Source of the DNA: a virus
Lineage: Duplodnaviria > Heunggongvirae > Uroviricota > Caudoviricetes
Direction: 5' to 3' (one strand)
Virus record (IMG/VR): IMGVR_UViG_2563366856_000002
Coordinates: 1 to 35,102 of that record
Length of the DNA: 35,102 bases
Positions within the stretch are counted from its first letter, which is position 1. Each line of letters begins with the position of its first letter. This document shows, piece by piece, positions 1 to 35,102 of this stretch. The translations under genes and the position numbers were made by a program. The notes beneath the pieces are model-generated. The model did not search any database. It saw only the letters and a program-made list of their open reading frames with translations, and had not been told where the DNA came from.

Positions 1-663
1 ATGGTAAATAAAACCTTTGTATGTTTAAGTCATTCTAAGAAAAACAACGATTTTTGTGTTGCCGGAAAGTTGCTCTATGAGGGTGGCATTATAGGTGAAT
101 GGATAAGGCCAATAAACCAATATGGCACAATAACCAGCGAAGATTGTTCTTATTCAGATAACTCATCAGTTCGTACCCTTGATATCATTTCTGCTACTTT
201 TCTAAAACCAACCCCTCAAAAGTTTCAAACTGAAAACCATACCATTGATAGTAAAGTCTATTGGGAAAAAGTAGACGAGTATGAATATACAGACGCCGCA
301 TTATCTTTATTATGCGACACCCCAGATTCATTGTGGGATAATAATAATGAGTCTGGTGGTGGGATCAACGATCAAGTAACTCCTCAAGAAGCCCAAGAAA
401 TTGATGAAAGTTTATATTTTATTTATGTTGGAGAACTAACAATCTATGCATCTAAATGGGGCGATAAATTAAAGCTAAGAGGCGAGTTTGTATATAACGG
501 CACTACTTACAATTTAAAAATCACAGATATTTATTGGTTAGATTATTATGAAAACAAACCATTAGGTACACATATTCATGAGAATGCTTATATCACCATT
601 AGTCTTGCTTTAGATACTTTTGGTGGTTTCCATTATAAACTTATAGCAGACATACTATGTTGA
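1..663 (+). CDS. hypothetical protein, first gene of a three-gene translationally coupled operon
   Basis: 220-aa ORF beginning at window position 1 (true start may lie upstream of the window); its TGA stop overlaps the ATG of the next gene (ATGTTGA at 657-663); visibly AT-rich codon usage; no family recognised by eye. Confidence 0.5.
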   Translation: MVNKTFVCLSHSKKNNDFCVAGKLLYEGGIIGEWIRPINQYGTITSEDCSYSDNSSVRTLDIISATFLKPTPQKFQTENHTIDSKVYWEKVDEYEYTDAALSLLCDTPDSLWDNNNESGGGINDQVTPQEAQEIDESLYFIYVGELTIYASKWGDKLKLRGEFVYNGTTYNLKITDIYWLDYYENKPLGTHIHENAYITISLALDTFGGFHYKLIADILC

Positions 664-1097
664 AGATATACTCAATTGGCTTTACTGAAAAAACTGCTGA
701 AAAATTTTTTACCTTGATTAAGTCGCAGCCAATCAAAACCCTAGTTGATGTCCGGCTAAATAACGTGTCGCAACTTGCTGGTTTTGCTAAAAAGAAGGAC
801 CTCGAATTTTTCCTTCGTGAGTTGTGCGGGGTAGATTACGCCCATGTTCCAGAGCTCGCCCCAACTAAAGAGATACTCGACCCTTATAAAAAAGGTAATG
901 TTTCGTGGGAAGTTTACGAAGATAACTTTCTGAATCTTATGGAAAAAAGGAATATTGAACGTATTGATAAGAGCTTAATCTCTGACGGTTGCTTGTTATG
1001 TAGTGAGCACAAACCCCATCACTGTCATCGTCGTCTTGTGATAGAATATCTGAACAAGCACTGGGATGCAGATTTTGAGGTTAAGCATTTAATATGA
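657..1097 (+). CDS. DUF488-like protein (YeaO-like fold), function unknown
   Basis: 146 aa; N-terminal IYSIGFT...LVDVR motif and C-terminal C-x-E-x-x-P-x-x-CHRRL motif match my recollection of the DUF488 family; start and stop overlap both neighbours. Confidence 0.6.
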   Translation: MLKIYSIGFTEKTAEKFFTLIKSQPIKTLVDVRLNNVSQLAGFAKKKDLEFFLRELCGVDYAHVPELAPTKEILDPYKKGNVSWEVYEDNFLNLMEKRNIERIDKSLISDGCLLCSEHKPHHCHRRLVIEYLNKHWDADFEVKHLI

Positions 1098-1684
1098 TGA
1101 AAGTACTAGTTATGTATCATCCTGATTTTGCTTCAAAGGGTAAGTTTGAGCGAAAGCTTACCCGTATCTTCTCCGAATCGAGTGAATACAAAGTATTTTA
1201 TTTTGAAGATAACCAGAACTTGATACATGACTATTTTTCTTCTGATTTGATTTTTAAACTTGATCCTGACCTTCTTACAGATCCTTATAATCTTGGTTTA
1301 ACGCATGCCGTTGTTTTTGATTCAGCTTTGAAACCTGAGTTCACAACAATTTATGAAACGTTAGCATCACAAATTCCCGTAAGGTATATAAAAGACAAAA
1401 TTACTTTTGTATCCAATAAAGACAGGGGGGAACACTTCGATGTATATTGCGGTCGCGGTACTTTATGGGGTAATCCTTATGCGATTGGAGCAGATGGTGA
1501 TCGTGATGAAGTTATAAGAAAGTTTAAGTATGACTTTGATAGAAATTTTTTAAAAGGGGGAGAGGATTTCAAAGAAAAGCTGAAAGCACATAAAGGAAAA
1601 ATCCTTGGTTGCCATTGCAAACCCTATCCGTGCCACGGAGATGTTCTTGCCAGATTTTTAAACGAATTAGATGATGGTGAGTAA
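1094..1684 (+). CDS. two-domain protein with C-terminal DUF4326-like domain, function unknown
   Basis: 196 aa; C-terminal segment FDVYCGRG..WGNPY...GCHCKPYPCHGDVL resembles the DUF4326 signature as I recall it; ATGA start/stop overlap with upstream gene. Confidence 0.6.
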   Translation: MMKVLVMYHPDFASKGKFERKLTRIFSESSEYKVFYFEDNQNLIHDYFSSDLIFKLDPDLLTDPYNLGLTHAVVFDSALKPEFTTIYETLASQIPVRYIKDKITFVSNKDRGEHFDVYCGRGTLWGNPYAIGADGDRDEVIRKFKYDFDRNFLKGGEDFKEKLKAHKGKILGCHCKPYPCHGDVLARFLNELDDGE

Positions 1685-2018
1685 AGCCACTTCATAGTTG
1701 CTTAAAACTATAAAAGAGATGTAATCTTAAAGAAGTTCACTGATCAAAGATAACCTTGTACCGCCGATACTCCCGTATCCTGCATCCTGTAGTACTGGCG
1801 GTTCTTGCCGCTGCTCTGATGCGATTCGTCATTAATCCTTTTCGAACATTTCCTACCATGATACCAGTATTCTGGTAATGGCCAATGGAGGCTGGTATTT
1901 CATTAGGGAACACCAGAGGATAGAAATTGAATATAACTTCTGCTTCTCAAAACAGACTGTTTGCTTCTTTTTCATGTATGGTGATAAATTTGCGGTGGCG
2001 TAGAGGCGTTTAAAATTT

Positions 2019-3146
2019 TTACAACGCTATCTTGTTCCATCCTTTGCCTCGGTCGTCATGGTATCGATCTGTCTGTCGCTGTGTTTTATGGCCAAGTAGT
2101 TTTTGTGTATCTAACCCCTGTTCTTTGTACAGACGTTCAGATAAAGACCTTTGTTCATGGAATGTGGCAGGTGAACCTTCTCCCCAGTCAATTCCTGCTA
2201 AATCTCTCGCTTTACTAAAATTCATCGTCAATGTATTGGATTTAACTTGTGCGCCACGTTCTGCCTGTGATGTTGCACGGAAAAAATGCACTAAATATGG
2301 GCTAACCGCATAGTCTCGGCAGCGCGCTACAACATCGCGTAAACTCCAGTTAATCGCATTGAGGCGAAGAGAAAGAGGGATAGCGATTTTGCTTCCAGTC
2401 TTTTCCTGAATGACGTGAAGATGATCTTCCCAAATATCACTAAATTTCATTTTGGATATATCTCCCAAACGCTGCCCAGTGACCAAAGCTAGGAGCATGG
2501 CATTTCCCATGTAACGATGATTGGCGTCTGCTATATCGAATATTTTTTGCCATTCTTCCAGGCTGAGGCGTTGACGGGTAATTTTTCTTTTGGGTTGCTT
2601 CGTCGCAAGAGCAGGGTTATACCCTGGCGGAACTTCGCCATAATGCTGTGCTTCCTTAAACACATCGATCAATACAGACCTAACGACTTGGGCCATTCTA
2701 GGCTGTCCAGCTGCAATATACTCATCAAGCAATTGTGCTATATCTCTAACATCAACGGATGAGATCAACTTCATTCCTGCTCGTTCTCTGAGCAAGGATA
2801 CTGGTTTAGCTTTTTGCTTATAGGTGTTGAGTCTTATATCACCACTTTTGAGCCTGTCATCCTGGATCGCTTGATAGCGATCTAACCAGGTTGACGTTGT
2901 GATCGCTTTTCCTTTGCTGGTTGCGATCCTATCACTGATAGCTAGAATCTGCCGGGTTCTTTGCTCAGCCAGACGAGTGTTAGCTTCAGTGGCAATAGCA
3001 ATAGCTTCAGCTTCATTTGTGCCCAACGAATGAAATTTCCCGGTCACTGGATGCTTATATCGCCAATAGACTTTATTTACTTTTCTACTATAAAGCGGAT
3101 ACAAGTTAGGTACTGAAACATTATTTTTACGTGGTCTGGCTGCCAT
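2019..3146 (-). CDS. int: tyrosine site-specific integrase (lambda Int family)
   Basis: 375 aa; C-terminal catalytic region ...LGHKTQRQTDRYHDDRG with conserved R, H-x-x-R and Y; start overlaps xis 3' end as in lambda. Confidence 0.9.
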   Translation of the reverse strand: MAARPRKNNVSVPNLYPLYSRKVNKVYWRYKHPVTGKFHSLGTNEAEAIAIATEANTRLAEQRTRQILAISDRIATSKGKAITTSTWLDRYQAIQDDRLKSGDIRLNTYKQKAKPVSLLRERAGMKLISSVDVRDIAQLLDEYIAAGQPRMAQVVRSVLIDVFKEAQHYGEVPPGYNPALATKQPKRKITRQRLSLEEWQKIFDIADANHRYMGNAMLLALVTGQRLGDISKMKFSDIWEDHLHVIQEKTGSKIAIPLSLRLNAINWSLRDVVARCRDYAVSPYLVHFFRATSQAERGAQVKSNTLTMNFSKARDLAGIDWGEGSPATFHEQRSLSERLYKEQGLDTQKLLGHKTQRQTDRYHDDRGKGWNKIAL

Positions 3147-3387
3147 TGCTTAAAATCCTTTGCAGAATAATAGAATCACTTTTCTTGATTACTGGAGTAA
3201 CTAATTCCCCAACTAACTCTGCGTCCTCACGTACTCGCCAGAGTCGACCTTGTTTCATTGCTGGTGGACAAAATAAATTCTGCTTAGCATAACGACGCAA
3301 TGTGGACACACTTGGAGGATTACTCCTAAATTTTTCCGCAGCCCATTCTTCAAGTGTCAGCATTTGAAGCATTTTTGATAACCTCAT
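3127..3387 (-). CDS. xis: excisionase (lambda Xis-like)
   Basis: 86-aa ORF containing MLTLEEW...PPSVSTLRRYAKQ..FCPPAMKQGRLW, closely resembling lambda Xis (MYLTLQEW...FPPPVKDGREY); true start may be an internal Met (3372 or 3363). Confidence 0.75.
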   Translation of the reverse strand: MRLSKMLQMLTLEEWAAEKFRSNPPSVSTLRRYAKQNLFCPPAMKQGRLWRVREDAELVGELVTPVIKKSDSIILQRILSNGSQTT

Positions 3388-3427
3388 TTCTTTTGCTACA
3401 AAACTATTTCACTAGTTAATTTCGCTG

Positions 3428-3964
3428 TCAGGATTGCTTATGTATCTTATGCAGCTCTTTAAAACGTTCCATAAATATCTCGTAGGCATGGCCAGGAGCC
3501 AGAGGAATAACTTCGAACATCTCTGTTGCCGGGATACCTTCCAATACTGGCCAGAAAGAGCCATCATCAAGCCCGAGATCGCGGCGTTCGGTTGCCAGCA
3601 TGATGAGATCGGCATATTTCACGGGCGTGCTCATAGCCTGAGGTAACCCGTATTTCTCACGGATTACGGCGTCTATTTTTTCTTCCATCCGTTTATAGTC
3701 AGGAAGAAGGCGTTTCAGTGGTGCGGGGATGTCCTGGCAATACGCTTCTGTTGCATCATGCATTAATGCTTCAAAAGCAAATTCCTGCGGTACCAGCATG
3801 CTGCAAAGCACCGCATGTTGGGCGACGCTATAGAAGTGTGAAAGGTGTCCTGCAAAGCGGCAGATATTTGAAAGGGAAACCGCGATATCGTTAATAACGA
3901 TGTCGTCTTTATTTATCCTGTCATAATAAAAATGCTTCCCAGAAAAAGTTTTAATAAATGACAT
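3428..3964 (-). CDS. HD-domain phosphohydrolase (YfbR-like 5'-deoxynucleotidase family)
   Basis: H..HD metal-binding motifs (AGHLSHFYSVAQHAV, MHDATEA); start chosen at Met preceded by GGAGAA RBS (ORF track extends to 3991). Confidence 0.7.
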   Translation of the reverse strand: MSFIKTFSGKHFYYDRINKDDIVINDIAVSLSNICRFAGHLSHFYSVAQHAVLCSMLVPQEFAFEALMHDATEAYCQDIPAPLKRLLPDYKRMEEKIDAVIREKYGLPQAMSTPVKYADLIMLATERRDLGLDDGSFWPVLEGIPATEMFEVIPLAPGHAYEIFMERFKELHKIHKQS

Positions 3965-4088
3965 TTTGTTCTCCACGTATATGCGCTGCACCGCGCTGAA
4001 TTCGGGTAAAAGAAAGCCCTCACCGTCCGGCGATTATTGAGTCAATTACATTTCCATGAATGCCCCCGTAGGGGCGGTTAGTTTCTCC

Positions 4089-4177
4089 ACAAAACAGAGA
4101 AGAACACCTGCGGTGGCAGCCGCCCGGATGGATTGGGTTATGAGCTCGTCGTCCGGTGATGCTCTTCTCTGTTTTGT
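4089..4177. repeat. long perfect inverted repeat (15-bp arms, 59-nt spacer) forming a stable hairpin
   Basis: ACAAAACAGAGAAGA at 4089-4103 is the exact reverse complement of TCTTCTCTGTTTTGT at 4163-4177; additional GCCCC/GGGGC hairpin at about 4063-4078. Confidence 0.6.
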
Positions 4178-4319
4178 AAAAAGGACGGTACCAGCCGGAA
4201 GCAAGGGTACAAGCTGGTACCTCCAAGACTACACACAGCAATGAAACTATTGCCTGTCTTTTCACCACTTCAGGCTCGGTGGTATGCTGGAGTTCTCACA
4301 CAGCCAGCAAGGAAACCTA

Positions 4320-4661
4320 ATGAACCAGTTTTATGTTCACGTTCGTCTGTTTGAAGCAACAGCCGAACAGACCAAAAAATTTGAAGAATTAATGCTTAAC
4401 TTTCTGTACCAGAAAACAATCAAAGAGTCTGACGATAGCTGCTGCAGACTGATTCCAGAGGGATATATCCTCAAAAGCACAATGAACTGCCAACAAATCC
4501 TTGATCAAACTTTTTCCATTGCTAACAGTGCTGGTGTTGACGCAAATATATTTGTCTGCAAATTTGAACAAAGCGCATGCTTACTTCCGTCTGCTTCCTT
4601 AGTTGGCAACGATTTTGTTCATCACGATCTTACGCCTAAGCCCATCAAGCTCGATTCTTAA
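4320..4661 (+). CDS. hypothetical protein (convergent with early-left operon)
   Basis: 113 aa from ATG preceded by AAGGA RBS; upstream TGgTATGCT extended -10-like element; 3' end overlaps 3' end of the 102-aa gene on the other strand. Confidence 0.4.
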   Translation: MNQFYVHVRLFEATAEQTKKFEELMLNFLYQKTIKESDDSCCRLIPEGYILKSTMNCQQILDQTFSIANSAGVDANIFVCKFEQSACLLPSASLVGNDFVHHDLTPKPIKLDS

Positions 4662-4907
4662 TGCCTTAACCATTGTGTCGTGATAAACACGGCTCACCCT
4701 CTCTCCATTGCATGGCAGGGGGGTGATCGTGTTAGCCATGAAATTCATGAACTTGGTTCGATCAGGGTCTTGCGCCCCGCAAGTATTTAATGCCTGTTTT
4801 GCTAACAAAATACGGGCCTCAGTGCCTGCATTTGGCTCTATCTGCTGCAAACGTTTAGAGTCTTCCAGCAACAATGCGATCACATGCTTCAAATTCTGCT
4901 CATTCAT
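4599..4907 (-). CDS. hypothetical early-left protein (first gene downstream of putative pL)
   Basis: 102 aa; ATG preceded by GGAGAG RBS; no recognisable motif. Confidence 0.55.
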   Translation of the reverse strand: MNEQNLKHVIALLLEDSKRLQQIEPNAGTEARILLAKQALNTCGAQDPDRTKFMNFMANTITPLPCNGERVSRVYHDTMVKALRIELDGLRRKIVMNKIVAN

Positions 4908-5010
4908 CTATTCTCTCCACTGAAATCATCCGCTAACGAATCATCCCGGTCTTCGTACGTACCAGGCGGGCTACTTCGTGGGCGTCCTGCCTGTTCGTTG
5001 TTTTAACGCC

Positions 5011-5060
5011 TTTAAGTTGTAATTTAGTTGTGGTTTTGAATGTTGTCAACAACTTTATGT
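5011..5060. promoter_or_regulatory. putative left operator/promoter region (oL/pL-like)
   Basis: Three GTTGT and one ACAAC repeats including palindrome GTTGTCAACAAC (5042-5053); 12-mer ACAACTTTATGT (5049-5060) identical to the one in the cI-cro intergenic region (6703-6714). Confidence 0.45.
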
Positions 5061-5112
5061 GGTTTGAACGAGTGGCCAAGGAGTGCAAGGATTATCAAAA
5101 AAAGGAGGTTGT

Positions 5113-5661
5113 ATGGAAGACGCGCTTTACGCTTTTAATTACACACAGAACCGGGACAAGTTATTTGCTAACTTGATTAGCATCATTGATGGAATCATTG
5201 CAGATGGAGTTGTCCGTGAAGAGGAGGTTCTTTACTTAGATACATGGTTACTTGAAGCAAAGCAGATTATCAATAATGGAGTTATAAAAAGTCTATCTGC
5301 ACGGGTGTCGGATATTCTTGCGGATGGAATAATCACATCAGAAGAACGTGATGACCTTAAAAATAGCCTTCTCCAAATACAGAGGGAAATTCTTGATATC
5401 CCTGAAATTGATTTTTACTCCAAGGATGTAGATGTCCATTTACTTAATGGACTATGTAAAGGATTAATTGCTGATCGGAACTTAACTCAAGAAGAAATAA
5501 GATATCTTAATTGGTGGCTTGAGCAAAATGGAGCTTTGAAGAACAACTACCCAGGAAAAAAACTTTATGCACTTGTAAAGGAAATTCTTAAAGATGGTGT
5601 TATTACTGAAGATGAGAGTTTAACTCTACATAAGGCATTATGTAGACTTCACAGGATGTGA
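5113..5661 (+). CDS. TerB-like tandem-repeat protein (four ADG-x-[IV]T-x-EE helical repeats)
   Basis: 182 aa from ATG with AGGAGG RBS; four ~40-aa repeats: IIADGVVREEEVLYL / ILADGIITSEERDDL / LIADRNLTQEEIRYL / ILKDGVITEDESLTL, resembling the TerB/DjlA-N motif. Confidence 0.6.
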   Translation: MEDALYAFNYTQNRDKLFANLISIIDGIIADGVVREEEVLYLDTWLLEAKQIINNGVIKSLSARVSDILADGIITSEERDDLKNSLLQIQREILDIPEIDFYSKDVDVHLLNGLCKGLIADRNLTQEEIRYLNWWLEQNGALKNNYPGKKLYALVKEILKDGVITEDESLTLHKALCRLHRM

Positions 5662-5662
5662 C

Positions 5663-6004
5663 TTGGAAAGTGGGGTGGTGGATGGTTTGGCGACCAGGCT
5701 GCCTATTGATGTAGAGGCTTCGATAGAGTTAGAGGGTAAAACCTATTGTCTTACAGGCACTTTTGTTGCAGGAAAGAGAGCCGTAGTTGAAAATTTGATT
5801 AAAAATGCTGGTGGGAACATCAGTAGTGGAATTACTCAAAAGTTGGATTTTTTAGTAATTGGGACGCTTTCCTCCCGTGATTGGAAATTCTCTAGTCACG
5901 GAAGGAAGATCGAAAAGGCTATATCTTATAGAGATGATAATGGTGCAAAACTTAAAATTATTTCTGAAGAAATGCTTTTCGATGCATTACCAAGTTCGCG
6001 ATGA
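5663..6004 (+). CDS. BRCT-domain protein
   Basis: 113 aa; GKTYCLTGTF...R...LIKNAGGNISSGITQKLDFLVIG...KIEKA...KIISEEMLFDAL matches the LigA-type BRCT pattern (GKT.vLTG...G..v..sVskktd.lV.G...gsKl.KA); TTG start 1 nt after upstream stop with AGGA RBS. Confidence 0.65.
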   Translation: MESGVVDGLATRLPIDVEASIELEGKTYCLTGTFVAGKRAVVENLIKNAGGNISSGITQKLDFLVIGTLSSRDWKFSSHGRKIEKAISYRDDNGAKLKIISEEMLFDALPSSR

Positions 6005-6673
6005 CCAGAATACCCTACCTATAACATGAATTCTGGCTCGTCTATCTTCAAAGGTGAGTATTTCATCTGGGTACTCATCTTTGTTGAAGCTTCTAAGAAT
6101 CAAGCCACCGTCAGGTAAGTTGATAAGTATTTTAACCCTTAGCAATACACCATCTCGTACGGCATAAAGATCGCCATCACGAATAGGAACGGTTTGAGAA
6201 ATATCAACGGCAACAAGATCTCCATTATTGAGAACCGGTAATAAACTGTTCCCCCATATTTTTACGATCTTGGCATTAGATGCACATACGCCAGATTTTC
6301 TCAAATCTGCTCTTCTTAACGGAAACCAGTCAATAGCTGATTCAACTATTTCAGCCAGACATCCGTTACCTGCCGATAACTCGACATCTAAAACAGGAAT
6401 GTTTACGAAAATATCGGGGTCTAATGCGGTGCTTTCTGCTTCTTTTACAACAAGATCAGGTATGGATGCGTTGTCTTCAATACCAAGTTGTAACCACTTT
6501 TGTGATACACCTAAAACTTTTGCAATTTCTTTAATTTTGCGCGGTTGTAGAGTTTCGCCATTCTCTATTTTGGCTACAGATTGTTGTGAAAGTCCAATTT
6601 TTTCAGCTAGTTGAGCTTGGCTCATGCCAGCTTTCTCTCTACCTATCTTTAATCGTTCTGCCAGTGTTTTCAC
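5987..6673 (-). CDS. cI: CI-like prophage repressor (HTH_XRE N-domain plus S24 LexA-like autopeptidase)
   Basis: N-terminal HTH (MSQAQLAEKIGLSQQSVAKIENG), Ala-Gly cleavage site (ELSAGNG), Ser (GNSL) and Lys (RVK) of S24 catalytic dyad. Confidence 0.9.
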   Translation of the reverse strand: MKTLAERLKIGREKAGMSQAQLAEKIGLSQQSVAKIENGETLQPRKIKEIAKVLGVSQKWLQLGIEDNASIPDLVVKEAESTALDPDIFVNIPVLDVELSAGNGCLAEIVESAIDWFPLRRADLRKSGVCASNAKIVKIWGNSLLPVLNNGDLVAVDISQTVPIRDGDLYAVRDGVLLRVKILINLPDGGLILRSFNKDEYPDEILTFEDRRARIHVIGRVFWSSRTW

Positions 6674-6808
6674 AACATATCCCTCTCTTTTTTGATGAGG
6701 TTACAACTTTATGTTTTAGCTTTCCAACACCTAAAAGTTGTGATAAAAGTTGTTAATGTTGTATTCTTGCAACTCGTAACAACTTAACTACCAAAAAAGG
6801 AGAAAGCT
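6674..6808. promoter_or_regulatory. divergent cI/cro operator-promoter region (oR-like)
   Basis: Repeated 8-mers ACAACTTT (6703-6710) and AAAGTTGT (6734-6741, 6746-6753; in the 6733-6756 block) plus ACAACTT (6778-6784), located between divergent repressor and cro-like genes. Confidence 0.6.
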
Positions 6809-7057
6809 ATGACACCTGAGCAATTAGCCTTATCGGAGGCAATCGCTCTGGCTGGTGGTCAATCAGAATTGGCTCGGAAGCTCACAGCCAGCAGCGGTCA
6901 TTTAGTAAAGCAACAACATGTCTGGAACTGGTTGAACAGAGAAAAGCGTCCCCCTGCAAAGCTCTCGATATTCATTGAAAAGACCACTGGCATATCAAAA
7001 GAAAAATTACGTCCAGATATTTTTCAAAAGATTAAAGATTCATCAGATGAAAAGTAA
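6809..7057 (+). CDS. cro: Cro-like small DNA-binding regulator
   Basis: 82 aa, divergent from cI, HTH-like segment GGQSELARKLTASSGHLVKQ, AGGAG RBS. Confidence 0.7.
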   Translation: MTPEQLALSEAIALAGGQSELARKLTASSGHLVKQQHVWNWLNREKRPPAKLSIFIEKTTGISKEKLRPDIFQKIKDSSDEK

Positions 7058-7079
7058 CCACAGTTTTAAGGAGATAGCC

Positions 7080-7637
7080 GTGGGTAAGCATCACTGGAAA
7101 GTAGAAAAACAGCCTAAGTGGTACGTGAAAGCTGTCAGAAAAACTATCGCAGCGTTGCCGGGGGGTTACGCTGAAGCAGCTGACTGGCTGGATGTAACAG
7201 AGAACGCATTATTTAACCGCCTTCGTGCCGATGGCGATCAAATTTTCCCGCTGGGATGGGCGATGATTTTACAACGTGCTGGTGGCACTCACTTCATTGC
7301 TGACGCTGTGGCGCAGTCTGCAAATGGCGTCTTTGTGTCTCTTCCTGACGTCGAGGATGTGGATAACGCCGATATTAACCAGCGCCTGCTGGAAGTCATT
7401 GAACAGATTGGCAGTTATTCCAAACAGATTCGTTCGGCAATCGAAGACGGTGTGGTGGAACCGCATGAGAAGACAGCAATTAACGACGAGCTGTATCTCT
7501 CAATTTCGAAGCTGCAGGAGCATGCAGCACTTGTCTACAAAATTTTTTGCATTTCAGAAAGTAATGACGCCCGCGAGTGTGCAGCTCCGGGCGTCGTGGC
7601 GTCGATTGCTTCTGGTTGTGGAGAAACTAACGCATGA
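7080..7637 (+). CDS. CII-like phage regulatory protein (CP76-type family)
   Basis: GTG start with AAGGAG RBS (in-frame ATG alternative at 7044); position after cro; sequence resembles phage regulatory CII family as recalled. Confidence 0.55.
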
Positions 7638-7972
7638 ACAGTTTAACAACACACTACCGTCGCTCGCAACTGATTGCGCTTCCTGTACCGGGTGGAAAAG
7701 CGAAGGTGGAATATTGCTATGCAGTGAATGTACCAGGTGACAGGGAAATTGTAACCCACAGCTTTGCAGAGTGGGCTGTGGGTGATTTCAACCGGCAGAA
7801 GGAGACAGTCCTTTGCGACAAGTTAACCGCTGGTTCAAAGATCACTACGGAGTGCCCGTCAGAGTCATTCGTTGGGAGCCGGAAACACAACGGGTTATCT
7901 ACCTCCGCGAAGGTTATGAGCATGAATGCTTCAGTCCGCTCGAACAGTTTCGTCGTAAATTCAGGGAAATAG
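7634..7972 (+). CDS. hypothetical protein; coding frame ambiguous in 3' half
   Basis: 112-aa ATG ORF, but an alternative frame open from 7786 to 7992 encodes a more protein-like sequence ([37 protein letters not shown]) and ends overlapping the next gene start. Confidence 0.35.
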
Positions 7973-7981
7973 AGGTCGGTC

Positions 7982-8923
7982 ATGAGCACTAAATTAACCG
8001 GCTATGTATGGGATGGTTGCGCTGCATCAGGCATGAAGTTATCCAGCGTGGCAATTATGGCCCGCCTGGCTGATTTCAGTAATGACGAAGGTGTGTGCTG
8101 GCCATCAATTGAAACCATTGCCCGTCAGATTGGCGCGGGGATGAGTACCGTCAGAACGGCTATCGCACGGCTGGAAGCAGAAGGCTGGTTAACGCGTAAG
8201 GCGCGTCGCCAGGGTAACCGCAATGCGTCGAATGTTTATCAGCTTAACGTTGCGAAGCTTCAGGCAGCGGCATTTTCTCAACTGTCAGATTCTGACCCGT
8301 CAAAATCTGACGCATCAAAATCTGACCCGTCAAAATTTGATGCGTCGAAATCTGGCAAAAAAGCGGGTTTTCACCCGTCAGAATCTGGCGGGGATCCGTC
8401 AGTAAAATCAAAACATGATCCGTCAGATAAAAAACCTTCTCGTCCGGACGCTTCGCAACCGGACACGCAGACGGCTGAACAGGATTTTTTAACTCGCCAT
8501 CCTGATGCGGTTGTATTCAGCCCTAAAAAGCGCCAGTGGGGGACGCAGGATGATTTGACCTGCGCACAGTGGCTCTGGAAAAAAATCATCGCCCTGTACG
8601 AGCAGGCTGCCGAATGTGACGGCGAGGTGGTTCGTCCCAAAGAACCGAACTGGACAGCCTGGGCAAACGAAATTCGCCTGATGTGTGTGCAGGATGGTCG
8701 TACTCACAAACAAATCTGCGAGATGTACAGCCGCGTCAGCCGCGATCCGTTCTGGTGCCGTAACGTGCTCAGCCCGTCGAAGCTGCGGGAAAAATGGGAT
8801 GAGCTTTCCCTGCGCTTATCGCCGTCCGTCAGCACGTACACAGAAAAACGCGAAGACCCGTACTTCAAAGCCAGTTACGACAATGTGGACTACAGCCAGA
8901 TCCCGGCAGGATTCAGGGGGTGA
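7982..8923 (+). CDS. replication initiation protein (lambda O-like role; N-terminal HTH)
   Basis: 313 aa; N-terminal winged-helix region; internal iteron-like DNA repeats; position after cII-like gene. Confidence 0.75.
   Translation: MSTKLTGYVWDGCAASGMKLSSVAIMARLADFSNDEGVCWPSIETIARQIGAGMSTVRTAIARLEAEGWLTRKARRQGNRNASNVYQLNVAKLQAAAFSQLSDSDPSKSDASKSDPSKFDASKSGKKAGFHPSESGGDPSVKSKHDPSDKKPSRPDASQPDTQTAEQDFLTRHPDAVVFSPKKRQWGTQDDLTCAQWLWKKIIALYEQAAECDGEVVRPKEPNWTAWANEIRLMCVQDGRTHKQICEMYSRVSRDPFWCRNVLSPSKLREKWDELSLRLSPSVSTYTEKREDPYFKASYDNVDYSQIPAGFRG
8284..8432 (+). repeat. iteron-like direct repeats inside the replication gene (putative ori)
   Basis: Seven imperfect copies of CCGTCAAAATCTGAC-like units (e.g. 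GACCCGTCAAAATCTGAC, GCATCAAAATCTGAC, CCGTCAAAATTTGATG, CCGTCAGAATCTGG, GATCCGTCAGTAAAATC, GATCCGTCAGATAAAAAAC), followed downstream by an AT-rich stretch (GGATTTTTTAACT at about 8482-8494). Confidence 0.65.
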
Positions 8924-9414
8924 GCATGAGTCTTTTGAATGACGTTCAGAAATTCATTGAAGCCCATCCGGGCTGTACTTCCGGAGACATTGCGGATGCT
9001 TTTGCTGGTTACTCACGGCAGCGCGTTCTGCAGTCAGCAAGCAAGTTACGTCAGAGTGGGCGTGTGGCTCACCGTTGTGAAGGAGATACACGCAGACATT
9101 TCCCGCGCCTGACTGAGAGAGCGCAGGATCCGGAACCACAACCAGTTCGTGAAACCAGACCTGTGCGCAATTTCTATGTCGGCACTAACGACCCGCGGGT
9201 GATTTTGTGCCTGACCCGCCAGGCGGAAGAACTGGAGTCCAGGGGCTTATACCGTCGTGCTGCAACGGTGTGGATGGCGGCATTCCGTGAAAGCCACTCC
9301 CAGCCAGAACGAAACAATTTTCTGGCGCGTCGTGAACGGTGTTTACGGAAAAGCAGCAAGCGGGCTGCATCAGGTGAAGAGTGGTATCTGTCAGGGAATT
9401 ACGTGGGGGCTTAA
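8920..9414 (+). CDS. winged-helix / PerC-like putative regulatory protein
   Basis: 164 aa; C-terminal ELESRGLYRRAATVWMAAF resembles PerC-family motif as recalled; occupies the slot where a helicase loader is usually found. Confidence 0.45.
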   Translation: MSMSLLNDVQKFIEAHPGCTSGDIADAFAGYSRQRVLQSASKLRQSGRVAHRCEGDTRRHFPRLTERAQDPEPQPVRETRPVRNFYVGTNDPRVILCLTRQAEELESRGLYRRAATVWMAAFRESHSQPERNNFLARRERCLRKSSKRAASGEEWYLSGNYVGA

Positions 9415-10067
9415 TGAGTAATAAATATTGCCAGGCGCTGGTGGAACTGCGGAACAAACCAGCCCATGAACTGAAGGCAGTGGGCGATCAGTGGCGCACG
9501 CCGGATAACATTTTCTGGGGAATTAACACCCTGTTTGGTCCGTTTGTTCTGGATCTGTTCACTGACGGTGATAACGCCAAATGTGCCGCGTATTACACGG
9601 CGGAAGACAACGCGCTGGTGCATGACTGGTCAGAACGTCTTGCGGAGCTTAAAGGTGCTGCCTTTGGTAATCCCCCATACAGCCGCGCCAGTCAGCATGA
9701 GGGGCAATACATCACCGGCATGCGTTACATCATGAAGCATGCCAGTGCCATGCGTGATAAAGGCGGGCGCTATGTTTTCCTGATCAAAGCTGCCACCAGC
9801 GAAGTGTGGTGGCCGGAAGATGCAGATCATATTGCTTTTATTCGCGGGCGTATTGGTTTTGAACTGCCTGCCTGGTTTATACCGAAGGACGAGAAGCAGG
9901 TGCCGACAGGAGCTTTCTTCGCTGGTGCTATTGCTGTTTTCGACAAGACCTGGAAGGGACCGGCAATCAGCTACATCGGGCGCGATGAACTTGAGGCATG
10001 TGGTGAGGCCTTTCTGGCGCAGGTTCGCCAGCAGGCGGAAAAACTGGTCAGGGAGATGGCGGCATGA
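9414..10067 (+). CDS. phage-type DNA N6-adenine methyltransferase (Dam-like)
   Basis: NPPY catalytic motif (GNPPYS); start ATG overlaps upstream stop (TAATG). Confidence 0.85.
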   Translation: MSNKYCQALVELRNKPAHELKAVGDQWRTPDNIFWGINTLFGPFVLDLFTDGDNAKCAAYYTAEDNALVHDWSERLAELKGAAFGNPPYSRASQHEGQYITGMRYIMKHASAMRDKGGRYVFLIKAATSEVWWPEDADHIAFIRGRIGFELPAWFIPKDEKQVPTGAFFAGAIAVFDKTWKGPAISYIGRDELEACGEAFLAQVRQQAEKLVREMAA

Positions 10068-10390
10068 CGACATTAACTCAATGCCAGCAGCAGGTGCTGG
10101 ATATGCTGATTTCTTACCAGAAAGAACGAGGCTTCCCGCCAACCAATCAGGAGGTGGCAACCATGCTGGGATACCGTTCAGTGAATGCAGCGGTGGAGCA
10201 TCTTCGCGCACTGGAGAAAAAAGGCGTCATCACGATAAAGCGTGGCGTGGCCCGGGGGATAACGCTTCATACCGCGGTGAAGGGCGACGACAGCGAGGCG
10301 GTCGGGATTATCCGCTCACTGCTTGCCGGTGAGGAAAACGCCAGGCTGCGTGCAGCCCACTGGTTACATGAGAGGGAGCTGAAAGTATGA
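10064..10390 (+). CDS. LexA N-terminal DNA-binding-domain-like protein (no peptidase domain)
   Basis: LTQCQQQVLDMLISYQKERGFPPTNQEVATMLGYRSVNAAVEHLRALEKKGVI closely parallels LexA residues 1-70 ([53 protein letters not shown]); only 108 aa. Confidence 0.7.
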   Translation: MTTLTQCQQQVLDMLISYQKERGFPPTNQEVATMLGYRSVNAAVEHLRALEKKGVITIKRGVARGITLHTAVKGDDSEAVGIIRSLLAGEENARLRAAHWLHERELKV

Positions 10391-10776
10391 AGCTAATACT
10401 GCCTTTTCCGCCCAGCGTGAACACGTACTGGCGACACCCCAACAAAGGGGCGTTTGCAGGTAAGAGTCTGATAAGCGCGGCGGGGCGCAAATTCCAGAGC
10501 GCGGCGTGTGCAGCAATAGTTGAACAGTTACGTCGTCTGCCGAAACCAACGTCGGCACCTGCTTCAGTGGAGATCGTGTTGTTTCCTCCGGATAACCGGA
10601 TCCGCGATCTGGACAACTATAACAAGGCACTGTTTGACGCCCTGACCCACGCGGGTGTGTGGGAAGACGACAGTCAGGTGAAAAGAATGCTGGTGGAGTG
10701 GGGACCGGTTATCCCGGAAGGGAAGGTCGAGATCACTATCAGTAAGTACGAGAAAACGGCGGGTGCAGCCGCCTGA
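10387..10776 (+). CDS. rusA: RusA Holliday junction resolvase
   Basis: Strong resemblance to E. coli RusA including DxDN motif (RDLDNYNKALFDALT) and overall length. Confidence 0.9.
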   Translation: MKLILPFPPSVNTYWRHPNKGAFAGKSLISAAGRKFQSAACAAIVEQLRRLPKPTSAPASVEIVLFPPDNRIRDLDNYNKALFDALTHAGVWEDDSQVKRMLVEWGPVIPEGKVEITISKYEKTAGAAA

Positions 10777-10795
10777 GCAAAAGGAGAAACGAAGT

Positions 10796-11605
10796 ATGAA
10801 TAATCTGATGGTCATTGATGGTATTGAAGTTCGTCGTGATGCTTATGGGCGTTACAGCCTGAACGATCTGCATCGCGCAGCAGTAGCATCTGGTGCAAAT
10901 GCCAGAACCAAGGAGCCGGGAAAGTTTCTTTCCAGCCAACAAACTGTTGAGCTTGTTCATGAATTGACCAACACCCAGAATTTGGGTGTTGACCCGGTGA
11001 GTGTGATTCATGGGGGAAATGAACGGGGAACGTATGTCTGCAAGGAACTGGTGTATGCCTATGCAATGTGGATCAGCCCGTCATTCCATCTGAAGGTGAT
11101 CCGTACTTTCGATATGGTAACCAGCGCACCGGAAAAATTATCCGGACAGGCTGCTGACAAGATGCAGGCTGGCGTGATCCTGCTGGACTTTATGCGCCGG
11201 GAGTTAAACCTGTCTAACTCTTCAGTGCTTGGTGCCTGTCAGAAACTCCAGGAGGCTGTTGGCTTACCGAATCTGGCACCGCGCTATGCCATTGATGCTC
11301 CTGCTGATGCACACGATGGCTCAAGTCGCCCGACACTGTCACTGAGCGCACTGCTGAAACAGTATGGTATACGCCTGACGGCTAATCAGGCATATCACCA
11401 GATGGTGAAACTGGGGATCGTCGAGCAGCGCGAACGATACAGCTGTACCGCGATTAACAACATCAAAAAATTCTGGTCGCTGACAGCGAAAGGTTGCATG
11501 TTCGGCAAGAACATCACCAGTCCCGCAAATCCGCGCGAGACGCAGCCGCATTTCTTCGAATCCCGATTCCCTGAGCTGTTAAAGCTGCTCGATACTGTTC
11601 ATTGA
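10796..11605 (+). CDS. KilA-N domain protein (putative antirepressor-like)
   Basis: N-terminal NLMVIDGIEVRR...YSLNDLH...KELVYAYAMWISPSFHLKVIRTF matches KilA-N pattern; AAGGAG RBS before ATG. Confidence 0.7.
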   Translation: MNNLMVIDGIEVRRDAYGRYSLNDLHRAAVASGANARTKEPGKFLSSQQTVELVHELTNTQNLGVDPVSVIHGGNERGTYVCKELVYAYAMWISPSFHLKVIRTFDMVTSAPEKLSGQAADKMQAGVILLDFMRRELNLSNSSVLGACQKLQEAVGLPNLAPRYAIDAPADAHDGSSRPTLSLSALLKQYGIRLTANQAYHQMVKLGIVEQRERYSCTAINNIKKFWSLTAKGCMFGKNITSPANPRETQPHFFESRFPELLKLLDTVH

Positions 11606-11606
11606 G

Positions 11607-12602
11607 GTGACCGTGAGAGCACTACTGACCCCTGAAATTGCCCCGCGTATGGGGATCGTATTGTTCAGGCCCGGTTCAGAGCTGATGCCCCTGTTTATGC
11701 AGGGGCGTGTACTGCTGGAGCCTGAGCCGGAGCATTATTCATCTTTCGCCAGTGGTGCCGTTCCCGCGGCATCACAACCGCTGGCGGATGATCCTGCCGT
11801 TCGGGCCGTGTTCCGTAATGAGGCAGTGATTCGTCGTGCTGGTGGGGTGGAATGTCTTGAAAGCTGGTTACTTCGTGAAAAAGGCTGCCAGTGGCCTCAT
11901 TCCGACTGGCACAGCGAGAACATGACCACAATGCGACACGCGCCGGGCGCAATCCGTCTGTGCTGGCACTGCGATAATCAGTTACGTGATCAGTTCACGG
12001 AGCGGCTGGAATCAATGGCAACGGATAACTGTGCCCGTTGGGTGTTGTCTGTAGTCCGTCGGGATCTCGATTTTGATGATAACCATGCCGTGACAATGCC
12101 GGAACTGTGCTGGTGGCTGATTCGTAATGACCTGGCGGATGCCTTACCTGAAAGCGCAGCCCGTAAGGCGCTGAGATTACCGAAACCTGTTGTGCCGTCT
12201 GTCACCCGGGAAAGTGACCTTGTGCCTTCGGTTCCTGCCACCAGCATCATCCTGGATAAAGCGAAAAAGGTGCTGGCGCTGAAAGTGGATCCGGAGTCGC
12301 CGGAGTCTTTTATGTTACGCCCAAAAAGCCGCCGCTGGGTTAATGAAAAGTACACGCGCTGGGTTAAGACACAGCCGTGTGCATGTTGTGGAAAGCCTGC
12401 TGATGATCCCCACCATCTGATAGGCCACGGTCAGGGTGGAATGGGTACAAAAGCGCATGACCTCTTTGTGTTGCCTTTGTGCAGAAAGCATCACGACGAG
12501 CTGCATGCGGATACCGTGGCATTTGAAGAGAAGTATGGCTCTCAGCTGGAGCTGATATTTCGTTTTATCGATCGTGCGCTGGCAATTGGCGTACTGGCCT
12601 GA
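11607..12602 (+). CDS. DUF968-family protein with C-terminal HNH-like motif
   Basis: C-terminal CACCGKPADDPHHLIGH...LCRKHHDELH Cys/His cluster; resembles YdfU-type prophage proteins. Confidence 0.65.
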   Translation: MTVRALLTPEIAPRMGIVLFRPGSELMPLFMQGRVLLEPEPEHYSSFASGAVPAASQPLADDPAVRAVFRNEAVIRRAGGVECLESWLLREKGCQWPHSDWHSENMTTMRHAPGAIRLCWHCDNQLRDQFTERLESMATDNCARWVLSVVRRDLDFDDNHAVTMPELCWWLIRNDLADALPESAARKALRLPKPVVPSVTRESDLVPSVPATSIILDKAKKVLALKVDPESPESFMLRPKSRRWVNEKYTRWVKTQPCACCGKPADDPHHLIGHGQGGMGTKAHDLFVLPLCRKHHDELHADTVAFEEKYGSQLELIFRFIDRALAIGVLA

Positions 12603-12619
12603 TTTTGTGGAGAAAGTTG

Positions 12620-12967
12620 ATGCGTGATATGTATGAAGTGATGGATCGTTGGGGAGCTTGGGCTGCTTCAGACAATAGCGGAGTGGACTGGCAACCGGTA
12701 GCCGCTGGCTTCAAGGGGCTTTTACCTCATGGCAAAAAGTCCCGGATTCAGTGTGATGATGATGAGGGGCTCATGATCGATGGGTGCGTAGCTAGATTAA
12801 GAAAGTACAAACCAGAAGAGTATGAGTTAGTTATAGCCCATTTTGTGGTAGGGATTTCATTGCGAGCCATTGCTAAGAAGAGAAAGTGTTCGGATGGGAC
12901 TATCAGGAAAGAGTTGCAAACATCGCTTGGTTTCATTGAAGGCATTGTTTGCACTCTTGCCTGTTAA
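12620..12967 (+). CDS. late-gene antiterminator Q (phage antitermination Q family, small type)
   Basis: DRWGAWA...AAGFKGLLP...QCDDDEGLMIDGCVARL...CSDGTIRKEL..GFIEG matches the small Q-family pattern as recalled; located immediately upstream of the late/lysis region. Confidence 0.7.
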   Translation: MRDMYEVMDRWGAWAASDNSGVDWQPVAAGFKGLLPHGKKSRIQCDDDEGLMIDGCVARLRKYKPEEYELVIAHFVVGISLRAIAKKRKCSDGTIRKELQTSLGFIEGIVCTLAC

Positions 12968-12988
12968 CTATTCTTAACTGTCTTCTAG

Positions 12989-13873
12989 TTATATTGGGCG
13001 CTTTGAATTCGATTTAAAGCGTCTTCCACTTATTCCAGAAACCCAAATGTCTTCCTCAAGAAAGTCAAGAAGGGCTTTTATTTCTTTTTTTGATGAAGGC
13101 ATGACAATTTTCTCAACACCGCCAACTATTATGGTTTGTAAGGGGAAATTAACTTTAGCAGCTTCGGATTTAAACTTTGACATATTTTGGGGTGTTAGCA
13201 TCCCAGTCTGATTTATTAGTGTTACTTTATTTCTTATCACTGTATCTGCAACGGATTTTAGATCAAAACCTTGGGGAGTAGAAAATACACTAAGTTGACT
13301 AAATGCATTAAGTTCTTGGTCAGTAGCAGCAGAAAAATAGGACGACATGTCAAAAATGCTTCTTAGATTAAAGAAACTCTTAAATCGTATTGTATCATTG
13401 ATAATTATTGCAACTAGTTTATCATCAACATTAAAACCGATGCTATTAGCTTTACTAAAGGTAGTTTTGCTTGCAAAAAGCTTTCCAAAGAATGATTTTG
13501 AGGTATCTAAGATTTGTTTTTTGTTGAAAGTTTGTAGTGCAATAATATTGGGGTTTGCTGGCGCGTCAACACCAACAAATAATGCTTTAATATAACCAAT
13601 ATCAATTTGGCTAGGATCCCAGATAGGCACGGCGGTAGGCCTATTGACTGCGTCAATCAGGCGTGCAGAATCAGTAAAGTTTTGTATTTCAAAACACTCA
13701 CTATGTTTTGGTGTATAACCGGCATAGAATGGTATCATATTGTTATGATGACTTTCAAAATATTGACGCTGTTGTTGGAAAATGGCCGTAACAGAAGTAC
13801 TTGCTGTTGCATCAAGTTCGACTCTAACAATTCTCGTTGCAATTGTATTATCTATTACTGCAAAAAGTGCCAT
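12989..13873 (-). CDS. hypothetical 294-aa protein, second gene of an AT-rich two-gene operon (possible KwaB-like)
   Basis: AT-rich; opposite strand to all flanking phage genes; 5-nt gap to upstream membrane-protein gene. Confidence 0.6.
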   Translation of the reverse strand: MALFAVIDNTIATRIVRVELDATASTSVTAIFQQQRQYFESHHNNMIPFYAGYTPKHSECFEIQNFTDSARLIDAVNRPTAVPIWDPSQIDIGYIKALFVGVDAPANPNIIALQTFNKKQILDTSKSFFGKLFASKTTFSKANSIGFNVDDKLVAIIINDTIRFKSFFNLRSIFDMSSYFSAATDQELNAFSQLSVFSTPQGFDLKSVADTVIRNKVTLINQTGMLTPQNMSKFKSEAAKVNFPLQTIIVGGVEKIVMPSSKKEIKALLDFLEEDIWVSGISGRRFKSNSKRPI

Positions 13874-13878
13874 GGTTA

Positions 13879-14400
13879 TTATCCTTTAACATGTAGAAAT
13901 GTGTAGTCTGTTAATTGAATAACTGTAAATTTGATATCTTTAATATCAGTAATAACTGATTTAGAAATCAATACAAAACCTACGCCGGTGTCATCTTCAG
14001 CTTCGTAAAATTTATAACCGATAAGTGACAATACTGGGTTAAAGTTATAGTTCTCGGAAAAGCTGATGTAAAATAACAATGATAAATAAAAGAATAACGC
14101 ATATGCTTTATTTTCAGCAATAGAATCTGTTCCTAGGAGAGGGAATAAATAGCTTAAGAAATAATTAGTTACTTCTTTGTTAGCGGGAGAAACTGAACTA
14201 ATATTTTTTGTCAGAGGTTCAAGTTGTTTCTCAGCATATTGAATCAGGCCTATTGCTAATAACCAACTTGCTATGCCAACGCATAAGCTATATTGCATCA
14301 GCCAAACCGTATCTTTTACATATCCAATAAAAAATAGAGTTGCGCAAACAGGTGCAATTGAGCTGGCTGTTAATAATAAGCGTGCTAATTTGTTCATCAT
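13879..14400 (-). CDS. integral membrane protein (about 4 TM helices), first gene of the two-gene operon (possible KwaA-like)
   Basis: Hydrophobic segments LARLLLTASSIAPVCATLFFIGYV, VWLMQYSLCVGIASWLLAIGLI, VTNYFLSYLFPLLG, AYALFFYLSLLFYISF. Confidence 0.6.
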   Translation of the reverse strand: MMNKLARLLLTASSIAPVCATLFFIGYVKDTVWLMQYSLCVGIASWLLAIGLIQYAEKQLEPLTKNISSVSPANKEVTNYFLSYLFPLLGTDSIAENKAYALFFYLSLLFYISFSENYNFNPVLSLIGYKFYEAEDDTGVGFVLISKSVITDIKDIKFTVIQLTDYTFLHVKG

Positions 14401-14557
14401 GATATCCTTTGTACTGTTTATGCATACAGCACTTTACATCATGTACTCCAAAGTATCTATCTTGTGAAGAATCTTACACTAAATACTACAGAAAAAGTTA
14501 ACGCGTACGCAAAAAGTATTATATCGTGTTAAGAGTGGTTACTTTGCCACACAGCTT

Positions 14558-14580
14558 AAACCCGCCGTCGAGCGGGTTTT
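14558..14580 (+). terminator. tR-prime-like hairpin downstream of putative late promoter
   Basis: AAACCCGC-cgtcga-GCGGGTTT palindrome followed by T-rich tract, upstream of holin gene. Confidence 0.35.
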
Positions 14581-14731
14581 GTCATTTCTGGGCCTTGGTA
14601 TTCGTTGGGCTTGGTCTATCTAGTACTTATCCATTGGCTCGGCTTCTTTTACGTTTCCGCTTCTGGTTTGCGGTTCGTGGTACTCCCTCAATTTGCACCT
14701 CCTGTATCGGCGAGGTGAGAGATAACTACAA

Positions 14732-15058
14732 ATGCCTCATAACCCAAATACCTGGCTGGAGTTGGTCCAGAGCTGGTGGCGTGGAGACACACCACTGGGC
14801 GCAGTGATTATGTCGATCGTTATGGCTGGCTTGCGCATTGCCTATTTTGGCGGTGGTGGTGGCTGGAAGCGAAAAACACTCGAAATTCTACTCTGTGGCG
14901 CTCTGACGCTGACTTTTGCATCCGCTCTTGAGTATGTCGGATGGCCTAAATCGCTTTCTGTTGCCATTGGTGGTGGGGTGGGGCTGATCGGTGTCGATGC
15001 TATTCGTGGGGCTGCAATGAGAGTAATCGGTAATAAGTTTGGTGGCTCTAAGGAGTAA
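14732..15058 (+). CDS. S: holin (lambda S family)
   Basis: Three hydrophobic segments and G-rich loops in the same arrangement as lambda S. Confidence 0.8.
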   Translation: MPHNPNTWLELVQSWWRGDTPLGAVIMSIVMAGLRIAYFGGGGGWKRKTLEILLCGALTLTFASALEYVGWPKSLSVAIGGGVGLIGVDAIRGAAMRVIGNKFGGSKE

Positions 15059-15061
15059 TTT

Positions 15062-15538
15062 ATGCAGGTACTAAATTCCCAGCGTAAAGCTTTCCTCGAT
15101 ATGGTGGCATGGTCAGAAGGAACGGATAACGGGCGACAACCGACACGTAACCACGGTTATGATGTTATTGTTGGTGGTGAACTGTTCACTGATTACTCCG
15201 ATCACCCTCGCAAACTTGTCACGCTAAACCCCAAACTCAAATCAACAGCCGCCGGACGTTACCAGCTTCTTTCACGCTGGTGGGATGCTTACCGTAAACA
15301 GCTTGGCCTGAAAGATTTTTCTCCAGAAAGCCAGGACGCTGTAGCTCTGCAGCAGATTAAAGAGCGTGGCGCTTTACCGATGATTGATCGCGGTGATATC
15401 CGTCAGGCAATCGACCGTTGCAGCAATATCTGGGCTTCACTGCCGGGTGCTGGTTACGGTCAGTATGAACATAAAATCGGTGACCTGATTGCCCGGTTTA
15501 AAGAGGCTGGTGGGGTGGTAAATGAAGTTGAGCTATAA
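15062..15538 (+). CDS. R: endolysin, lambda R-type lytic transglycosylase
   Basis: Near-identical to my recollection of lambda R (NSQRKAFLDMVAWSEGTDNGRQPTRNHGYDVIVGGELFTDYSDHPRKLVTLNPKLKST...). Confidence 0.92.
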   Translation: MQVLNSQRKAFLDMVAWSEGTDNGRQPTRNHGYDVIVGGELFTDYSDHPRKLVTLNPKLKSTAAGRYQLLSRWWDAYRKQLGLKDFSPESQDAVALQQIKERGALPMIDRGDIRQAIDRCSNIWASLPGAGYGQYEHKIGDLIARFKEAGGVVNEVEL

Positions 15539-15914
15539 GCTGGTTATCGCTGCTTTCCTCGTTACTGTCATCGGTTCTTTCATCTGGTCAGCCAACCACT
15601 ACTACAGCAAATATCAGCACGAAAAGATACGTGCTGATGATGCGGTACGAAATGCTGAATCAGCAACTGCTATTACCAATAACGTCCTGCAATCATTGCA
15701 AATAGTCAATACAGTTCTGGAGGCTAACCAGCATGCAAAACAGCAGATCGCACTGGAGTCACAGAGAACCCAGGAAGATATCAAAGTGGCTGTTGCGGAT
15801 GATGATTGTGCTTCACGTCCTGTGCCTGCTGCCGCTGCTGACAGGTTGCGGAAATTCGCGGACGGTTTACGTGAGCGCTCCGGTGGCACCACTGCCAGCC
15901 AGCCTGACTTCTGA
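15522..15914 (+). CDS. Rz: i-spanin (Rz-like)
   Basis: N-terminal TM helix (LVIAAFLVTVIGSFIW) then coiled-coil-like periplasmic domain; overlaps endolysin stop. Confidence 0.7.
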   Translation: MKLSYKLVIAAFLVTVIGSFIWSANHYYSKYQHEKIRADDAVRNAESATAITNNVLQSLQIVNTVLEANQHAKQQIALESQRTQEDIKVAVADDDCASRPVPAAAADRLRKFADGLRERSGGTTASQPDF

Positions 15915-16056
15915 TACTCCTGTACCGTTTATTCCCAATCCGCTGACGTATGGTGCCAGTCTGGAGTTGAATGTGAGTCTGTTGTCTGCGCTGGCTAACT
16001 GCAATCGAGATAAAGCTGATATTCGAAAAATTGAAGCAGAGAGGAGCAAGCCATGA
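15799..16056 (+). CDS. Rz1: o-spanin lipoprotein (Rz1-like), overlapped architecture
   Basis: +1 frame within and beyond Rz; signal peptide with lipobox LLTGC; Pro-rich mature region. Confidence 0.65.
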   Translation: MMIVLHVLCLLPLLTGCGNSRTVYVSAPVAPLPASLTSDTPVPFIPNPLTYGASLELNVSLLSALANCNRDKADIRKIEAERSKP

Positions 16057-16385
16057 AGCAGTAAAGCGGACGGACCGTGGCAAGTAGCGCCAATGCAGCA
16101 GTCATGATACTGCCCAGAATACCCAAAGTTGCGGGTAGCCAGTCTTAGGTAAAAAGCTGAGGGTGTACTGGTGAGGGGTAACGGGAAGAAGCTCACTGGT
16201 ACTCTAGGCTGATCGCCACTCAGCTTCCGGTTAGTGGTGAGGGATTCTCGAGATCCCCCTAACACATGGCCTCAAGGGCATGAGCGCGGCTACTGCGAGA
16301 GCGTGAGGGGCATTACAGCAGCCATCCACTGGTGCCTACGCTAACTCTTTTGTTTACAATCGTCTCATTTAAATGTGAGGTGATT

Positions 16386-16865
16386 ATGGACGCAGATTTT
16401 ATATCATTTGAGGCAATGCTTGCTGCTAAAGATTCTGCACAGTGGGCTTATTGGGGGATGTGGATCGCATTATTTTCAGCAATTACTACATTTTTTGCCA
16501 TGGTAATAGGTGGGATTACGATTTTTAGTTGGCGTAAGCAAGAAGCTTTAAAAGATAAAAAGGCATTTGTTTTATCTGTCCTGAAGTTTCAAAAAACTGT
16601 TGGGCTTGGACCTGAGGCTTATCAATTATGTTCTGTACCCGATAACGATCCCTCTCATCCATTTTGGACTCTAACTCATTCATTAACAGATGTTTATGAA
16701 GCAGCATTGTTAATGACTGCTAAGAAAGATCGGGCGAAGGCAACTCGCATTTATACGATGCTTGATGAAATATATGAGTCCTTACATCAAGGTCGAATCA
16801 ACAGCAGGACGGCAACAGCTCGGATCTTAGCAATACAAAAAGACTCTTTTTTTGAAGATTATTAA
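16386..16865 (+). CDS. membrane-anchored hypothetical protein (single N-terminal TM), AT-rich single-gene insert
   Basis: 159 aa from ATG with GAGG RBS; TM segment WAYWGMWIALFSAITTFFAMVIGGITIF; followed by intrinsic terminator. Confidence 0.55.
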   Translation: MDADFISFEAMLAAKDSAQWAYWGMWIALFSAITTFFAMVIGGITIFSWRKQEALKDKKAFVLSVLKFQKTVGLGPEAYQLCSVPDNDPSHPFWTLTHSLTDVYEAALLMTAKKDRAKATRIYTMLDEIYESLHQGRINSRTATARILAIQKDSFFEDY

Positions 16866-16878
16866 ATACTGATTCCTC

Positions 16879-16898
16879 ACCGCCTCCGGGCGGTTTTT
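16879..16898 (+). terminator. rho-independent terminator
   Basis: ACCGCC-tccg-GGCGGT stem-loop followed by TTTTT. Confidence 0.65.
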
Positions 16899-17015
16899 AA
16901 TTATCATTACCATGGGTGCATTCACGTAACAGTAGTGTCACTGATATTCAGAGAATGCCTGTGATATTGCTACTGCTATCGGGTAAAATGTAGCCCTTGC
17001 AAATAGGAGGGCAGA

Positions 17016-17318
17016 ATGTCTGAACTGAATTATGAAGCAATAGGCCGCTGCAAAATCCTTAATGAAAAGATCAAAGATCTTCATGCTGAACGAATGAAAG
17101 CTATTGGTGATTTACGTACTGCTGTCTATGCCCTTCATCAGAAAGGGAATGTAAACCTCATCCCACCAGAAATTGTTGAATTCAACCCCCAATCGCTTAC
17201 ATCCCTTGTAGAGAAGGTTGGTCACTATGATGGTGAGCTGATGCGAGCTGTACATGAGTACAACAACTGGTGTGTAGAAGCAGGCGAGAAACCCGTAAAA
17301 CTTATAAAGCTAGACTGA
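17016..17318 (+). CDS. hypothetical 100-aa protein
   Basis: ORF with GGAGG RBS, followed by strong terminator; no family recognised. Confidence 0.5.
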   Translation: MSELNYEAIGRCKILNEKIKDLHAERMKAIGDLRTAVYALHQKGNVNLIPPEIVEFNPQSLTSLVEKVGHYDGELMRAVHEYNNWCVEAGEKPVKLIKLD

Positions 17319-17343
17319 AACAACAAATTTATGCAAATCATTA

Positions 17344-17367
17344 GCCTCGCACATGCGGGGCTTTTTT
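17344..17367 (+). terminator. rho-independent terminator
   Basis: GCCTCGC-acat-GCGGGGC stem-loop followed by TTTTTT. Confidence 0.65.
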
Positions 17368-17403
17368 ATGCGCACCATACATGCACATCAAAGAGAGTCT
17401 TCA

Positions 17404-17754
17404 ATGCCGCCACGAATACCAAAAGCCTGCCGTGTTCGCGGTTGCCGCCATACCACGACTGACCCGTCAGGCTACTGCGAAAGCCACAAAAGCGAAGGCT
17501 GGAAGCAATACAAACCTGGACAATCCCGTCATCAGCGCGGCTACGGTTCGATGTGGGACAGTATCCGCGCGCGTGTCCTGAAGCGTGACAAAGGCCTTTG
17601 TCAGTTATGTCTGCGTGCCGGTGTGGTGCGTGAAGCGAAAACCGTTGACCACATCATCCCTAAAGCGCATGGCGGCACTGATGCCGACCGTAATCTGCAG
17701 AGTCTGTGCTGGCCGTGTCATAAGGCGAAGACGGCCCGTGAACGGTTGAAGTGA
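17404..17754 (+). CDS. HNH endonuclease (terminase-associated)
   Basis: C-x-x-C...C-x-x-C zinc motifs and DHIIPKAHGG...N HNH core; located immediately upstream of terminase small subunit. Confidence 0.8.
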   Translation: MPPRIPKACRVRGCRHTTTDPSGYCESHKSEGWKQYKPGQSRHQRGYGSMWDSIRARVLKRDKGLCQLCLRAGVVREAKTVDHIIPKAHGGTDADRNLQSLCWPCHKAKTARERLK

Positions 17755-17780
17755 TAATAATTCTCAACTGCTTGAGGGGA

Positions 17781-17840
17781 GGGGCGGGTCAAATCCCTGC
17801 GGCCTGACGTCTTCCGGACTGCCCGCCCCATCGTTTTTTT
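17781..17840 (+). other. large GC-rich hairpin with T-run between HNH and terminase genes (candidate cos-region element or terminator)
   Basis: GGGGCGGG (17781-17788) and CCCGCCCC (17822-17829) are reverse complements, followed by TTTTTTT. Confidence 0.35.
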
Positions 17841-17879
17841 ATACCCGCGAAAAATGAAATTTAACCAGGAGTGCCGCAT

Positions 17880-18374
17880 ATGGCTGGAACGGCGGGGCGT
17901 TCCGGGCGTCGCCCCAAGCCAACGGCGCGCAAGGCGCTGGCCGGAAACCCCGGCAAGCGAGCCCTGAATAAAGATGAACCTGTTTTTACGCCCATCAAAG
18001 GTGTTGAGCCACCGGAGTGGTTCGCTGAAGAAGATCTCCCTCTCGCCACGATCATGTGGCAACTGACAACTAAAGAACTCTGCGGTCAGGGCCTGCTGTG
18101 CGTGACTGACCTCGCGGTGCTTGAGCGGTGGTGCGTGGCCTACGAGTTCTGGCGACGTGCCGTGAAAAATATTGCCAGACAGGGCAACACCATCACCGGT
18201 GCAATGGGCGGTATGGTCAAAAATCCGGAGCTGACCGCCAAAAAAGAACAGGAGTCCGAGATGAGCAGTACGGGGGCAATGCTCGGACTCGACCCCAGCA
18301 GCCGCCAGCGTCTGATTGGCCTGGCGGGGCAGAAGAAAGCCACTAACCCGTTTCTGAAAATTATCGAATCATGA
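17880..18374 (+). CDS. terminase small subunit (P27 family-like)
   Basis: ATG with AGGAG RBS; N-terminal basic region [27 protein letters not shown] typical of P27-type small terminase; stop overlaps large-subunit start. Confidence 0.8.
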
Positions 18375-20104
18375 GCCGGAAATCTTACCCCAACGTAAAT
18401 GCTGCCAATCAGTATGCCCGGGATGTCGTGCGCGGAAAGATTGTGGCCTGCCAGTTTGTGATTCAGGCCTGCCAGCGCCATCTTGATGACCTGATGGCGG
18501 AAAAAAGTAAGTCGTTTCGTTACCGCTTCGACAAGGACCTGGCTGAACGGGCCGCCAAATTTATTCAGCTGTTGCCGCACACCAAGGGTGAGTGGGCATT
18601 TAAGAGGATGCCCATCACGCTGGAGCCGTGGCAGCTCTTTGTGATCTGCTGCGCGTTTGGCTGGGTCAATAAAGGCTCCCGGCTGCGCCGCTTCCGTGAG
18701 GTGTATACCGAAATCCCCCGTAAGAACGGCAAATCGGCAATCTCTGCCGGTGTCGCCCTGTATTGTTTTGCCTGTGATAACGAGTTCGGCGCGGAAGTGT
18801 ATTCCGGTGCCACGACGGAAAAACAGGCATGGGAAGTCTTTCGTCCGGCAAGACTGATGTGTAAACGCACACCCATGCTGACGGAAGCGTTCGGGATTGA
18901 GGTTAACGCCTCAAACATGAACCGTCCGGAGGATGGTGCGCGTTTTGAACCGCTGATCGGTAACCCCGGTGATGGTTCATCACCCCACTGTGCGGTGGTG
19001 GATGAATATCACGAGCACGCCACAGATGCGCTTTACACCACGATGCTTACCGGGATGGGGGCGCGACGTCAGCCACTGATGTGGGCTATCACTACCGCCG
19101 GGTACAACATTGAGGGGCCGTGCTACGACAAACGGCGGGAAGTCATCGAGATGCTCAACGGCTCGGTGCCTAACGATGAACTGTTCGGGATCATCTATAC
19201 CGTTGATGAAGGTGACGACTGGACCGACCCGCAGGTGCTGGAAAAAGCCAATCCAAATATTGGCGTGTCGGTTTATCGCGAATTTTTGTTAAGTCAGCAG
19301 CAGCGTGCGAAAAATAACGCCCGTCTGGCAAACGTCTTTAAAACAAAACACCTCAATATCTGGGTGTCGGCGCGTTCGGCGTATTTCAACCTGGTGAGCT
19401 GGCAGAGCTGCGAGGATAAATCACTGACCCTTGAGCAGTTCGAGGGGCAGCCGTGCATTCTGGCCTTTGACCTGGCGCGTAAGCTGGATATGAACAGCAT
19501 GGCGCGACTTTATACCCGCGAGATTGACGGTAAAACGCATTACTACAGTGTGGCCCCGCGTTTCTGGGTACCGTATGACACGGTGTACAGCGTCGAGAAA
19601 AATGAAGATCGACGGACAGCCGAACGCTTTCAGAAATGGGTGGAAATGGGCGTTCTGACCGTTACCGATGGTGCGGAGGTGGATTATCGCTACATCCTCG
19701 AGGAGGCCAAAGCGGCGAACAAAATCAGCCCGGTCAGTGAGTCACCCATCGACCCCTTCGGGGCGACCGGGTTGTCACATGACCTTGCTGATGAAGACCT
19801 GAACCCCATCACTATCATTCAGAACTACACCAACATGTCCGACCCGATGAAAGAGCTGGAAGCGGCAATTGAATCGGGGCGCTTTCATCATGATGGCAAT
19901 CCCATCATGACCTGGTGTATCGGCAACGTGGTCGGCAAAACCATTCCGGGTAACGATGATGTGGTGAAGCCCGTCAAAGAGCAGGCGGAAAACAAAATCG
20001 ATGGTGCAGTTGCGCTGATTATGGCGGTTGGCAGAGCCATGCTGTACGAGAAAGAAGACACGTTGTCTGACCACATTGAGTCCTATGGGATCCGCTCGCT
20101 TTAA
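18371..20104 (+). CDS. terminase large subunit
   Basis: 577 aa; Walker A-like IPRKNGKS, ATPase and C-terminal nuclease region; canonical position. Confidence 0.9.
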
Positions 20105-20115
20105 CTGAGGTAATT

Positions 20116-20298
20116 ATGATCATGCTGATTCTCGCGCCTCTGGTGGGCGTGCTGGGGGCGCTTTTGCTGGCGTATGGTGCCTGGCTGATTTATCCCCCGG
20201 CGGGGTTTGTTGTTGCCGGGGCGTTGTGCCTGTTCTGGTCGTGGCTGGTGGCGCGATATCTTGACCGTACACAGTCGTCTGTCGGCGGAGGTAAATAG
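20116..20298 (+). CDS. small hydrophobic protein (two predicted TM segments)
   Basis: 60 aa, GAGG RBS, packed between terminase and portal with adjacent start/stop. Confidence 0.45.
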
Positions 20299-21539
20299 TG
20301 TTCTTTTCGGGATTATTTCAACGAAAAAGTGACGCACCGATGACCACGCCAGCAGAGCTGGCGGATGCTATCGGGTTGTCCTACGACACCTATACCGGAA
20401 AGCAGATCAGCAGCCAGCGGGCCATGCGACTGACGGCGGTTTTTTCCTGTGTCAGGGTGCTGGCGGAGTCGGTCGGGATGTTGCCCTGCAACCTGTATCA
20501 CCTGAACGGCAGCCTGAAGCAGAGAGCCACTGGCGAACGTCTGCATAAGCTGATCTCCACGCATCCCAATGGCTATATGACGCCGCAGGAGTTCTGGGAG
20601 CTGGTGGTCACCTGTCTGTGCCTGCGGGGAAACTTTTACGCCTACAAAGTGAAAGCATTTGGCGAAGTGGCTGAACTGCTGCCCGTCGATCCCGGCTGTG
20701 TGGTACCGAAGCTTAACAGTAGCTGGGAGCCGATCTATCAGGTCACATTCCCGGATGGCTCCACGGATGTACTGAGCCAGGAGGATATCTGGCATGTGCG
20801 CACGCTGACGCTGGACGGACTGGTGGGGCTGAATCCCATCGCCTATGCCCGCGAGGCAATATCGCTGGCAGCTGCGACCGAAGAGCACGGGGCCAGACTG
20901 TTCAGCAATGGCGCGGTGACGTCGGGTGTGTTGCGTACAGAGCAGACGCTGTCAGATCAGGCTTATGAGCGCCTGAAGAAAGATTTTGAGGAGCGTCACA
21001 CCGGGCTTGGCAATGCTCACCGCCCGATGATCCTTGAGATGGGGCTGGACTGGAAGTCGATGGCGCTGAACGCCGAGGACAGCCAGTTCCTGGAAACCCG
21101 CAAGTTTCAGCTTGAAGAAATCTGTCGTCTGTTCCGGGTGCCGTTGCACATGGTGCAGAACACCGATCGCGCCACCTTCAACAATATCGAAGAGCTGGGG
21201 CTGGGATTTATCAACTATTCACTGGTGCCGTATCTGACCCGCATCGAACAGCGGATCAACACCGGACTGGTACGAAAAAGTAAGCAGGGCGTTTATTACG
21301 CCAAATTTAACGCCGGGGCGTTACTGCGCGGGGATATGAAGTCCCGTTTTGAAGCCTACGCCACCGGGATCAACTGGGGAATTTACTCTCCCAATGACTG
21401 CCGCGACCTGGAAGATATGAATCCGCGTCCCGGTGGTGATGTCTATCTCACACCGATGAACATGACCACGAAACCCTCCGATGGCAGTAAGGCCGGTAAG
21501 CAGAAGGATAACGCCAATGCAGACGAAACAACGTCTTGA
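20298..21539 (+). CDS. portal protein (HK97 family)
   Basis: 413 aa; GTG start with GGAGG RBS; position and length typical; sequence resembles HK97-family portals. Confidence 0.88.
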   Translation: MFFSGLFQRKSDAPMTTPAELADAIGLSYDTYTGKQISSQRAMRLTAVFSCVRVLAESVGMLPCNLYHLNGSLKQRATGERLHKLISTHPNGYMTPQEFWELVVTCLCLRGNFYAYKVKAFGEVAELLPVDPGCVVPKLNSSWEPIYQVTFPDGSTDVLSQEDIWHVRTLTLDGLVGLNPIAYAREAISLAAATEEHGARLFSNGAVTSGVLRTEQTLSDQAYERLKKDFEERHTGLGNAHRPMILEMGLDWKSMALNAEDSQFLETRKFQLEEICRLFRVPLHMVQNTDRATFNNIEELGLGFINYSLVPYLTRIEQRINTGLVRKSKQGVYYAKFNAGALLRGDMKSRFEAYATGINWGIYSPNDCRDLEDMNPRPGGDVYLTPMNMTTKPSDGSKAGKQKDNANADETTS

Positions 21540-22167
21540 TGTACCGCTGAGTCTGAAATCTGTCAGTGACTCCGGTGAGTTTGAAGGGTATGGCTCCGTC
21601 TTTGGTGTAAAGGACAGCCACGATGATGTGGTGATGTCCGGGGCATTTGCTGCTTCCCTGCGGGCGTGGAGTGACAGAAAAGCGTTACCTGCGCTGCTCT
21701 GGCAGCACCGCATGGATGAACCCATCGGTGTTTACACCGAAATGAAGGAAGACGATGTCGGGCTTTACGTCAGGGGACGGTTGCTTATTGATGATGATCC
21801 CCTCGCAAAACGCGCACATGCACATATGAAGGCCGGTTCGTTAACCGGCCTTTCTATTGGGTACGTCCTGAAGGACTGGGAATACGACCGGACGAAAGAA
21901 GCCTTTCTGCTGAAAGAAATCGACCTCTGGGAAGTCAGTCTGGTGACGTTTCCGTCTAACGACGAGGCGCGGATCAGCGACGTCAAGAACGCGCTGGCCC
22001 GCGGGGAAATCCCCGAACAGAAAAAAATCGAAAGAGTCCTGCGTGATGTCGGACTCTCCCGTACCCAGGCCAAAGCATTCATGGCCGGGGGCTATGGCGC
22101 ACTGTCCCTGCGCGACGCTGAGGATGTGGGCTCTGCACTGAATGCACTGAAAAATCTGAACTTCTAA
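21517..22167 (+). CDS. prohead protease (HK97 family, S78)
   Basis: Start at Met with AAGGA RBS; between portal and major capsid; resembles HK97-type maturation protease. Confidence 0.85.
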   Translation: MQTKQRLDVPLSLKSVSDSGEFEGYGSVFGVKDSHDDVVMSGAFAASLRAWSDRKALPALLWQHRMDEPIGVYTEMKEDDVGLYVRGRLLIDDDPLAKRAHAHMKAGSLTGLSIGYVLKDWEYDRTKEAFLLKEIDLWEVSLVTFPSNDEARISDVKNALARGEIPEQKKIERVLRDVGLSRTQAKAFMAGGYGALSLRDAEDVGSALNALKNLNF

Positions 22168-22181
22168 TCAGGAGAAATACG

Positions 22182-23387
22182 ATGGCGGTAGATATTAAAG
22201 ATGTCGAACAGGTCGCGCAGGAGCTGCAGCAGAAGTTTGACGACTTCAAAGCAAAGAACGACAAGCGCGTGGATGCGATTGAGCAGGAAAAAGGCAAACT
22301 TGCCGGGCAGGTGGAAACCCTGAACGGGAAACTCAGCGAGCTGGAAAACCTCAAAAGCGATCTTGAAAAAGAGCTGCTTGAGCTGAAACGTCCGGCAGGT
22401 GGTGCGCAAAATAAACTGGTCACCGAGCATAAAGAAGCGTTTGTGGGCTTCCTGCGTAAAGGCCGTGAAGATGGTCTGCGCGATCTGGAGCGCAAGGCAT
22501 TACAGGTGGGCACCGATGAAGACGGCGGCTATGCCGTGCCGGAAGCACTGGATCGCAACATTCTCACCCTGCTGAAAGATGAAGTGGTGATGCGCCAGGA
22601 AGCCACGGTGATCACCGTTGGTGGTTCCGACTACAAAAAACTGGTGAATCTGGGCGGCACGGCTTCCGGATGGGTTGGCGAGACTGACGCGCGCTCCCAG
22701 ACTGCCACCTCCAGACTGGGGCTGATTGAACCTTTCATGGGGGAAATCTACGGTAACCCGCAGGCCACCCAGAAAATGCTGGATGATGCCTTTTTCAACG
22801 TGGAGGCCTGGATCAACAGCGAGCTGGCAACTGAATTTGCCGAACAGGAAGAAATTGCCTTTACCACCGGCGATGGTACCAAGAAGCCGAAAGGGTTCCT
22901 GGCGTATGAATCCACGGATGAAACCGATAAGGTCCGGGCGTTCGGCAAACTTCAGCATATTGTATCCGGCGACGCGACTGCGGTGACCGCAGACGCCATT
23001 ATCAAACTGATTTACACGCTGCGAAAGGCACACCGCACCGGCGCGAAGTTCATGATGAACAACAACAGCCTGTTTGCCATCCGTTTGCTGAAAGACATCG
23101 AGGGTAACTATCTGTGGCGTCCGGGGCTGGAACTGGGGCAGCCGTCCTCTCTGGCGGGTTACGGTATCGCTGAAAACGAACAGATGCCGGATATCGCCGC
23201 TGATGCGAAAGCCATTGCATTTGGTAACTTCAAACGGGGTTACACCATCGTTGACCGTATCGGCACCCGCATTCTGCGTGACCCGTACACCAATAAACCG
23301 TTTGTCGGTTTTTATACAACCAAGCGCACCGGCGGGATGCTGGTCGATTCGCAGGCCATCAAACTGCTGAAGATTGCTGCGGCGTAA
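22182..23387 (+). CDS. major capsid protein (HK97 family)
   Basis: 401 aa, N-terminal coiled-coil delta/scaffold-like domain then capsid fold region; canonical position. Confidence 0.9.
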   Translation: MAVDIKDVEQVAQELQQKFDDFKAKNDKRVDAIEQEKGKLAGQVETLNGKLSELENLKSDLEKELLELKRPAGGAQNKLVTEHKEAFVGFLRKGREDGLRDLERKALQVGTDEDGGYAVPEALDRNILTLLKDEVVMRQEATVITVGGSDYKKLVNLGGTASGWVGETDARSQTATSRLGLIEPFMGEIYGNPQATQKMLDDAFFNVEAWINSELATEFAEQEEIAFTTGDGTKKPKGFLAYESTDETDKVRAFGKLQHIVSGDATAVTADAIIKLIYTLRKAHRTGAKFMMNNNSLFAIRLLKDIEGNYLWRPGLELGQPSSLAGYGIAENEQMPDIAADAKAIAFGNFKRGYTIVDRIGTRILRDPYTNKPFVGFYTTKRTGGMLVDSQAIKLLKIAAA

Positions 23388-23394
23388 TCATTCA

Positions 23395-23414
23395 GGGGCG
23401 CGGAACCGCGCCCC
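23395..23414 (+). terminator. GC-rich hairpin after major capsid gene (possible partial terminator)
   Basis: GGGGCGCGG-aa-CCGCGCCCC perfect 9-bp palindrome; weak T-tract. Confidence 0.4.
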
Positions 23415-23436
23415 CTGTTCTGACGGGTGAAGAATC

Positions 23437-23637
23437 ATGATCCTGAAACAAGATCTGAAATGGTCACCGGACGGTATGCGTGTTGAGGTCATTCGGGCCG
23501 GTGAGTATGACGACGGGGCGCTTCCTGCCCGGGTGCAGGAGATTGCACTTCAGGCCGGGTTAGCAGAGCGCGGAACCAGTGCAAAAAGCAGTAAAGCGGC
23601 AAAAGAGAAAAAAGCCACGACCAGTAAAGAGGGCTGA
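23437..23637 (+). CDS. hypothetical small protein
   Basis: 66-aa ORF in structural operon; Lys-rich C-terminus. Confidence 0.4.
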   Translation: MILKQDLKWSPDGMRVEVIRAGEYDDGALPARVQEIALQAGLAERGTSAKSSKAAKEKKATTSKEG

Positions 23638-23639
23638 GT

Positions 23640-23963
23640 ATGCTTCTGACAATGGAAGAGATTAAAGCCCAACTCCGGCTGGATGAGGATTTCGATGCTG
23701 ATGACCGCCATCTGCAACTGCTGGCCTGTGCGGCGCAAAAGCGGACGGAAACGTATCTGAACCGGAAGCTCTATGCACCGGATGAAACCATTCCGGACAG
23801 CGATCCGGACGGGCTGCACCTGCCGGATGATATTCGTCTGGGGATGCTGATGCTTATCAGCCATTTTTACGAAAACCGCTCGTCGGTTACGGAAGTGGAG
23901 AAACTCGACATGCCGCAGAGTTTTGGCTGGCTTGTCGGCCCGTACAGGTACTTTCCGCAATGA
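23640..23963 (+). CDS. head-tail connector protein (gp6-like)
   Basis: 107 aa, MLLTMEEIKAQLRLDEDFDADD...resembles phage head-tail connector family. Confidence 0.75.
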   Translation: MLLTMEEIKAQLRLDEDFDADDRHLQLLACAAQKRTETYLNRKLYAPDETIPDSDPDGLHLPDDIRLGMLMLISHFYENRSSVTEVEKLDMPQSFGWLVGPYRYFPQ

Positions 23964-24370
23964 AAATTCGTCAGGCGCAGACCAGCGCAACCTACATTCT
24001 GCCGGACCCCGGTGAACTGAATAAACGCGTCCTGATCCGCCAGCGGGTGGATATGCCCGCGGATTACTTTGGCGTGGAGTCTCAATACCCGGTTACGTTC
24101 CGGACATGGGCGAAGGTTATCCAGACCAGTGCCACCACCTGGCAGGAAACCGCGCAGACCGGGGACGCCATCACCCATTACATCACCATTCGCTACCGCC
24201 GGGGGATCACCGCTGATTATGAGGTGGTCTGCGGTGACAGTGTGTACCGGGTGAAACGTCAGCGCGATCTGAACGGGGCGCGGCGCTTTCTGCTGCTGGA
24301 GTGTACGGAACTGGGCGAATTTACGCAGAGTCACGGAGGCAGCAATGGCGACTCCCTTTTTTCACGTTGA
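23960..24370 (+). CDS. head-tail adaptor / head closure protein
   Basis: LNKRVLIRQR...TFRTWAKV...ITHYITIRYRRGIT pattern resembles head-tail joining family. Confidence 0.6.
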   Translation: MKIRQAQTSATYILPDPGELNKRVLIRQRVDMPADYFGVESQYPVTFRTWAKVIQTSATTWQETAQTGDAITHYITIRYRRGITADYEVVCGDSVYRVKRQRDLNGARRFLLLECTELGEFTQSHGGSNGDSLFSR

Positions 24371-24851
24371 TGTTCAGCAGCCCGCGGAGATGCGCTTTAA
24401 CCGTGCCCGTGTCCGGCGGGCGTTTGTCACGATTGGGCAGCGTCATATGCGTGATGCCCGTCGGCTGGTGATGCGCCGTGCGCGGTCGGCACCGGGTGAA
24501 AACCCCGGTTATCAGACCGGACGCCTGGCTCGTTCGATTGGTTACATGGTGCCGAGAGCCAGTAAAAAGCGAGCCGGTTTTATGACACGCATTGCCCCTA
24601 ACCAGCGCAACGGGAAGGGGAACCGGATGATCTCTGGTGACTTCTATCCGGCGTTTCTGTTTTTTGGTGTCCGGGGAGGAGCAAAGCGTCGTCGCAGCCA
24701 TCATCGTGGTGCATCCGGTGGCAGCGGCTGGCGACTGGCTCCACGTAATAACTTTATGGTGGAAACGCTTGAAAAGAACCGCAGCTGGACACGCTATTTT
24801 CTGGCGCGGGAATTGCGTAAATCACTGAAGCCGGAGCGACGACACAGATGA
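24345..24851 (+). CDS. HK97 gp10-family tail component
   Basis: Arg-rich 168-aa protein with G..P...TG.L..SI motif. Confidence 0.6.
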   Translation: MATPFFHVDVQQPAEMRFNRARVRRAFVTIGQRHMRDARRLVMRRARSAPGENPGYQTGRLARSIGYMVPRASKKRAGFMTRIAPNQRNGKGNRMISGDFYPAFLFFGVRGGAKRRRSHHRGASGGSGWRLAPRNNFMVETLEKNRSWTRYFLARELRKSLKPERRHR

Positions 24852-25408
24852 AACTGACGCCTGTTATTGCTGCACTGCGTGCCCGCTGTCCGTATTTTGA
24901 AAACCGGGTTGCAGGCGCGGCCCAGTTCAAAAATCTGCCGGAGGTCGGAAAGCTGAAACTCCCGGCGGCATATGTTGTACCGGGTGATGATTCTCCGGGA
25001 GAAAACAAAAGCCAGACCGACTACTGGCAGGAGCTGAAAGAGGGTTTCTCCGTGGTTGTCATACTGAGTAACGGGCGTGATGAGCGCGGTCAGTTTGCCT
25101 CGTATGATGTGGTGGACGATGTCCGGCAGATGCTCTTTAAGGCTCTGCTGGGCTGGAACCCGGAGGCGTGCGGTAACCCGATTACCTATGACGGCGGCAC
25201 GCTGCTGGATCTGAATCGTCATGAGCTGATTTATCAGTTCGATTTTTCGGTCATCAGCGAGCTGACTGAAGACGATACCCGCCAGCAGGATGATCTGAAC
25301 AGTCTGGATGAACTGCAAACGCTGGCGATTGATGTTGATTATCTCGAGCCCGGTAACGGGCCTGACGGCGATATCGAACATCACACCGAAATAACCCTTC
25401 CTTCCTGA
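24848..25408 (+). CDS. Mu-like tail protein (DUF1834-like, FluMu gp37-type)
   Basis: Position directly upstream of DUF2635-like and sheath genes; family call from memory. Confidence 0.5.
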   Translation: MKLTPVIAALRARCPYFENRVAGAAQFKNLPEVGKLKLPAAYVVPGDDSPGENKSQTDYWQELKEGFSVVVILSNGRDERGQFASYDVVDDVRQMLFKALLGWNPEACGNPITYDGGTLLDLNRHELIYQFDFSVISELTEDDTRQQDDLNSLDELQTLAIDVDYLEPGNGPDGDIEHHTEITLPS

Positions 25409-25416
25409 GGATCCTC

Positions 25417-25587
25417 ATGTTTGTCAAACCTGTTAAAGGGCGGTCAGTTCCTGACCCTGCCCGCGGCGACCTTTTGCCCGCCGAAGGGCGAAATGTTGAC
25501 GAGAACAACTACTGGCTGCGCCGTGAAGCAGCGGGTGATATCCGGCGCGTGAATAAAAAGGTGAATACCGATGACGATAAGCTTTAA
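25417..25587 (+). CDS. small Mu-like tail protein (DUF2635-like)
   Basis: 56-aa ORF (below ORF-track cutoff) MFVKPVKGRSVPDPARGDLLPAEGRNVDENNYWLRREAAGDIRRV; overlaps sheath start. Confidence 0.55.
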   Translation: MFVKPVKGRSVPDPARGDLLPAEGRNVDENNYWLRREAAGDIRRVNKKVNTDDDKL

Positions 25588-27067
25588 CACCATTCCGTCG
25601 AATACGCTGGTTCCGCTGTTTTATGCGGAAATGGATAACCAGGCGGCGAATACTGCACAGGACAGCGGGGCATCGCTGCTGATTGGTCATGCCAATAACG
25701 GTGCAGAGATTGTTGCCAACAGTCTGGTGCTGATGCCATCGGCAGACTATGCACGCCAGATTTGTGGTGCGGGAAGTCAGCTGGCGCGTATGGTCGAGGC
25801 TTATCGCCAGACCGACCCGTTTGGTGAACTGTATGTGATTGCCGTTCCTGAATCCACGGGCGCGGCGGCAACAGTTACGCTGACGGTGACCGGCGCGGCA
25901 ACCGAAACCGGCACGGTGAATGTTTATGTGGGACGTACCCGCGTGCAGGCACCGGTGACCAACGGCGATAACGTCGCGACGATTGCCAGCAGTATCAAAG
26001 ATGCCATCAATGCCGTTCCGGCCCTGCCGTTTACGGCCTCATCTTCGGCTGGCGTGGTCACACTGACCGCGCGTCATAAGGGGCTTTGCGGGAATGAAAT
26101 TCCTGTCAGCCTCAATTACTACGGCTTCGGTGGGGGAGAAGTGCTGCCTGCGGGCGTACAGATTGCCGTGGCGGCGGGGACCGCCGGAACGGGCGCTCCG
26201 GTTCTCACCGGCGCGGTGGCTGCAATGGCGGATGAGCCGTTTGATTATATCGGTCTGCCGTTCAACGACACGGCCTCCCTTAACACGCTGGTGACCGAGA
26301 TGAACGATACCAGCGGTCGCTGGAGCTATGCGCGTCAGCTGTATGGCCATGTGTATACGGCAAAGATCGGCACGCTGTCAGAACTGGTGACCGCAGGTGA
26401 CCAGTTTAACCAGCAGCACATTACCCTGGCGGGGTACGAAAAAGACACCCAGACGCCTGCCGATGAGCTGGCGGCAAGCCGTGCCGCCCGCGCAGCGGTG
26501 TTTATCCGCAACGATCCGGCACGTCCCACGCAGACCGGTGAGCTGGTGGGTATGCTGCCTGCGCCGAAGGGGAAACGGTTCACGATGACCGAACAACAGA
26601 CCCTGCTGTCTCATGGCGTGGCAACGGCGTATGTCGAAAGCGGGGTACTGCGCATTCAGCGTGATGTCACCACGTACAGGAAAAACGCTTACGGGGTTGC
26701 GGATAACAGCTACCTCGACAGCGAGACGTTGCATACCAGCGCGTATGTGCTGCGCAAACTGAAATCCGTCATTACCAGTAAGTACGGGCGTCACAAGCTT
26801 GCCAGCGACGGTACCCGCTTTGGTCCCGGTCAGGCGATTGTTACCCCGGCGGTGATCAAAGGGGAACTGCTGGCAACCTACCGTCAGCTTGAGCGTGCGG
26901 GGATCGTGGAAAACTACGAACTGTTTAAGCAGTACCTGGTTGTGGAGCGTGATGCCAGCGATCCGAACCGCCTGAACACGCTGTTCCCGCCTGACTATGT
27001 TAACCAGTTGCGTGTCTTTGCCGTGGTTAACCAGTTCCGTCTTCAGTATTCAGAGGAGTCTGCATAA
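25571..27067 (+). CDS. contractile tail sheath protein (Mu gpL-like)
   Basis: 498 aa; followed by tube and chaperone genes. Confidence 0.85.
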   Translation: MTISFNTIPSNTLVPLFYAEMDNQAANTAQDSGASLLIGHANNGAEIVANSLVLMPSADYARQICGAGSQLARMVEAYRQTDPFGELYVIAVPESTGAAATVTLTVTGAATETGTVNVYVGRTRVQAPVTNGDNVATIASSIKDAINAVPALPFTASSSAGVVTLTARHKGLCGNEIPVSLNYYGFGGGEVLPAGVQIAVAAGTAGTGAPVLTGAVAAMADEPFDYIGLPFNDTASLNTLVTEMNDTSGRWSYARQLYGHVYTAKIGTLSELVTAGDQFNQQHITLAGYEKDTQTPADELAASRAARAAVFIRNDPARPTQTGELVGMLPAPKGKRFTMTEQQTLLSHGVATAYVESGVLRIQRDVTTYRKNAYGVADNSYLDSETLHTSAYVLRKLKSVITSKYGRHKLASDGTRFGPGQAIVTPAVIKGELLATYRQLERAGIVENYELFKQYLVVERDASDPNRLNTLFPPDYVNQLRVFAVVNQFRLQYSEESA

Positions 27068-27423
27068 TGGCCCGTATCGGGGGAACCTGTTATTTCAAAA
27101 TTGACGGTCAGCAGCTATCGCTGACCGGCGGCATTGAGGTGCCCATGAACAGGACGGTTAATGATGACATCATCGGCCTGGAAGGTTCAGTGGACCGCAA
27201 GGAAACTCACCGTGCGCCTTATGTCAAAGGGACCTTCAAGGTGCCGAAGAATTTTCCGGTGGGCAAAATCACCTCGTCTGATGAGATGACCATCACTGCC
27301 GAGCTGGCGAACGGTCAGGTCTATGTACTGTCGTCTGCCTGGCTGCACGGCGAAGCGAACCATAATGCCGAAGAAGGCACGGTTGATCTTGAGTTCCACG
27401 GTGAAGAAGGGGATTACCAGTGA
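27067..27423 (+). CDS. tail tube protein (Mu gpM-like)
   Basis: 118 aa immediately after sheath. Confidence 0.8.
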   Translation: MARIGGTCYFKIDGQQLSLTGGIEVPMNRTVNDDIIGLEGSVDRKETHRAPYVKGTFKVPKNFPVGKITSSDEMTITAELANGQVYVLSSAWLHGEANHNAEEGTVDLEFHGEEGDYQ

Positions 27424-27743
27424 TTGAGCTTGTACTTAAAAAACCGATCATCGCCCACAAAGAAACACTGCATGTGCTGGAAATACGTGAGCCTACGTAT
27501 GACGAGATTGAGGCGCTGGGGTTCCCTTTCTCTGTTTCGCCTGATGGTGGTATGAAAATGGACAGTCAGGTGGCGCTGAAATATATCCCGCTTCTGGCCG
27601 GGATCCCGCGTTCGTCTGCAGCGCAGATGACGAAGCTGGATATTTTCAAGGCAGGCATGATTGTAATGCGTTTTTTTACCGGCTTGGAGACGGAAGAGAC
27701 CTCAGGAAGCGATTCTACAATGTCGCGTGGTTCTGGAAATTAA
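27420..27743 (+). CDS. tail assembly chaperone (G-like), with -1 frameshift extension to 27835
   Basis: Position between tube and tape measure; slippery heptamer T_TTT_TTT at 27671-27677 in zero frame; -1 frame open from there to TGA at 27833-27835. Confidence 0.65.
   Translation: MIELVLKKPIIAHKETLHVLEIREPTYDEIEALGFPFSVSPDGGMKMDSQVALKYIPLLAGIPRSSAAQMTKLDIFKAGMIVMRFFTGLETEETSGSDSTMSRGSGN
27671..27677 (+). other. slippery heptamer for programmed -1 ribosomal frameshift
   Basis: TTTTTTT with zero-frame codons TTT TTT (X_XXY_YYZ). Confidence 0.55.
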
Positions 27744-27827
27744 ACCCCCTTGAACTTCGCCGGACGGCTATTTCCCACTTTGCTGATCTGGAGGCAGAGG
27801 CCGTCCGTATAAATGAGGAGATGAAGC

Positions 27828-29735
27828 ATGGCTGATAATTTTCAGCTGAAAGCCATCATCACCGCCGTTGACAGGCTATCCGGCCCGCTTAAAGGTATGC
27901 AGCGTCAGCTTAAGGGATTTCAGAAAGAAGTCTCCAGCCTTGCTCTGGGCGCTGCCGGGGCGGGTACTGCAATAATGGGGGCACTGGTACTCCCTGTAAA
28001 ATCAGCCATCACCCTTGAATCGAAGATGGCTGATGTCCGCAAAGTGGTGGACGGTCTGGATACGCCGGATGCGTTTAAGGCCATGACGGAGCAGGTACGC
28101 GCTTTGTCTACTGAGCTTCCCATGTCTGCAGACGGGATCGCGGAAATTGTGGCGGCTGGCGGTCAGGCCGGGATTGCACGTGATGAACTGATGCAGTTTG
28201 CCACTGATGCGGTGAAGATGGGCGTGGCCTTTGATACCACGGCTGAAGAGTCCGGGCAGATGATGGCCCAGTGGCGTACTGCGTTTAATATGACGCAGGA
28301 TGAAGTGGCCGGGCTGGCTGACAAAATCAACTACCTTGGTAATACCGGCCCGGCGAATGCGAAGAAAATCTCCGATATTGTTACGCGTATTGGTCCTTTA
28401 GGTGGTGTTGCAGGTGTGGCTTCCGGCGAAATCGCGGCAATGGGAGCAACCATTGCCGGGATGGGCGTGGAGTCAGAAATTGCCGCCACAGGGATCAAGA
28501 ACTTCATGCTTTCCCTGACCGCGGGAAATTCCGCGACAAAATCGCAGAAACAGGCATTGCGTTTTCTGCGGATCAATCCGAAGAAATTAGCTGCTGATAT
28601 GCAGAAAGATGCCCGGGGCACCATGCTGTCTGTACTGGATGCGATGGCTAAAGTGCCTAAAGAAAAACAGGCAGCTGTGCTGAATGCCCTGTTCGGGAAA
28701 GAGTCTCTGGGCGCGATAGCACCTCTGCTGAATAACCTTGATTTGTTGCGTACCAACTTCAGGCGGGTTGCGGATTCCCAGCAGTATGGCAGTTCGATGC
28801 AGAAGGAATATGCTTCGAGGGCAGCGACGACGGAAAACCAGCTTTTACTTCTGCAAAATCAACTTGATGCCATTTCTTCCACGCTGGGGGAAACGTTTCT
28901 TCCTGAGGTTAATGATGGTCTTGAAGCGGTAAAACCGCTCCTTGAGGAAGTGAGAACGTTTGTCCGTGAAAACCCGGATCTCGTTAAGACCATTGCTAAA
29001 ATCGGTCTGGCCTTACTGACGGTGGGAGCCGCTGCAGGCTCTTTGTCCAGAATTATGAAAGTTCTCGGCGGTGTGATGAATATGACGCCTGCTAAGGGGC
29101 TGATTGCTCTTCTGGTTGGTGGCGCTTACCTCATTATTGATAACTGGGAAACCGTAGGTCCTGTCATAAAAAAAGTTTGGCACGTGGTGGATGAAACGGC
29201 GCAGGCGATGGGGGGATGGGAAACTGTTCTGAAAGCGATTGCCCTGTTTATGGCAACCAAATGGGTTGCTGACGTTACCAAATCCATTACCGCAGTGACC
29301 AGAGAGATGCGTACGCTGGGGAAGGTATCGGCAGAAACGGGATTGATGGAGAAAGGCCGCGGCTTTATCGGGAAGGCCGGGGTATATGGTTTTCTGGGAA
29401 CCCTGATGTATGAGCCGGTTAAAGATACTCTGGAAAGTGTTGTTCCTGAAGATACGGTTAACTGGCTGGATAATAAAGGGCTGTTTCTGGCTTCAGACTG
29501 GACGCCTTTTTTTGATCGTAAAGAGTACGAGCAGTATCAGGCCAGCCTGAGTCAGTACAAACCCAATGTTCCGCTGTTGAATCCATCTTCTTCCATGACA
29601 CAGCACAGCGAGCTGAAAGTCACGTTCGAGAATGCTCCGCCAAGTATGAAGATAATTGATGTACCGGGCAAAGCCGATCCCCTGATGAAAATCACGCACG
29701 ATGTGGGGTATTCCCCTTTTCGTTTTCCACGATAA
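27828..29735 (+). CDS. tail tape measure protein
   Basis: 635 aa, alpha-helical, Ala/Gly-rich with hydrophobic central segments. Confidence 0.85.
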   Translation: MADNFQLKAIITAVDRLSGPLKGMQRQLKGFQKEVSSLALGAAGAGTAIMGALVLPVKSAITLESKMADVRKVVDGLDTPDAFKAMTEQVRALSTELPMSADGIAEIVAAGGQAGIARDELMQFATDAVKMGVAFDTTAEESGQMMAQWRTAFNMTQDEVAGLADKINYLGNTGPANAKKISDIVTRIGPLGGVAGVASGEIAAMGATIAGMGVESEIAATGIKNFMLSLTAGNSATKSQKQALRFLRINPKKLAADMQKDARGTMLSVLDAMAKVPKEKQAAVLNALFGKESLGAIAPLLNNLDLLRTNFRRVADSQQYGSSMQKEYASRAATTENQLLLLQNQLDAISSTLGETFLPEVNDGLEAVKPLLEEVRTFVRENPDLVKTIAKIGLALLTVGAAAGSLSRIMKVLGGVMNMTPAKGLIALLVGGAYLIIDNWETVGPVIKKVWHVVDETAQAMGGWETVLKAIALFMATKWVADVTKSITAVTREMRTLGKVSAETGLMEKGRGFIGKAGVYGFLGTLMYEPVKDTLESVVPEDTVNWLDNKGLFLASDWTPFFDRKEYEQYQASLSQYKPNVPLLNPSSSMTQHSELKVTFENAPPSMKIIDVPGKADPLMKITHDVGYSPFRFPR

Positions 29736-29759
29736 CGCAGTCCTTTTTGAGGTCAGTCT

Positions 29760-31136
29760 ATGGATTTATCCTCATTTCCCACCCGACCTTCATTACTTTC
29801 GTCGTCTTCAGGCTGGCGTGACAGACTTCAGGACGCGTCATTTCGCGGCGTGCCGTTTAAGGTTGAAGAAGAAAGTGCGGGAACCGGTCGTCGTGTGGAA
29901 ACACACGAATATCCGAACCGCGACAAACCCTATACCGAAGATCTGGGAAAAGTTACTTTCCGCCCGTCCATCACGGCTTATGTGGTGGGAGATGACTGCT
30001 TTGACCAGCGCGATCGCCTGATTGACGCGCTGAATAAACCCGGTCCCGGCACGCTTGTCCATCCGACATACGGTGAGCTGAAAGTCTGTGTTGACGGGGA
30101 AGTTCGGGTCAGCACATCGAAGAATGAAGGGCGTATTGTCCGCTTTGACCTGAAGTTTGTCGAAGCGGGAGAACTCTCTTACCCCACTTCAGGTGCGGCG
30201 ACGGCGCAGACGCTGATGTCATCCTGTTCTGCACTGGATGACTGCATCAGTGACAGCTTCAGTGGTTTCAGTATCGATGGCGTGGCAGATTTTGTGCAGA
30301 ACGACGTCGTCGGTAATGCCAGCACAATGCTTGGGTATGTTTCTGATGCGATGAAAGTGGTGGATTCTGCCGTATCGGATGCCGCCAGGCTGTTGCAGGG
30401 GGATATCTCGGTACTTCTGCCGCCGCCATCGTCAGGCAAAAATTTCGTTGAGCAGGTGCAGAAAATGTGGCGTACCGGGAAACGCCTTTATGGTAACGCC
30501 AGCGACCTGGTCACCATGATCAAAACGCTTTCCGGTGTCAGCCTCGGCAGCGATCTGCAACCGCGCGGCGTCTGGAAAACGGACAGTAAAACCACCGCCA
30601 CGGCGACGCAACAGCGTAACGTGGTTGCCAGCACCCTTCGTACGACCGCAATCAGCGAAGCGGCGTATGCCGTCACCCGATTGCCTGCGCCAACAACTTC
30701 CGCGGTGATGCAGAATGCCGCAGTGGGGCAGGCAACAACACCCGCGCAGAGCACTGGCTGGCCTTCCGTCACGCATCCGGCACTGAACAATGCACCAGCG
30801 GTGAAAAGCACGGTTGACCTGCCGACGTGGGAAGAACTGACTGACATTCGCGACACACTGAATACGGCAATTGATAAGGAGTTGTCCCGAACAACCAGTG
30901 ATGCGCTGTTTCTGGCGCTGCGCCGGGTGAAAGCAGATCTGAATGCGGATATCAACACGCGCCTTGAACAGTCTGCACGGATCATTCAGCGCACGCCGGA
31001 TGAGGTCTTACCCGCGCTGGTGCTGGCGGCGACCTGGTTTGATAACGCGGCGCGTGACGCGGACATTATCCGGCGTAATGCCATTACGCATCCCGGCTTT
31101 GTGCCGGTGATCCCTCTGAAGGTGCCAGTGCAATGA
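29760..31136 (+). CDS. DNA circularization protein (Mu gpN-like)
   Basis: N-terminal ASFRGVPF...GRRVETHEYPNRD motif. Confidence 0.8.
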   Translation: MDLSSFPTRPSLLSSSSGWRDRLQDASFRGVPFKVEEESAGTGRRVETHEYPNRDKPYTEDLGKVTFRPSITAYVVGDDCFDQRDRLIDALNKPGPGTLVHPTYGELKVCVDGEVRVSTSKNEGRIVRFDLKFVEAGELSYPTSGAATAQTLMSSCSALDDCISDSFSGFSIDGVADFVQNDVVGNASTMLGYVSDAMKVVDSAVSDAARLLQGDISVLLPPPSSGKNFVEQVQKMWRTGKRLYGNASDLVTMIKTLSGVSLGSDLQPRGVWKTDSKTTATATQQRNVVASTLRTTAISEAAYAVTRLPAPTTSAVMQNAAVGQATTPAQSTGWPSVTHPALNNAPAVKSTVDLPTWEELTDIRDTLNTAIDKELSRTTSDALFLALRRVKADLNADINTRLEQSARIIQRTPDEVLPALVLAATWFDNAARDADIIRRNAITHPGFVPVIPLKVPVQ

Positions 31137-32212
31137 ACGATAACGTCACGCTACGGGTAAATGGCCGGGAGTGGAATGGCTGGACATCGGTGCGCATCGG
31201 TGCCGGTATTGAACGGCTGGCGCGGGATTTCAGCGTGGAGATCACCCGCCAGTGGCCGGGAGATGAGGGTATCACCACGCTTCAGCCGCGCATTAAAAAT
31301 GGTTCAAAAGTGGAAGTGCTGATTGGTGATGAGCTGGTGATCACCGGCTGGGTGGAGGCGACCCCCGTTCGTTACGATGCCCGTTCGGTCAGCACCGGTA
31401 TTGCCGGACGTAGTCTGACTGCTGACCTGATTGACTGTGCAGCCGAACCGACACAGTTTAACGGACGATCGCTGGTACAGATTGCGCAGGCGCTTGCTGC
31501 GCCTTTCGGCATTGAGGTGGTGAACAGCGATGCGCCGTCGGGTGTTATTCCGGATGTCCAGCCTGATCACGGTGAAACGGTGATCGAGGTGATCAACAAA
31601 ATACTCGGTCAGCAGCAGGCGCTGGCTTATGACGACCCGCACGGCAGGCTGGTGATTGGTGGTATTGGCTCAACGCGGGCACATACCGCGCTGGTACTTG
31701 GGGAAAACATCCTTTCCTGCGATACGGAGAAGAGTATCCGGGAGCGGTTTTCTGTTTACCAGGTGGCGGGGCAGCGTGCCGGAAACGACGATGATTTCGG
31801 TGAGGCCACCACCACCGCGCTGCGGGCCCGCACAGAGGACGCATTTATTGCCCGTTACCGTCCGATGTATATCAGGCAGACAGGGCAGGCTACGGGGGCA
31901 GGCTGTATTGCGCGTGCTGACTTTGAAGCCCGGCAACGGGCGGCGCGGACGGATGAAACCACCTATGTGGTGCAGGGCTGGCGACAGGGTAACGGTACGC
32001 TGTGGCAGCCCAACCAGCGGGTGATTGTCTTCGATCCGGTCTGTGGGTTCGACAATACCGAACTGCTTGTCTCGGAAGTCACGTTTACTCAGGACCAGAA
32101 CGGCACCCTGACGGAAATCCGTGTCGGCCCGCCTGATGCTTATCTGCCTGAACCCGAAGATCCCGGCGTGCGGAAAAAGAAAAAAGCCAGAGTACAGGAG
32201 GACCCGTTCTGA
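31133..32212 (+). CDS. baseplate hub / tail protein (Mu gpP-like)
   Basis: 359 aa following circularization gene. Confidence 0.75.
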   Translation: MNDNVTLRVNGREWNGWTSVRIGAGIERLARDFSVEITRQWPGDEGITTLQPRIKNGSKVEVLIGDELVITGWVEATPVRYDARSVSTGIAGRSLTADLIDCAAEPTQFNGRSLVQIAQALAAPFGIEVVNSDAPSGVIPDVQPDHGETVIEVINKILGQQQALAYDDPHGRLVIGGIGSTRAHTALVLGENILSCDTEKSIRERFSVYQVAGQRAGNDDDFGEATTTALRARTEDAFIARYRPMYIRQTGQATGAGCIARADFEARQRAARTDETTYVVQGWRQGNGTLWQPNQRVIVFDPVCGFDNTELLVSEVTFTQDQNGTLTEIRVGPPDAYLPEPEDPGVRKKKKARVQEDPF

Positions 32213-32760
32213 TGAGGACGATTGAAGCCATGCAGCGACAACTCCTCGGCCTGATTGGGCGGGCCGTGGTGAAAAGCATCAGTGCCGCCACGAAATGTCA
32301 GACCGTGGATGTGTCCCTGATTGCCGGTGAACCCAAAGCCGGGGTTGAACATCTTGAACCCTACGGTTTTACCGCAAGGGCAAACAGCGGTGCGGAAGCG
32401 GTGGTGTTGTTTCCGGATGGTGACCGTTCTCATGCGGTGGTTGTTACGGTGTCGGACCGGCGCTACCGCCTGAAAGGGCTGCAGACGGGTGAGGTGGCGG
32501 TCTATGACGATCAGGGGCAGTCCGTGACGCTGACCCGGGAGGGGATCGTGGTGGACGGTGCAGGTAAAACGATCACGTTTCGCAATGCACCTGAAGCACG
32601 TTTTGAAATGGACCTGGAAGTGACAGGACAGGTGAAAGACCTGTGCGACTCCGGCGGCACCACCATGTCAGCGATGCGGCTTGCCTATAACGGGCATCGT
32701 CACAGAGAGAACGGTCAGGGCAGTAACACCGACAAACCTGATAAAGCGATGGAGGCATGA
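32212..32760 (+). CDS. baseplate assembly protein V / spike (Mu gp45-like)
   Basis: 182 aa; gene order. Confidence 0.75.
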   Translation: MRTIEAMQRQLLGLIGRAVVKSISAATKCQTVDVSLIAGEPKAGVEHLEPYGFTARANSGAEAVVLFPDGDRSHAVVVTVSDRRYRLKGLQTGEVAVYDDQGQSVTLTREGIVVDGAGKTITFRNAPEARFEMDLEVTGQVKDLCDSGGTTMSAMRLAYNGHRHRENGQGSNTDKPDKAMEA

Positions 32761-33185
32761 TGGAACTGTGGCTGACGGTGAACGGTAAACGCACCTGCGC
32801 CAGCGCACCGCTGGATCCGCTGACCCGCGCCGTGGTGATTTCCCTGTTTACCTGGCGGCGTGCGGAGCCTGATGACAACGCCGACGTCCCGATGGGATGG
32901 TGGGGGGATACCTGGCCTGCGGTACAGAATGATCGTTACGGCTCCCGACTGTGGCTGCTTCAGCGCAGCAAACTGACCAATCAGCTGGTGCAGACGGTAA
33001 GGGGGTATATCCGCGAATGCCTGCAATGGATGATTGATGACTGCGTGGTGTCCCGTATTGATCTGGATATCCGCCGCACCGGGATTAATGAACTGGGTAA
33101 CAGTATCACTCTCTGGCGTCGTGACGGACCGGTAATGATTTCTTTTGTTGATCTGTGGAGTGCGATAACGCATGGCGGACAGTGA
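32757..33185 (+). CDS. baseplate protein (GP46 family)
   Basis: 142 aa; gene order. Confidence 0.7.
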   Translation: MMELWLTVNGKRTCASAPLDPLTRAVVISLFTWRRAEPDDNADVPMGWWGDTWPAVQNDRYGSRLWLLQRSKLTNQLVQTVRGYIRECLQWMIDDCVVSRIDLDIRRTGINELGNSITLWRRDGPVMISFVDLWSAITHGGQ

Positions 33186-34230
33186 ATTTCAGCGTCCGAC
33201 GCTGGCAGAAAATATCAGTATGCTCCGTAACGATTTATTCGCCAGGCTGGACGTCAGCGACACGCTCCGGCGCATGGATGAAGACGTGCGGGCAAAGGTG
33301 TATGCGGCGGCGCTGCATACGGTTTACGGTTACATCGATTATCTGGCAATGAACATGCTGCCTGACCTGTGCGATGAGTCCTGGCTGGCGCGACATGCTG
33401 CGATGAAACGGTGTCCGCGCAAGGGGGCCACGGCTGCCAGCGGGTATATGCGCTGGGAAGGTGTCAGCGATGGCCTGAAGGTGACCGCCGGGAGTGTTAT
33501 TCAGCGCGATGACCTGGTTCAGTACACGGCAACTGCCGATGCAACCAGCGCCGGTGGTGTCCTGCGCGTGCCGATCGCCTGCTCAAGTGCAGGCGCGGTC
33601 GGTAATGCTGACGACGGTACGTCATTAATCCTGGTCACGCCGGTGAATGGTCTGCCGTCTTCTGGCGAGGCAGATACCCTGACAGGTGGATTTGATACTG
33701 AAGAGCTGGAAACGTGGCGCGCCCGCGTCATTGAGCGGTATTACTGGACGCCTCAGAGCGGGGCTGACGGGGACTATGTTGTCTGGGCTAAAGAAGTTCC
33801 CGGCATTACCCGCGCATGGACATACCGACACTGGATGGGAACGGGGACTGTCGGTGTGATGATAGCCAGCAGTGACCTGATTAACCCCATTCCGGAAGAA
33901 TCAACGGAAACGGCAGCAAGACAACATATCGGGCCACTGGCCCCGGTGGCAGGCTCTGATTTGTATGTATTCAGGCCGGTGGCGCATAAAGTGGATTTTC
34001 ATATCCGCGTGACGCCGGACACACCGGAAATACGGGCTGCCATCACTGCCGAGTTGCGTTCGTTCCTGCTGCGTGATGGTTATCCGCAGGGAGAACTGAA
34101 GGTGTCGCGTATCAGTGAGGCGATTTCCGGTGCGAACGGGGAATACAGCCATCAGTTGCTTGCACCGGCGGACAATATCTCCATTGCAAAAAATGAACTG
34201 GCGGTACTGGGGACGATTTCATGGACGTGA
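33172..34230 (+). CDS. baseplate J-like protein (Mu gp47-like)
   Basis: 352 aa; gene order and length. Confidence 0.8.
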
Positions 34231-34805
34231 CAAACGATGATTACATCCATCTGTTGTCGGCACTGTTGCCCCCCGGTCCGGCGTGGTCAGCCAGCGATCC
34301 GGCGATTGCCGGTGCGGCACCGTCATTAACCCGCGTTCATCAGCGTGCGGATGCCCTGATGCGGGAGCTGGATCCGCGCACCACCACCGAACTGATAAAT
34401 CGCTGGGAGCGTCTGTGCGGCCTGCCGGATGAATGTATTCCCGCAGGAACGCAGACCCTTCGCCAGCGTCAGCAACGACTGGATGCGAAGGTTAACCTGG
34501 CGGGCGGCATCAACGAGAATTTTTATCTTGCACAGCTTGCTGCCCTGGGCAGACCAGACGCTACCATCACGCGATACGACAAAAGCACGTTCACCTGCTC
34601 ATCGGCCTGTACTGACGCGGTGAACGCGCCTGAATGGCGGTATTACTGGCAGGTCAACATGCCAGCCGCCACCAACACCACCTGGATGACATGTGGTGAT
34701 GCCTGTGATTCCGCACTGCGCTTCTGGGGGGACACCGTTGTCGAATGTGTGCTTAACAAACTCTGTCCGTCTCATACCTACGTAATTTTTAAATATCCGG
34801 AGTAA
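34221..34805 (+). CDS. tail protein (Mu gp48-like, DUF2313/YmfQ-type)
   Basis: 194 aa; gene order. Confidence 0.7.
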
Positions 34806-34808
34806 TCC

Positions 34809-35102
34809 ATGCATCGCATAGACACGAAAACCGCGCAGAAGGATAAGTTCGGCGCGGGTAAGAACGGTTTTACCCGTGGTAACCCCCAGACCGGCACGCC
34901 TGCCACCGATCTGGATGATGACTACTTTGACATGTTGCAGGAAGAGCTTTGTGGCGTGGTGGAGGCATCCGGTGCCAGCCTGGAGAAGGGGCGAAACGAC
35001 CAGTTGCTTACCGCGCTTCGTGCGCTGCTGTTAAGCCGCAAGAATCCGTTTGGTGATATCAAATCGGATGGCACGGTGAAAACGGCTCTCGAAAACCTTG
35101 GT
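34809..35102 (+). CDS. tail fibre protein, N-terminal part (truncated by window end)
   Basis: [40 protein letters not shown] conserved tail-fibre N-terminus; ORF runs off the window. Confidence 0.7.

Follow-up and report, generated by a model that had tools for sequence, protein, structure and literature searches.

The window, the whole 35,102 nt stretch of DNA that was analysed (virus record IMGVR_UViG_2563366856_000002), opens with three genes on the plus strand, followed by a non-coding flank and a convergent integrase gene annotated as intE/xisE in matching genomes (Table 1). Matches to Pfam families rule out chance ORFs and, as judged from sequence, all three are real genes; RefSeq names the proteins 'dual OB domain-containing', 'DUF488' and 'DUF4326'. 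ORF calling places gene 3, which combines two domains, at 1094-1684 on the plus strand (196 aa).

Table 1 Features of the three-gene cassette and its junction with the prophage backbone (window coordinates)
Feature	Position	Strand	Remarks
Gene 1 (DuOB)	1..663	+	220 aa, complete; proposed nucleic-acid recognition/specificity subunit
Gene 2 (DUF488-N3a, 'active' subclade)	657..1097	+	146 aa; proposed Cys-dependent phosphoesterase/phosphotransferase of the rhodanese-phosphatase superfamily
Gene 3, N-terminal domain, minimal SLOG (mSLOG)	1094..1411	+	Residues 1-106; proposed nucleotide/ribose-phosphate ligand binding or N-glycosidase-like activity
Gene 3, C-terminal domain, DUF4326	1415..1684	+	Residues 108-186, then conserved acidic tail LDDGE and stop codon
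Non-coding 3' flank, travels with cassette	1685..1945		End of Morganella L002 match
Junction of cargo and e14-type backbone, with spacer up to intE stop codon	1946..2018		Start of homology to other intE prophages
e14-type integrase intE, convergent with operon (context, outside the three-gene system)	2019..3146	-	Pfam Arm-DNA-bind_1 2e-37, Phage_integrase 1.2e-17

The three ORFs overlap start to stop, as a sequence-only reading of this DNA had described, with both the coordinates and two overlap motifs bearing this out. ATGTTGA at 657-663 contains the start of gene 2 (ATG at 657, or TTG at 660) and the stop codon of gene 1 (TGA, 661-663), while in ATGATGA at 1094-1100 the ATG of gene 3 at 1094 overlaps the TGA of gene 2 at 1095-1097. 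Among 81 distinct triads the junction between genes 2 and 3 is a 4-nt overlap in 32 and a 1-nt overlap in 28, with a gap never above 7 nt, and that between genes 1 and 2 spans -4 to +18 nt, distances that are biased towards small values by taking the possible start closest to the preceding stop. Given this conserved geometry the proposed translational coupling is plausible, whereas the fixed stoichiometry suggested with it remains conjecture. The operon is also, as had been remarked, more AT-rich than the phage structural genes, with a GC content of 0.360 over 1-1684 (0.339, 0.390 and 0.359 for genes 1, 2 and 3) against 0.554 over 17000-35102. Gene 1 begins at the first base of the window and the promoter therefore lies outside it; consensus scans of 1-2100 for promoters and terminators returned matches at the level of shuffled sequence. 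In SC487 (NZ_LR778149), the ~160 bp preceding the operon (L001 11840-12000) contain a conserved TTGCTTT...TGGTAAT element and a GAGTG Shine-Dalgarno sequence. The 3' flank (1685..1945) contains no Rfam family and only weak terminator-like sites. Neither tRNA genes nor Rfam families were found in the window; hence an att site of the tRNA type is lacking, and the cassette contains neither a known riboswitch nor a known sRNA. A search of NCBIfam gave no matches, and the PDB, searched by sequence and by profile, yielded no relatives of any of the three proteins.

Gene 1 encodes a stand-alone DuOB protein matching the Pfam DuOB family (PF22557) at 1.2e-53 and 182.7 bits, above the gathering cut-off of 27, over profile positions 1-210 of 210. 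A suspicion that it might be a piece of a larger, unrelated gene is refuted by this full-length coverage together with the lengths of its homologues and the annotated start in SC487. The DuOB family divides into some 2,700 clusters at 50 % identity and also occurs in other architectures, including fusions to a RecQ helicase, an AAA_13/SMC-like ATPase and HTH domains, and its fold resembles OB proteins that bind single-stranded DNA or DNA ends (RPA, telomere end-binding protein alpha, CST, PriB and SSB). No DuOB was detected by tblastn in 50,697 deposited phage records, which favours a role in host defence over one in phage counter-defence.

The assignment of gene 2 to DUF488 was correct (Pfam DUF488, 2.9e-25). 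It belongs to the 'active' N3a subclade (DUF488-N3a, 6e-10, 39.9 bits against a cut-off of 27), compared with 12.6 bits for DUF488-N3i. Residues invariant in 24 diverse homologues include D31, R33, N35, S38, Q39, K45, S116 and E117 as well as the retained Cys/His/Arg motif of C112, C115, C123, H124 and R125. Deposited phage genomes contain only distant matches to DUF488-N3a, at 25 % identity in 7 Gordonia phages.

In gene 3 an mSLOG domain (4.7e-16) is fused N-terminal to DUF4326 (3e-22), the C-terminal domain having been recognized correctly from the sequence. Conserved motifs of the protein are Y118-x-GRG, WGNP, C173-x-CKP-x-x-CHGD and N190..DD. By fold, mSLOG matches ThsA in complex with 3'cADPR as well as YpsA and LOG-like phosphoribohydrolases, and inspection of its conserved residues revealed no classical LOG motifs. 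DUF4326 has been assigned to the rhodanese-phosphatase superfamily and is predicted to process terminal phosphates on (ADPr-derived) ribose (PMC9503650). Alignment of DUF4326 with DUF488 by hhalign covered only 20 columns, at the KP-x-x-CH...YLN motif, with a probability of 36 %. Matches to the DUF4326 domain in BFVD are solo and fused DUF4326 proteins from phages and giant viruses. The best match of gene 3 there (E 2e-12) is a 212-aa protein of Vibrio phage Vp_R1 that is annotated only as DUF2493 (SLOG-like) but aligns across nearly all of gene 3 and is probably a SLOG-DUF4326 fusion.

The three proteins have diverged at unequal rates. Median identities to the window proteins across triads are 31 % for gene 1, 65 % for gene 2 and 45 % for gene 3; against the Enterobacter copy they are 51 %, 94 % and 91 %, and comparison with the Morganella copy gives dN/dS values of 0.45, 0.14 and 0.06. 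DuOB is thus evolving far faster than both enzymes, a pattern that suggests a specificity or sensor subunit, and on balance we regard DuOB as the sensor, although its fast evolution could stem from relaxed constraint or module swapping instead of an arms race.

The cassette fills the slot between icd (attL) and intE of an e14-type prophage. It had been placed just outside the integrase and the presumed attL; the duplication of icd bounding the element in SC487 and the e14 map of K-12 show instead that it lies inside the prophage. The accompanying suggestion that such a site commonly carries defence cargo found support, as in the same slot K-12 carries lit, EC06 Septu PtuA/PtuB, RM7190 a DUF262 NsnA-like protein and A42 an Sll1717 ATPase. 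Homology to the intE prophages of K-12, A42 and EC06 starts at window position 1946-1955, a point of the backbone that corresponds in K-12 to 29 nt past the lit stop codon. Lit, a zinc metalloprotease that cleaves EF-Tu, therefore occupies the same slot as the cassette, in the same orientation (convergent on intE) and with its right-hand junction within ~10 nt; the likeness is positional only, with no relationship of sequence or domains. The intE backbone was matched in 3114 of 5426 complete E. coli genomes, and the cassette was present in one of the 5426. A second AT-rich island of the same prophage encodes Kiwa.

Beyond this prophage the three genes recur together, as had been expected. The full triad was found in the same order at 70 of 84 assessable loci with a gene-3 homologue, in Gamma-, Beta- and Zetaproteobacteria and in Campylobacterota, and the same arrangement of DuOB, DUF488-N3a and mSLOG/DUF4326 is present at all 16 assessable loci reached through homologues of DuOB or gene 3 in Morganella, Serratia, Enterobacter, Pseudomonas, E. 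coli and Aeromonas. With gene 3 as its seed, the census measures the company of that gene rather than the frequency of DuOB without the other two. A further 66 census loci lack a full-length gene-3 homologue and nearly all carry short or solo DUF4326, most of them being IMG/VR contigs, while an alignment search of genome contigs with DuOB gave no confirmed locus. The distribution is sporadic, with 195 matches among 185,579 species representatives.

The triad forms a cassette that is conserved, self-contained and horizontally mobile. Its flanks vary between prophages, plasmids and genomic islands; Morganella L002 matches window positions 1-1946 at 92.8 % DNA identity and the match ends there, with unrelated flanks. 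It is also carried by small Acinetobacter and Moraxella plasmids, including a 10-kb Acinetobacter plasmid with little besides the cassette and replication genes. A fourth conserved component was considered and rejected, the commonest flanking family being terminase, present at 12 of 88 loci that all fit one prophage lineage. Defence neighbours of triads elsewhere include DUF4238, GmrSD_N with HEPN, CapP, a CBASS cyclase, ThsB, KwaA, RmrA/RmrT and AbiTii; about 13-15 of 148 flanking proteins belong to defence families, a raw count that carries no matched background.

Systems of this type have already been described computationally, as is evident from their own Pfam families and from a partial match to PADLOC PDC-M45. 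Pfam families PF22557, PF22565, PF22751 and PF22752 are presumably those that Burroughs and Aravind defined together as one system in 2023. All three window proteins score above the gathering thresholds of the dedicated models for this predicted DuOB/DUF488-N3/mSLOG-DUF4326 conflict system, their gene order and tight linkage are conserved as such a system would require, and no point of difference from it was found; on these sequence criteria the triad is a predicted bacterial conflict system known from computation. In PADLOC-DB v2.0.0, gene 1 matches PDC-M45A (1.7e-53) and gene 2 PDC-M45C (8.3e-68), but the locus differs from PDC-M45 in having no proper PDC-M45B, whose model is matched by gene 2 alone and weakly (1.1e-12, positions 5-133 of 204). 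No PADLOC model was matched by gene 3 or by ten of its diverse homologues. The triad may thus be a sister or variant architecture of PDC-M45, or else PADLOC has omitted the third gene. PDC systems are themselves candidates as opposed to validated systems.

The two-domain SLOG and DUF4326 architecture of gene 3 is shared with viral proteins in which DUF4326 is linked to SLOG, Macro or NADAR domains (PMC9503650) and with relatives of the anti-Avs protein ORF83. These are encoded by stand-alone genes of lytic phages and giant viruses, have no DuOB or DUF488-N3a partners and have been proposed to counter host immunity. Unlike them, the fusion in the window is locked in a triad on prophages, plasmids and islands, and neither the search of phage records for DuOB nor the available Pfam families of its neighbours placed the triad in a lytic or giant-virus setting with Macro, NADAR or Nudix. 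Compared with the SLOG domain of Thoeris ThsA and with B. subtilis YpsA, mSLOG is much reduced ('minimal') and shares only 5-8 % sequence identity. A Thoeris system would pair a ThsA-type SLOG sensor-effector with a TIR protein, ThsB; the triad has no conserved TIR partner and no SIR2 or TM effector, and ThsB was matched only once in 148 flanking proteins.

The identities of the domains, the conservation and mobility of the triad, its location in a cargo slot, the unequal rates of its subunits, the fusions of DuOB to DNA enzymes and the absence of DuOB from deposited phage genomes together lead us to infer that the cassette likely has a defence role. The best reading is an anti-phage system that would recognise DNA ends or single-stranded DNA and process terminal sugar-phosphates. 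Burroughs and Aravind reportedly predicted in 2023 that the RapZ-C/DUF488/DUF4326 clade processes DNA ends in conflict systems. DuOB, as a rapidly diversifying recognition subunit, would bind single-stranded DNA, DNA ends or an intermediate of phage replication or packaging, and would recruit or license two conserved Cys/His/Arg enzymes, the stand-alone DUF488-N3a and the DUF4326 domain of gene 3, both predicted members of the rhodanese-phosphatase superfamily. With mSLOG binding or deglycosylating a nucleotide or ribose-phosphate moiety, these domains may chemically process terminal sugar-phosphate groups on invader nucleic acid, leaving ends or nicks that could no longer be ligated, replicated or packaged. 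Taken as a whole, a mobile three-gene conflict module that, with this mechanism, most likely provides anti-phage (superinfection-exclusion) defence from the lysogen is our leading explanation, to which we assign slightly less than an even chance; that DNA-end chemistry is the effector step we hold more tentatively.

A bolder version, which we consider rather unlikely, is that the triad represents a new class of immunity in which a hypervariable dual-OB sensor steers two Cys-dependent enzymes of rhodanese/phosphatase fold and mSLOG to a previously unknown edit of DNA termini. Here mSLOG would serve in base removal or nucleotide binding, and terminal phosphates might be stripped or transferred, or a terminal base excised to leave an unligatable sugar-phosphate end. 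Circularisation, replication or packaging would be blocked, amounting to restriction by sabotage of DNA ends and not by cleavage. Literature searches, partly swamped by unrelated 'Duo...' terms, found no experimental work on DUF4326 together with DUF488, on DuOB/mSLOG or on PDC-M45, nor reports of protection, DNA binding or catalysis by these proteins. The earlier opinion that no function could be stated for the three genes accordingly holds for experiment but not for computation, where predictions exist at the level of families (PMC9503650).

Defence might alternatively operate through the metabolism of nucleotides or NAD derivatives in place of DNA-end chemistry, with abortive infection as the outcome. 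DuOB would then sense phage single-stranded DNA or protein, and a nucleotide (NAD+, ADPr or NMP-like) would be bound or cleaved by mSLOG and then converted by both phosphatase-like domains, depleting an essential metabolite or making a toxic one. The structural matches of mSLOG to ThsA with 3'cADPR, YpsA and phosphoribohydrolases are consistent with such chemistry, as are the predicted activity of DUF4326 on phosphates of ADPr-derived ribose (PMC9503650) and the sharing of a slot with Lit, an abortive-infection protease. We nevertheless judge this route unlikely, as no conserved signal-generating partner (TIR, cyclase or similar) adjoins the triad, DuOB is fused to DNA enzymes and mSLOG, by inspection, lacks the classical LOG motifs. 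It is more doubtful still that the cassette is a phage counter-defence in which SLOG-DUF4326 and DUF488 destroy ADPr-derived or nucleotide immune signals or toxins of the host, for example of Thoeris or Avs type. Viral SLOG, Macro, NADAR and DUF4326 proteins have been proposed to process ADPr derivatives in counter-defence (Iyer, Burroughs et al. 2022, PMC9503650), and anti-Avs ORF83 is LOG/SLOG-like with amoeba-virus homologues that carry a C-terminal DUF4326 (bioRxiv 10.1101/2025.06.06.658234). The many solo or fused DUF4326 proteins of phages, lytic ones included, and of giant viruses, as illustrated by the 66 loci with mostly short or solo DUF4326 and by the SLOG-like best match from a Vibrio phage, fit this picture. 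The other two subunits do not, given the lack of DuOB in deposited phage genomes and the few distant phage relatives of DUF488-N3a; moreover, full triads occur beside defence genes on non-phage islands and plasmids, and neighbours with available Pfam families included no Macro, NADAR or Nudix partner.

A module for addiction, stabilisation or nucleic-acid repair that plays no direct part in defence against phages, such as one that heals DNA or RNA ends after damage by competing toxins or maintains mobile elements in the manner of a toxin-antitoxin pair, appears improbable. The near-minimal Acinetobacter plasmid and the tight coupling of the three genes would suit it, and the predicted phosphatase-like chemistry may resemble that of end-healing enzymes; against it stand the sporadic distribution, both in E. 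coli and among species representatives, the residence of the cassette in defence hotspots and the lack of a conserved antitoxin-like small partner or regulator.

These comparisons document the slot between icd and intE in e14-type prophages as a hotspot for defence cargo, occupied by Lit, Septu, a DUF262 protein, an Sll1717 ATPase or the present triad. The copy in the window is well suited for testing, as it is self-contained within 1.7 kb and comes from an Escherichia-type prophage, making native expression in E. coli and tests against common phage panels straightforward, and natural DuOB variants accompanied by near-identical enzymes, as in Enterobacter, offer ready material for swaps of specificity. 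If the triad is a defence system, this would be the first function for DuOB, DUF488-N3a and mSLOG-DUF4326, families that have no solved structure, and would probably entail new rhodanese-phosphatase enzymology acting on nucleic-acid termini or nucleotide derivatives.

The window opens with three overlapping ORFs on the plus strand, whose positions are collected in the table. The sequence ATGTTGA at 657-663 holds both the start of gene 2 (ATG 657, or TTG 660) and the stop of gene 1 (TGA 661-663), while in ATGATGA at 1094-1100 the gene 3 start (ATG 1094) overlaps the gene 2 stop (TGA 1095-1097); the overlaps and motifs quoted in the sequence-only reading are thus both present, and its description of the operon as AT-rich also holds, with a GC content of 36.0 % over window positions 1-1684 versus 55.4 % in the structural module at 17-35 kb. 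No tRNA genes or Rfam families were found in the window. Pfam searches identified gene 1 as a full-length DuOB (dual OB-containing domain) protein (1.2e-53, profile positions 1-210 of 210). They confirmed the proposed assignment of gene 2 to DUF488 (2.9e-25), within the "active" N3a subclade (6e-10; 0.2 for the inactive N3i model), and that of the C-terminal part of gene 3 to DUF4326 (residues 108-186, 3e-22), here fused to an N-terminal minimal SLOG (mSLOG) domain (residues 1-106, 4.7e-16). NCBIfam holds no model for any of the three proteins. A reading of gene 1 as a fragment was rejected given the full DuOB profile coverage; since its homologues are 217-227 amino acids long and its start lies at the same position in the RefSeq annotation of E. 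coli SC487, gene 1 is complete.

Positions in the window of the cassette genes and of associated features
Feature	Position	Strand	Length	Description
Gene 1	1-663	+	220 aa	ORF; DuOB
Gene 2	657-1097	+	146 aa	ORF; DUF488-N3a
Gene 3	1094-1684	+	196 aa	ORF; mSLOG-DUF4326
3′ stretch	1685-1945		260 bp	Non-coding, GC 0.41
intE	2019-3146	-		e14-type integrase
BRCT-domain gene	5083-6004	+		Frameshifted
KwaB	12989-13873	-		Kiwa; PADLOC 2.3e-150
KwaA	13879-14400	-		Kiwa; PADLOC 1.9e-83

Neighbourhoods picked via DuOB or gene 3 homologues all preserve the three genes and their order between unrelated flanks; they come from Morganella, Serratia, Enterobacter, Pseudomonas and Aeromonas and from a second E. 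coli variant. A wider census seeded with gene 3 found relatives in 195 GTDB species representatives and 76 IMG/VR contigs, from which 156 loci were kept, 84 of them assessable because gene 3 is full-length and the locus reaches far enough upstream. The complete triad was present at 70 of these 84 loci, with a divergent DuOB still above the Pfam threshold in nine of the 70. Gene 2 without an adjacent DuOB accounted for five loci, and neither gene was adjacent at the remaining nine, several of which are visibly decayed and one of which adjoins GmrSD_N and HEPN genes. Census taxa include Enterobacterales, Pseudomonas, Methylococcales, Vibrio, Massilia, Duganella, Zetaproteobacteria, Sulfurimonas and Sulfurovum. 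Rearrangements were rare: one IMG/VR contig carries the order gene 3-gene 1-gene 2, and at three loci DuOB is encoded on the other strand, at a distance of 0.2-4.4 kb upstream from genes 2 and 3. Junction geometry is conserved across triads, although picking start codons by proximity biases distances towards small values: among 81 distinct triads a 4-nt overlap of genes 2 and 3 occurs in 32 and a 1-nt overlap in 28, with a gap never exceeding 7 nt, and the gene 1-gene 2 junction spans -4 to +18 nt. No recurrent fourth gene was found; the commonest flanking family, a terminase, occurs at 12 of 88 loci, all of which fit a single prophage lineage.

The triad is a conserved, self-contained, mobile cassette, and the mobile unit is slightly larger than the three genes, the Morganella copy being 92.8 % identical from ~90 bp upstream of gene 1 through window position 1946. 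The 60 bp upstream of gene 1, outside the window, contain a GAGTG Shine-Dalgarno sequence and a conserved TTGCTTT...TCTGATGGTAAT element, which we infer to be a putative promoter with a -35 box and an extended -10 box. The non-coding stretch 3′ of gene 3 is co-inherited with the cassette in E. coli and Morganella, occurs within E. coli only in SC487, and contains no Rfam match or convincing terminator. Small plasmids also carry the triad or a close variant, namely pApiAE13b of Acinetobacter pittii (10.1 kb) and a plasmid of Moraxella osloensis, and gene 2 is detectable at the DNA level across these two genera (~69 % identity). In the plasmid variant the annotation lists gene 1 as hypothetical, and the M. 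osloensis triad immediately follows an ssb gene on its upstream side.

Of the 5,426 E. coli genomes that are complete, SC487 alone carries a near-identical copy (99.6 % over the first 2,020 window bases and 99.7 % over window positions 1-3468), in the order icd, hypothetical gene, integrase fragment, triad, intE, xisE, further genes, pinE, mcrA and an icd' fragment. The sequence-only reading had placed the cassette just outside the integrase and a presumed attL; this has to be revised, since a second copy of the icd 3′ end (216 bp, 91 % identity) bounds the SC487 element on its far side, and the triad is thus enclosed within the element. In e14 of K-12 the same slot, between icd (attL) and intE, is occupied by ymfD, ymfE and lit, the last of which lies on the plus strand and converges on intE as the triad does. 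Backbone homology to K-12, A42 and EC06 begins at window positions 1946-1955, where Morganella homology stops and which corresponds in K-12 to a point 29 nt past the lit stop codon; the right-hand junction is common to the occupants within ~10 nt. These differ between strains: A42 has an Sll1717-family P-loop ATPase, RM7190 a DUF262 NsnA-like protein with a hypothetical protein, and EC06 Septu PtuA/PtuB with IS1, while SC487 and the window both have the DuOB triad. As the intE backbone is matched in 3,114 of the 5,426 genomes, the triad in one, and the occupants differ, the slot is a hotspot for variable cargo, in which defence genes predominate, and the suggestion that the operon occupies a site used for defence cargo is borne out by Septu, DUF262 and lit. 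SC487 additionally carries a 162-bp integrase 3′-end pseudogene (L001 11682-11843, outside the window), 74 % identical to the intE 3′ end and situated between the 204-aa hypothetical gene and the cassette, which suggests that past tandem integration or recombination of two icd-targeting elements brought the cassette in.

The same prophage encodes a complete Kiwa system within a second AT-rich island (12989-14400, GC 0.34) between a DUF968 gene and the lysis/late region. In its structural module the prophage matches phage vB_EcoM-689R6 and the SfII family at 97-98 % identity. The BRCT-domain gene adjoining the CI-like repressor is 99 % identical to an intact 296-aa RM7190 protein through residue 177, after which the frame breaks, leaving ORFs of 192 and 113 amino acids.

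Putative catalytic residues are retained in both enzymes. Gene 2 has invariant D31, R33, N35, S38, Q39, K45, C112, C115, S116, E117, C123, H124 and R125, while gene 3 conserves Y118-x-GRG, WGNP, C173-x-CKP-x-x-CHGD and an invariant acidic C-terminal DD. Both share a KP-x-x-CH...YLN motif, and their profile-profile comparison gave a probability of 36 % over 20 columns, which does not by itself establish homology. DUF4326 is described as a member of the rhodanese-phosphatase superfamily (Iyer et al. 2022, PMC9503650). The gene 3 product ends in a conserved acidic L-D-D-G-E tail (window positions 1670-1681; D193 and D194 invariant in the alignment of homologues) resembling the SSB acidic tips that dock on partner OB folds; that it may contact DuOB is speculation only.

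Evolutionary rates are strongly asymmetric among the three genes. Distinct triad proteins share with their window counterparts a median identity of 31 % (minimum 16 %) in the case of DuOB, 65 % for DUF488-N3a and 45 % for gene 3; genes 1, 2 and 3 are 51 %, 94 % and 91 % identical to the Enterobacter cassette, with dN/dS values of 0.45, 0.14 and 0.06 against that of Morganella. In conflict systems, a hypervariable binding subunit that accompanies conserved enzymes is usually the component responsible for specificity or sensing, and DuOB is somewhat likely to be such a sensor. The ~2,700 DuOB clusters among 1.84 billion representative proteins scanned are mostly stand-alone proteins of 215-240 amino acids, and tandem DuOB also occurs. 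Judged by domain architecture DuOB is linked to DNA, through C-terminal fusions to complete RecQ helicases (DEAD, Helicase_C, RecQ_Zn, RQC, HRDC), AAA_13/SMC-like ATPases and HTH domains.

The triad is probably a defence or superinfection-exclusion module of the lysogen or of another mobile element. DuOB would recognise ssDNA, DNA ends or a phage intermediate, and the two conserved phosphatase-fold enzymes with mSLOG would subsequently act chemically on a sugar-phosphate or nucleotide moiety at a terminus. Burroughs and Aravind reportedly defined a RapZ-C-DUF488-DUF4326 clade in 2023 and predicted DNA-end processing in conflict systems; DNA-end chemistry specifically, as the effector step, is a tentative proposal here. 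Defence acting instead through nucleotide or NAD-derivative metabolism seems unlikely. Viral SLOG-DUF4326 proteins and ORF83 relatives would suit a phage counter-defence role against ADPr-type signals, and solo DUF4326 proteins are common in phages, unlike DuOB, which tblastn did not find in 50,697 deposited phage genomes; DUF488 gave just distant matches there, in seven Gordonia phages. Some flanking proteins are also of defence type, with strong matches for ~13-15 of 148 across 52 loci as a raw count without a matched background (CapP, AbiTii, RmrA/RmrT, a CBASS cyclase, ThsB, KwaA, a methyl-directed restriction enzyme and two PDC candidates). The distribution and these neighbours both weaken the case for counter-defence, which appears rather improbable. 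An addiction or repair function is more doubtful still.

In domain content, in the fusion of mSLOG to DUF4326 and in conserved operonic linkage the triad agrees with the DuOB/DUF488-N3/mSLOG-DUF4326 system, for which dedicated Pfam families exist. It also contains the A and C components of the PADLOC phage-defence candidate PDC-M45 (gene 1 as PDC-M45A, 1.7e-53; gene 2 as PDC-M45C, 8.3e-68); the B model lacks a proper match and no PADLOC model matched gene 3 or ten diverse homologues of it, so that the triad is either a variant architecture or the PADLOC definition is incomplete. Thoeris and the viral stand-alone ADPr-processing set were considered and rejected as assignments. Since the system type has already been described computationally and its proteins are named in RefSeq, the locus is a further example of a known, experimentally uncharacterised type. 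As an example of this type the triad is compact, compatible with E. coli and directly open to testing, and it is reported here in a new context comprising the e14 lit slot, co-carriage with Kiwa, DuOB hypervariability and RecQ fusions.

Follow-up and report, generated by a model that had tools for sequence, protein, structure and literature searches.

One gene or two

In the Caudoviricetes record IMGVR_UViG_2563366856_000002 (35,102 nucleotides, referred to here as the window), two short open reading frames follow each other at positions 5113 to 6004, next to a lambda-type repressor gene. This raises two questions, namely whether they form a two-gene operon encoding a TerB-like repeat protein and a BRCT-domain protein, as the first-pass annotation had proposed, and what their products might do for a prophage. 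ORF1 runs on the + strand from an ATG at 5113 to a TGA at 5659-5661 and is preceded by the ribosome-binding site AAGGAGG (5102-5108), and ORF2 runs on the same strand from a TTG at 5663 to 6004. Direct reading confirmed these coordinates and the shared strand, and it placed the two frames in different registers.

The proposed pairing of two genes did not survive comparison with relatives. A profile search showed that PHROG 3989 (296 positions) extends across both frames, with ORF1 matching positions 2-179 and ORF2 positions 186-295, and one RefSeq coding sequence likewise spans both halves. In 47 complete E. coli genomes the corresponding DNA is 99.2-99.5% identical and contains one 891-nt coding sequence, from which the window differs, in pairwise alignment, by a single inserted T at position 5641 (GCATTA[T]GTAGAC). 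The insertion shifts the frame at codon 177, such that the ORF1 product consists of native residues 1-176 followed by CRLHRM and ends at a premature TGA (5659-5661) in the shifted frame. The orthologue of the disrupted gene is WP_000389078.1 (P0001), a 296-residue E. coli protein annotated as 'BRCT domain-containing protein'. Nor do relatives keep two separate frames: 89 of the 93 related loci are intact and carry one open reading frame of 292-297 residues, and no other split form was found among the related loci and representatives examined. Positions 5113-6004 thus almost certainly represent one gene that was split by a single-nucleotide insertion. Since a single polypeptide was split by a frameshift in this strain, the TTG owes its appearance as a start to the frameshift and is artefactual; in the alignment of relatives this triplet (5663-5665) corresponds to Leu184 of the native frame, and a start is not conserved there. 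Because the insertion of T5641 splits the gene, the copy in the window is most likely a pseudogene and probably inactive.

A sequencing error was considered as the source of the extra T and rejected, as the exact ORF1 product occurs in 65 public contigs and the exact ORF2 product in 52, from independent sources, and as the T lies outside any homopolymer run. The broken allele is thus present in 65 E. coli contigs, and intact alleles are far commoner (>1,000 contigs).

The persistence of the allele in these 65 contigs, and on two different prophage left arms (L012 and L013), could be taken to mean that the split form still functions as two subunits, with ORF2 translated by re-initiation at the TTG through translational coupling and the two products assembling non-covalently. 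A single nucleotide separates the TGA from the TTG, and 6 nt upstream of the latter there is an AGGA, which makes re-initiation conceivable to some degree, and the compact AlphaFold2 model of the intact protein (pTM 0.91) suggests that its domains share an interface. Nevertheless, TTG is a weak start, the near-invariant VDFTGCDL linker is destroyed by the frameshift, the gene is a single frame in nearly all related loci (see above), and the nonsense and deletion alleles of sister lineages (see below) fit loss and not innovation. We therefore regard a functional two-subunit form as very improbable. We also considered programmed +1 frameshifting by the ribosome at ATG-TGA-C (5656-5662): a slip of +1 at the stop codon would bring translation back into the native frame precisely at Asp183 and give a full-length protein with six residues changed, and UGA-C with an AGGA just upstream superficially resembles the prfB site. 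This candidate was rejected as hardly credible: the P-site AUG cannot re-pair in the +1 frame, so that a slippery P-site codon is lacking, and the site is absent from the other loci examined. As a by-product of a recent single-nucleotide insertion, it would not have been selected as a frameshift site.

Decay and selection

The frameshift is not the only disruption of this gene. A nonsense allele was found at two loci (L041 and L042), and a deletion remnant at L111, the sole inspected member of 24 E. coli genomes that carry a sibling cI type; in these 24 genomes megablast did not find the BRCT gene. Judged from these alleles, the gene has decayed in E. coli by at least three routes, independently of one another (frameshift, nonsense mutation and deletion), and the nonsense and deletion alleles indicate that it is dispensable to the prophage. 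The intact gene appears to be under purifying selection, in line with the number of intact loci and with a dN/dS of 0.055 for L001 versus L041, the sole pair with unsaturated dS, although L041 is itself a nonsense allele and the value mostly reflects selection before that recent disruption. For the remaining pairs dN was 0.14-0.47 and dS was saturated.

Position in the immunity region and a candidate promoter

The first-pass annotation had placed the locus between the left operators and the 3' end of cI, on the strand opposite to cI, and had described it as AT-rich with a convergent overlap of 18 bp, and each of these points was borne out. Upstream lies an oL/pL region (5014-5062), conserved across species, in which a pL-like promoter on the - strand (-35 TTGACA, 5049-5044; -10 TAAATT, 5026-5021) is flanked by AAGTTGT/ACAACTT repeats. 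The 12-mer ACAACTTTATGT at 5049-5060 recurs at 6703-6714 in the cI-cro intergenic region, where an oR region (6703-6785) contains four AAGTTGT/ACAACTT half-sites. Downstream, the 3' end of ORF2 overlaps by 18 nt that of a cI-type repressor gene (HTH_3 and Peptidase_S24 domains; 5987-6673, - strand). The G+C content is 0.36-0.40 over 5000-6800 versus 0.45-0.55 in the flanks, and the neighbours of the gene in the window are cI and early-left phage genes.

A simple promoter scan detected no + strand promoter upstream of the gene. A phylogenetic footprint, however, pointed to one at 5064-5092 on the + strand, which would consist of a -35 element TTGAAC (5064-5069), a 17-nt spacer and an extended -10 element TGcAAGGAT (5084-5092). 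The motif TG[CT]AAGGAT is located exactly 35 nt past ACAACTTTATGT in 76 of 80 prophage loci, with a variable spacer sequence, and from this conservation across species we infer that TTGAAC/TGcAAGGAT is the promoter of the gene. A co-diverging cI homologue converges on the gene in 88 of the 93 related loci (86 by an automatic gap test, plus L012 and L013, which carry the allele of the window with its frameshift-shortened BRCT match). Such tight linkage to cI could simply reflect a place inside the immunity module.

Architecture of the intact protein

The AlphaFold2 model of the intact 296-residue product (pLDDT 94.6, built from 87 diverse sequences; 22 close sequences gave a pLDDT of 67.5) predicts two tandem four-helix units, a conserved linker and a C-terminal BRCT domain. 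Unit A (residues ~10-94; 5140-5394, + strand) contains DG..E motifs 1 (residues 29-38; 5197-5226) and 2 (residues 69-78; 5317-5346), and unit B (residues ~104-176; 5422-5640), a duplicate of unit A, contains motifs 3 (residues 119-128; 5467-5496) and 4 (residues 159-168; 5587-5616), with spacings of 40, 50 and 40 residues between successive motifs. Residues 27-91 and 117-181 are 40% identical, D31, E38, D71 and E78 of unit A are invariant in close relatives, and D121, E128, D161 and E168 of unit B are conserved in the 87 diverse relatives. The linker (native VDFTGCDLESGVVDGLATRLPID; 5642-5728), the segment cut by the frameshift, is near-invariant in the alignment of close relatives, and its core G..G..T.LP is also present in short relatives (~205 residues) that consist of unit B and BRCT only.

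Of the four tandem repeats described earlier, the four DG..E motifs are indeed present, but the precise pattern that had been given for them ([IL]-x-D-G-x-[IV]-T-x-E-E) is exact in repeat 2 only. The designation TerB-like was overstated, and homology to TerB is weakly supported. The repeat units share with TerB (PF05099; 2JXU) an all-helical make-up and paired acidic DG-x5-6-E motifs, but ORF1 had no match to the TerB profile at E <= 1 and the intact protein none at E <= 0.01. The profile was matched weakly by 8 of 112 relatives (7/87 and 1/25; best E = 9.5e-5), and one relative matched the DUF533 profile. An hhalign comparison with 2JXU paired the DG..E motifs in the alignment at a probability of 5% (E = 0.0077), and the fold searches yielded only generic helical bundles, with no TerB structure among the top fold matches.

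The assignment of a BRCT domain was, in contrast, upheld. Pfam BRCT (PF00533, gathering score 21.3) matched ORF2 with 27.4 bits (E = 3.9e-6) and the intact protein with 28.7 bits, and the profile was also matched by 74/87 and 20/25 relatives. The domain (native residues 206-290; 5729-5983, + strand) shows the alpha/beta BRCT fold, and its best PDB matches, by sequence as well as by fold, are RFC1 and LigA. T214, G215, R222 and R255 are conserved at >=90% and align with T415, G416, R423 and K458, the phosphate-pocket residues of RFC1. The domain thus probably belongs to the RFC1/LigA class, which binds DNA 5'-phosphates, as the Thr-Gly, Arg and Lys/Arg pocket positions of RFC1 (p140) and LigA are kept. 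In RFC1 and LigA, however, the BRCT domain is an accessory to an enzyme or clamp loader, whereas here it is the sole recognisable nucleic-acid module, and it differs from theirs by an extra SRDWKFSSHGRKIEKA insertion and by being packed against the helical units.

Distribution and comparison with known systems

The family is large: a representative library contained 2,854 clusters (50% identity) at E <= 0.001, 1,590 of them at E <= 1e-10. In Aeromonas the homologue follows cI in the same orientation, in Pectobacterium 186-like prophages between repressor and integrase, adjoining an Abi_alpha gene, and in Kosakonia and Pantoea between a repressor-like gene and integrase. Other relatives are fused to, or adjoin, a giant DUF4011/SF1 helicase/MTES_1575 protein, have an Ion_trans_2 channel as neighbour (7 contigs), are followed after 3 nt by a thermonuclease gene (a Sulfurimonas phage), or lie near hsdR or abiEi/abiEii; some contain HhH and a second BRCT domain, like the C-terminus of LigA. 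Short forms are located in non-phage islands. In enterobacterial prophages we found no conserved adjoining partner of the gene and no enzymatic or membrane domain in it. Effector genes neighbour a minority of 80 metagenome loci, many of them short.

Megablast against a phage collection gave no match, and it was tblastn that retrieved a homologue in Vibrio phage K139, orf2 (NP_536630), which is homologous over 95% of the length (32.6% identity, E = 7e-39). This gene is of the same length class, also adjoins the prophage repressor, and is part of an annotated lysogenic PL operon, cI-orf2-glo-int, in which it sits beside the exclusion gene glo and for which the record annotates a promoter and a transcription start. 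In K139, a P2-like phage, orf2 runs in the same direction as cI, whereas in the lambdoid prophage of the window gene and cI converge. The annotation of orf2 in K139 dates from 1999 and records no function; the gene also occurs in phages Kappa, VPUSM 8 and 919TP.

Among the closest known systems is PDC-S48 of PADLOC, a 'phage defence candidate' that is itself untested (bioRxiv 10.1101/2024.01.29.577857). It has the helical unit and the BRCT domain in common with the intact protein, which matches positions 238-377 of the 411 of this model (E = 1.3e-7). PDC-S48 has, however, an N-terminal DEDDh exonuclease, where the intact protein has a second helical unit and no enzymatic domain; the full architecture of exonuclease, helical unit and BRCT was therefore not found here, and the relatives that are true exonuclease fusions score around E = 1e-30. 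The three-gene Shango cassette (TerB protein, ATPase and helicase) was not detected by PADLOC, and no Shango-type ATPase or helicase adjoins the gene.

With lambda rexAB the gene has in common that it occupies the equivalent slot between pL/oL and cI, that it is AT-rich and that it is dispensable; BstA is another cargo of this cI-proximal slot (PMC8585504). Neither system shows sequence similarity to the gene, which encodes a single soluble protein and has its own candidate promoter on the strand opposite to cI. The co-transcription with cI and the sensor with a membrane channel that characterise RexAB were not found, and no membrane-protein family matched the helical units or the BRCT domain. 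Some relatives, together with an ion channel, recall the sensor-plus-channel logic of RexA/RexB, but Ion_trans_2 channels neighbour only distant relatives. A literature search yielded no functional study of or experiment on any family member, in agreement with the earlier remark that no defence system of this kind had been described.

Possible function

A role in defence is plausible from context. In the reading that we prefer, and that we hold to be about evenly poised between right and wrong as a whole, the locus combines a single frameshifted gene with an intact form that acts as a DNA-end or nick sensor, expressed in the lysogen, for exclusion or defence. The intact gene would be accessory cargo of the prophage immunity module: its candidate promoter abuts the oL operator, and in other phages the homologue shares a transcript with the repressor. 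What the BRCT pocket would detect are 5'-phosphorylated ends or nicks in foreign DNA that is entering the cell or being replicated. The helical units would serve to regulate the protein or to bind a partner, and possibly a metal, and the result would be that competing phages or other mobile DNA are excluded or defended against. Since there is no enzyme in the enterobacterial form, it would work either by keeping ends from being processed or through a host factor that it recruits. Expression in the lysogen could, however, be questioned: as the gene converges with cI in the window, it would be exposed to antisense transcription from cI, and CI bound at oL might be its repressor and not its activator.

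A location inside the immunity module, with a promoter that abuts oL and a gene that converges on cI in most loci, would also suit a part in the lysis-lysogeny switch, in which the intact protein would sense DNA damage or DNA ends and tune prophage induction or establishment; transcription from its promoter into cI could in addition interfere with cI expression. For Roseobacter prophages, a 2026 preprint names cI genes and genes with a BRCT domain as regulatory cassettes, with DNA-damage sensing offered as speculation (PMC13345283), and the motif region weakly cross-matches profiles of CII/YmfL-type regulators. We nevertheless consider such a role unlikely. Repeated loss of the gene has left cI and the operators intact, so that the switch can do without it. 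The direction of the gene with respect to the repressor varies across phage types, and relatives occur outside prophages, in islands with restriction-modification, Abi, helicase-nuclease and ion-channel genes.

The candidate promoter lies back to back with pL, by a shared operator, and this arrangement could instead serve an early lytic accessory that is derepressed together with pL on induction and acts on the phage's own DNA, for example by protecting or marking cos ends or nicks or by recruiting host ligase or clamp. The class of the BRCT domain, which is that of LigA, RFC1 and phage ligase subunit B, and the relatives that resemble the LigA C-terminus point in the same direction. Against this stand the repressor-integrase units, lysogenic in character, that harbour the gene in K139, 186-like and Aeromonas prophages, its dispensability in many prophages and the short forms in non-phage islands, and we rate an early lytic function as quite improbable.

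A more specific version of the sensor that we prefer is put forward tentatively, as a possibility that is probably wrong in at least some part. Here the intact protein would found a new family of enzyme-free prophage immunity factors, in which an RFC1-type BRCT pocket detects 5'-phosphorylated ends or nicks in invading DNA and the paired acidic helical units pass the signal on. In the stand-alone form the recipient would be a host partner; where nucleases, a helicase-nuclease or an ion channel are fused or adjacent, the signal would go to these. In lambdoid prophages, CI at oL would have a double role, with pL repressed and the gene activated, a pRM-like arrangement on the left operator.

For the window, the consequence is a corrected annotation, with one probable pseudogene instead of a new two-gene system. 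The family itself is a very large uncharacterised group, with members found repeatedly in lysogeny modules of lambdoid, P2/186-like and Vibrio K139-type phages, and it appears to contain a sensor-like module that is reused with nucleases, helicase-nucleases and ion channels. If the intact protein did exclude phages by reading DNA ends, it would show a BRCT domain put to use in bacteria for immune sensing, and it would be easy to test, being a single E. coli gene with natural null alleles at hand. The conserved promoter-operator arrangement would also add a second case in which a repressor governs cargo through its left operator.

A single gene interrupted by a frameshift

The region 5113-6004 (+) is essentially certain to be one gene carrying a frameshift, and not the two-gene operon proposed in the first-pass annotation. 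ORF1 (ATG 5113 to TGA 5659-5661, preceded by AAGGAGG at 5102-5108) and ORF2 (TTG 5663 to 6004) have, on direct reading, the boundaries and the + strand first assigned to them and occupy different reading frames. Both match the same family, PHROG 3989 (296 positions), ORF1 over positions 2-179 (E = 8.7e-74) and ORF2 over positions 186-295 (E = 1.6e-45). Among 5,426 complete E. coli genomes, 47 contain the same DNA at 99.2-99.5% identity; in all 30 matches listed, the genomic stretch falls one base short of the query and is annotated by RefSeq as a single 891-nt CDS ("BRCT domain-containing protein"). Pairwise alignment places the single extra base of the window, a T, at 5641 (GCATTA[T]GTAGAC, + strand), at codon 177. 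ORF1 thus consists of native residues 1-176 followed by CRLHRM, and the TTG "start" of ORF2 is native Leu184 (numbering of the intact 296-aa E. coli orthologue WP_000389078.1). In the shifted frame the segment VDFTGCD is missing from a linker that hardly varies among 22 orthologues, and the copy in the window is most likely inactive. We consider it improbable that the split form is still functional, and a programmed +1 frameshift is scarcely credible.

The frameshifted allele is genuine, rare and one of several broken forms. Its exact ORF1 product was found on 65 public contigs and its exact ORF2 product on 52, in two different prophage left arms and with E. coli KTE165 (A31K_03003 and A31K_03004) among the carriers; one intact 296-aa allele occurs on >1,000 contigs and another on 396. 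An intact ORF of 292-297 aa is present in 89 of 93 related loci, the frameshift of the window in two (both retrieved by exact match) and a nonsense codon at position 242 in the other two (viral contigs L041 and L042). A sibling cI type (80-90% nucleotide identity) is carried by 24 of the 71 E. coli genomes having this cI family, and megablast found the BRCT gene in none of these 24. In the one inspected, E. coli BS15R-A (L111), cI is 93% identical at the protein level and the upstream operator region is kept, while positions 2700-2990 hold a deletion remnant in which the start codon region is joined to roughly the last 47 codons. Through this deletion and the nonsense codon of L041 and L042, the gene was independently inactivated two more times; it is dispensable to the prophage and has been lost repeatedly. 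The intact gene is under purifying selection: dN/dS was 0.055 between L001, the closest E. coli relative, and L041, the only pair with unsaturated dS, a value that mostly reflects selection before the recent disruption because L041 itself is a nonsense allele. The remaining pairs have a dN of 0.14-0.47 and saturated dS.

Domains of the intact protein

A structure model of the intact protein, built from 87 diverse homologues, was confident and compact (pLDDT 94.6, pTM 0.91), with helical units at residues ~10-94 and ~104-180, a linker and a BRCT domain at ~206-290. Residues 27-91 and 117-181 are 40% identical, indicating that the two helical units are duplicates. The four copies of an acidic motif noticed earlier are indeed present (residues 29-38, 69-78, 119-128 and 159-168), although only the second fits the exact pattern proposed. 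N-terminal conservation among 87 relatives (26-82% identity) is highest at the Asp and Glu of this motif (D31/E38, D121/E128 and D161/E168). In its form DG-x-[IVL]-x3-E the motif is similar to the latter half of an EF-hand loop, and EF-hand profiles are matched by a few relatives; metal binding by the acidic motifs would be a reasonable inference. The likeness to TerB that had been suggested for ORF1 is weak: Pfam TerB matched neither ORF1 nor the intact protein and only 8 of 112 relatives (best E = 9.5e-5), hhalign against the 2JXU TerB sequence gave a probability of 5%, and fold searches returned generic four-helix bundles only.

The adjoining YmfL/CP76 (CII-like) regulator (6975-7637, +) has a similar DG-x-V-x3-E helix-hairpin, and residues 58-93 of the BRCT-gene product, the region of motif 2, give weak matches to YmfL/CII-type profiles (NF041471, 1.6e-4; phrog_6499, 4.4e-6; phrog_101, 0.013).

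The BRCT assignment of ORF2 was borne out by a Pfam score of 27.4 bits (gathering score 21.3). The domain is nearest to those of RFC1 (profile E = 1.8e-8), LigA and phage ligase subunit B, and its conserved residues T214, G215, R222 and R255 align with the RFC1 pocket residues that bind the DNA 5'-phosphate. That the protein serves the DNA metabolism of the phage itself is unlikely, slightly more so than a role in the lysis-lysogeny switch, which we also doubt.

Operators and a candidate promoter

The 3' end of ORF2 shares 18 nt with cI (5987-6673, -; HTH_3 and Peptidase_S24 match), as first described. The AT-richness noted earlier was also found, with a G+C of 0.36-0.40 over 5000-6800 and 0.45-0.55 in both flanks; the entire immunity module is thus AT-rich, cI included. 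A promoter scan identified a pL-like promoter on the - strand (-35 TTGACA 5049-5044, 17 nt, -10 TAAATT 5026-5021), with AAGTTGT/ACAACTT repeats on either side. The window contains nine copies of this heptamer, six of them at the pL-like promoter or in the cI-cro intergenic region, and the 12-mer ACAACTTTATGT is present twice, at 5049 and 6703.

Three upstream blocks, TTTAAG[GT]TGTAAT[TC]TAGTTGT, TGTCAACAACTTTATGTGGTTTGA and TG[CT]AAGGAT, are conserved among species whose proteins are merely 68-76% identical, while the sequence between them varies; TG[CT]AAGGAT lies exactly 35 nt past ACAACTTTATGT in 76 of 80 prophage loci. The sequence fits a candidate promoter for the gene (-35 TTGAAC/TTGATT, 17-nt spacer, extended -10), of which the -35 would abut the operator overlapping the pL -35. 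By binding there, the repressor could turn pL off and help the weak candidate promoter, a hypothesis by analogy with lambda, where CI at oR2 helps pRM; the same geometry would equally allow repression. Within the gene, the - strand showed no terminator-like site, so cI transcripts would run antisense through it.

The operator/promoter blocks (5014-5112 in the window; L014-L093 among related loci) are identical or nearly so in prophages whose cI is only 58-80% identical to that of the window, and the leader CAAAAAAAGGAGG of this region is similar to CCAAAAAAGGAG, the cro leader at 6791-6802.

Genomic context and family

The gene is convergent with a cI homologue in 88 of 93 loci; an automatic gap test gave 86, with 3' ends abutting or overlapping by a few nt, to which the two loci with the window's own allele (L012 and L013) were added because the frameshift had shortened the BRCT match there, giving a computed gap of 350 nt. 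Identities of the BRCT protein and cI fall in step (100/100, 91/93, 82/84, 76/80 and 68/72%), as expected from a position between oL and cI, and the early-left genes beside the locus vary among relatives. The segment 4284-4907 differs from the matching segment of L001. Its convergent ORFs (4284-4661, +; 4599-4907, -) overlap by 63 nt and strongly match separate PHROGs of unknown function (phrog_8894, 2.4e-41; phrog_12693, 7.9e-68).

Two further gene clusters were seen in the window. Within 12989-14400 (-), a 173-aa ORF without Pfam match directly precedes a 294-aa ORF that passes the Pfam gathering score for KwaB (Kiwa defence protein B; E = 1.5e-7); this may be a Kiwa system, borne as cargo in the late region of the prophage. 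Just beyond the integrase end of the prophage, three overlapping ORFs (1-1684, +) encode a DuOB domain, DUF488 (N3a subclade) and mSLOG fused to DUF4326. They resemble a conflict cassette for nucleotide or DNA modification, and nothing matches them in the nearest prophages of E. coli, where similarity to the window starts at ~2000.

Close relatives (68-100% identical, 292-300 aa) are spread over the Enterobacterales, and an exhaustive search of cluster representatives gave 2,854 clusters at E <= 0.001, 1,590 of them also passing E <= 1e-10. Besides the ~295-aa form, the architectures include a shorter one of ~205 aa (one helical unit and the BRCT domain), fusions to an N-terminal DEDDh exonuclease, a form with HhH and a second BRCT domain, and a 2,042-aa SF1 helicase/MTES_1575 nuclease/DUF3320 protein that ends in the module. 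The fusions to the exonuclease have their counterpart in PDC-S48 of PADLOC, in which PDC entries are candidate systems; the intact protein aligned with the PDC-S48 model over its helical and BRCT part alone (E = 1.3e-7). We found no experimental study of any family member in the literature.

Several relatives lie in lysogenic units. In Vibrio phage K139 the homologue is orf2 of the lysogenic operon cI-orf2-glo-int, for which the record annotates the promoter and transcription start and in which it labels glo an exclusion gene. Pectobacterium 186-like prophages have the order repressor, Flk_N protein, BRCT gene, Abi_alpha, integrase, and in Kosakonia and Pantoea a repressor-like gene and the integrase likewise flank the gene, with no Abi_alpha. 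The gene is 3' of cI on the same strand in an Aeromonas prophage, and shares its slot with HipA_2 and DUF3037 genes in an Oceanimonas prophage. Short forms adjoin DUF4011 helicase-nucleases and occur near integrases in small integrative elements and in Pseudomonas phages; in Sulfurimonas phage SNW-1 (L110, 2929-3986) a thermonuclease-family gene begins 3 nt after a short form that bears the annotation 'DNA polymerase', and the two genes diverge from a CII-like regulator. A ~235-aa Ion_trans_2 channel gene adjoins both short and long forms on at least seven unrelated contigs (e.g. L098, 4219-5615; L113, 5001-6623; L177, L179, L181 and L185), in two of them separating the BRCT gene from a DUF4011 helicase-nuclease, a layout that recalls the sensor-plus-channel pair RexA/RexB.

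The gene is dispensable and AT-rich, it recurs in lysogenic transcription units beside exclusion and Abi genes, and its module appears again in combination with nucleases and channels. Such features favour a lysogen-expressed sensor of DNA ends or nicks that would be used in conflicts between mobile elements, a proposal to which we give an even chance and which we rate above a role in the switch or in DNA metabolism, a functional split form and a programmed frameshift.

Follow-up and report, generated by a model that had tools for sequence, protein, structure and literature searches.

A phage-encoded LexA DNA-binding domain with a helical hairpin in place of the protease, probably a damage-insensitive repressor in lytic growth

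Introduction

What might a phage do with a LexA DNA-binding domain to which no protease domain is attached? The question is raised by a 108-residue protein encoded in a 35,102-nucleotide stretch of Caudoviricetes DNA (IMG/VR record IMGVR_UViG_2563366856_000002), referred to here as the window. The original prediction, made from the sequence, described this protein as the N-terminal domain of LexA devoid of the S24 autoprotease, not cleavable through RecA, and able to occupy SOS boxes or to form mixed complexes with the LexA of the host. Our analysis indicates that the protein, hereafter mini-LexA, is probably a damage-insensitive LexA-like repressor operating in lytic growth.

Gene, operon setting and distribution

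The gene and its two immediate neighbours are as follows:

9381–10067, plus strand: Dam-type N6-adenine methyltransferase of the phage, upstream cistron (Pfam PF05869, E = 3e-45)
10064–10390, plus strand: gene of the LexA-DBD protein (mini-LexA), 108 aa (open reading frame from ATG to TGA; PF01726; PHROG 362; RefSeq annotation)
10387–10776, plus strand: RusA Holliday-junction resolvase, downstream cistron (Pfam PF05866, E = 6e-15)

The prophage carrying the gene is an SfI/SfII-like lambdoid. The stop codon of the Dam methylase gene shares the ATGA at 10064–10067 with the ATG of mini-LexA, the start of RusA shares the ATGA at 10387–10390 with its stop codon, and, alongside these overlaps, a GGAG is located about 9 nt upstream of the gene. 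Mini-LexA is encoded by a translationally coupled cistron of a delayed-early (nin-type) operon, with Dam and RusA on either side. A DUF968 gene is present two genes 3′ of it, and the phage encodes a Q antiterminator, the late genes being located downstream of Q. No promoter-like site was found on the plus strand of the window from cro to Q, and an own promoter giving expression in the lysogen was rejected for this reason. Since its gene is a cistron of the delayed-early lytic operon, mini-LexA would come into play once the prophage is induced, not during lysogeny.

With regard to related loci, RusA lies downstream of the gene in 65 of the 66 fetched loci in which the gene is present, and the sole exception (L012) is cut near the end of its contig. 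Dam is syntenic upstream of it in most loci, and absent from some. The same operon slot is used in phages whose mini-LexA is only 46–50% identical to that of the window. In the comparison with the flanking genes, mini-LexA shows 46–51% identity, Dam 78% and RusA 70%. Such a faster divergence than that of the neighbours is typical for regulators with their own co-evolving sites.

Of 5,426 complete E. coli genomes, 2,233 carry the gene, which also occurs in SfV, SfII, mEp460 and Stx2a/2c phages; Cdt-converting phages and Shigella serotype-converting phages are among the carriers as well. The window protein matches PHROG 362 over residues 1–108 (E = 3.7e-58, profile of 106 positions). It conforms to the proteins of this type in its composition, namely, about 105–112 residues comprising a LexA DBD followed by the tail EA..(I/L)(I/L)R.LL...A..RA..WL, and its gene conforms in lying upstream of RusA within the nin-type delayed-early region, in agreement with the neighbours seen in phage and E. 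coli records. In a sister variant occupying the same slot, this DBD is joined to another C-terminal module. Furthermore, natural fusions associate the LexA DBD with the C-terminal part of DUF968 (P0156, which has a weak, sub-threshold HNHc_6 match) or with an HNH_3 nuclease (P0194). A scan of genome contigs with P0122 gave only two loci.

A LexA-type domain without the protease

10064–10267, plus strand: LexA-type winged helix-turn-helix, residues 1–68 (AF2, Foldseek, hhalign)

Residues 1–65 cover all 65 positions of the Pfam family LexA_DNA_bind (PF01726), with a score of 69 bits for a cut-off of 23.7 (E = 2.9e-19), and a phmmer search against the PDB retrieved E. coli LexA at E = 1e-15. Alignment with host LexA, a check put forward with the original prediction, bore out the proposed resemblance to the N-terminal winged-helix domain: the family profile aligns with E. 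coli LexA over residues 1–71 with a probability of 99.6% and 49% identity (hhalign), and the AF2 model superposes on the DNA-bound LexA 3jso_A with an rmsd of 0.9 Å over 67 columns and 51% identity (Foldseek). In this model, the DBD (pLDDT of about 90) consists of helices at residues 6–22, 28–35 and 40–52, and strands at residues 56–58 and 66–68. As Pfam, phmmer, hhalign and AF2/Foldseek all agree on LexA, the match is far above chance.

The S24 peptidase/dimerisation domain, as predicted, is absent. The protein ends at residue 108 and has no Pfam match to Peptidase_S24 (PF00717), a family that the CI repressor of the window does match; its score with the NCBIfam lexA equivalog TIGR00498 is below the cut-off (69.4 vs 110.95 bits). 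Mini-LexA cannot autocleave, because the domain harbouring the catalytic Ser119 and Lys156 is missing. With neither this domain nor a conserved Ala-Gly site, it is not cleavable by the RecA-type autocleavage route, and this part of the prediction holds too.

The C-terminal linker and hairpin

10268–10288, plus strand: flexible linker, residues 69–75 (AF2 pLDDT below 50 at residues 72–75; gap-rich, variable alignment columns)
10289–10372, plus strand: amphipathic two-helix hairpin, putative dimerisation module, residues 76–103 (AF2; family alignments)

The linker is similar in length to the hinge of LexA. It is followed by two helices predicted at residues 76–88 and 93–103 (AF2 pLDDT of about 90), whose hydrophobic positions 79/80, 82/83, 86/87, A93, A97, W100 and L101 are conserved down to about 40% identity. 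With hhalign, no homology between the tail and LexA was found beyond residue 71, and no homologue of the tail was found among PDB chains (best E-value 1.1). Far from being a remnant, the final 40 residues form a hairpin that is conserved, specific to the family and predicted with confidence. Full-length Foldseek matches include the winged-helix repressors MepR and Rv1846c (2g9w_A), the latter being presumably BlaI-like, and these repressors dimerise via C-terminal helices. The hairpin is probably a minimal dimerisation module, and we would put dimerisation through the tail at slightly better than even odds.

DNA-reading residues and candidate operators

10181–10219, plus strand: recognition helix VNAAVEHLRALEK, residues 40–52 (alignments; contact residues from PMC11442139 and PMC3091678)

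In the LexA–DNA crystal structure, CTGT is read mainly by S39, N41, A42 and E45 (PMC11442139), and E44 is a DNA-contacting residue in an NMR-based LexA model (PMC3091678). The alignment reveals all four CTGT-reading residues in the window protein, and they are retained together in 8 of 14 short-family members. Among 16 full-length LexAs, R28 is fixed in 14 and E44 in 13; both are replaced in all 14 short-family members, E44 by V in the window protein. Positions 42–45 read AAVE, AATD, AAFE, AAAE, TVFI or AAAS according to the subfamily, and the hosts, all of them Enterobacteriaceae, share one SOS box. Residues T5, Q8, S39, N41, H46, K53, G61, R64 and G65 are conserved in true LexAs and in the short family, and this conservation of the DNA-facing scaffold indicates that DNA binding is under selection. 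That mini-LexA binds DNA appears very likely to us. Since the CTGT readers are kept but R28 and E44 are replaced and the helix positions vary, binding to SOS boxes is, judging from the sequence, plausible rather than proven.

The window holds one candidate target:

14412–14431, no strand assigned: TACTGTTTATGCATACAGCA, LexA-type operator, candidate cis target, 12 bp upstream of the kwaA start

This site has a PWM score of 22.2 bits, compared with a shuffle maximum of 16.4. It is the sole genuine LexA-type operator in the window, located at the promoter of a defence gene (Kiwa), and it is the sole intergenic inverted pair among all CTGT/ACAG pairs of the window, searched with gaps of 0–15 in any orientation. 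It was rejected as a general target of the family, because the Kiwa cassette, found in 33 of the 5,426 E. coli genomes, is far rarer than the mini-LexA gene. Strong SOS boxes are also carried by related phages. A constant linkage between such a box and the gene was likewise rejected, a strong box being present within about 6 kb in a minority of 67 loci, and in differing places.

The searches for a dedicated phage operator in the window yielded no candidate. Apart from the immunity operators and the ori iterons, no inverted repeats were found between 6600 and 15000, and thus no operator-like repeat close to the mini-LexA gene. Gapped palindromes in the window (k = 5 and 6, gaps of 0–14) did not rise above shuffles, except for a trivial A5/T5 homopolymer pair (3 occurrences vs a shuffle maximum of 2), and symmetric single-substitution variants of CTGT-N6-10-ACAG gave nothing notable in the intergenic DNA of the window.

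Proposed function and alternative explanations

We propose a RecA-insensitive protein in which the LexA winged-helix DBD, a short linker and a hairpin replacing the S24 domain would together make a repressor, and we give this explanation as a whole a probability of about 0.42. Mini-LexA would be expressed solely from transcription of the rightward early operon, which runs from cro to Q, and hence once the prophage has been induced or in the course of an infection. Two copies would pair via their hairpins, and the paired protein would bring its two recognition helices, both LexA-like, onto a palindromic operator made of CTGT-type half-sites, these operators being SOS boxes or near variants. LexA-controlled promoters would then be repressed in a way that activated RecA could not relieve, and, for this reason, host SOS genes, SOS-controlled morons (including the phage's own Kiwa cassette) and the LexA-controlled functions of rival prophages would be re-silenced during phage replication. 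That the true targets are canonical SOS boxes and that the effect is repression is a tentative proposal, to which we grant somewhat less than an even chance.

If SOS-box binding is true, the product of a very common prophage gene would directly hold back the LexA regulon after induction and would be insensitive to RecA in doing so. SOS mutagenesis and the filamentation of induced cells would be affected, as would the competition between co-resident prophages, many of which use LexA-controlled antirepressors, and the degree to which SOS-controlled toxins and defence systems are expressed. The most far-reaching version, which we consider unlikely, is a RecA-proof SOS 'super-repressor' in the prophages of about 40% of E. 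coli strains that re-occupies LexA boxes once lysis is committed. Such a protein would shut off host SOS functions, the LexA-controlled antirepressors of rivals and SOS-boxed defence cassettes such as Kiwa; it would set the prophage hierarchy and shape the induction dynamics of toxin phages in polylysogens.

Among the alternatives, the one that survives best, albeit somewhat unlikely, is a phage-specific regulator that has kept the LexA fold, reads its own operator unlike the SOS box, and represses or activates one phage or host promoter. The family-wide replacement of R28 and E44, otherwise fixed in LexA, argues for it, as do the differences at helix positions 42–45 among subfamilies whose hosts have one SOS box, the evolution of mini-LexA at a faster pace than its neighbours, the sister variant pairing the same DBD with another C-terminal module in the same slot, and the precedent of GIL01 gp6 (see below), with its altered operator GaCACAnnTGTGaC and its activating role. 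However, the four readout residues of the crystal structure are all kept in the subfamily of the window, and searches of the window itself revealed neither an over-represented palindrome nor a variant CTGT-type palindrome, nor any operator-like repeat close to the gene. A gp6-style late activator would, moreover, be superfluous in a phage that has a Q antiterminator, so this particular role is unlikely. Should a private operator be true, mini-LexA would join GIL01 gp6 as a second, independent example of a LexA head employed as a private phage regulator, and would add a new minimal tail, probably a dimerisation element.

Very unlikely, in our opinion, is a function as a DNA-targeting accessory subunit that would dock, by its tail, onto RusA, the DUF968/HNH protein or Dam. 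The linkage to RusA and the start/stop overlap are almost universal, a DUF968 gene follows two genes downstream in the window, and the LexA DBD occurs in nature fused either with the C-terminal part of DUF968 (P0156) or with an HNH_3 nuclease (P0194). Nevertheless, the entire nin-type region is syntenic, so linkage to RusA is by itself uninformative; Dam is missing from some loci, RusA homologues that are about 68–70% identical adjoin quite different C-terminal modules, and P0156, represented by one sequence on one contig, could be a deletion artefact. It also counts against this role that RusA is known to work without such a partner.

As for mixed complexes poisoning or altering the function of host LexA, the DBD fold is indeed common to both proteins. 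Kim and Little are said to have found in 1992 that isolated LexA N-terminal domains bind operators cooperatively, so a mixed occupancy of half-sites is conceivable. However, LexA dimerises via an interface in its C-terminal domain, which is absent from mini-LexA, and the tail has no homology to LexA past residue 71 or to any solved structure. Of the initial interpretation, then, the LexA DBD without the S24 autoprotease stands, whereas mixed complexes with host LexA find no support and are highly improbable.

Finally, one may ask whether 'LLAGEE' is a vestigial cleavage site at which LexA, CI or RecA* acts in trans, which would render the protein SOS-inactivatable. Single-sequence phmmer and TIGR00498 alignments do reach residues 90–91 and set A88-G89 under A84-G85 of LexA ('AGE' under A84-G85-E86), but we found this scarcely credible and rejected it, as close relatives have A-N or V-G in place of the local A-G, which distant ones lack, the profile–profile alignment with LexA (hhalign) stops at residue 71, and the region is predicted to be helical, with residues 88–89 at a helix end or turn in the AF2 model, unlike the strand-loop of LexA.

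Comparison with known systems

Compared with E. coli LexA (1LEA, 3JSO; TIGR00498), mini-LexA has the same winged-helix DBD (49–51% identity, 0.9 Å rmsd), keeps S39, N41, A42, E45, K53 and the wing residues G61, R64 and G65, and possesses a linker of similar length. In contrast, it lacks the S24 domain, the catalytic Ser/Lys and the conserved Ala-Gly site, has R28 and E44 replaced, carries a novel C-terminal helical hairpin, scores 69 bits where TIGR00498 demands 111, and is encoded in a phage lytic operon instead of being autoregulated from its own SOS-box promoter.

LexA(Ind-) mutants and the N-terminal cleavage fragment of LexA are other examples of DBDs that RecA no longer inactivates. Ind- alleles keep the SOS regulon off, and this is the phenotype predicted for mini-LexA. 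The natural LexA 1–84 fragment is a weak binder subject to degradation by ClpXP, whereas mini-LexA is a conserved and stable gene product that has a tail of its own. The organisation of mini-LexA also resembles that of BlaI/MecI- and PadR-type repressors, in which a winged helix-turn-helix of about 70 residues at the N-terminus precedes a short helical C-terminal dimerisation part, but there is no sequence kinship, the rmsd over the full length is about 9 Å, and the DBD of mini-LexA is specifically of the LexA type.

The closest characterised analogue is gp6 of the Bacillus tectivirus GIL01, a truncated LexA homologue that binds the non-LexA operator GaCACAnnTGTGaC and activates the late promoter P3 and late genes (Fornelos et al. 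2018, PMC6182141). Both proteins are phage-encoded, consist mainly of a LexA DBD, belong to an early operon and are not cleavable through RecA, and gp6 constitutes a precedent that phage-encoded truncated LexA homologues function as regulators. They differ in that gp6 has only the wing as C-terminal extension, whereas mini-LexA possesses a further 40-residue hairpin; in that gp6 activates late genes, whereas the phage of mini-LexA uses the Q antiterminator; and in host phylum and virus family. In the window, no candidate for a gp6-like palindrome over the −35 of a late promoter was found, the late genes lying downstream of Q. A tblastn search of 50,697 phage records (E ≤ 1e-3) gave 63 records, with no Bacillus phage or tectivirus and no detectable sequence kinship to gp6 past the LexA fold among the matches listed or in the tallies by organism name and by host.

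Other phage early proteins are known to lower the SOS regulon and to set the hierarchy of co-resident prophages, namely, GIL01 gp7, a LexA co-repressor (PMC6182141), and AriS (ANT/KilAC) of Listeria, which inhibits the SOS response (PMC9043618). Unlike mini-LexA, which is proposed to occupy operators, they are not LexA homologues and act through protein–protein contacts with LexA or RecA. AriS and the Cro of 'bully phage' turned out to be unrelated.

Annotation

No functional study of the enterobacterial protein was found in the literature. The domain call is already public, under the name 'LexA family transcriptional regulator' (PHROG 362); the RefSeq entry of a 100%-identical prophage in E. 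coli H1827/12, WP_000210170.1, bears this name. The existing LexA-family annotation had been overlooked in the original prediction, together with the C-terminal hairpin, the delayed-early operon position and the GIL01 gp6 precedent. In some public records, the protein is misnamed 'protease' or 'autopeptidase'.

A LexA DNA-binding domain without the autoprotease

The LexA-DBD gene (10064-10390, + strand) is an ATG-to-TGA open reading frame of 108 codons with a GGAG about 9 nt 5' of it. It shares an ATGA with each neighbour, at 10064-10067 (its ATG with the stop codon of the upstream gene) and at 10387-10390 (its stop codon with the downstream ATG). Residues 1-65 of the product match the whole Pfam LexA_DNA_bind model (PF01726; E=2.9e-19, 69 bits, cut-off 23.7 bits), and phmmer searches against all PDB sequences returned LexA proteins only (E. 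coli LexA, E=1e-15). Alignment of the family profile to E. coli LexA covers residues 1-71 with 99.6% probability and 49% identity. The AlphaFold2 model (mean pLDDT 84.7) displays the LexA topology, i.e., three helices and a two-stranded wing, and superposes on DNA-bound E. coli LexA (3jso_A) at 0.9 Å over 67 columns with 51% identity. A domain search detected no Peptidase_S24 domain in the 108-aa protein, in contrast with the window's own CI repressor (5987-6673), which does match it, and the score with the NCBI LexA equivalog model is 69 bits, under the cut-off of 111. The original prediction of a LexA DNA-binding domain devoid of the autoprotease domain is thus correct, the domain itself being recognised far above chance. 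The protein falls outside LexA proper, three of the defining features examined being absent.

We propose, with a probability of roughly 40%, that the protein acts as a damage-insensitive mini-LexA. The data establish the identity of the domain, the lack of the protease, the place in the operon, the conserved tail and the retained readout residues, from which we infer dimerisation, an operator and a sign of regulation. In this model, the protein is produced during the lytic programme and would dimerise through a C-terminal hairpin, occupy CTGT-type palindromes and re-impose repression on LexA-controlled promoters opened by RecA-stimulated LexA cleavage. Such a mode of action would be akin to that of LexA(Ind-) or N-terminal-fragment repressors.

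Residues involved in DNA reading

A review of the LexA-DNA crystal structure names S39, N41, A42 and E45 as the residues that 'primarily' read CTGT, and states that their mutation changes specificity (PMC11442139). The window protein retains all four, as do 8 of the 14 members examined of the short family (PHROG 362-type LexA-DBD proteins with a conserved tail), with E or D allowed at position 45. Moreover, the scaffold and backbone-facing residues T5, Q8, H46, K53, G61, R64 and G65 are common to true LexAs and the short family. Retention of these readout and scaffold residues argues that DNA binding is the selected function, and makes a CTGT-type half-site likely. On the other hand, R28 and E44, present in 14 and 13 of 16 full-length LexAs, respectively, are replaced in all 14 short-family members; E44 belongs to an older, NMR-based list of contact residues (PMC3091678; PMC13416735). 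Positions 42-45 read AAVE, AATD, AAFE, AAAE, TVFI or AAAS depending on the subfamily. The hosts of these subfamilies share one SOS box, and both the R28/E44 loss and the variation at 42-45 count against a perfect SOS-box mimic, as may the dimer geometry imposed by the new tail.

The main rival, a private regulator with an altered operator, is less probable than the mini-LexA and on balance unlikely. It has a precedent in gp6 of the Bacillus tectivirus GIL01, a protein of similar design with an altered operator and, to our knowledge, the only characterised truncated phage LexA homologue. GIL01 gp6 recognises GaCACAnnTGTGaC as its operator and acts as an activator of the late promoter (PMC6182141). 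The presence of a Q antiterminator argues against a gp6-like role as late activator in this phage, and no kinship with the gp6 lineage was detected, no tectivirus being among the phage matches listed.

Genomic context and distribution

The window belongs to the SfI/SfII/vB_EcoM-689R6 type of temperate phages and represents an integrated copy, in which a lambdoid early region is combined with a myovirus tail. The stretch tested is 100% identical to a prophage of E. coli H1827/12, whose copy of the gene is WP_000210170.1 in RefSeq ('LexA family transcriptional regulator'). The + strand order is cro, CII-like, O-like, PerC-like, Dam, LexA-DBD, RusA, KilA-N, DUF968/HNH and Q, with the following coordinates:

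7982-8923, + strand: O-like replication protein
8920-9414, + strand: PerC-like regulator
9381-10067, + strand: Dam-type methyltransferase
10064-10390, + strand: LexA-DBD gene
10387-10776, + strand: RusA
10763-11605, + strand: KilA-N protein
11607-12602, + strand: DUF968/HNH
12605-12967, + strand: Q antiterminator

Since every junction in this run overlaps or abuts, and no promoter-like site was found on the + strand from cro to Q, the LexA-DBD gene is a delayed-early cistron, whose expression is expected upon induction or infection but not in the lysogen.

This slot is fixed. The gene is present in 66 of the 67 related viral loci fetched, with RusA 3' of it, directly or past a small insertion, in 65 of the 66; Dam usually lies 5' and DUF968 3'. 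Identity to the window copies across these loci is 46-51% for LexA-DBD, about 78% for Dam and about 70% for RusA, indicating that the former evolves faster than its enzyme neighbours. Divergent subfamilies all originate from Enterobacteriaceae (Cronobacter, Kosakonia, Enterobacter, Cedecea, Klebsiella and Salmonella). A sister variant, found in loci L003-L010 (L004 5974-6477), fills the same slot between methyltransferase and RusA, and joins the same DNA-binding domain to roughly 90 aa of unrelated C-terminal sequence. LexA domains are also fused to a DUF968 C-terminus (protein P0156) or an HNH_3 nuclease (P0194), and tandem pairs occur in single proteins, one of them with a PTPS domain (shuffled-domain proteins: P0156, P0194, P0128, P0129 and P0150). 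The LexA head is thus a mobile DNA-binding module in these elements. Such fusions, together with the gene linkage, suggest that the protein could be a DNA-targeting partner of RusA or DUF968, although they support this weakly and we consider it improbable.

At a nucleotide identity of at least 90%, the gene occurs in 2,233 of 5,426 complete E. coli genomes. Phage records with the gene number 50 at this nucleotide threshold and 63 at the protein level. Carriers include SfV (orf42, annotated 'unknown'), SfII, SfIV, cdtI phage, mEp460, mEp390, and Stx2a and Stx2c phages. The protein clearly belongs to a group that is catalogued but uncharacterised, PHROG 362 / 'LexA family transcriptional regulator', also named 'LexA DNA binding domain protein' or 'transcriptional repressor', and is misannotated in places as 'SOS-response repressor and protease LexA' or 'RecA-mediated autopeptidases'. 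The neighbouring Dam methyltransferase is misnamed 'phosphoadenosine phosphosulfate reductase' in PHROG-derived annotations (records with errors in either gene include KF030445, AB285204, LR595868 and NC_019716). The LexA domain call is already public, and nothing in these findings is structurally or conceptually unprecedented; new are the conserved tail, the family-wide R28/E44 loss with four readout residues retained, the fixed delayed-early slot and the faster evolution. No functional study of this enterobacterial LexA-DBD protein was found in the literature searched; the gene is very common in prophages of pathogenic E. coli and Shigella, and the hypothesis is easily tested.

Other genes of the early region deserve mention. 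The PerC-family regulator (164 aa, two genes 5' of LexA-DBD; yfdN in RefSeq records), whose N-terminal part weakly matches a MarR-family PHROG, likewise diverges fast among related phages (23-42% identity, 40-42% in most loci). The slot adjoining cI, in lambdoid phages a frequent location of exclusion or defence morons, here holds two genes:

5083-5661, + strand: 192-aa protein of no family
5663-6004, + strand: 113-aa protein with a BRCT domain (Pfam E=3.9e-6)

Within the O-like gene, arrays of GTCAGATTCTGAC / GTCAAAATCTGAC-type inverted repeats (8284-8346) are most likely origin iterons.

The C-terminal tail

Beyond the LexA domain lies a tail that the original prediction overlooked, in which AlphaFold2 predicts a low-confidence linker (residues 69-75) followed by two helices (76-88 and 93-103, pLDDT about 90). 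When 1.84 billion representatives were searched exhaustively with HMMER, the short homologues recovered (106-135 aa) aligned through the tail at just 36-50% identity. They keep the hydrophobic positions 79/80, 82/83, 86/87, A93, A97, W100 and L101, while the intervening faces vary, as expected of an amphipathic helical hairpin. A lone two-helix hairpin could not bury its ten or so conserved apolar residues, so that it probably pairs with a second copy, i.e., dimerises. C-terminal helices pair the copies of small winged-helix repressors, and full-length Foldseek matches include Rv1846c and MepR; no solved structure resembles the tail itself (best E=1.1).

The tail has no LexA counterpart, profile homology ending at residue 71. 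The mixed complexes with host LexA suggested by the original prediction therefore find no support, and such mixed dimers are very improbable. Trans-cleavage at 'AG' is likewise unsupported and even less probable: 'LLAGEE', taken in a single-sequence alignment for the Ala84-Gly85 cleavage site of LexA, lies past the end of that homology, and its A-G gives way to A-N or V-G in close relatives, distant ones lacking it altogether.

Predicted SOS boxes and the Kiwa cassette

As regards possible targets of the mini-LexA, an approximate position weight matrix based on published E. coli SOS boxes retrieved a single window site within the range of real boxes, TACTGTTTATGCATACAGCA (14412-14431, 22.2 bits), against 11.2 bits for the next-best site and a shuffle maximum of 16.4. 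It is the only intergenic inverted CTGT..ACAG in the window at spacings of 0 to 15, and no other palindrome is over-represented there. The site lies 12 bp 5' of the start of kwaA, in a minus-strand pair that PADLOC assigns to Kiwa defence systems (KwaA E=1e-82, KwaB E=2e-149) and that forms a moron inserted after Q and before the lysis genes (holin):

12989-13873, - strand: Kiwa gene
13879-14400, - strand: Kiwa gene
12989-14431: whole region with the box

This near-consensus predicted box suggests that Kiwa is LexA-repressed and damage-inducible, and it can be regarded as a candidate target in this phage. As the cassette is found in just 33 of the 5,426 complete E. coli genomes, the box was rejected as the reason for the gene family.

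Several related loci carry strong predicted SOS boxes, at differing positions. In L013 (2189-2208; also L021 and L030), a perfect predicted box, TACTGTTTTTATATACAGTA (26.5 bits), is embedded in the coding sequence of a CI-type repressor (1722-2423, - strand), in the hinge between HTH and S24; these prophages belong to the P0122-type subfamily found in Cronobacter and also carry the LexA-DBD gene. Another strong predicted box, TACTGTAAAAATATCCAGTA (L004 11440-11459), is situated just 5' of a gene with a DPPY-type methyltransferase motif. Similar boxes are present in L003, L005-L007, L026, L045 and L067, and recur 3-5 kb 3' of the LexA-DBD gene, so that SOS-boxed morons appear to be recurrent in this phage group.

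Follow-up and report, generated by a model that had tools for sequence, protein, structure and literature searches.

The two antisense genes between the Q antiterminator and the holin gene of an SfII/SfIV-like prophage of Escherichia coli are almost certainly a real, divergent Kiwa anti-phage operon. Their unexpected feature is a conserved LexA operator on the predicted Kiwa promoter, a sequence-level finding which suggests that the system is switched on by DNA damage. We analysed the pair within a 35,102-nucleotide stretch of viral DNA (hereafter, the window). An intact divergent Kiwa operon, carried as cargo between Q and the late promoter and equipped with a LexA operator, is very likely the best explanation of the whole locus. 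The Kiwa identity of the pair was already known from RefSeq annotation and PADLOC models and, because RefSeq already names the pair Kiwa, it is not presented here as a discovery.

Both genes are carried on the minus strand of the window, where kwaA (13879–14400) is an open reading frame of 173 amino acids and kwaB (12989–13873) one of 294. Only 5 nt (TAACC) separate them, the ribosome-binding site of kwaB (AAGGA) sits inside the last codons of kwaA, and an AAGGA site for kwaA itself can be read from the sequence at 14405–14409 (minus strand). Most homologues use the second methionine of kwaA, which gives a protein of 172 amino acids. The AT-rich cargo cassette on this strand (12968–14497) begins after the Q stop codon and extends to a conserved, putative late-promoter block, and homology to Shigella phage SfII resumes at around 14495–14500. 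The GC content is 0.34 over positions 12968–14530 compared with 0.51 in the remaining window; in sliding windows it is 0.31–0.36 in the cassette, 0.51–0.57 upstream and about 0.48–0.52 just downstream. The Q gene (12605–12967, plus strand; Pfam PF06530 Phage_antitermQ, 1.5e-45) is convergent with kwaB, leaving 21 nt between the two stop codons, and the holin gene (14732–15058; Pfam Phage_holin_3_1) is on the strand opposite to kwaAB. The original prediction had described two minus-strand reading frames with a 5-nt gap, antisense to the flanking late genes and AT-rich in appearance, and each of these points agrees with the locus as we find it. Rfam and tRNA scans revealed no credible RNA gene in the region.

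Profile searches place both proteins in Kiwa families. KwaA matches PADLOC model PDLC00216 (1.9e-83) over residues 1–172 of the protein, against a model of 173 positions, and matches 11 further PADLOC KwaA models. KwaB matches PDLC00225 at full length (residues 1–294; 2.3e-150) and exceeds the gathering cut-off of Pfam PF16162 (DUF4868/KwaB) with 32 bits over residues 108–281 (cut-off, 26.3). By contrast, KwaA scores 46 bits against NF041622, the NCBIfam equivalog model for O55:H7-type KwaA, and because the curated cut-off of that model is 100 bits, we set the protein apart from the prototype: judged by these scores, it is a member of the KwaA family, but one without equivalog status.

Predicted structures are consistent with this assignment. 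The AlphaFold model of KwaA (pLDDT 76) contains helices at residues 2–28, 32–59, 76–96 and 98–114 and strands at 62–72, 130–136, 141–146, 157–162 and 167–170, so that its C-terminal domain is beta-rich. It reproduces the published architecture of four transmembrane helices with a beta-strand placed in the first intracellular loop and further strands at the C terminus, and the protein is accordingly modelled as an inner-membrane protein with four transmembrane helices and a cytoplasmic beta domain. The original estimate of about four transmembrane helices fits the four helices of the model; a Kyte–Doolittle scan flagged strong hydrophobicity for the first two helices only. The same scan detected no hydrophobic segment in KwaB, in line with the proposal that the second protein is soluble. 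KwaB is predicted to combine an N-terminal alpha/beta domain with a C-terminal DUF4868 domain, as in solved KwaB, with low model confidence at residues 125–137. In Foldseek searches of the PDB, KwaA matched only solved KwaA (9mrg, 9mrx and 9mrr; probability 1.0, TM-score 0.54–0.72, 16–19% identity). The top six matches of KwaB were all KwaB (9nyu, 9mrx and 9mtn; E values of 2.6e-6 to 3.6e-5, probability 1.0), extending over 307–321 aligned columns at 11–14% identity, and the next match had an E value of 0.93. The KwaB fold match is modest in its geometry (TM-score 0.47–0.54, r.m.s.d. 8–10 Å). Sequence searches of the PDB with either protein, or with a profile of 38 KwaB sequences, returned nothing meaningful; it was the fold that connected the pair to the solved Kiwa structures.

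Taken together, these data bear out the Kiwa-like layout that had been proposed for the pair. The check suggested at the time, a search with KwaA and DUF4868 (KwaB) profiles and with PADLOC, was positive for both proteins, with PADLOC matches at full length and KwaB above its Pfam threshold. The accompanying reservation that the genes might form a distinct system can be dropped, because the profile matches and the folds point to Kiwa, the latter to solved KwaA and KwaB only. We also considered whether another module of a membrane and a soluble protein, for example a pair for abortive infection or superinfection exclusion akin to RexAB, might resemble Kiwa in layout only. Lambda RexB is a small protein with four transmembrane helices and RexA a soluble one of about 280 amino acids, and both are expressed from the prophage, so the likeness in size and layout is real. 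However, the PADLOC scan retrieved only KwaA and KwaB models, with no other family at E values up to 1; the PDB fold searches retrieved KwaA or KwaB alone at E values below 0.001; and neither showed any similarity to RexA or RexB. In addition, the gene for the membrane protein comes first, as in Kiwa, and both genes stand side by side in 61 of 64 related loci; the remaining three are truncated by a contig end. We regard a RexAB-like identity as very improbable, and give slightly less weight still to the idea that the genes are an inactive remnant travelling with the prophage. A few related loci have indeed decayed (kwaB is fragmented in L066 and L067, and in L067 the LexA box carries a 1-nt deletion), but the window reading frames match their profiles at full length, and dN/dS is far below 1: it is 0.02–0.03 for kwaA and 0.10 for kwaB in pairs with unsaturated dS, values that can be read for the closest pairs only, since dS is saturated in most. 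Identity of the allele is, moreover, 99% or higher across 33 genomes and about 20 viral contigs. On the evidence of their sequences, kwaA and kwaB are intact and under purifying selection, and by analogy with the characterized systems the pair very probably defends in the manner published for Kiwa.

The 33 genomes are those in which RefSeq annotates the pair as Kiwa among 5,426 complete E. coli genomes; newer RefSeq records label the first protein 'KwaA family protein'. None of these carriers is an ECOR strain; strain H1827/12 is an example of a natural lysogen. Published assays have covered Kiwa systems from ECOR8, ECOR12, ECOR49, D9 and Ralstonia. In DNA-level searches of deposited phage records, only the flanks were matched and the E. 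coli allele was found in none. Within the lineage, kwaB lies tail-to-tail with a Q homologue in 55 of the 64 viral loci, down to about 45% KwaB identity, and a Klebsiella phage shares the arrangement of the window, with a KwaB of 47% identity. Copies in the P4-like satellite hotspot encode KwaA and KwaB with 49% and 39% identity to the window proteins, respectively. We assign the window Kiwa to a divergent lineage, termed 'short-KwaB', which is carried by mobile elements and belongs to a branch of about 1,000 clusters at 50% identity.

The cassette occupies a well-delimited slot. Downstream of it, on the plus strand, is a candidate Q-dependent late promoter (pR') with an intrinsic terminator (14498–14590), proposed on the basis of conservation. 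Its elements are a −35 sequence TTAACG (14498–14503), a −10 sequence TATCGT (14522–14527), a conserved TGnTAAGAG (14527–14535) and a hairpin with a T-run (hairpin, 14558–14579) that was called by a terminator scan and is the putative tR'. Late transcription is predicted to begin near 14534 and to yield a terminated leader of about 50 nt that ends near 14590. SfII retains this promoter–terminator block, as do Kiwa loci whose KwaB is 47% identical, and 77 of 80 Q loci have its core 10-mer, ACGCGTACGC, at 974–3,751 nt downstream of the Q gene. The cargo between Q and pR' is always antisense and AT-rich. It consists of one to three genes and includes Kiwa, PDC-M53, PDC-S60 and several unknowns; some cargos are PADLOC defence candidates, and at least six classes, one of them on a Stx2 phage, have no match in PADLOC 2.0. 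Unannotated cassettes in the slot include L087 6352–8744, L084 6386–8113, L082 1085–2368 and gp26/27 of Stx2a_WGPS2. The slot is a prophage defence hotspot with a conserved gene at one boundary and a conserved 10-mer at the other. We found no earlier description of the ACGCGTACGC motif or of a hotspot adjoining Q in the literature searched, whose coverage was incomplete, so that this is absence of evidence only. The site had originally been called a classic cargo position between Q and the late promoter, the one used by Shiga toxin genes in Stx phages. The placement stands, with the late promoter itself deduced from conservation, whereas the Stx analogy is imprecise: in Stx2a_WGPS2, a Stx2 phage with the same Q family, an antisense cassette is followed by the conserved block and terminator and only then by stxAB on the sense strand. 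Because stxAB is downstream of the block there, the Kiwa slot (Q to pR') differs from the stx slot (pR' to S).

Upstream of kwaA we identified a putative LexA (SOS) box on the minus strand (14412–14431), which reads TGCTGTATGCATAAACAGTA on the kwaA strand and ends 11 nt upstream of the kwaA ATG. It matches the LexA consensus TACTG(TA)5CAGTA (PMC12527982) at 16 of 20 positions. The window contains only one other CTGT-N8-ACAG core, at position 4347. Of 62 related loci, 58 carry an exact TACTGT-N8-ACAGT box 11–24 nt ahead of kwaA, and these boxes come in 24 sequence versions. The remaining four loci comprise one at a contig end, one with a half-box where a rearrangement occurred, one with a CCAG variant and the decayed locus with the 1-nt deletion. 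Boxes of the lineage have the consensus TACTGTAT-A-[AT]-A-[CT]-A-[AT]-ACAGTA. The box spans KwaB identities of 39–100% and three kinds of element, including the P4-satellite copies and the Klebsiella phage, while the adjoining intergenic DNA drifts. It is not a feature of the slot, being absent from the 11 other cargo classes between Q and pR' and from SfII. Nor is it a CI operator: the immunity region of the prophage holds no core, and the box also occurs in P4-like satellites (IMG/VR loci L059–L063) and in prophage contigs with different flanking genes.

The box overlaps a predicted sigma-70 promoter of kwaAB (14431–14459, minus strand), made up of a −35 sequence TAGATA (14454–14459), a 17-nt spacer and a −10 sequence TAAAGT (14431–14436) that abuts and overlaps the box; the kwaA transcript is predicted to start near 14424. 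In other lineages the −10 place is taken by TATAAT, TAAAAT, TACAAT or TATACT, and among these predicted promoters the best candidates abut or overlap the box throughout. A consensus promoter scan called neither this promoter nor the late one, and both proposals therefore draw on conservation. From the pattern of conservation we consider it likely, with less assurance than for the Kiwa identity or the defence function, that host LexA binds the box and controls kwaAB.

The prophage also encodes a candidate for a different role of the box. A gene on the plus strand (10064–10390) specifies a protein of 108 amino acids with a LexA DNA-binding domain (LexA-DBD; Pfam PF01726, 2.9e-19) and no S24 cleavage domain. 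The protein aligns to residues 2–68 of E. coli LexA (1lea, E value 1e-15), and its recognition helix reads RSVNAAVEHL, compared with RSPNAAEEHL in E. coli LexA, making it a possible second binder of the kwaA box. Kiwa could be functional and yet free of host LexA control if the palindrome were the operator of another protein, or a structural or promoter element without a role in the SOS response; the most plausible user of such an operator would be this uncleavable protein, silencing Kiwa during lytic growth. In favour of that reading, the LexA-type domain is present with its recognition helix nearly intact and lacks the S24 domain. Furthermore, a membrane sensor that would be needed before phage attachment, as we read the published mechanism (PMC11785009), fits poorly with tight SOS repression. 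Because such repression would be odd for a pre-assembled membrane sensor, the box may merely damp expression or serve another protein, for example the LexA-DBD protein. The distribution of the gene argues against this, however. It is present in 29 of the 64 Kiwa loci, and in the available sequence it is missing from more than half of the Kiwa loci that bear a box, with none found in the IMG/VR P4-like satellite loci L059–L063. We rejected a specific link to Kiwa: the gene was found in 52 of 80 Q loci, of which only 17 carry Kiwa, and is a common backbone gene about as frequent beside other cargos. The sole factor common to all box-bearing elements is host LexA, and the boxes have the same consensus as the SOS box of E. 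coli. We therefore judge a box without host LexA control to be unlikely, although less so than the rivals to the Kiwa identity, and retain host LexA as the probable regulator.

Published work describes how Kiwa acts (Zhang, Todeschini et al., PMC11785009). KwaA, with four transmembrane helices and a cytoplasmic beta-barrel, forms tetramers in the inner membrane that dock KwaB dimers to give a supercomplex; its interface residues are R21 and P100–Q103 of KwaB and H156, Y181 and F183 of KwaA. KwaA senses when phage attachment, DNA ejection or conjugation disturbs the membrane, and KwaB binds the incoming DNA through DUF4868, stalling replication and late transcription while the cell survives. 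By homology with the solved O55:H7 and ECOR systems, the window KwaA and KwaB would assemble into the same supercomplex. The window KwaA may likewise sense the disturbance of the membrane by phage attachment, DNA ejection or conjugation, and the DUF4868 domain of KwaB would bind incoming DNA, so that replication and late transcription would stall but the cell would live.

The operon would be transcribed from its own promoter, with the conserved LexA operator placed over the −10 and start region. Because the operator covers this region, host LexA should repress kwaAB in unstressed lysogens and RecA-stimulated cleavage of LexA should raise expression. The repressor of the prophage is a protein with helix-turn-helix and Peptidase_S24 domains, and the RecA signal that frees kwaAB may be the same signal that cleaves it. 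Along these lines we advance, as a tentative proposal with somewhat less than even chances, that the mobile Kiwa lineage is a DNA-damage-inducible defence whose LexA operator accompanied the cassette as it moved between lambdoid prophages and P4 satellites. Kiwa would then be low in quiet lysogens and raised on SOS induction, at times that would coincide with prophage induction and with the arrival of conjugative or phage DNA. Its main role would be to protect induced, virus-producing cells from competitors, and the LexA-DBD protein could reset SOS-box promoters, including that of kwaA, during lytic growth.

The Kiwa system of E. coli O55:H7 RM12579 was reportedly described by Doron in 2018. 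The window operon resembles this system and those of the ECOR strains in its two genes, with kwaA first, and in its predicted folds, which match the solved ones. It differs in sequence (11–14% identity for KwaB and 16–19% for KwaA), in a shorter KwaB (294 compared with about 315 amino acids) and in the conserved LexA box of its lineage, LexA and SOS being unmentioned in the preprint that reports the solved Kiwa structures 9mrg, 9mrr, 9mrx, 9mtn and 9nyu (Zhang, Todeschini et al., PMC11785009). Kiwa is also carried in the defence hotspot between psu and int of P4-like satellites (Rousset et al. 2022, PMC9122126). These satellite copies belong to the same lineage, likewise occupy a defence hotspot of a mobile element and have the LexA box upstream of kwaA, but they sit at tRNA-Leu among other neighbours, with no adjoining Q or late promoter. 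The PDC-M53 cassette of SfII (SfII_49/50) occupies the same slot as the window operon and is likewise antisense and AT-rich; the proteins of this and the other slot cargos are, however, unrelated, and only Kiwa comes with a LexA box.

Comparison with other prophage cargo extends to regulation. The stx genes are expressed from pR' under the control of Q. Like stxAB of Stx2 prophages, some of which have the same Q family and conserved block, Kiwa is cargo of a lambdoid late region, located between Q and the lysis genes; unlike stx, which is in the sense orientation downstream of the block, it is antisense, upstream of the block and has its own predicted promoter. Genes of mobile elements that are repressed by LexA include colicin operons and the antirepressors of coliphage 186 and Gifsy prophages. 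As in those cases, an SOS box over the promoter of a mobile-element gene would tie expression to DNA damage. They differ in that no Kiwa-type defence has been reported under LexA in the literature searched, where we also found no prior report of SOS boxes associated with prophage defence; given incomplete coverage, this is absence of evidence only.

The mechanistic and structural work on Kiwa that we found covers proteins only 11–19% identical to the window pair, and the large short-KwaB branch would be a good test of the generality of the model of membrane sensing and DNA clamping. The slot between Q and pR', being well delimited and holding at least six cargo classes unmatched in PADLOC 2.0, offers an inexpensive supply of candidates for new defence systems. 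If SOS control of kwaAB is real, clones under the native promoter might look inactive without SOS induction, which would change assay practice, and an SOS box on a defence operon would tie immunity to DNA damage and prophage induction.

The two antisense ORFs between the antiterminator gene Q and the lysis genes, kwaA (13879..14400, minus strand, 173 aa) and kwaB (12989..13873, minus strand, 294 aa), lie where the original prediction placed them, and the Kiwa-like reading it proposed is correct. PADLOC profiles, the check it had called for, recognized KwaA (PDLC00216, 1.9e-83, residues 1–172, in a model of 173 positions) and KwaB (PDLC00225, 2.3e-150, residues 1–294), and the Pfam KwaB/DUF4868 model scored 32 bits with KwaB (gathering score 26.3). 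KwaA scored 46 bits against the NCBIfam KwaA equivalog, below the cut-off of 100, and PHROGs placed both proteins in families of unknown function. Sequence searches of the PDB with KwaA, KwaB or a 38-sequence KwaB profile matched no chain. AlphaFold models built from homologue alignments (pLDDT 80.6 for KwaB and 76.4 for KwaA) matched only solved Kiwa proteins. The KwaB model aligned over its full length with 9nyu, 9mrx and 9mtn (E 2.6e-6 to 3.6e-5, probability 1.0) at 11–14% identity to solved KwaB, the next PDB match having an E value of 0.93; the KwaA model aligned with 9mrg, 9mrx and 9mrr (E 2e-6 to 3e-5, TM 0.54–0.72, 16–19% identity). Four long helices in the KwaA model, in agreement with the roughly four transmembrane helices predicted, a beta element in the loop joining helices 2 and 3, and four C-terminal strands reproduce the published KwaA architecture. 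By profile and fold, the pair is Kiwa: a real finding, and a highly divergent relative of the known system, its branch being very remote from the one whose structures have been studied. This branch is large, with 1,037 cluster representatives retrieved by the KwaB profile (E up to 1e-3), nearly all of 285–300 aa. The identity itself is not new, being already on record in public annotation: RefSeq uses 'Kiwa anti-phage protein KwaB-like domain-containing protein', and newer records use 'KwaA family protein'.

The predicted 5-nt gap between the genes (TAACC) was found, and the ribosome-binding site of kwaB (AAGGA) lies inside the last codons of kwaA, which suggests translational coupling. Most KwaA homologues start at the second methionine, giving 172 aa. 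As predicted, both genes are antisense to their flanks, Q (12605-12967, plus strand; Pfam Phage_antitermQ, 1.5e-45) and the holin gene (14732-15058, plus strand), which is followed by endolysin and spanin genes; the AT-rich appearance is borne out by a GC content of 0.34 over 12968-14530, versus 0.51 in the rest of the window. A long minus-strand hairpin at about 12905-12965, just downstream of the kwaB stop and inside the Q 3′ end (−26.8 kcal/mol, z = −3.8 versus shuffles, without a U-tract), might act as a buffer between the converging transcripts of Q and kwaB.

The carrier prophage combines a lambdoid early and lysis region with a Mu-like contractile tail, as do Shigella phages SfII and SfIV, and is identical in strain H1827/12. 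Among 5,426 complete E. coli genomes, 33 carry the 1.6-kb segment at 99% identity or more, and in all 33 the match runs on into the adjoining Q gene. The KwaB alignment, used as the query against viral contigs, returned 64 loci (38–100% KwaB identity); kwaA adjoins kwaB in every locus not cut at a contig end, and a Q homologue (49–100% identical) lies tail-to-tail with kwaB in 55. KwaB diverges faster than its neighbours: among the farthest Q-linked loci, identities are, for example, 47% for KwaB, 68% for KwaA and 83% for Q. Compared with the window across L004–L067, KwaB divergence is 2–4 times that of KwaA, and Q levels off at about 83–90% identity. For pairs with unsaturated dS, dN/dS is 0.02–0.03 for kwaA and 0.10 for kwaB. 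The fast KwaB divergence fits either an arms race on KwaB, as the target of Gam-like inhibitors, or cassette exchange between Q backgrounds. The most distant relatives (KwaA 49%, KwaB 39%) are found in P4-like satellites, flanked by psu/delta and the integrase gene; this is the P4 hotspot for which Kiwa had been listed previously (PMC9122126). A distant relative of the cassette occurs in a further 38 E. coli genomes, and in both of those examined (strains S1 and TUM12355) a satellite-type copy lies beside an integrase gene, in TUM12355 also beside tRNA-Leu and psu.

Beyond the cassette, homology to SfII picks up again at about 14495-14500 with a block reading TTAACGCGTACGCAAAAAGTATTATATCGTGTTAAGAGTGG, followed by a GC-rich hairpin and T-run at 14558-14590, and this block is kept beside Kiwa cassettes whose KwaB is just 47% identical. 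Of the 80 viral contigs whose Q homologues are closest, 77 have its core, ACGCGTACGC, 974–3751 nt downstream of Q, and it never directly adjoins Q. The intervening DNA falls into about 11 size classes, all antisense with a GC content of 0.30–0.39; Kiwa is the cargo in 17 of the 80 loci, and other classes carry the PADLOC defence candidates PDC-M53 (as in SfII) and PDC-S60 or an MBL/LmuA-like cassette. A PADLOC (2.0) scan found no match for six classes of AT-rich antisense cassette (L133 6398-7282; L099 6392-7720; L082 1085-2368; L093 6379-7984; L084 6386-8113; L087 6352-8744), which, given their company in this slot (Kiwa, PDC-M53 and PDC-S60), are candidates for unknown defence systems. The Stx2-converting phage Stx2a_WGPS2 (L152, 7384-8947 and 8996-9080) has, in order, Q, a PADLOC-negative antisense two-gene cassette (gp26/gp27), the block with a canonical terminator, a methyltransferase gene, tRNAs and stxAB on the sense strand, and therefore has two separate cargo positions. 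Transcription of stx is driven by the Q-dependent late promoter; because the block precedes stxAB, it is best read as that promoter, pR′, and then its terminator, tR′, although neither candidate pR′ hexamer is strong. The predicted cargo site between Q and the late promoter fits this reading, whereas its equation with the site of Shiga toxin genes does not: Kiwa is antisense and before the block (Q to pR′), and stxAB is sense and after it (pR′ to S). An Rfam match to Pseudomonas sRNA P9 at 14512-14580 (18.4 bits, E 0.9, far under the gathering score and not significant alone) falls on the short leader and terminator predicted for the late promoter. A second AT-rich island at about 16250-17350 (GC 0.39–0.42), between the spanin and HNH/terminase genes, may be another moron slot; its two ORFs, 16332-16865 (177 aa, hydrophobic at the N-terminus) and 17016-17318 (100 aa), had no convincing Pfam or PADLOC match.

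When the 260-nt regions preceding kwaA in 18 lineages were aligned, they showed little conservation bar one palindrome beside the ribosome-binding site, a predicted LexA (SOS) box at 14412-14431 that reads TGCTGTATGCATAAACAGTA on the kwaA strand and matches the E. coli consensus TACTG(TA)5CAGTA (as quoted in PMC12527982) at 16 of 20 positions. Of 62 loci, 58 have an exact TACTGT-N8-ACAGT 11–24 nt upstream of kwaA; it comes in 24 distinct versions with the consensus TACTGTAT-A-[AT]-A-[CT]-A-[AT]-ACAGTA. Among the remaining four, one is cut by a contig end, one has half a box at a rearrangement, one has a CCAG variant and one is a decayed locus whose box has lost 1 nt. A Klebsiella phage and the P4-satellite copies have the box too, in the satellite copies as the sole core match in 10 kb; it was not found in the 11 other slot cargo classes, SfII or the Kiwa of a Pseudomonas Pf phage (33% identity). 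The CTGT-N8-ACAG core occurs just twice in the 35-kb window; the other occurrence (4347-4362, CTGTTTGAAGCAACAG), which the offset from the annotated record places in or close to a yfdQ-like early gene, is probably due to chance. The best −10 candidates of kwaA abut or overlap the box (TAAAGT in the window; TATAAT, TAAAAT, TACAAT or TATACT elsewhere), and a TAGATA hexamer precedes the −10 candidate by 17 nt. From this arrangement, we infer that the kwaAB promoter is LexA-repressed.

The phage also encodes a 108-aa LexA DNA-binding domain protein (10064-10390, plus strand; Pfam PF01726, 2.9e-19) without an S24 cleavage domain. Its alignment to E. coli LexA covers LexA residues 2–68, and its recognition helix is RSVNAAVEHL (RSPNAAEEHL in E. 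coli LexA); the protein could compete for SOS boxes in lytic growth without being cleavable itself. Its gene occurs at 29 of 64 Kiwa loci and at 52 of 80 Q loci, and none was found at the IMG/VR P4-like satellite loci L059–L063; the gene belongs to the common backbone of this phage group and is not tied to Kiwa, which leaves host LexA as the common denominator. Because the prophage repressor is an HTH and Peptidase_S24 protein, the same RecA signal should both induce the prophage and derepress Kiwa.

In the studied Kiwa, KwaA tetramers in the inner membrane form a supercomplex with KwaB dimers, and KwaB DUF4868 binds entering DNA, whereupon replication and late transcription stall but the cell is not killed; Gam-type DNA mimics can inhibit it (PMC11785009). 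By analogy, KwaA tetramers of the present lineage would hold KwaB dimers at the inner membrane until phage attachment, DNA ejection or conjugation disturbed it, whereupon KwaB DUF4868 would bind the incoming DNA and stall replication and late transcription while the cell survives, and inhibition by Gam-type mimics would be possible. DNA of the carrier prophage should not trigger Kiwa, because it does not come through the envelope. In neither the Kiwa mechanism preprint nor the P2/P4 hotspot papers did we find a reference to LexA or SOS, nor did we find a paper linking Kiwa to either; LexA regulation would be an added layer on Kiwa. The interest of this lineage lies in the SOS box conserved upstream of its kwaA, the fixed hotspot from Q to pR′, and the unannotated cassettes found in the same slot.

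Follow-up and report, generated by a model that had tools for sequence, protein, structure and literature searches.

In phage lambda, the interval from Rz/Rz1 to the packaging end of the genome holds the accessory gene bor. Accessory cargo of prophages has been described under the name of morons, which the Juhala/Hendrix definition characterises as extra DNA of deviant base composition that carries its own terminator and its own promoter, the latter active in the repressed prophage (PMC3594210). One moron protein, HK97 gp15, is a small inner-membrane protein that acts in superinfection exclusion (PMC3594210), and SieA of P22 is a small inner-membrane exclusion factor as well (PMC10883804). The slot between lysis and packaging genes is a documented hotspot of defence and counter-defence: in phi80 it holds the defence gene TaiEcA, which is antisense and constitutive, together with the counter-defence gene AtiEcA, which is sense and Q-dependent (PMC11364771).

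Here we describe a gene that occupies this slot in a virus sequence from IMG/VR (record IMGVR_UViG_2563366856_000002), the whole 35,102-nucleotide stretch of which is referred to below as the window. The window is a lambdoid prophage of the SfII/ST64B/vB_EcoM-689R6-like kind. Upstream of the target gene lie the genes for a holin (14732-15058), an endolysin (15062-15538), Rz (15522-15914) and the embedded Rz1 (15733-16056), and downstream of it an HNH endonuclease ORF (17353-17754 as listed), TerS (17871-18374) and TerL (18371-20104). The target itself is a 480-nt ORF on the + strand (16386-16865, with ATG at 16386 and stop codon at 16863-16865) that encodes 159 amino acids and is preceded by a Shine-Dalgarno sequence, GAGGTG, read from the sequence at 16377-16382. 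It is followed by an intrinsic terminator at 16879-16898, consisting of a stem (16879-16894) and TTTTT, whose folding energy of -12.8 kcal/mol (z = -3.2) was equalled in 1 of 200 shuffles. A preliminary description of this DNA had reported an AT-rich 159-aa ORF with an intrinsic terminator between Rz/Rz1 and the packaging genes, and it was right on each of these points. The true start of the HNH gene is probably at 17404 rather than 17353, since the N-terminus MPPRIPKAC, encoded from about that position, is conserved in relatives. The SfII genome record begins at about position 17755 of the window, so that cos lies in the interval from HNH to TerS, the arrangement of HK97-type packaging modules.

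The target ORF is a genuine gene under purifying selection. Comparison with its homologue in a metagenome contig (L003) gives a dN/dS of 0.18 by the Nei-Gojobori method, with synonymous sites saturated, and the full-length frame is retained at 57-59% identity in both this contig and a Buttiauxella prophage (L011). The GAGGTG-N-ATG start arrangement is also found in these two homologues and in L012. Six short metagenome contigs with the same lysis genes encode the target protein, one substitution apart. No near-identity match to 16000-17400 was found among 50,697 phage records, and the ORF has no match in 5,426 complete E. coli genomes. Its base composition (GC 0.38-0.41, GC3 0.29, with a GC of 0.38 for the ORF itself) is lower in GC than that of the lysis and packaging genes (0.50-0.57).

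The region around the target is exchanged as a block. BLASTN of the window against vB_EcoM-689R6 (L001) aligned only 14705-16034 and 17389-18500, with these flanks 91-96% identical, and so delimited a variable cargo block at 16035-17388 (+) that is absent or replaced in vB_EcoM-689R6, SfII and 118970_sal3. The slot of vB_EcoM-689R6 holds a 168-aa hypothetical gene (L001 3545-4051) with no similarity to the target and, judged from the alignment, shows cassette replacement between near-identical flanks. The preliminary description had spoken of a single-gene insert. That the gene belongs to an insert is borne out, but the insert does not consist of a single gene: it contains a non-coding element of about 270 nt, a decayed copy of a 39-nt hairpin, the target and the cassette of a second, 100-aa ORF, with two terminators in all. 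The target is thus an accessory, 'moron-type' gene and exchangeable cargo.

The same arrangement extends to the relatives of the target. At every family locus with enough flank to be read (Buttiauxella, four Klebsiella prophages and several IMG/VR contigs), the gene follows the lysis cassette, precedes HNH or terminase and lies on the late-gene strand, and the family accompanies at least three unrelated holin types (Phage_holin_3_1; holin_8 with holin_3_7; holin_3_3). In the Buttiauxella and Klebsiella prophages, the slot also carries genes for an Acb2/Tad1-hairpin protein (the Acb2/Tad1-like gene being in the Klebsiella relatives), a Ser/Thr kinase with a PP2C phosphatase, a GvpU-like protein and DUF2560. 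The target family therefore consists of exchangeable cassettes of Enterobacterales lambdoid prophages in the accessory slot that leads from lysis to packaging. A family member in the same slot of Salmonella phage 118970_sal3 (L002 3073-3626) is broken into two overlapping ORFs, each annotated as a hypothetical protein, and is probably a frameshifted copy. Elsewhere in the window, the interval from Q (12605-12967) to the holin gene contains an AT-rich island that encodes a complete Kiwa system (12989-14400), made up of KwaB (12989-13873, E = 2e-150) and KwaA (13879-14400, E = 2e-83), both on the - strand and antisense to Q, the holin gene and the late operon.

The target protein has a single hydrophobic span at residues ~20-48, as the preliminary description had noted in assigning it one N-terminal TM helix, and nothing hydrophobic past residue 60. 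Its 19-residue N-terminal tail is acidic (net -3), and the flank that follows the span, WRKQEALKDKK, is basic (net +3). An acidic tail, one span and a basic C-terminal flank recur in all 70 family members examined, and in every one of them the flank after the span is more positive than the tail (medians +2 and -2). The positive-inside rule then predicts an N-out/C-in orientation. Thus, the target is predicted to be a bitopic inner-membrane protein with an N-terminal tail at residues 1-19, a TM helix at ~20-48 and a cytoplasmic bundle at ~50-159. AlphaFold, given a 28-sequence alignment, returned a model of the target with pLDDT 88.9 (56 with only 3 sequences) in which a long helix, residues 3-74, comprises tail, TM segment and stalk and forms a four-helix bundle together with three further helices (92-108, 113-134 and 140-151). 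In this model, the TM helix would run on beyond the membrane as a stalk that joins the bundle in the cytoplasm.

When 1.84 billion cluster representatives were searched with a profile, 51 family proteins were recovered, so that the family is rare, and all are confined to Enterobacterales prophages. The members are 150-190 aa long and share an N-terminus, MDADLISYESMLAARDSANWAFW, followed by the hydrophobic span and an SWKxQE motif, after which they diverge: median pairwise identity is 37% over residues 1-60 and 13% over residues 61-159. In four members (P0034, P0039, P0076 and L060), the N-terminal module is retained and the C-terminal domain is unrelated, which marks the membrane module as the constant part of the protein and the cytoplasmic domain as the variable one. 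All named members, from Buttiauxella, Klebsiella, Rahnella, Pectobacterium, Serratia, Enterobacter and Citrobacter, are annotated as 'hypothetical protein' and lack any Pfam domain. The preliminary description had placed the cytoplasmic domain in no known family, and our searches agree. Pfam, NCBIfam and PADLOC gave nothing above noise for the target or 28 family members (in PADLOC 2.0, 0 families matched the target, with noise-level matches only across the 28), and the sole library match was to phrog_6169, of unknown function, over the TM region. A sequence-profile search of the PDB gave a best E of 0.14. Remote relatives among structural or lysis proteins, for which the preliminary description had suggested a search, were likewise not found in Pfam, PHROGs, PADLOC or by Foldseek against viral structures (no match at E <= 0.001).

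Downstream of the target terminator lies the second cargo ORF (17016-17318, +), which is AT-rich, encodes 100 aa and matches phrog_4827, of unknown function. Just upstream of the probable HNH start, an intrinsic terminator at 17343-17371 (+), of the form AGCCTCGC-ACAT-GCGGGGCTTTTT, closes the variable block and is very similar to the terminators that end the ~270-nt element in L118 and L201. We considered whether the 100-aa protein might be an obligate partner of the target and rejected this, because the two co-occur only in the window and in L003, which carries the closest homologue of the target. The 100-aa ORF stands alone in L106, the Buttiauxella and Klebsiella members of the target family have no adjacent 100-aa ORF, and the Klebsiella neighbour is unrelated. 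The pairing is therefore better explained by recent common descent than by an obligate two-gene system.

The 5' part of the block is taken up by the ~270-nt conserved non-coding element, the window copy of which (16041-16307, +) was recognised by homology and covariation. We found about 85 homologous copies, 66 of them distinct, with a median identity of 63% (for example L010 2352-2639, L118 4741-5005 on the - strand, L125 1529-1789 on the - strand and L252 2501-2716), and the element is present in at least 120 IMG/VR stretches. Nearly every copy has stops in all six frames, on average 2.6-6.2 per frame; with no frame open, we rejected a coding function. The alignment instead supports a structured RNA: its 7 helices comprise 31 pairs, at which 97% of cells are paired, and 20 of these pairs show compensatory changes. 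Cells in which both partners have changed number 198, where shuffles gave 48±5 and slid controls 17-52. The element is not a tRNA or tmRNA, as ARAGORN finds none, and neither it nor the 39-nt hairpin matches Rfam 15.

Several further features of the element recur. Its 5' end carries a conserved Shine-Dalgarno sequence and an ATG whose frame closes after 1-4 codons; the mini-ORF of the window copy (ATG AAG CAG TAA, 16052-16063) overlaps the Rz1 stop. Its 3' end is either an intrinsic terminator or the 39-nt hairpin. The element is always in sense with its operon, whether after Q/tR' (in mEp237, for example), after the lysis genes (the window) or in the pL operon, where the mEp213 copy sits between two N genes. 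Members of the target family directly follow the element in the window, L199, L232 and L237. The window copy keeps 25 of the 31 consensus pairs, the fewest in the set and in part perhaps a result of misalignment around an insertion, and it may be decaying.

Between the element and the target lies a decayed copy of the hairpin (16309-16345, +), which scores 17.1 bits (E = 0.017) with the covariance model R1, the best in the window, and folds with -6.9 kcal/mol compared with -22.1 for the consensus. A second, more degenerate remnant, at 16931-16970 (+; 12.8 bits, E = 0.36 with R1, and also picked up by a motif scan), precedes the 100-aa ORF cassette and retains the 3' arm CCTGTGATATTGC. The consensus, GGCATTACAGCAGGCATTCACTGAGTGCCTGTGATAATGC, is a near-invariant imperfect palindrome of 39 nt, and a pattern scan found exact matches to it in at least 120 IMG/VR stretches. 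The hairpin typically lies 16-90 nt before the start of small, unrelated genes. It occurs in phi80, mEp390, ZF40 and Klebsiella phages, mostly with no annotated feature beneath the match, and in 94 of the 5,426 complete E. coli genomes. Canonical copies are found, for example, at L012 7566-7605 and 7923-7961 and at 44298-44337 of phi80 (NC_021190), where the hairpin adjoins tai. Family members directly follow the hairpin in L003, L011, L012-15, L043, L060, L091 and L120. Around 141 strong copies, the recognisable lysis genes all lie upstream on the same strand (244 ORF matches), and packaging genes lie downstream on the same strand (137 matches, with one exception). A miniature palindrome at 31063-31082, GGCATTACG...GATAATGT, far from the lysis-packaging slot, matches the hairpin in its outer stem only (R1 16.6 bits, E = 0.024).

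The hairpin comprises 16 bp, interrupted by a 2x2 internal loop. Among 40 distinct variants, 95% of cells are paired, with compensatory GC<->CG and CG<->GU/AU changes, and compensatory changes are also seen in a second hairpin class, AGCCA...TGGCTTCGATAAT. One-sided changes are transitions that preserve G·U, and pairs valid for the + strand only make up 88 of 640 cells. As such G·U pairs are valid for the + strand only, an RNA hairpin in the late transcript is favoured over a protein-binding DNA palindrome. An extended -10-like sequence, TGnGATAAT, can also be read in the 3' arm, so that the hairpin could have a promoter role; the window copy has TACGCTAAC at this place. We rejected two other identities by position: the hairpin lies after the lysis genes and is not the phi80 pR'/Q site, and it is not the cos site, which maps near 17755, at the SfII genome end. 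A literature search for the motif sequence found nothing, and a preprint on the Pas sRNA appears unrelated. The classical phages that carry the elements include phi80, mEp213, mEp237, mEp390 and Stx2c phages, in nearly all of whose records they are unannotated. Both RNA-like elements thus appear to be undescribed and to be a more novel result than the target gene.

These observations bear on when the target is expressed. No sigma-70-like promoter was found upstream of it on the + strand, and together with the mutated -10 of the hairpin this makes its expression in the lysogen doubtful. In this window, the gene is probably transcribed as part of the Q-antiterminated late transcript, and it may have a weak promoter of its own as well. 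Because it lies in sense within the Q-dependent late operon, a role in the lytic phase is as plausible as one in lysogeny.

What, then, might the target do? Our best single guess is a membrane-level role in phage conflict, since the slot is a hotspot and HK97 gp15 and P22 SieA offer precedents. That the target is an inner-membrane phage-conflict factor, acting in exclusion or abortive infection, is a reading we hold tentatively and at somewhat less than even likelihood. In such a protein, the conserved N-terminal tail and TM segment would form a membrane-acting or partner-binding module, and the fast-diverging cytoplasmic bundle would be the specificity domain; the protein would either block entry of a superinfecting genome or collapse the membrane on sensing a superinfecting phage. 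The context is in keeping with this, as the same prophage carries Kiwa between Q and holin, and yet no homology of the target to known exclusion, Abi or defence proteins was found. Two further points count against a conflict role. The lysogen-expressed defence genes nearby, tai in phi80 and Kiwa in the window, are antisense whereas the target is sense, and a mostly cytoplasmic protein is atypical for blockers of a periplasmic DNA conduit. With the missing promoter, the mutated -10-like box and the sense orientation, two rival explanations stay live. The target might be a lysis accessory, a late membrane protein through which the phage adjusts the triggering of its holin, the release of its endolysin or the action of its spanins. 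It lies directly downstream of Rz/Rz1 on the same strand, its family follows the lysis cassette at every locus examined, it is a predicted bitopic inner-membrane protein and, having no promoter of its own that we could find, it would be co-transcribed with the lysis genes. However, phages with a 91-96% identical lysis cassette do without it, its family accompanies holins of three or more unrelated families, Pfam and PHROGs give it no match to a holin, antiholin or spanin, and its foreign base composition and own terminator fit poorly with such a role, which we judge unlikely.

The other rival is that the target serves counter-defence or host takeover in the lytic phase, neutralising a membrane-associated defence of the host or of a prophage, or giving self-immunity to the defence of its own phage. 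The orientation within the Q-dependent operon is that of phi80 AtiEcA, in sense, the tai defence gene being antisense; an Acb2/Tad1-like anti-defence gene occupies the same slot in the Klebsiella relatives; and rapid divergence of the cytoplasmic domain fits an arms race. That this prophage also has Kiwa, a membrane-based system, counts in favour, but family members are also found in prophages without a nearby Kiwa, the target has no similarity to known anti-defence proteins, and a purely late gene needs no terminator behind it. We therefore consider this role improbable too. A surface or virulence factor of lysogenic conversion, like lambda Bor, is suggested by position alone, as bor lies in the equivalent lambda slot. 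The protein itself speaks against it: the acidic N-terminus (MDADFISFEAM...) has neither signal peptide nor lipobox, at most about 19 residues would be extracytoplasmic, no Bor or other Pfam domain is present, and the target is sense whereas bor is antisense, so that this explanation is very unlikely. In favour of decay, both RNA-like elements directly upstream are degraded, and the family member of 118970_sal3 is split in two ORFs. Yet a chance ORF or functionless pseudogene would hardly show the dN/dS given above, a full-length frame at 57-59% identity, a confident fold predicted from family covariation and a conserved Shine-Dalgarno sequence and start context, and we regard it as even more remote than a Bor-like factor.

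As a gene, then, the target is an uncharacterised example of a well-known kind, prophage accessory cargo in a hotspot. It adds an unstudied and very rare family to a hotspot that has already yielded defence and counter-defence genes, and with its conserved membrane module and hypervariable cytoplasmic bundle, the family is a candidate for a cheap phage-challenge screen. The flanking RNA-like elements matter more than the target protein. They might be new classes of functional RNA, acting as signals for processive antitermination, for processing or stability, or for translation coupling, or as trans-acting RNA. Should they prove functional, they would account for the expression or exchange of foreign cassettes in long antiterminated operons, and they would provide a sequence handle for the systematic discovery of cargo genes. 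It is possible, if on the doubtful side, that we are dealing with an undescribed architecture in which the cargo is bounded on its 5' side by the ~270-nt RNA and the 39-nt hairpin and the TM family is a new membrane-level conflict effector. Such a cassette architecture would serve swap-in cargo in the Q- and N-dependent antiterminated operons of enterobacterial lambdoid phages.

How does the target compare with the systems already described? The preliminary description had pointed to lambda bor. This comparison stands insofar as both are accessory genes between Rz/Rz1 and the packaging end, the target being horizontally exchanged cargo in the bor slot. It fails for the products: Bor is an outer-membrane lipoprotein encoded antisense, whereas the target is encoded in sense, lacks a signal peptide, a lipobox with its N-terminal cysteine and a Bor domain, and is predicted to reside in the inner membrane. 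With phi80 TaiEcA/AtiEcA, the target shares the genomic slot and the 39-nt hairpin that stands beside tai, but alignment of the family profile A3 with phi80 gp52 by hhalign gave a probability of 0.15%, and Tai is described without a transmembrane segment and antisense to the late operon (PMC11364771). P22 SieA and the target are both inner-membrane proteins of ~160 aa encoded by prophages, and SieA types diverge to <30% identity (PMC10883804). SieA is predicted to have three TM segments and contains the motif FxRYPxEAxxFNK (PMC10883804), whereas the target has one span and lacks the motif; for SieA, the target gave no annotated PHROG match.

A different kind of likeness is offered by the SLATT and the CBASS/Pycsar 2TM effectors, in which a cytoplasmic helical domain is likewise joined to an N-terminal membrane module and which might serve as a 'works-like' model, with membrane collapse as the outcome. 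Unlike these, the target has one TM segment rather than two and no adjacent gene for a cyclase or sensor partner. Matches to SLATT/2TM profiles were sub-threshold (best E = 0.007-0.011, in 1-2 of 28 members) and were not repeated in ten members scanned individually, and we rejected this identity. As to morons, the target shows three of their four features, namely extra DNA, deviant composition and a terminator. HK97 gp15 has no sequence relation to the target (no YebO match at E <= 1 for the target and 28 members). The target is also larger, with a cytoplasmic helical bundle of ~110 aa, and it lies in the lysis-packaging slot rather than the tail operon, with no promoter detected. Set against these differences, HK97 gp15 and the target are both small inner-membrane proteins encoded by a cassette of foreign composition with its own terminator in a lambdoid late operon. 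Neither occurs outside the Enterobacteriaceae, and in each the N-terminal part is conserved and the C-terminus has diverged (PMC3594210).
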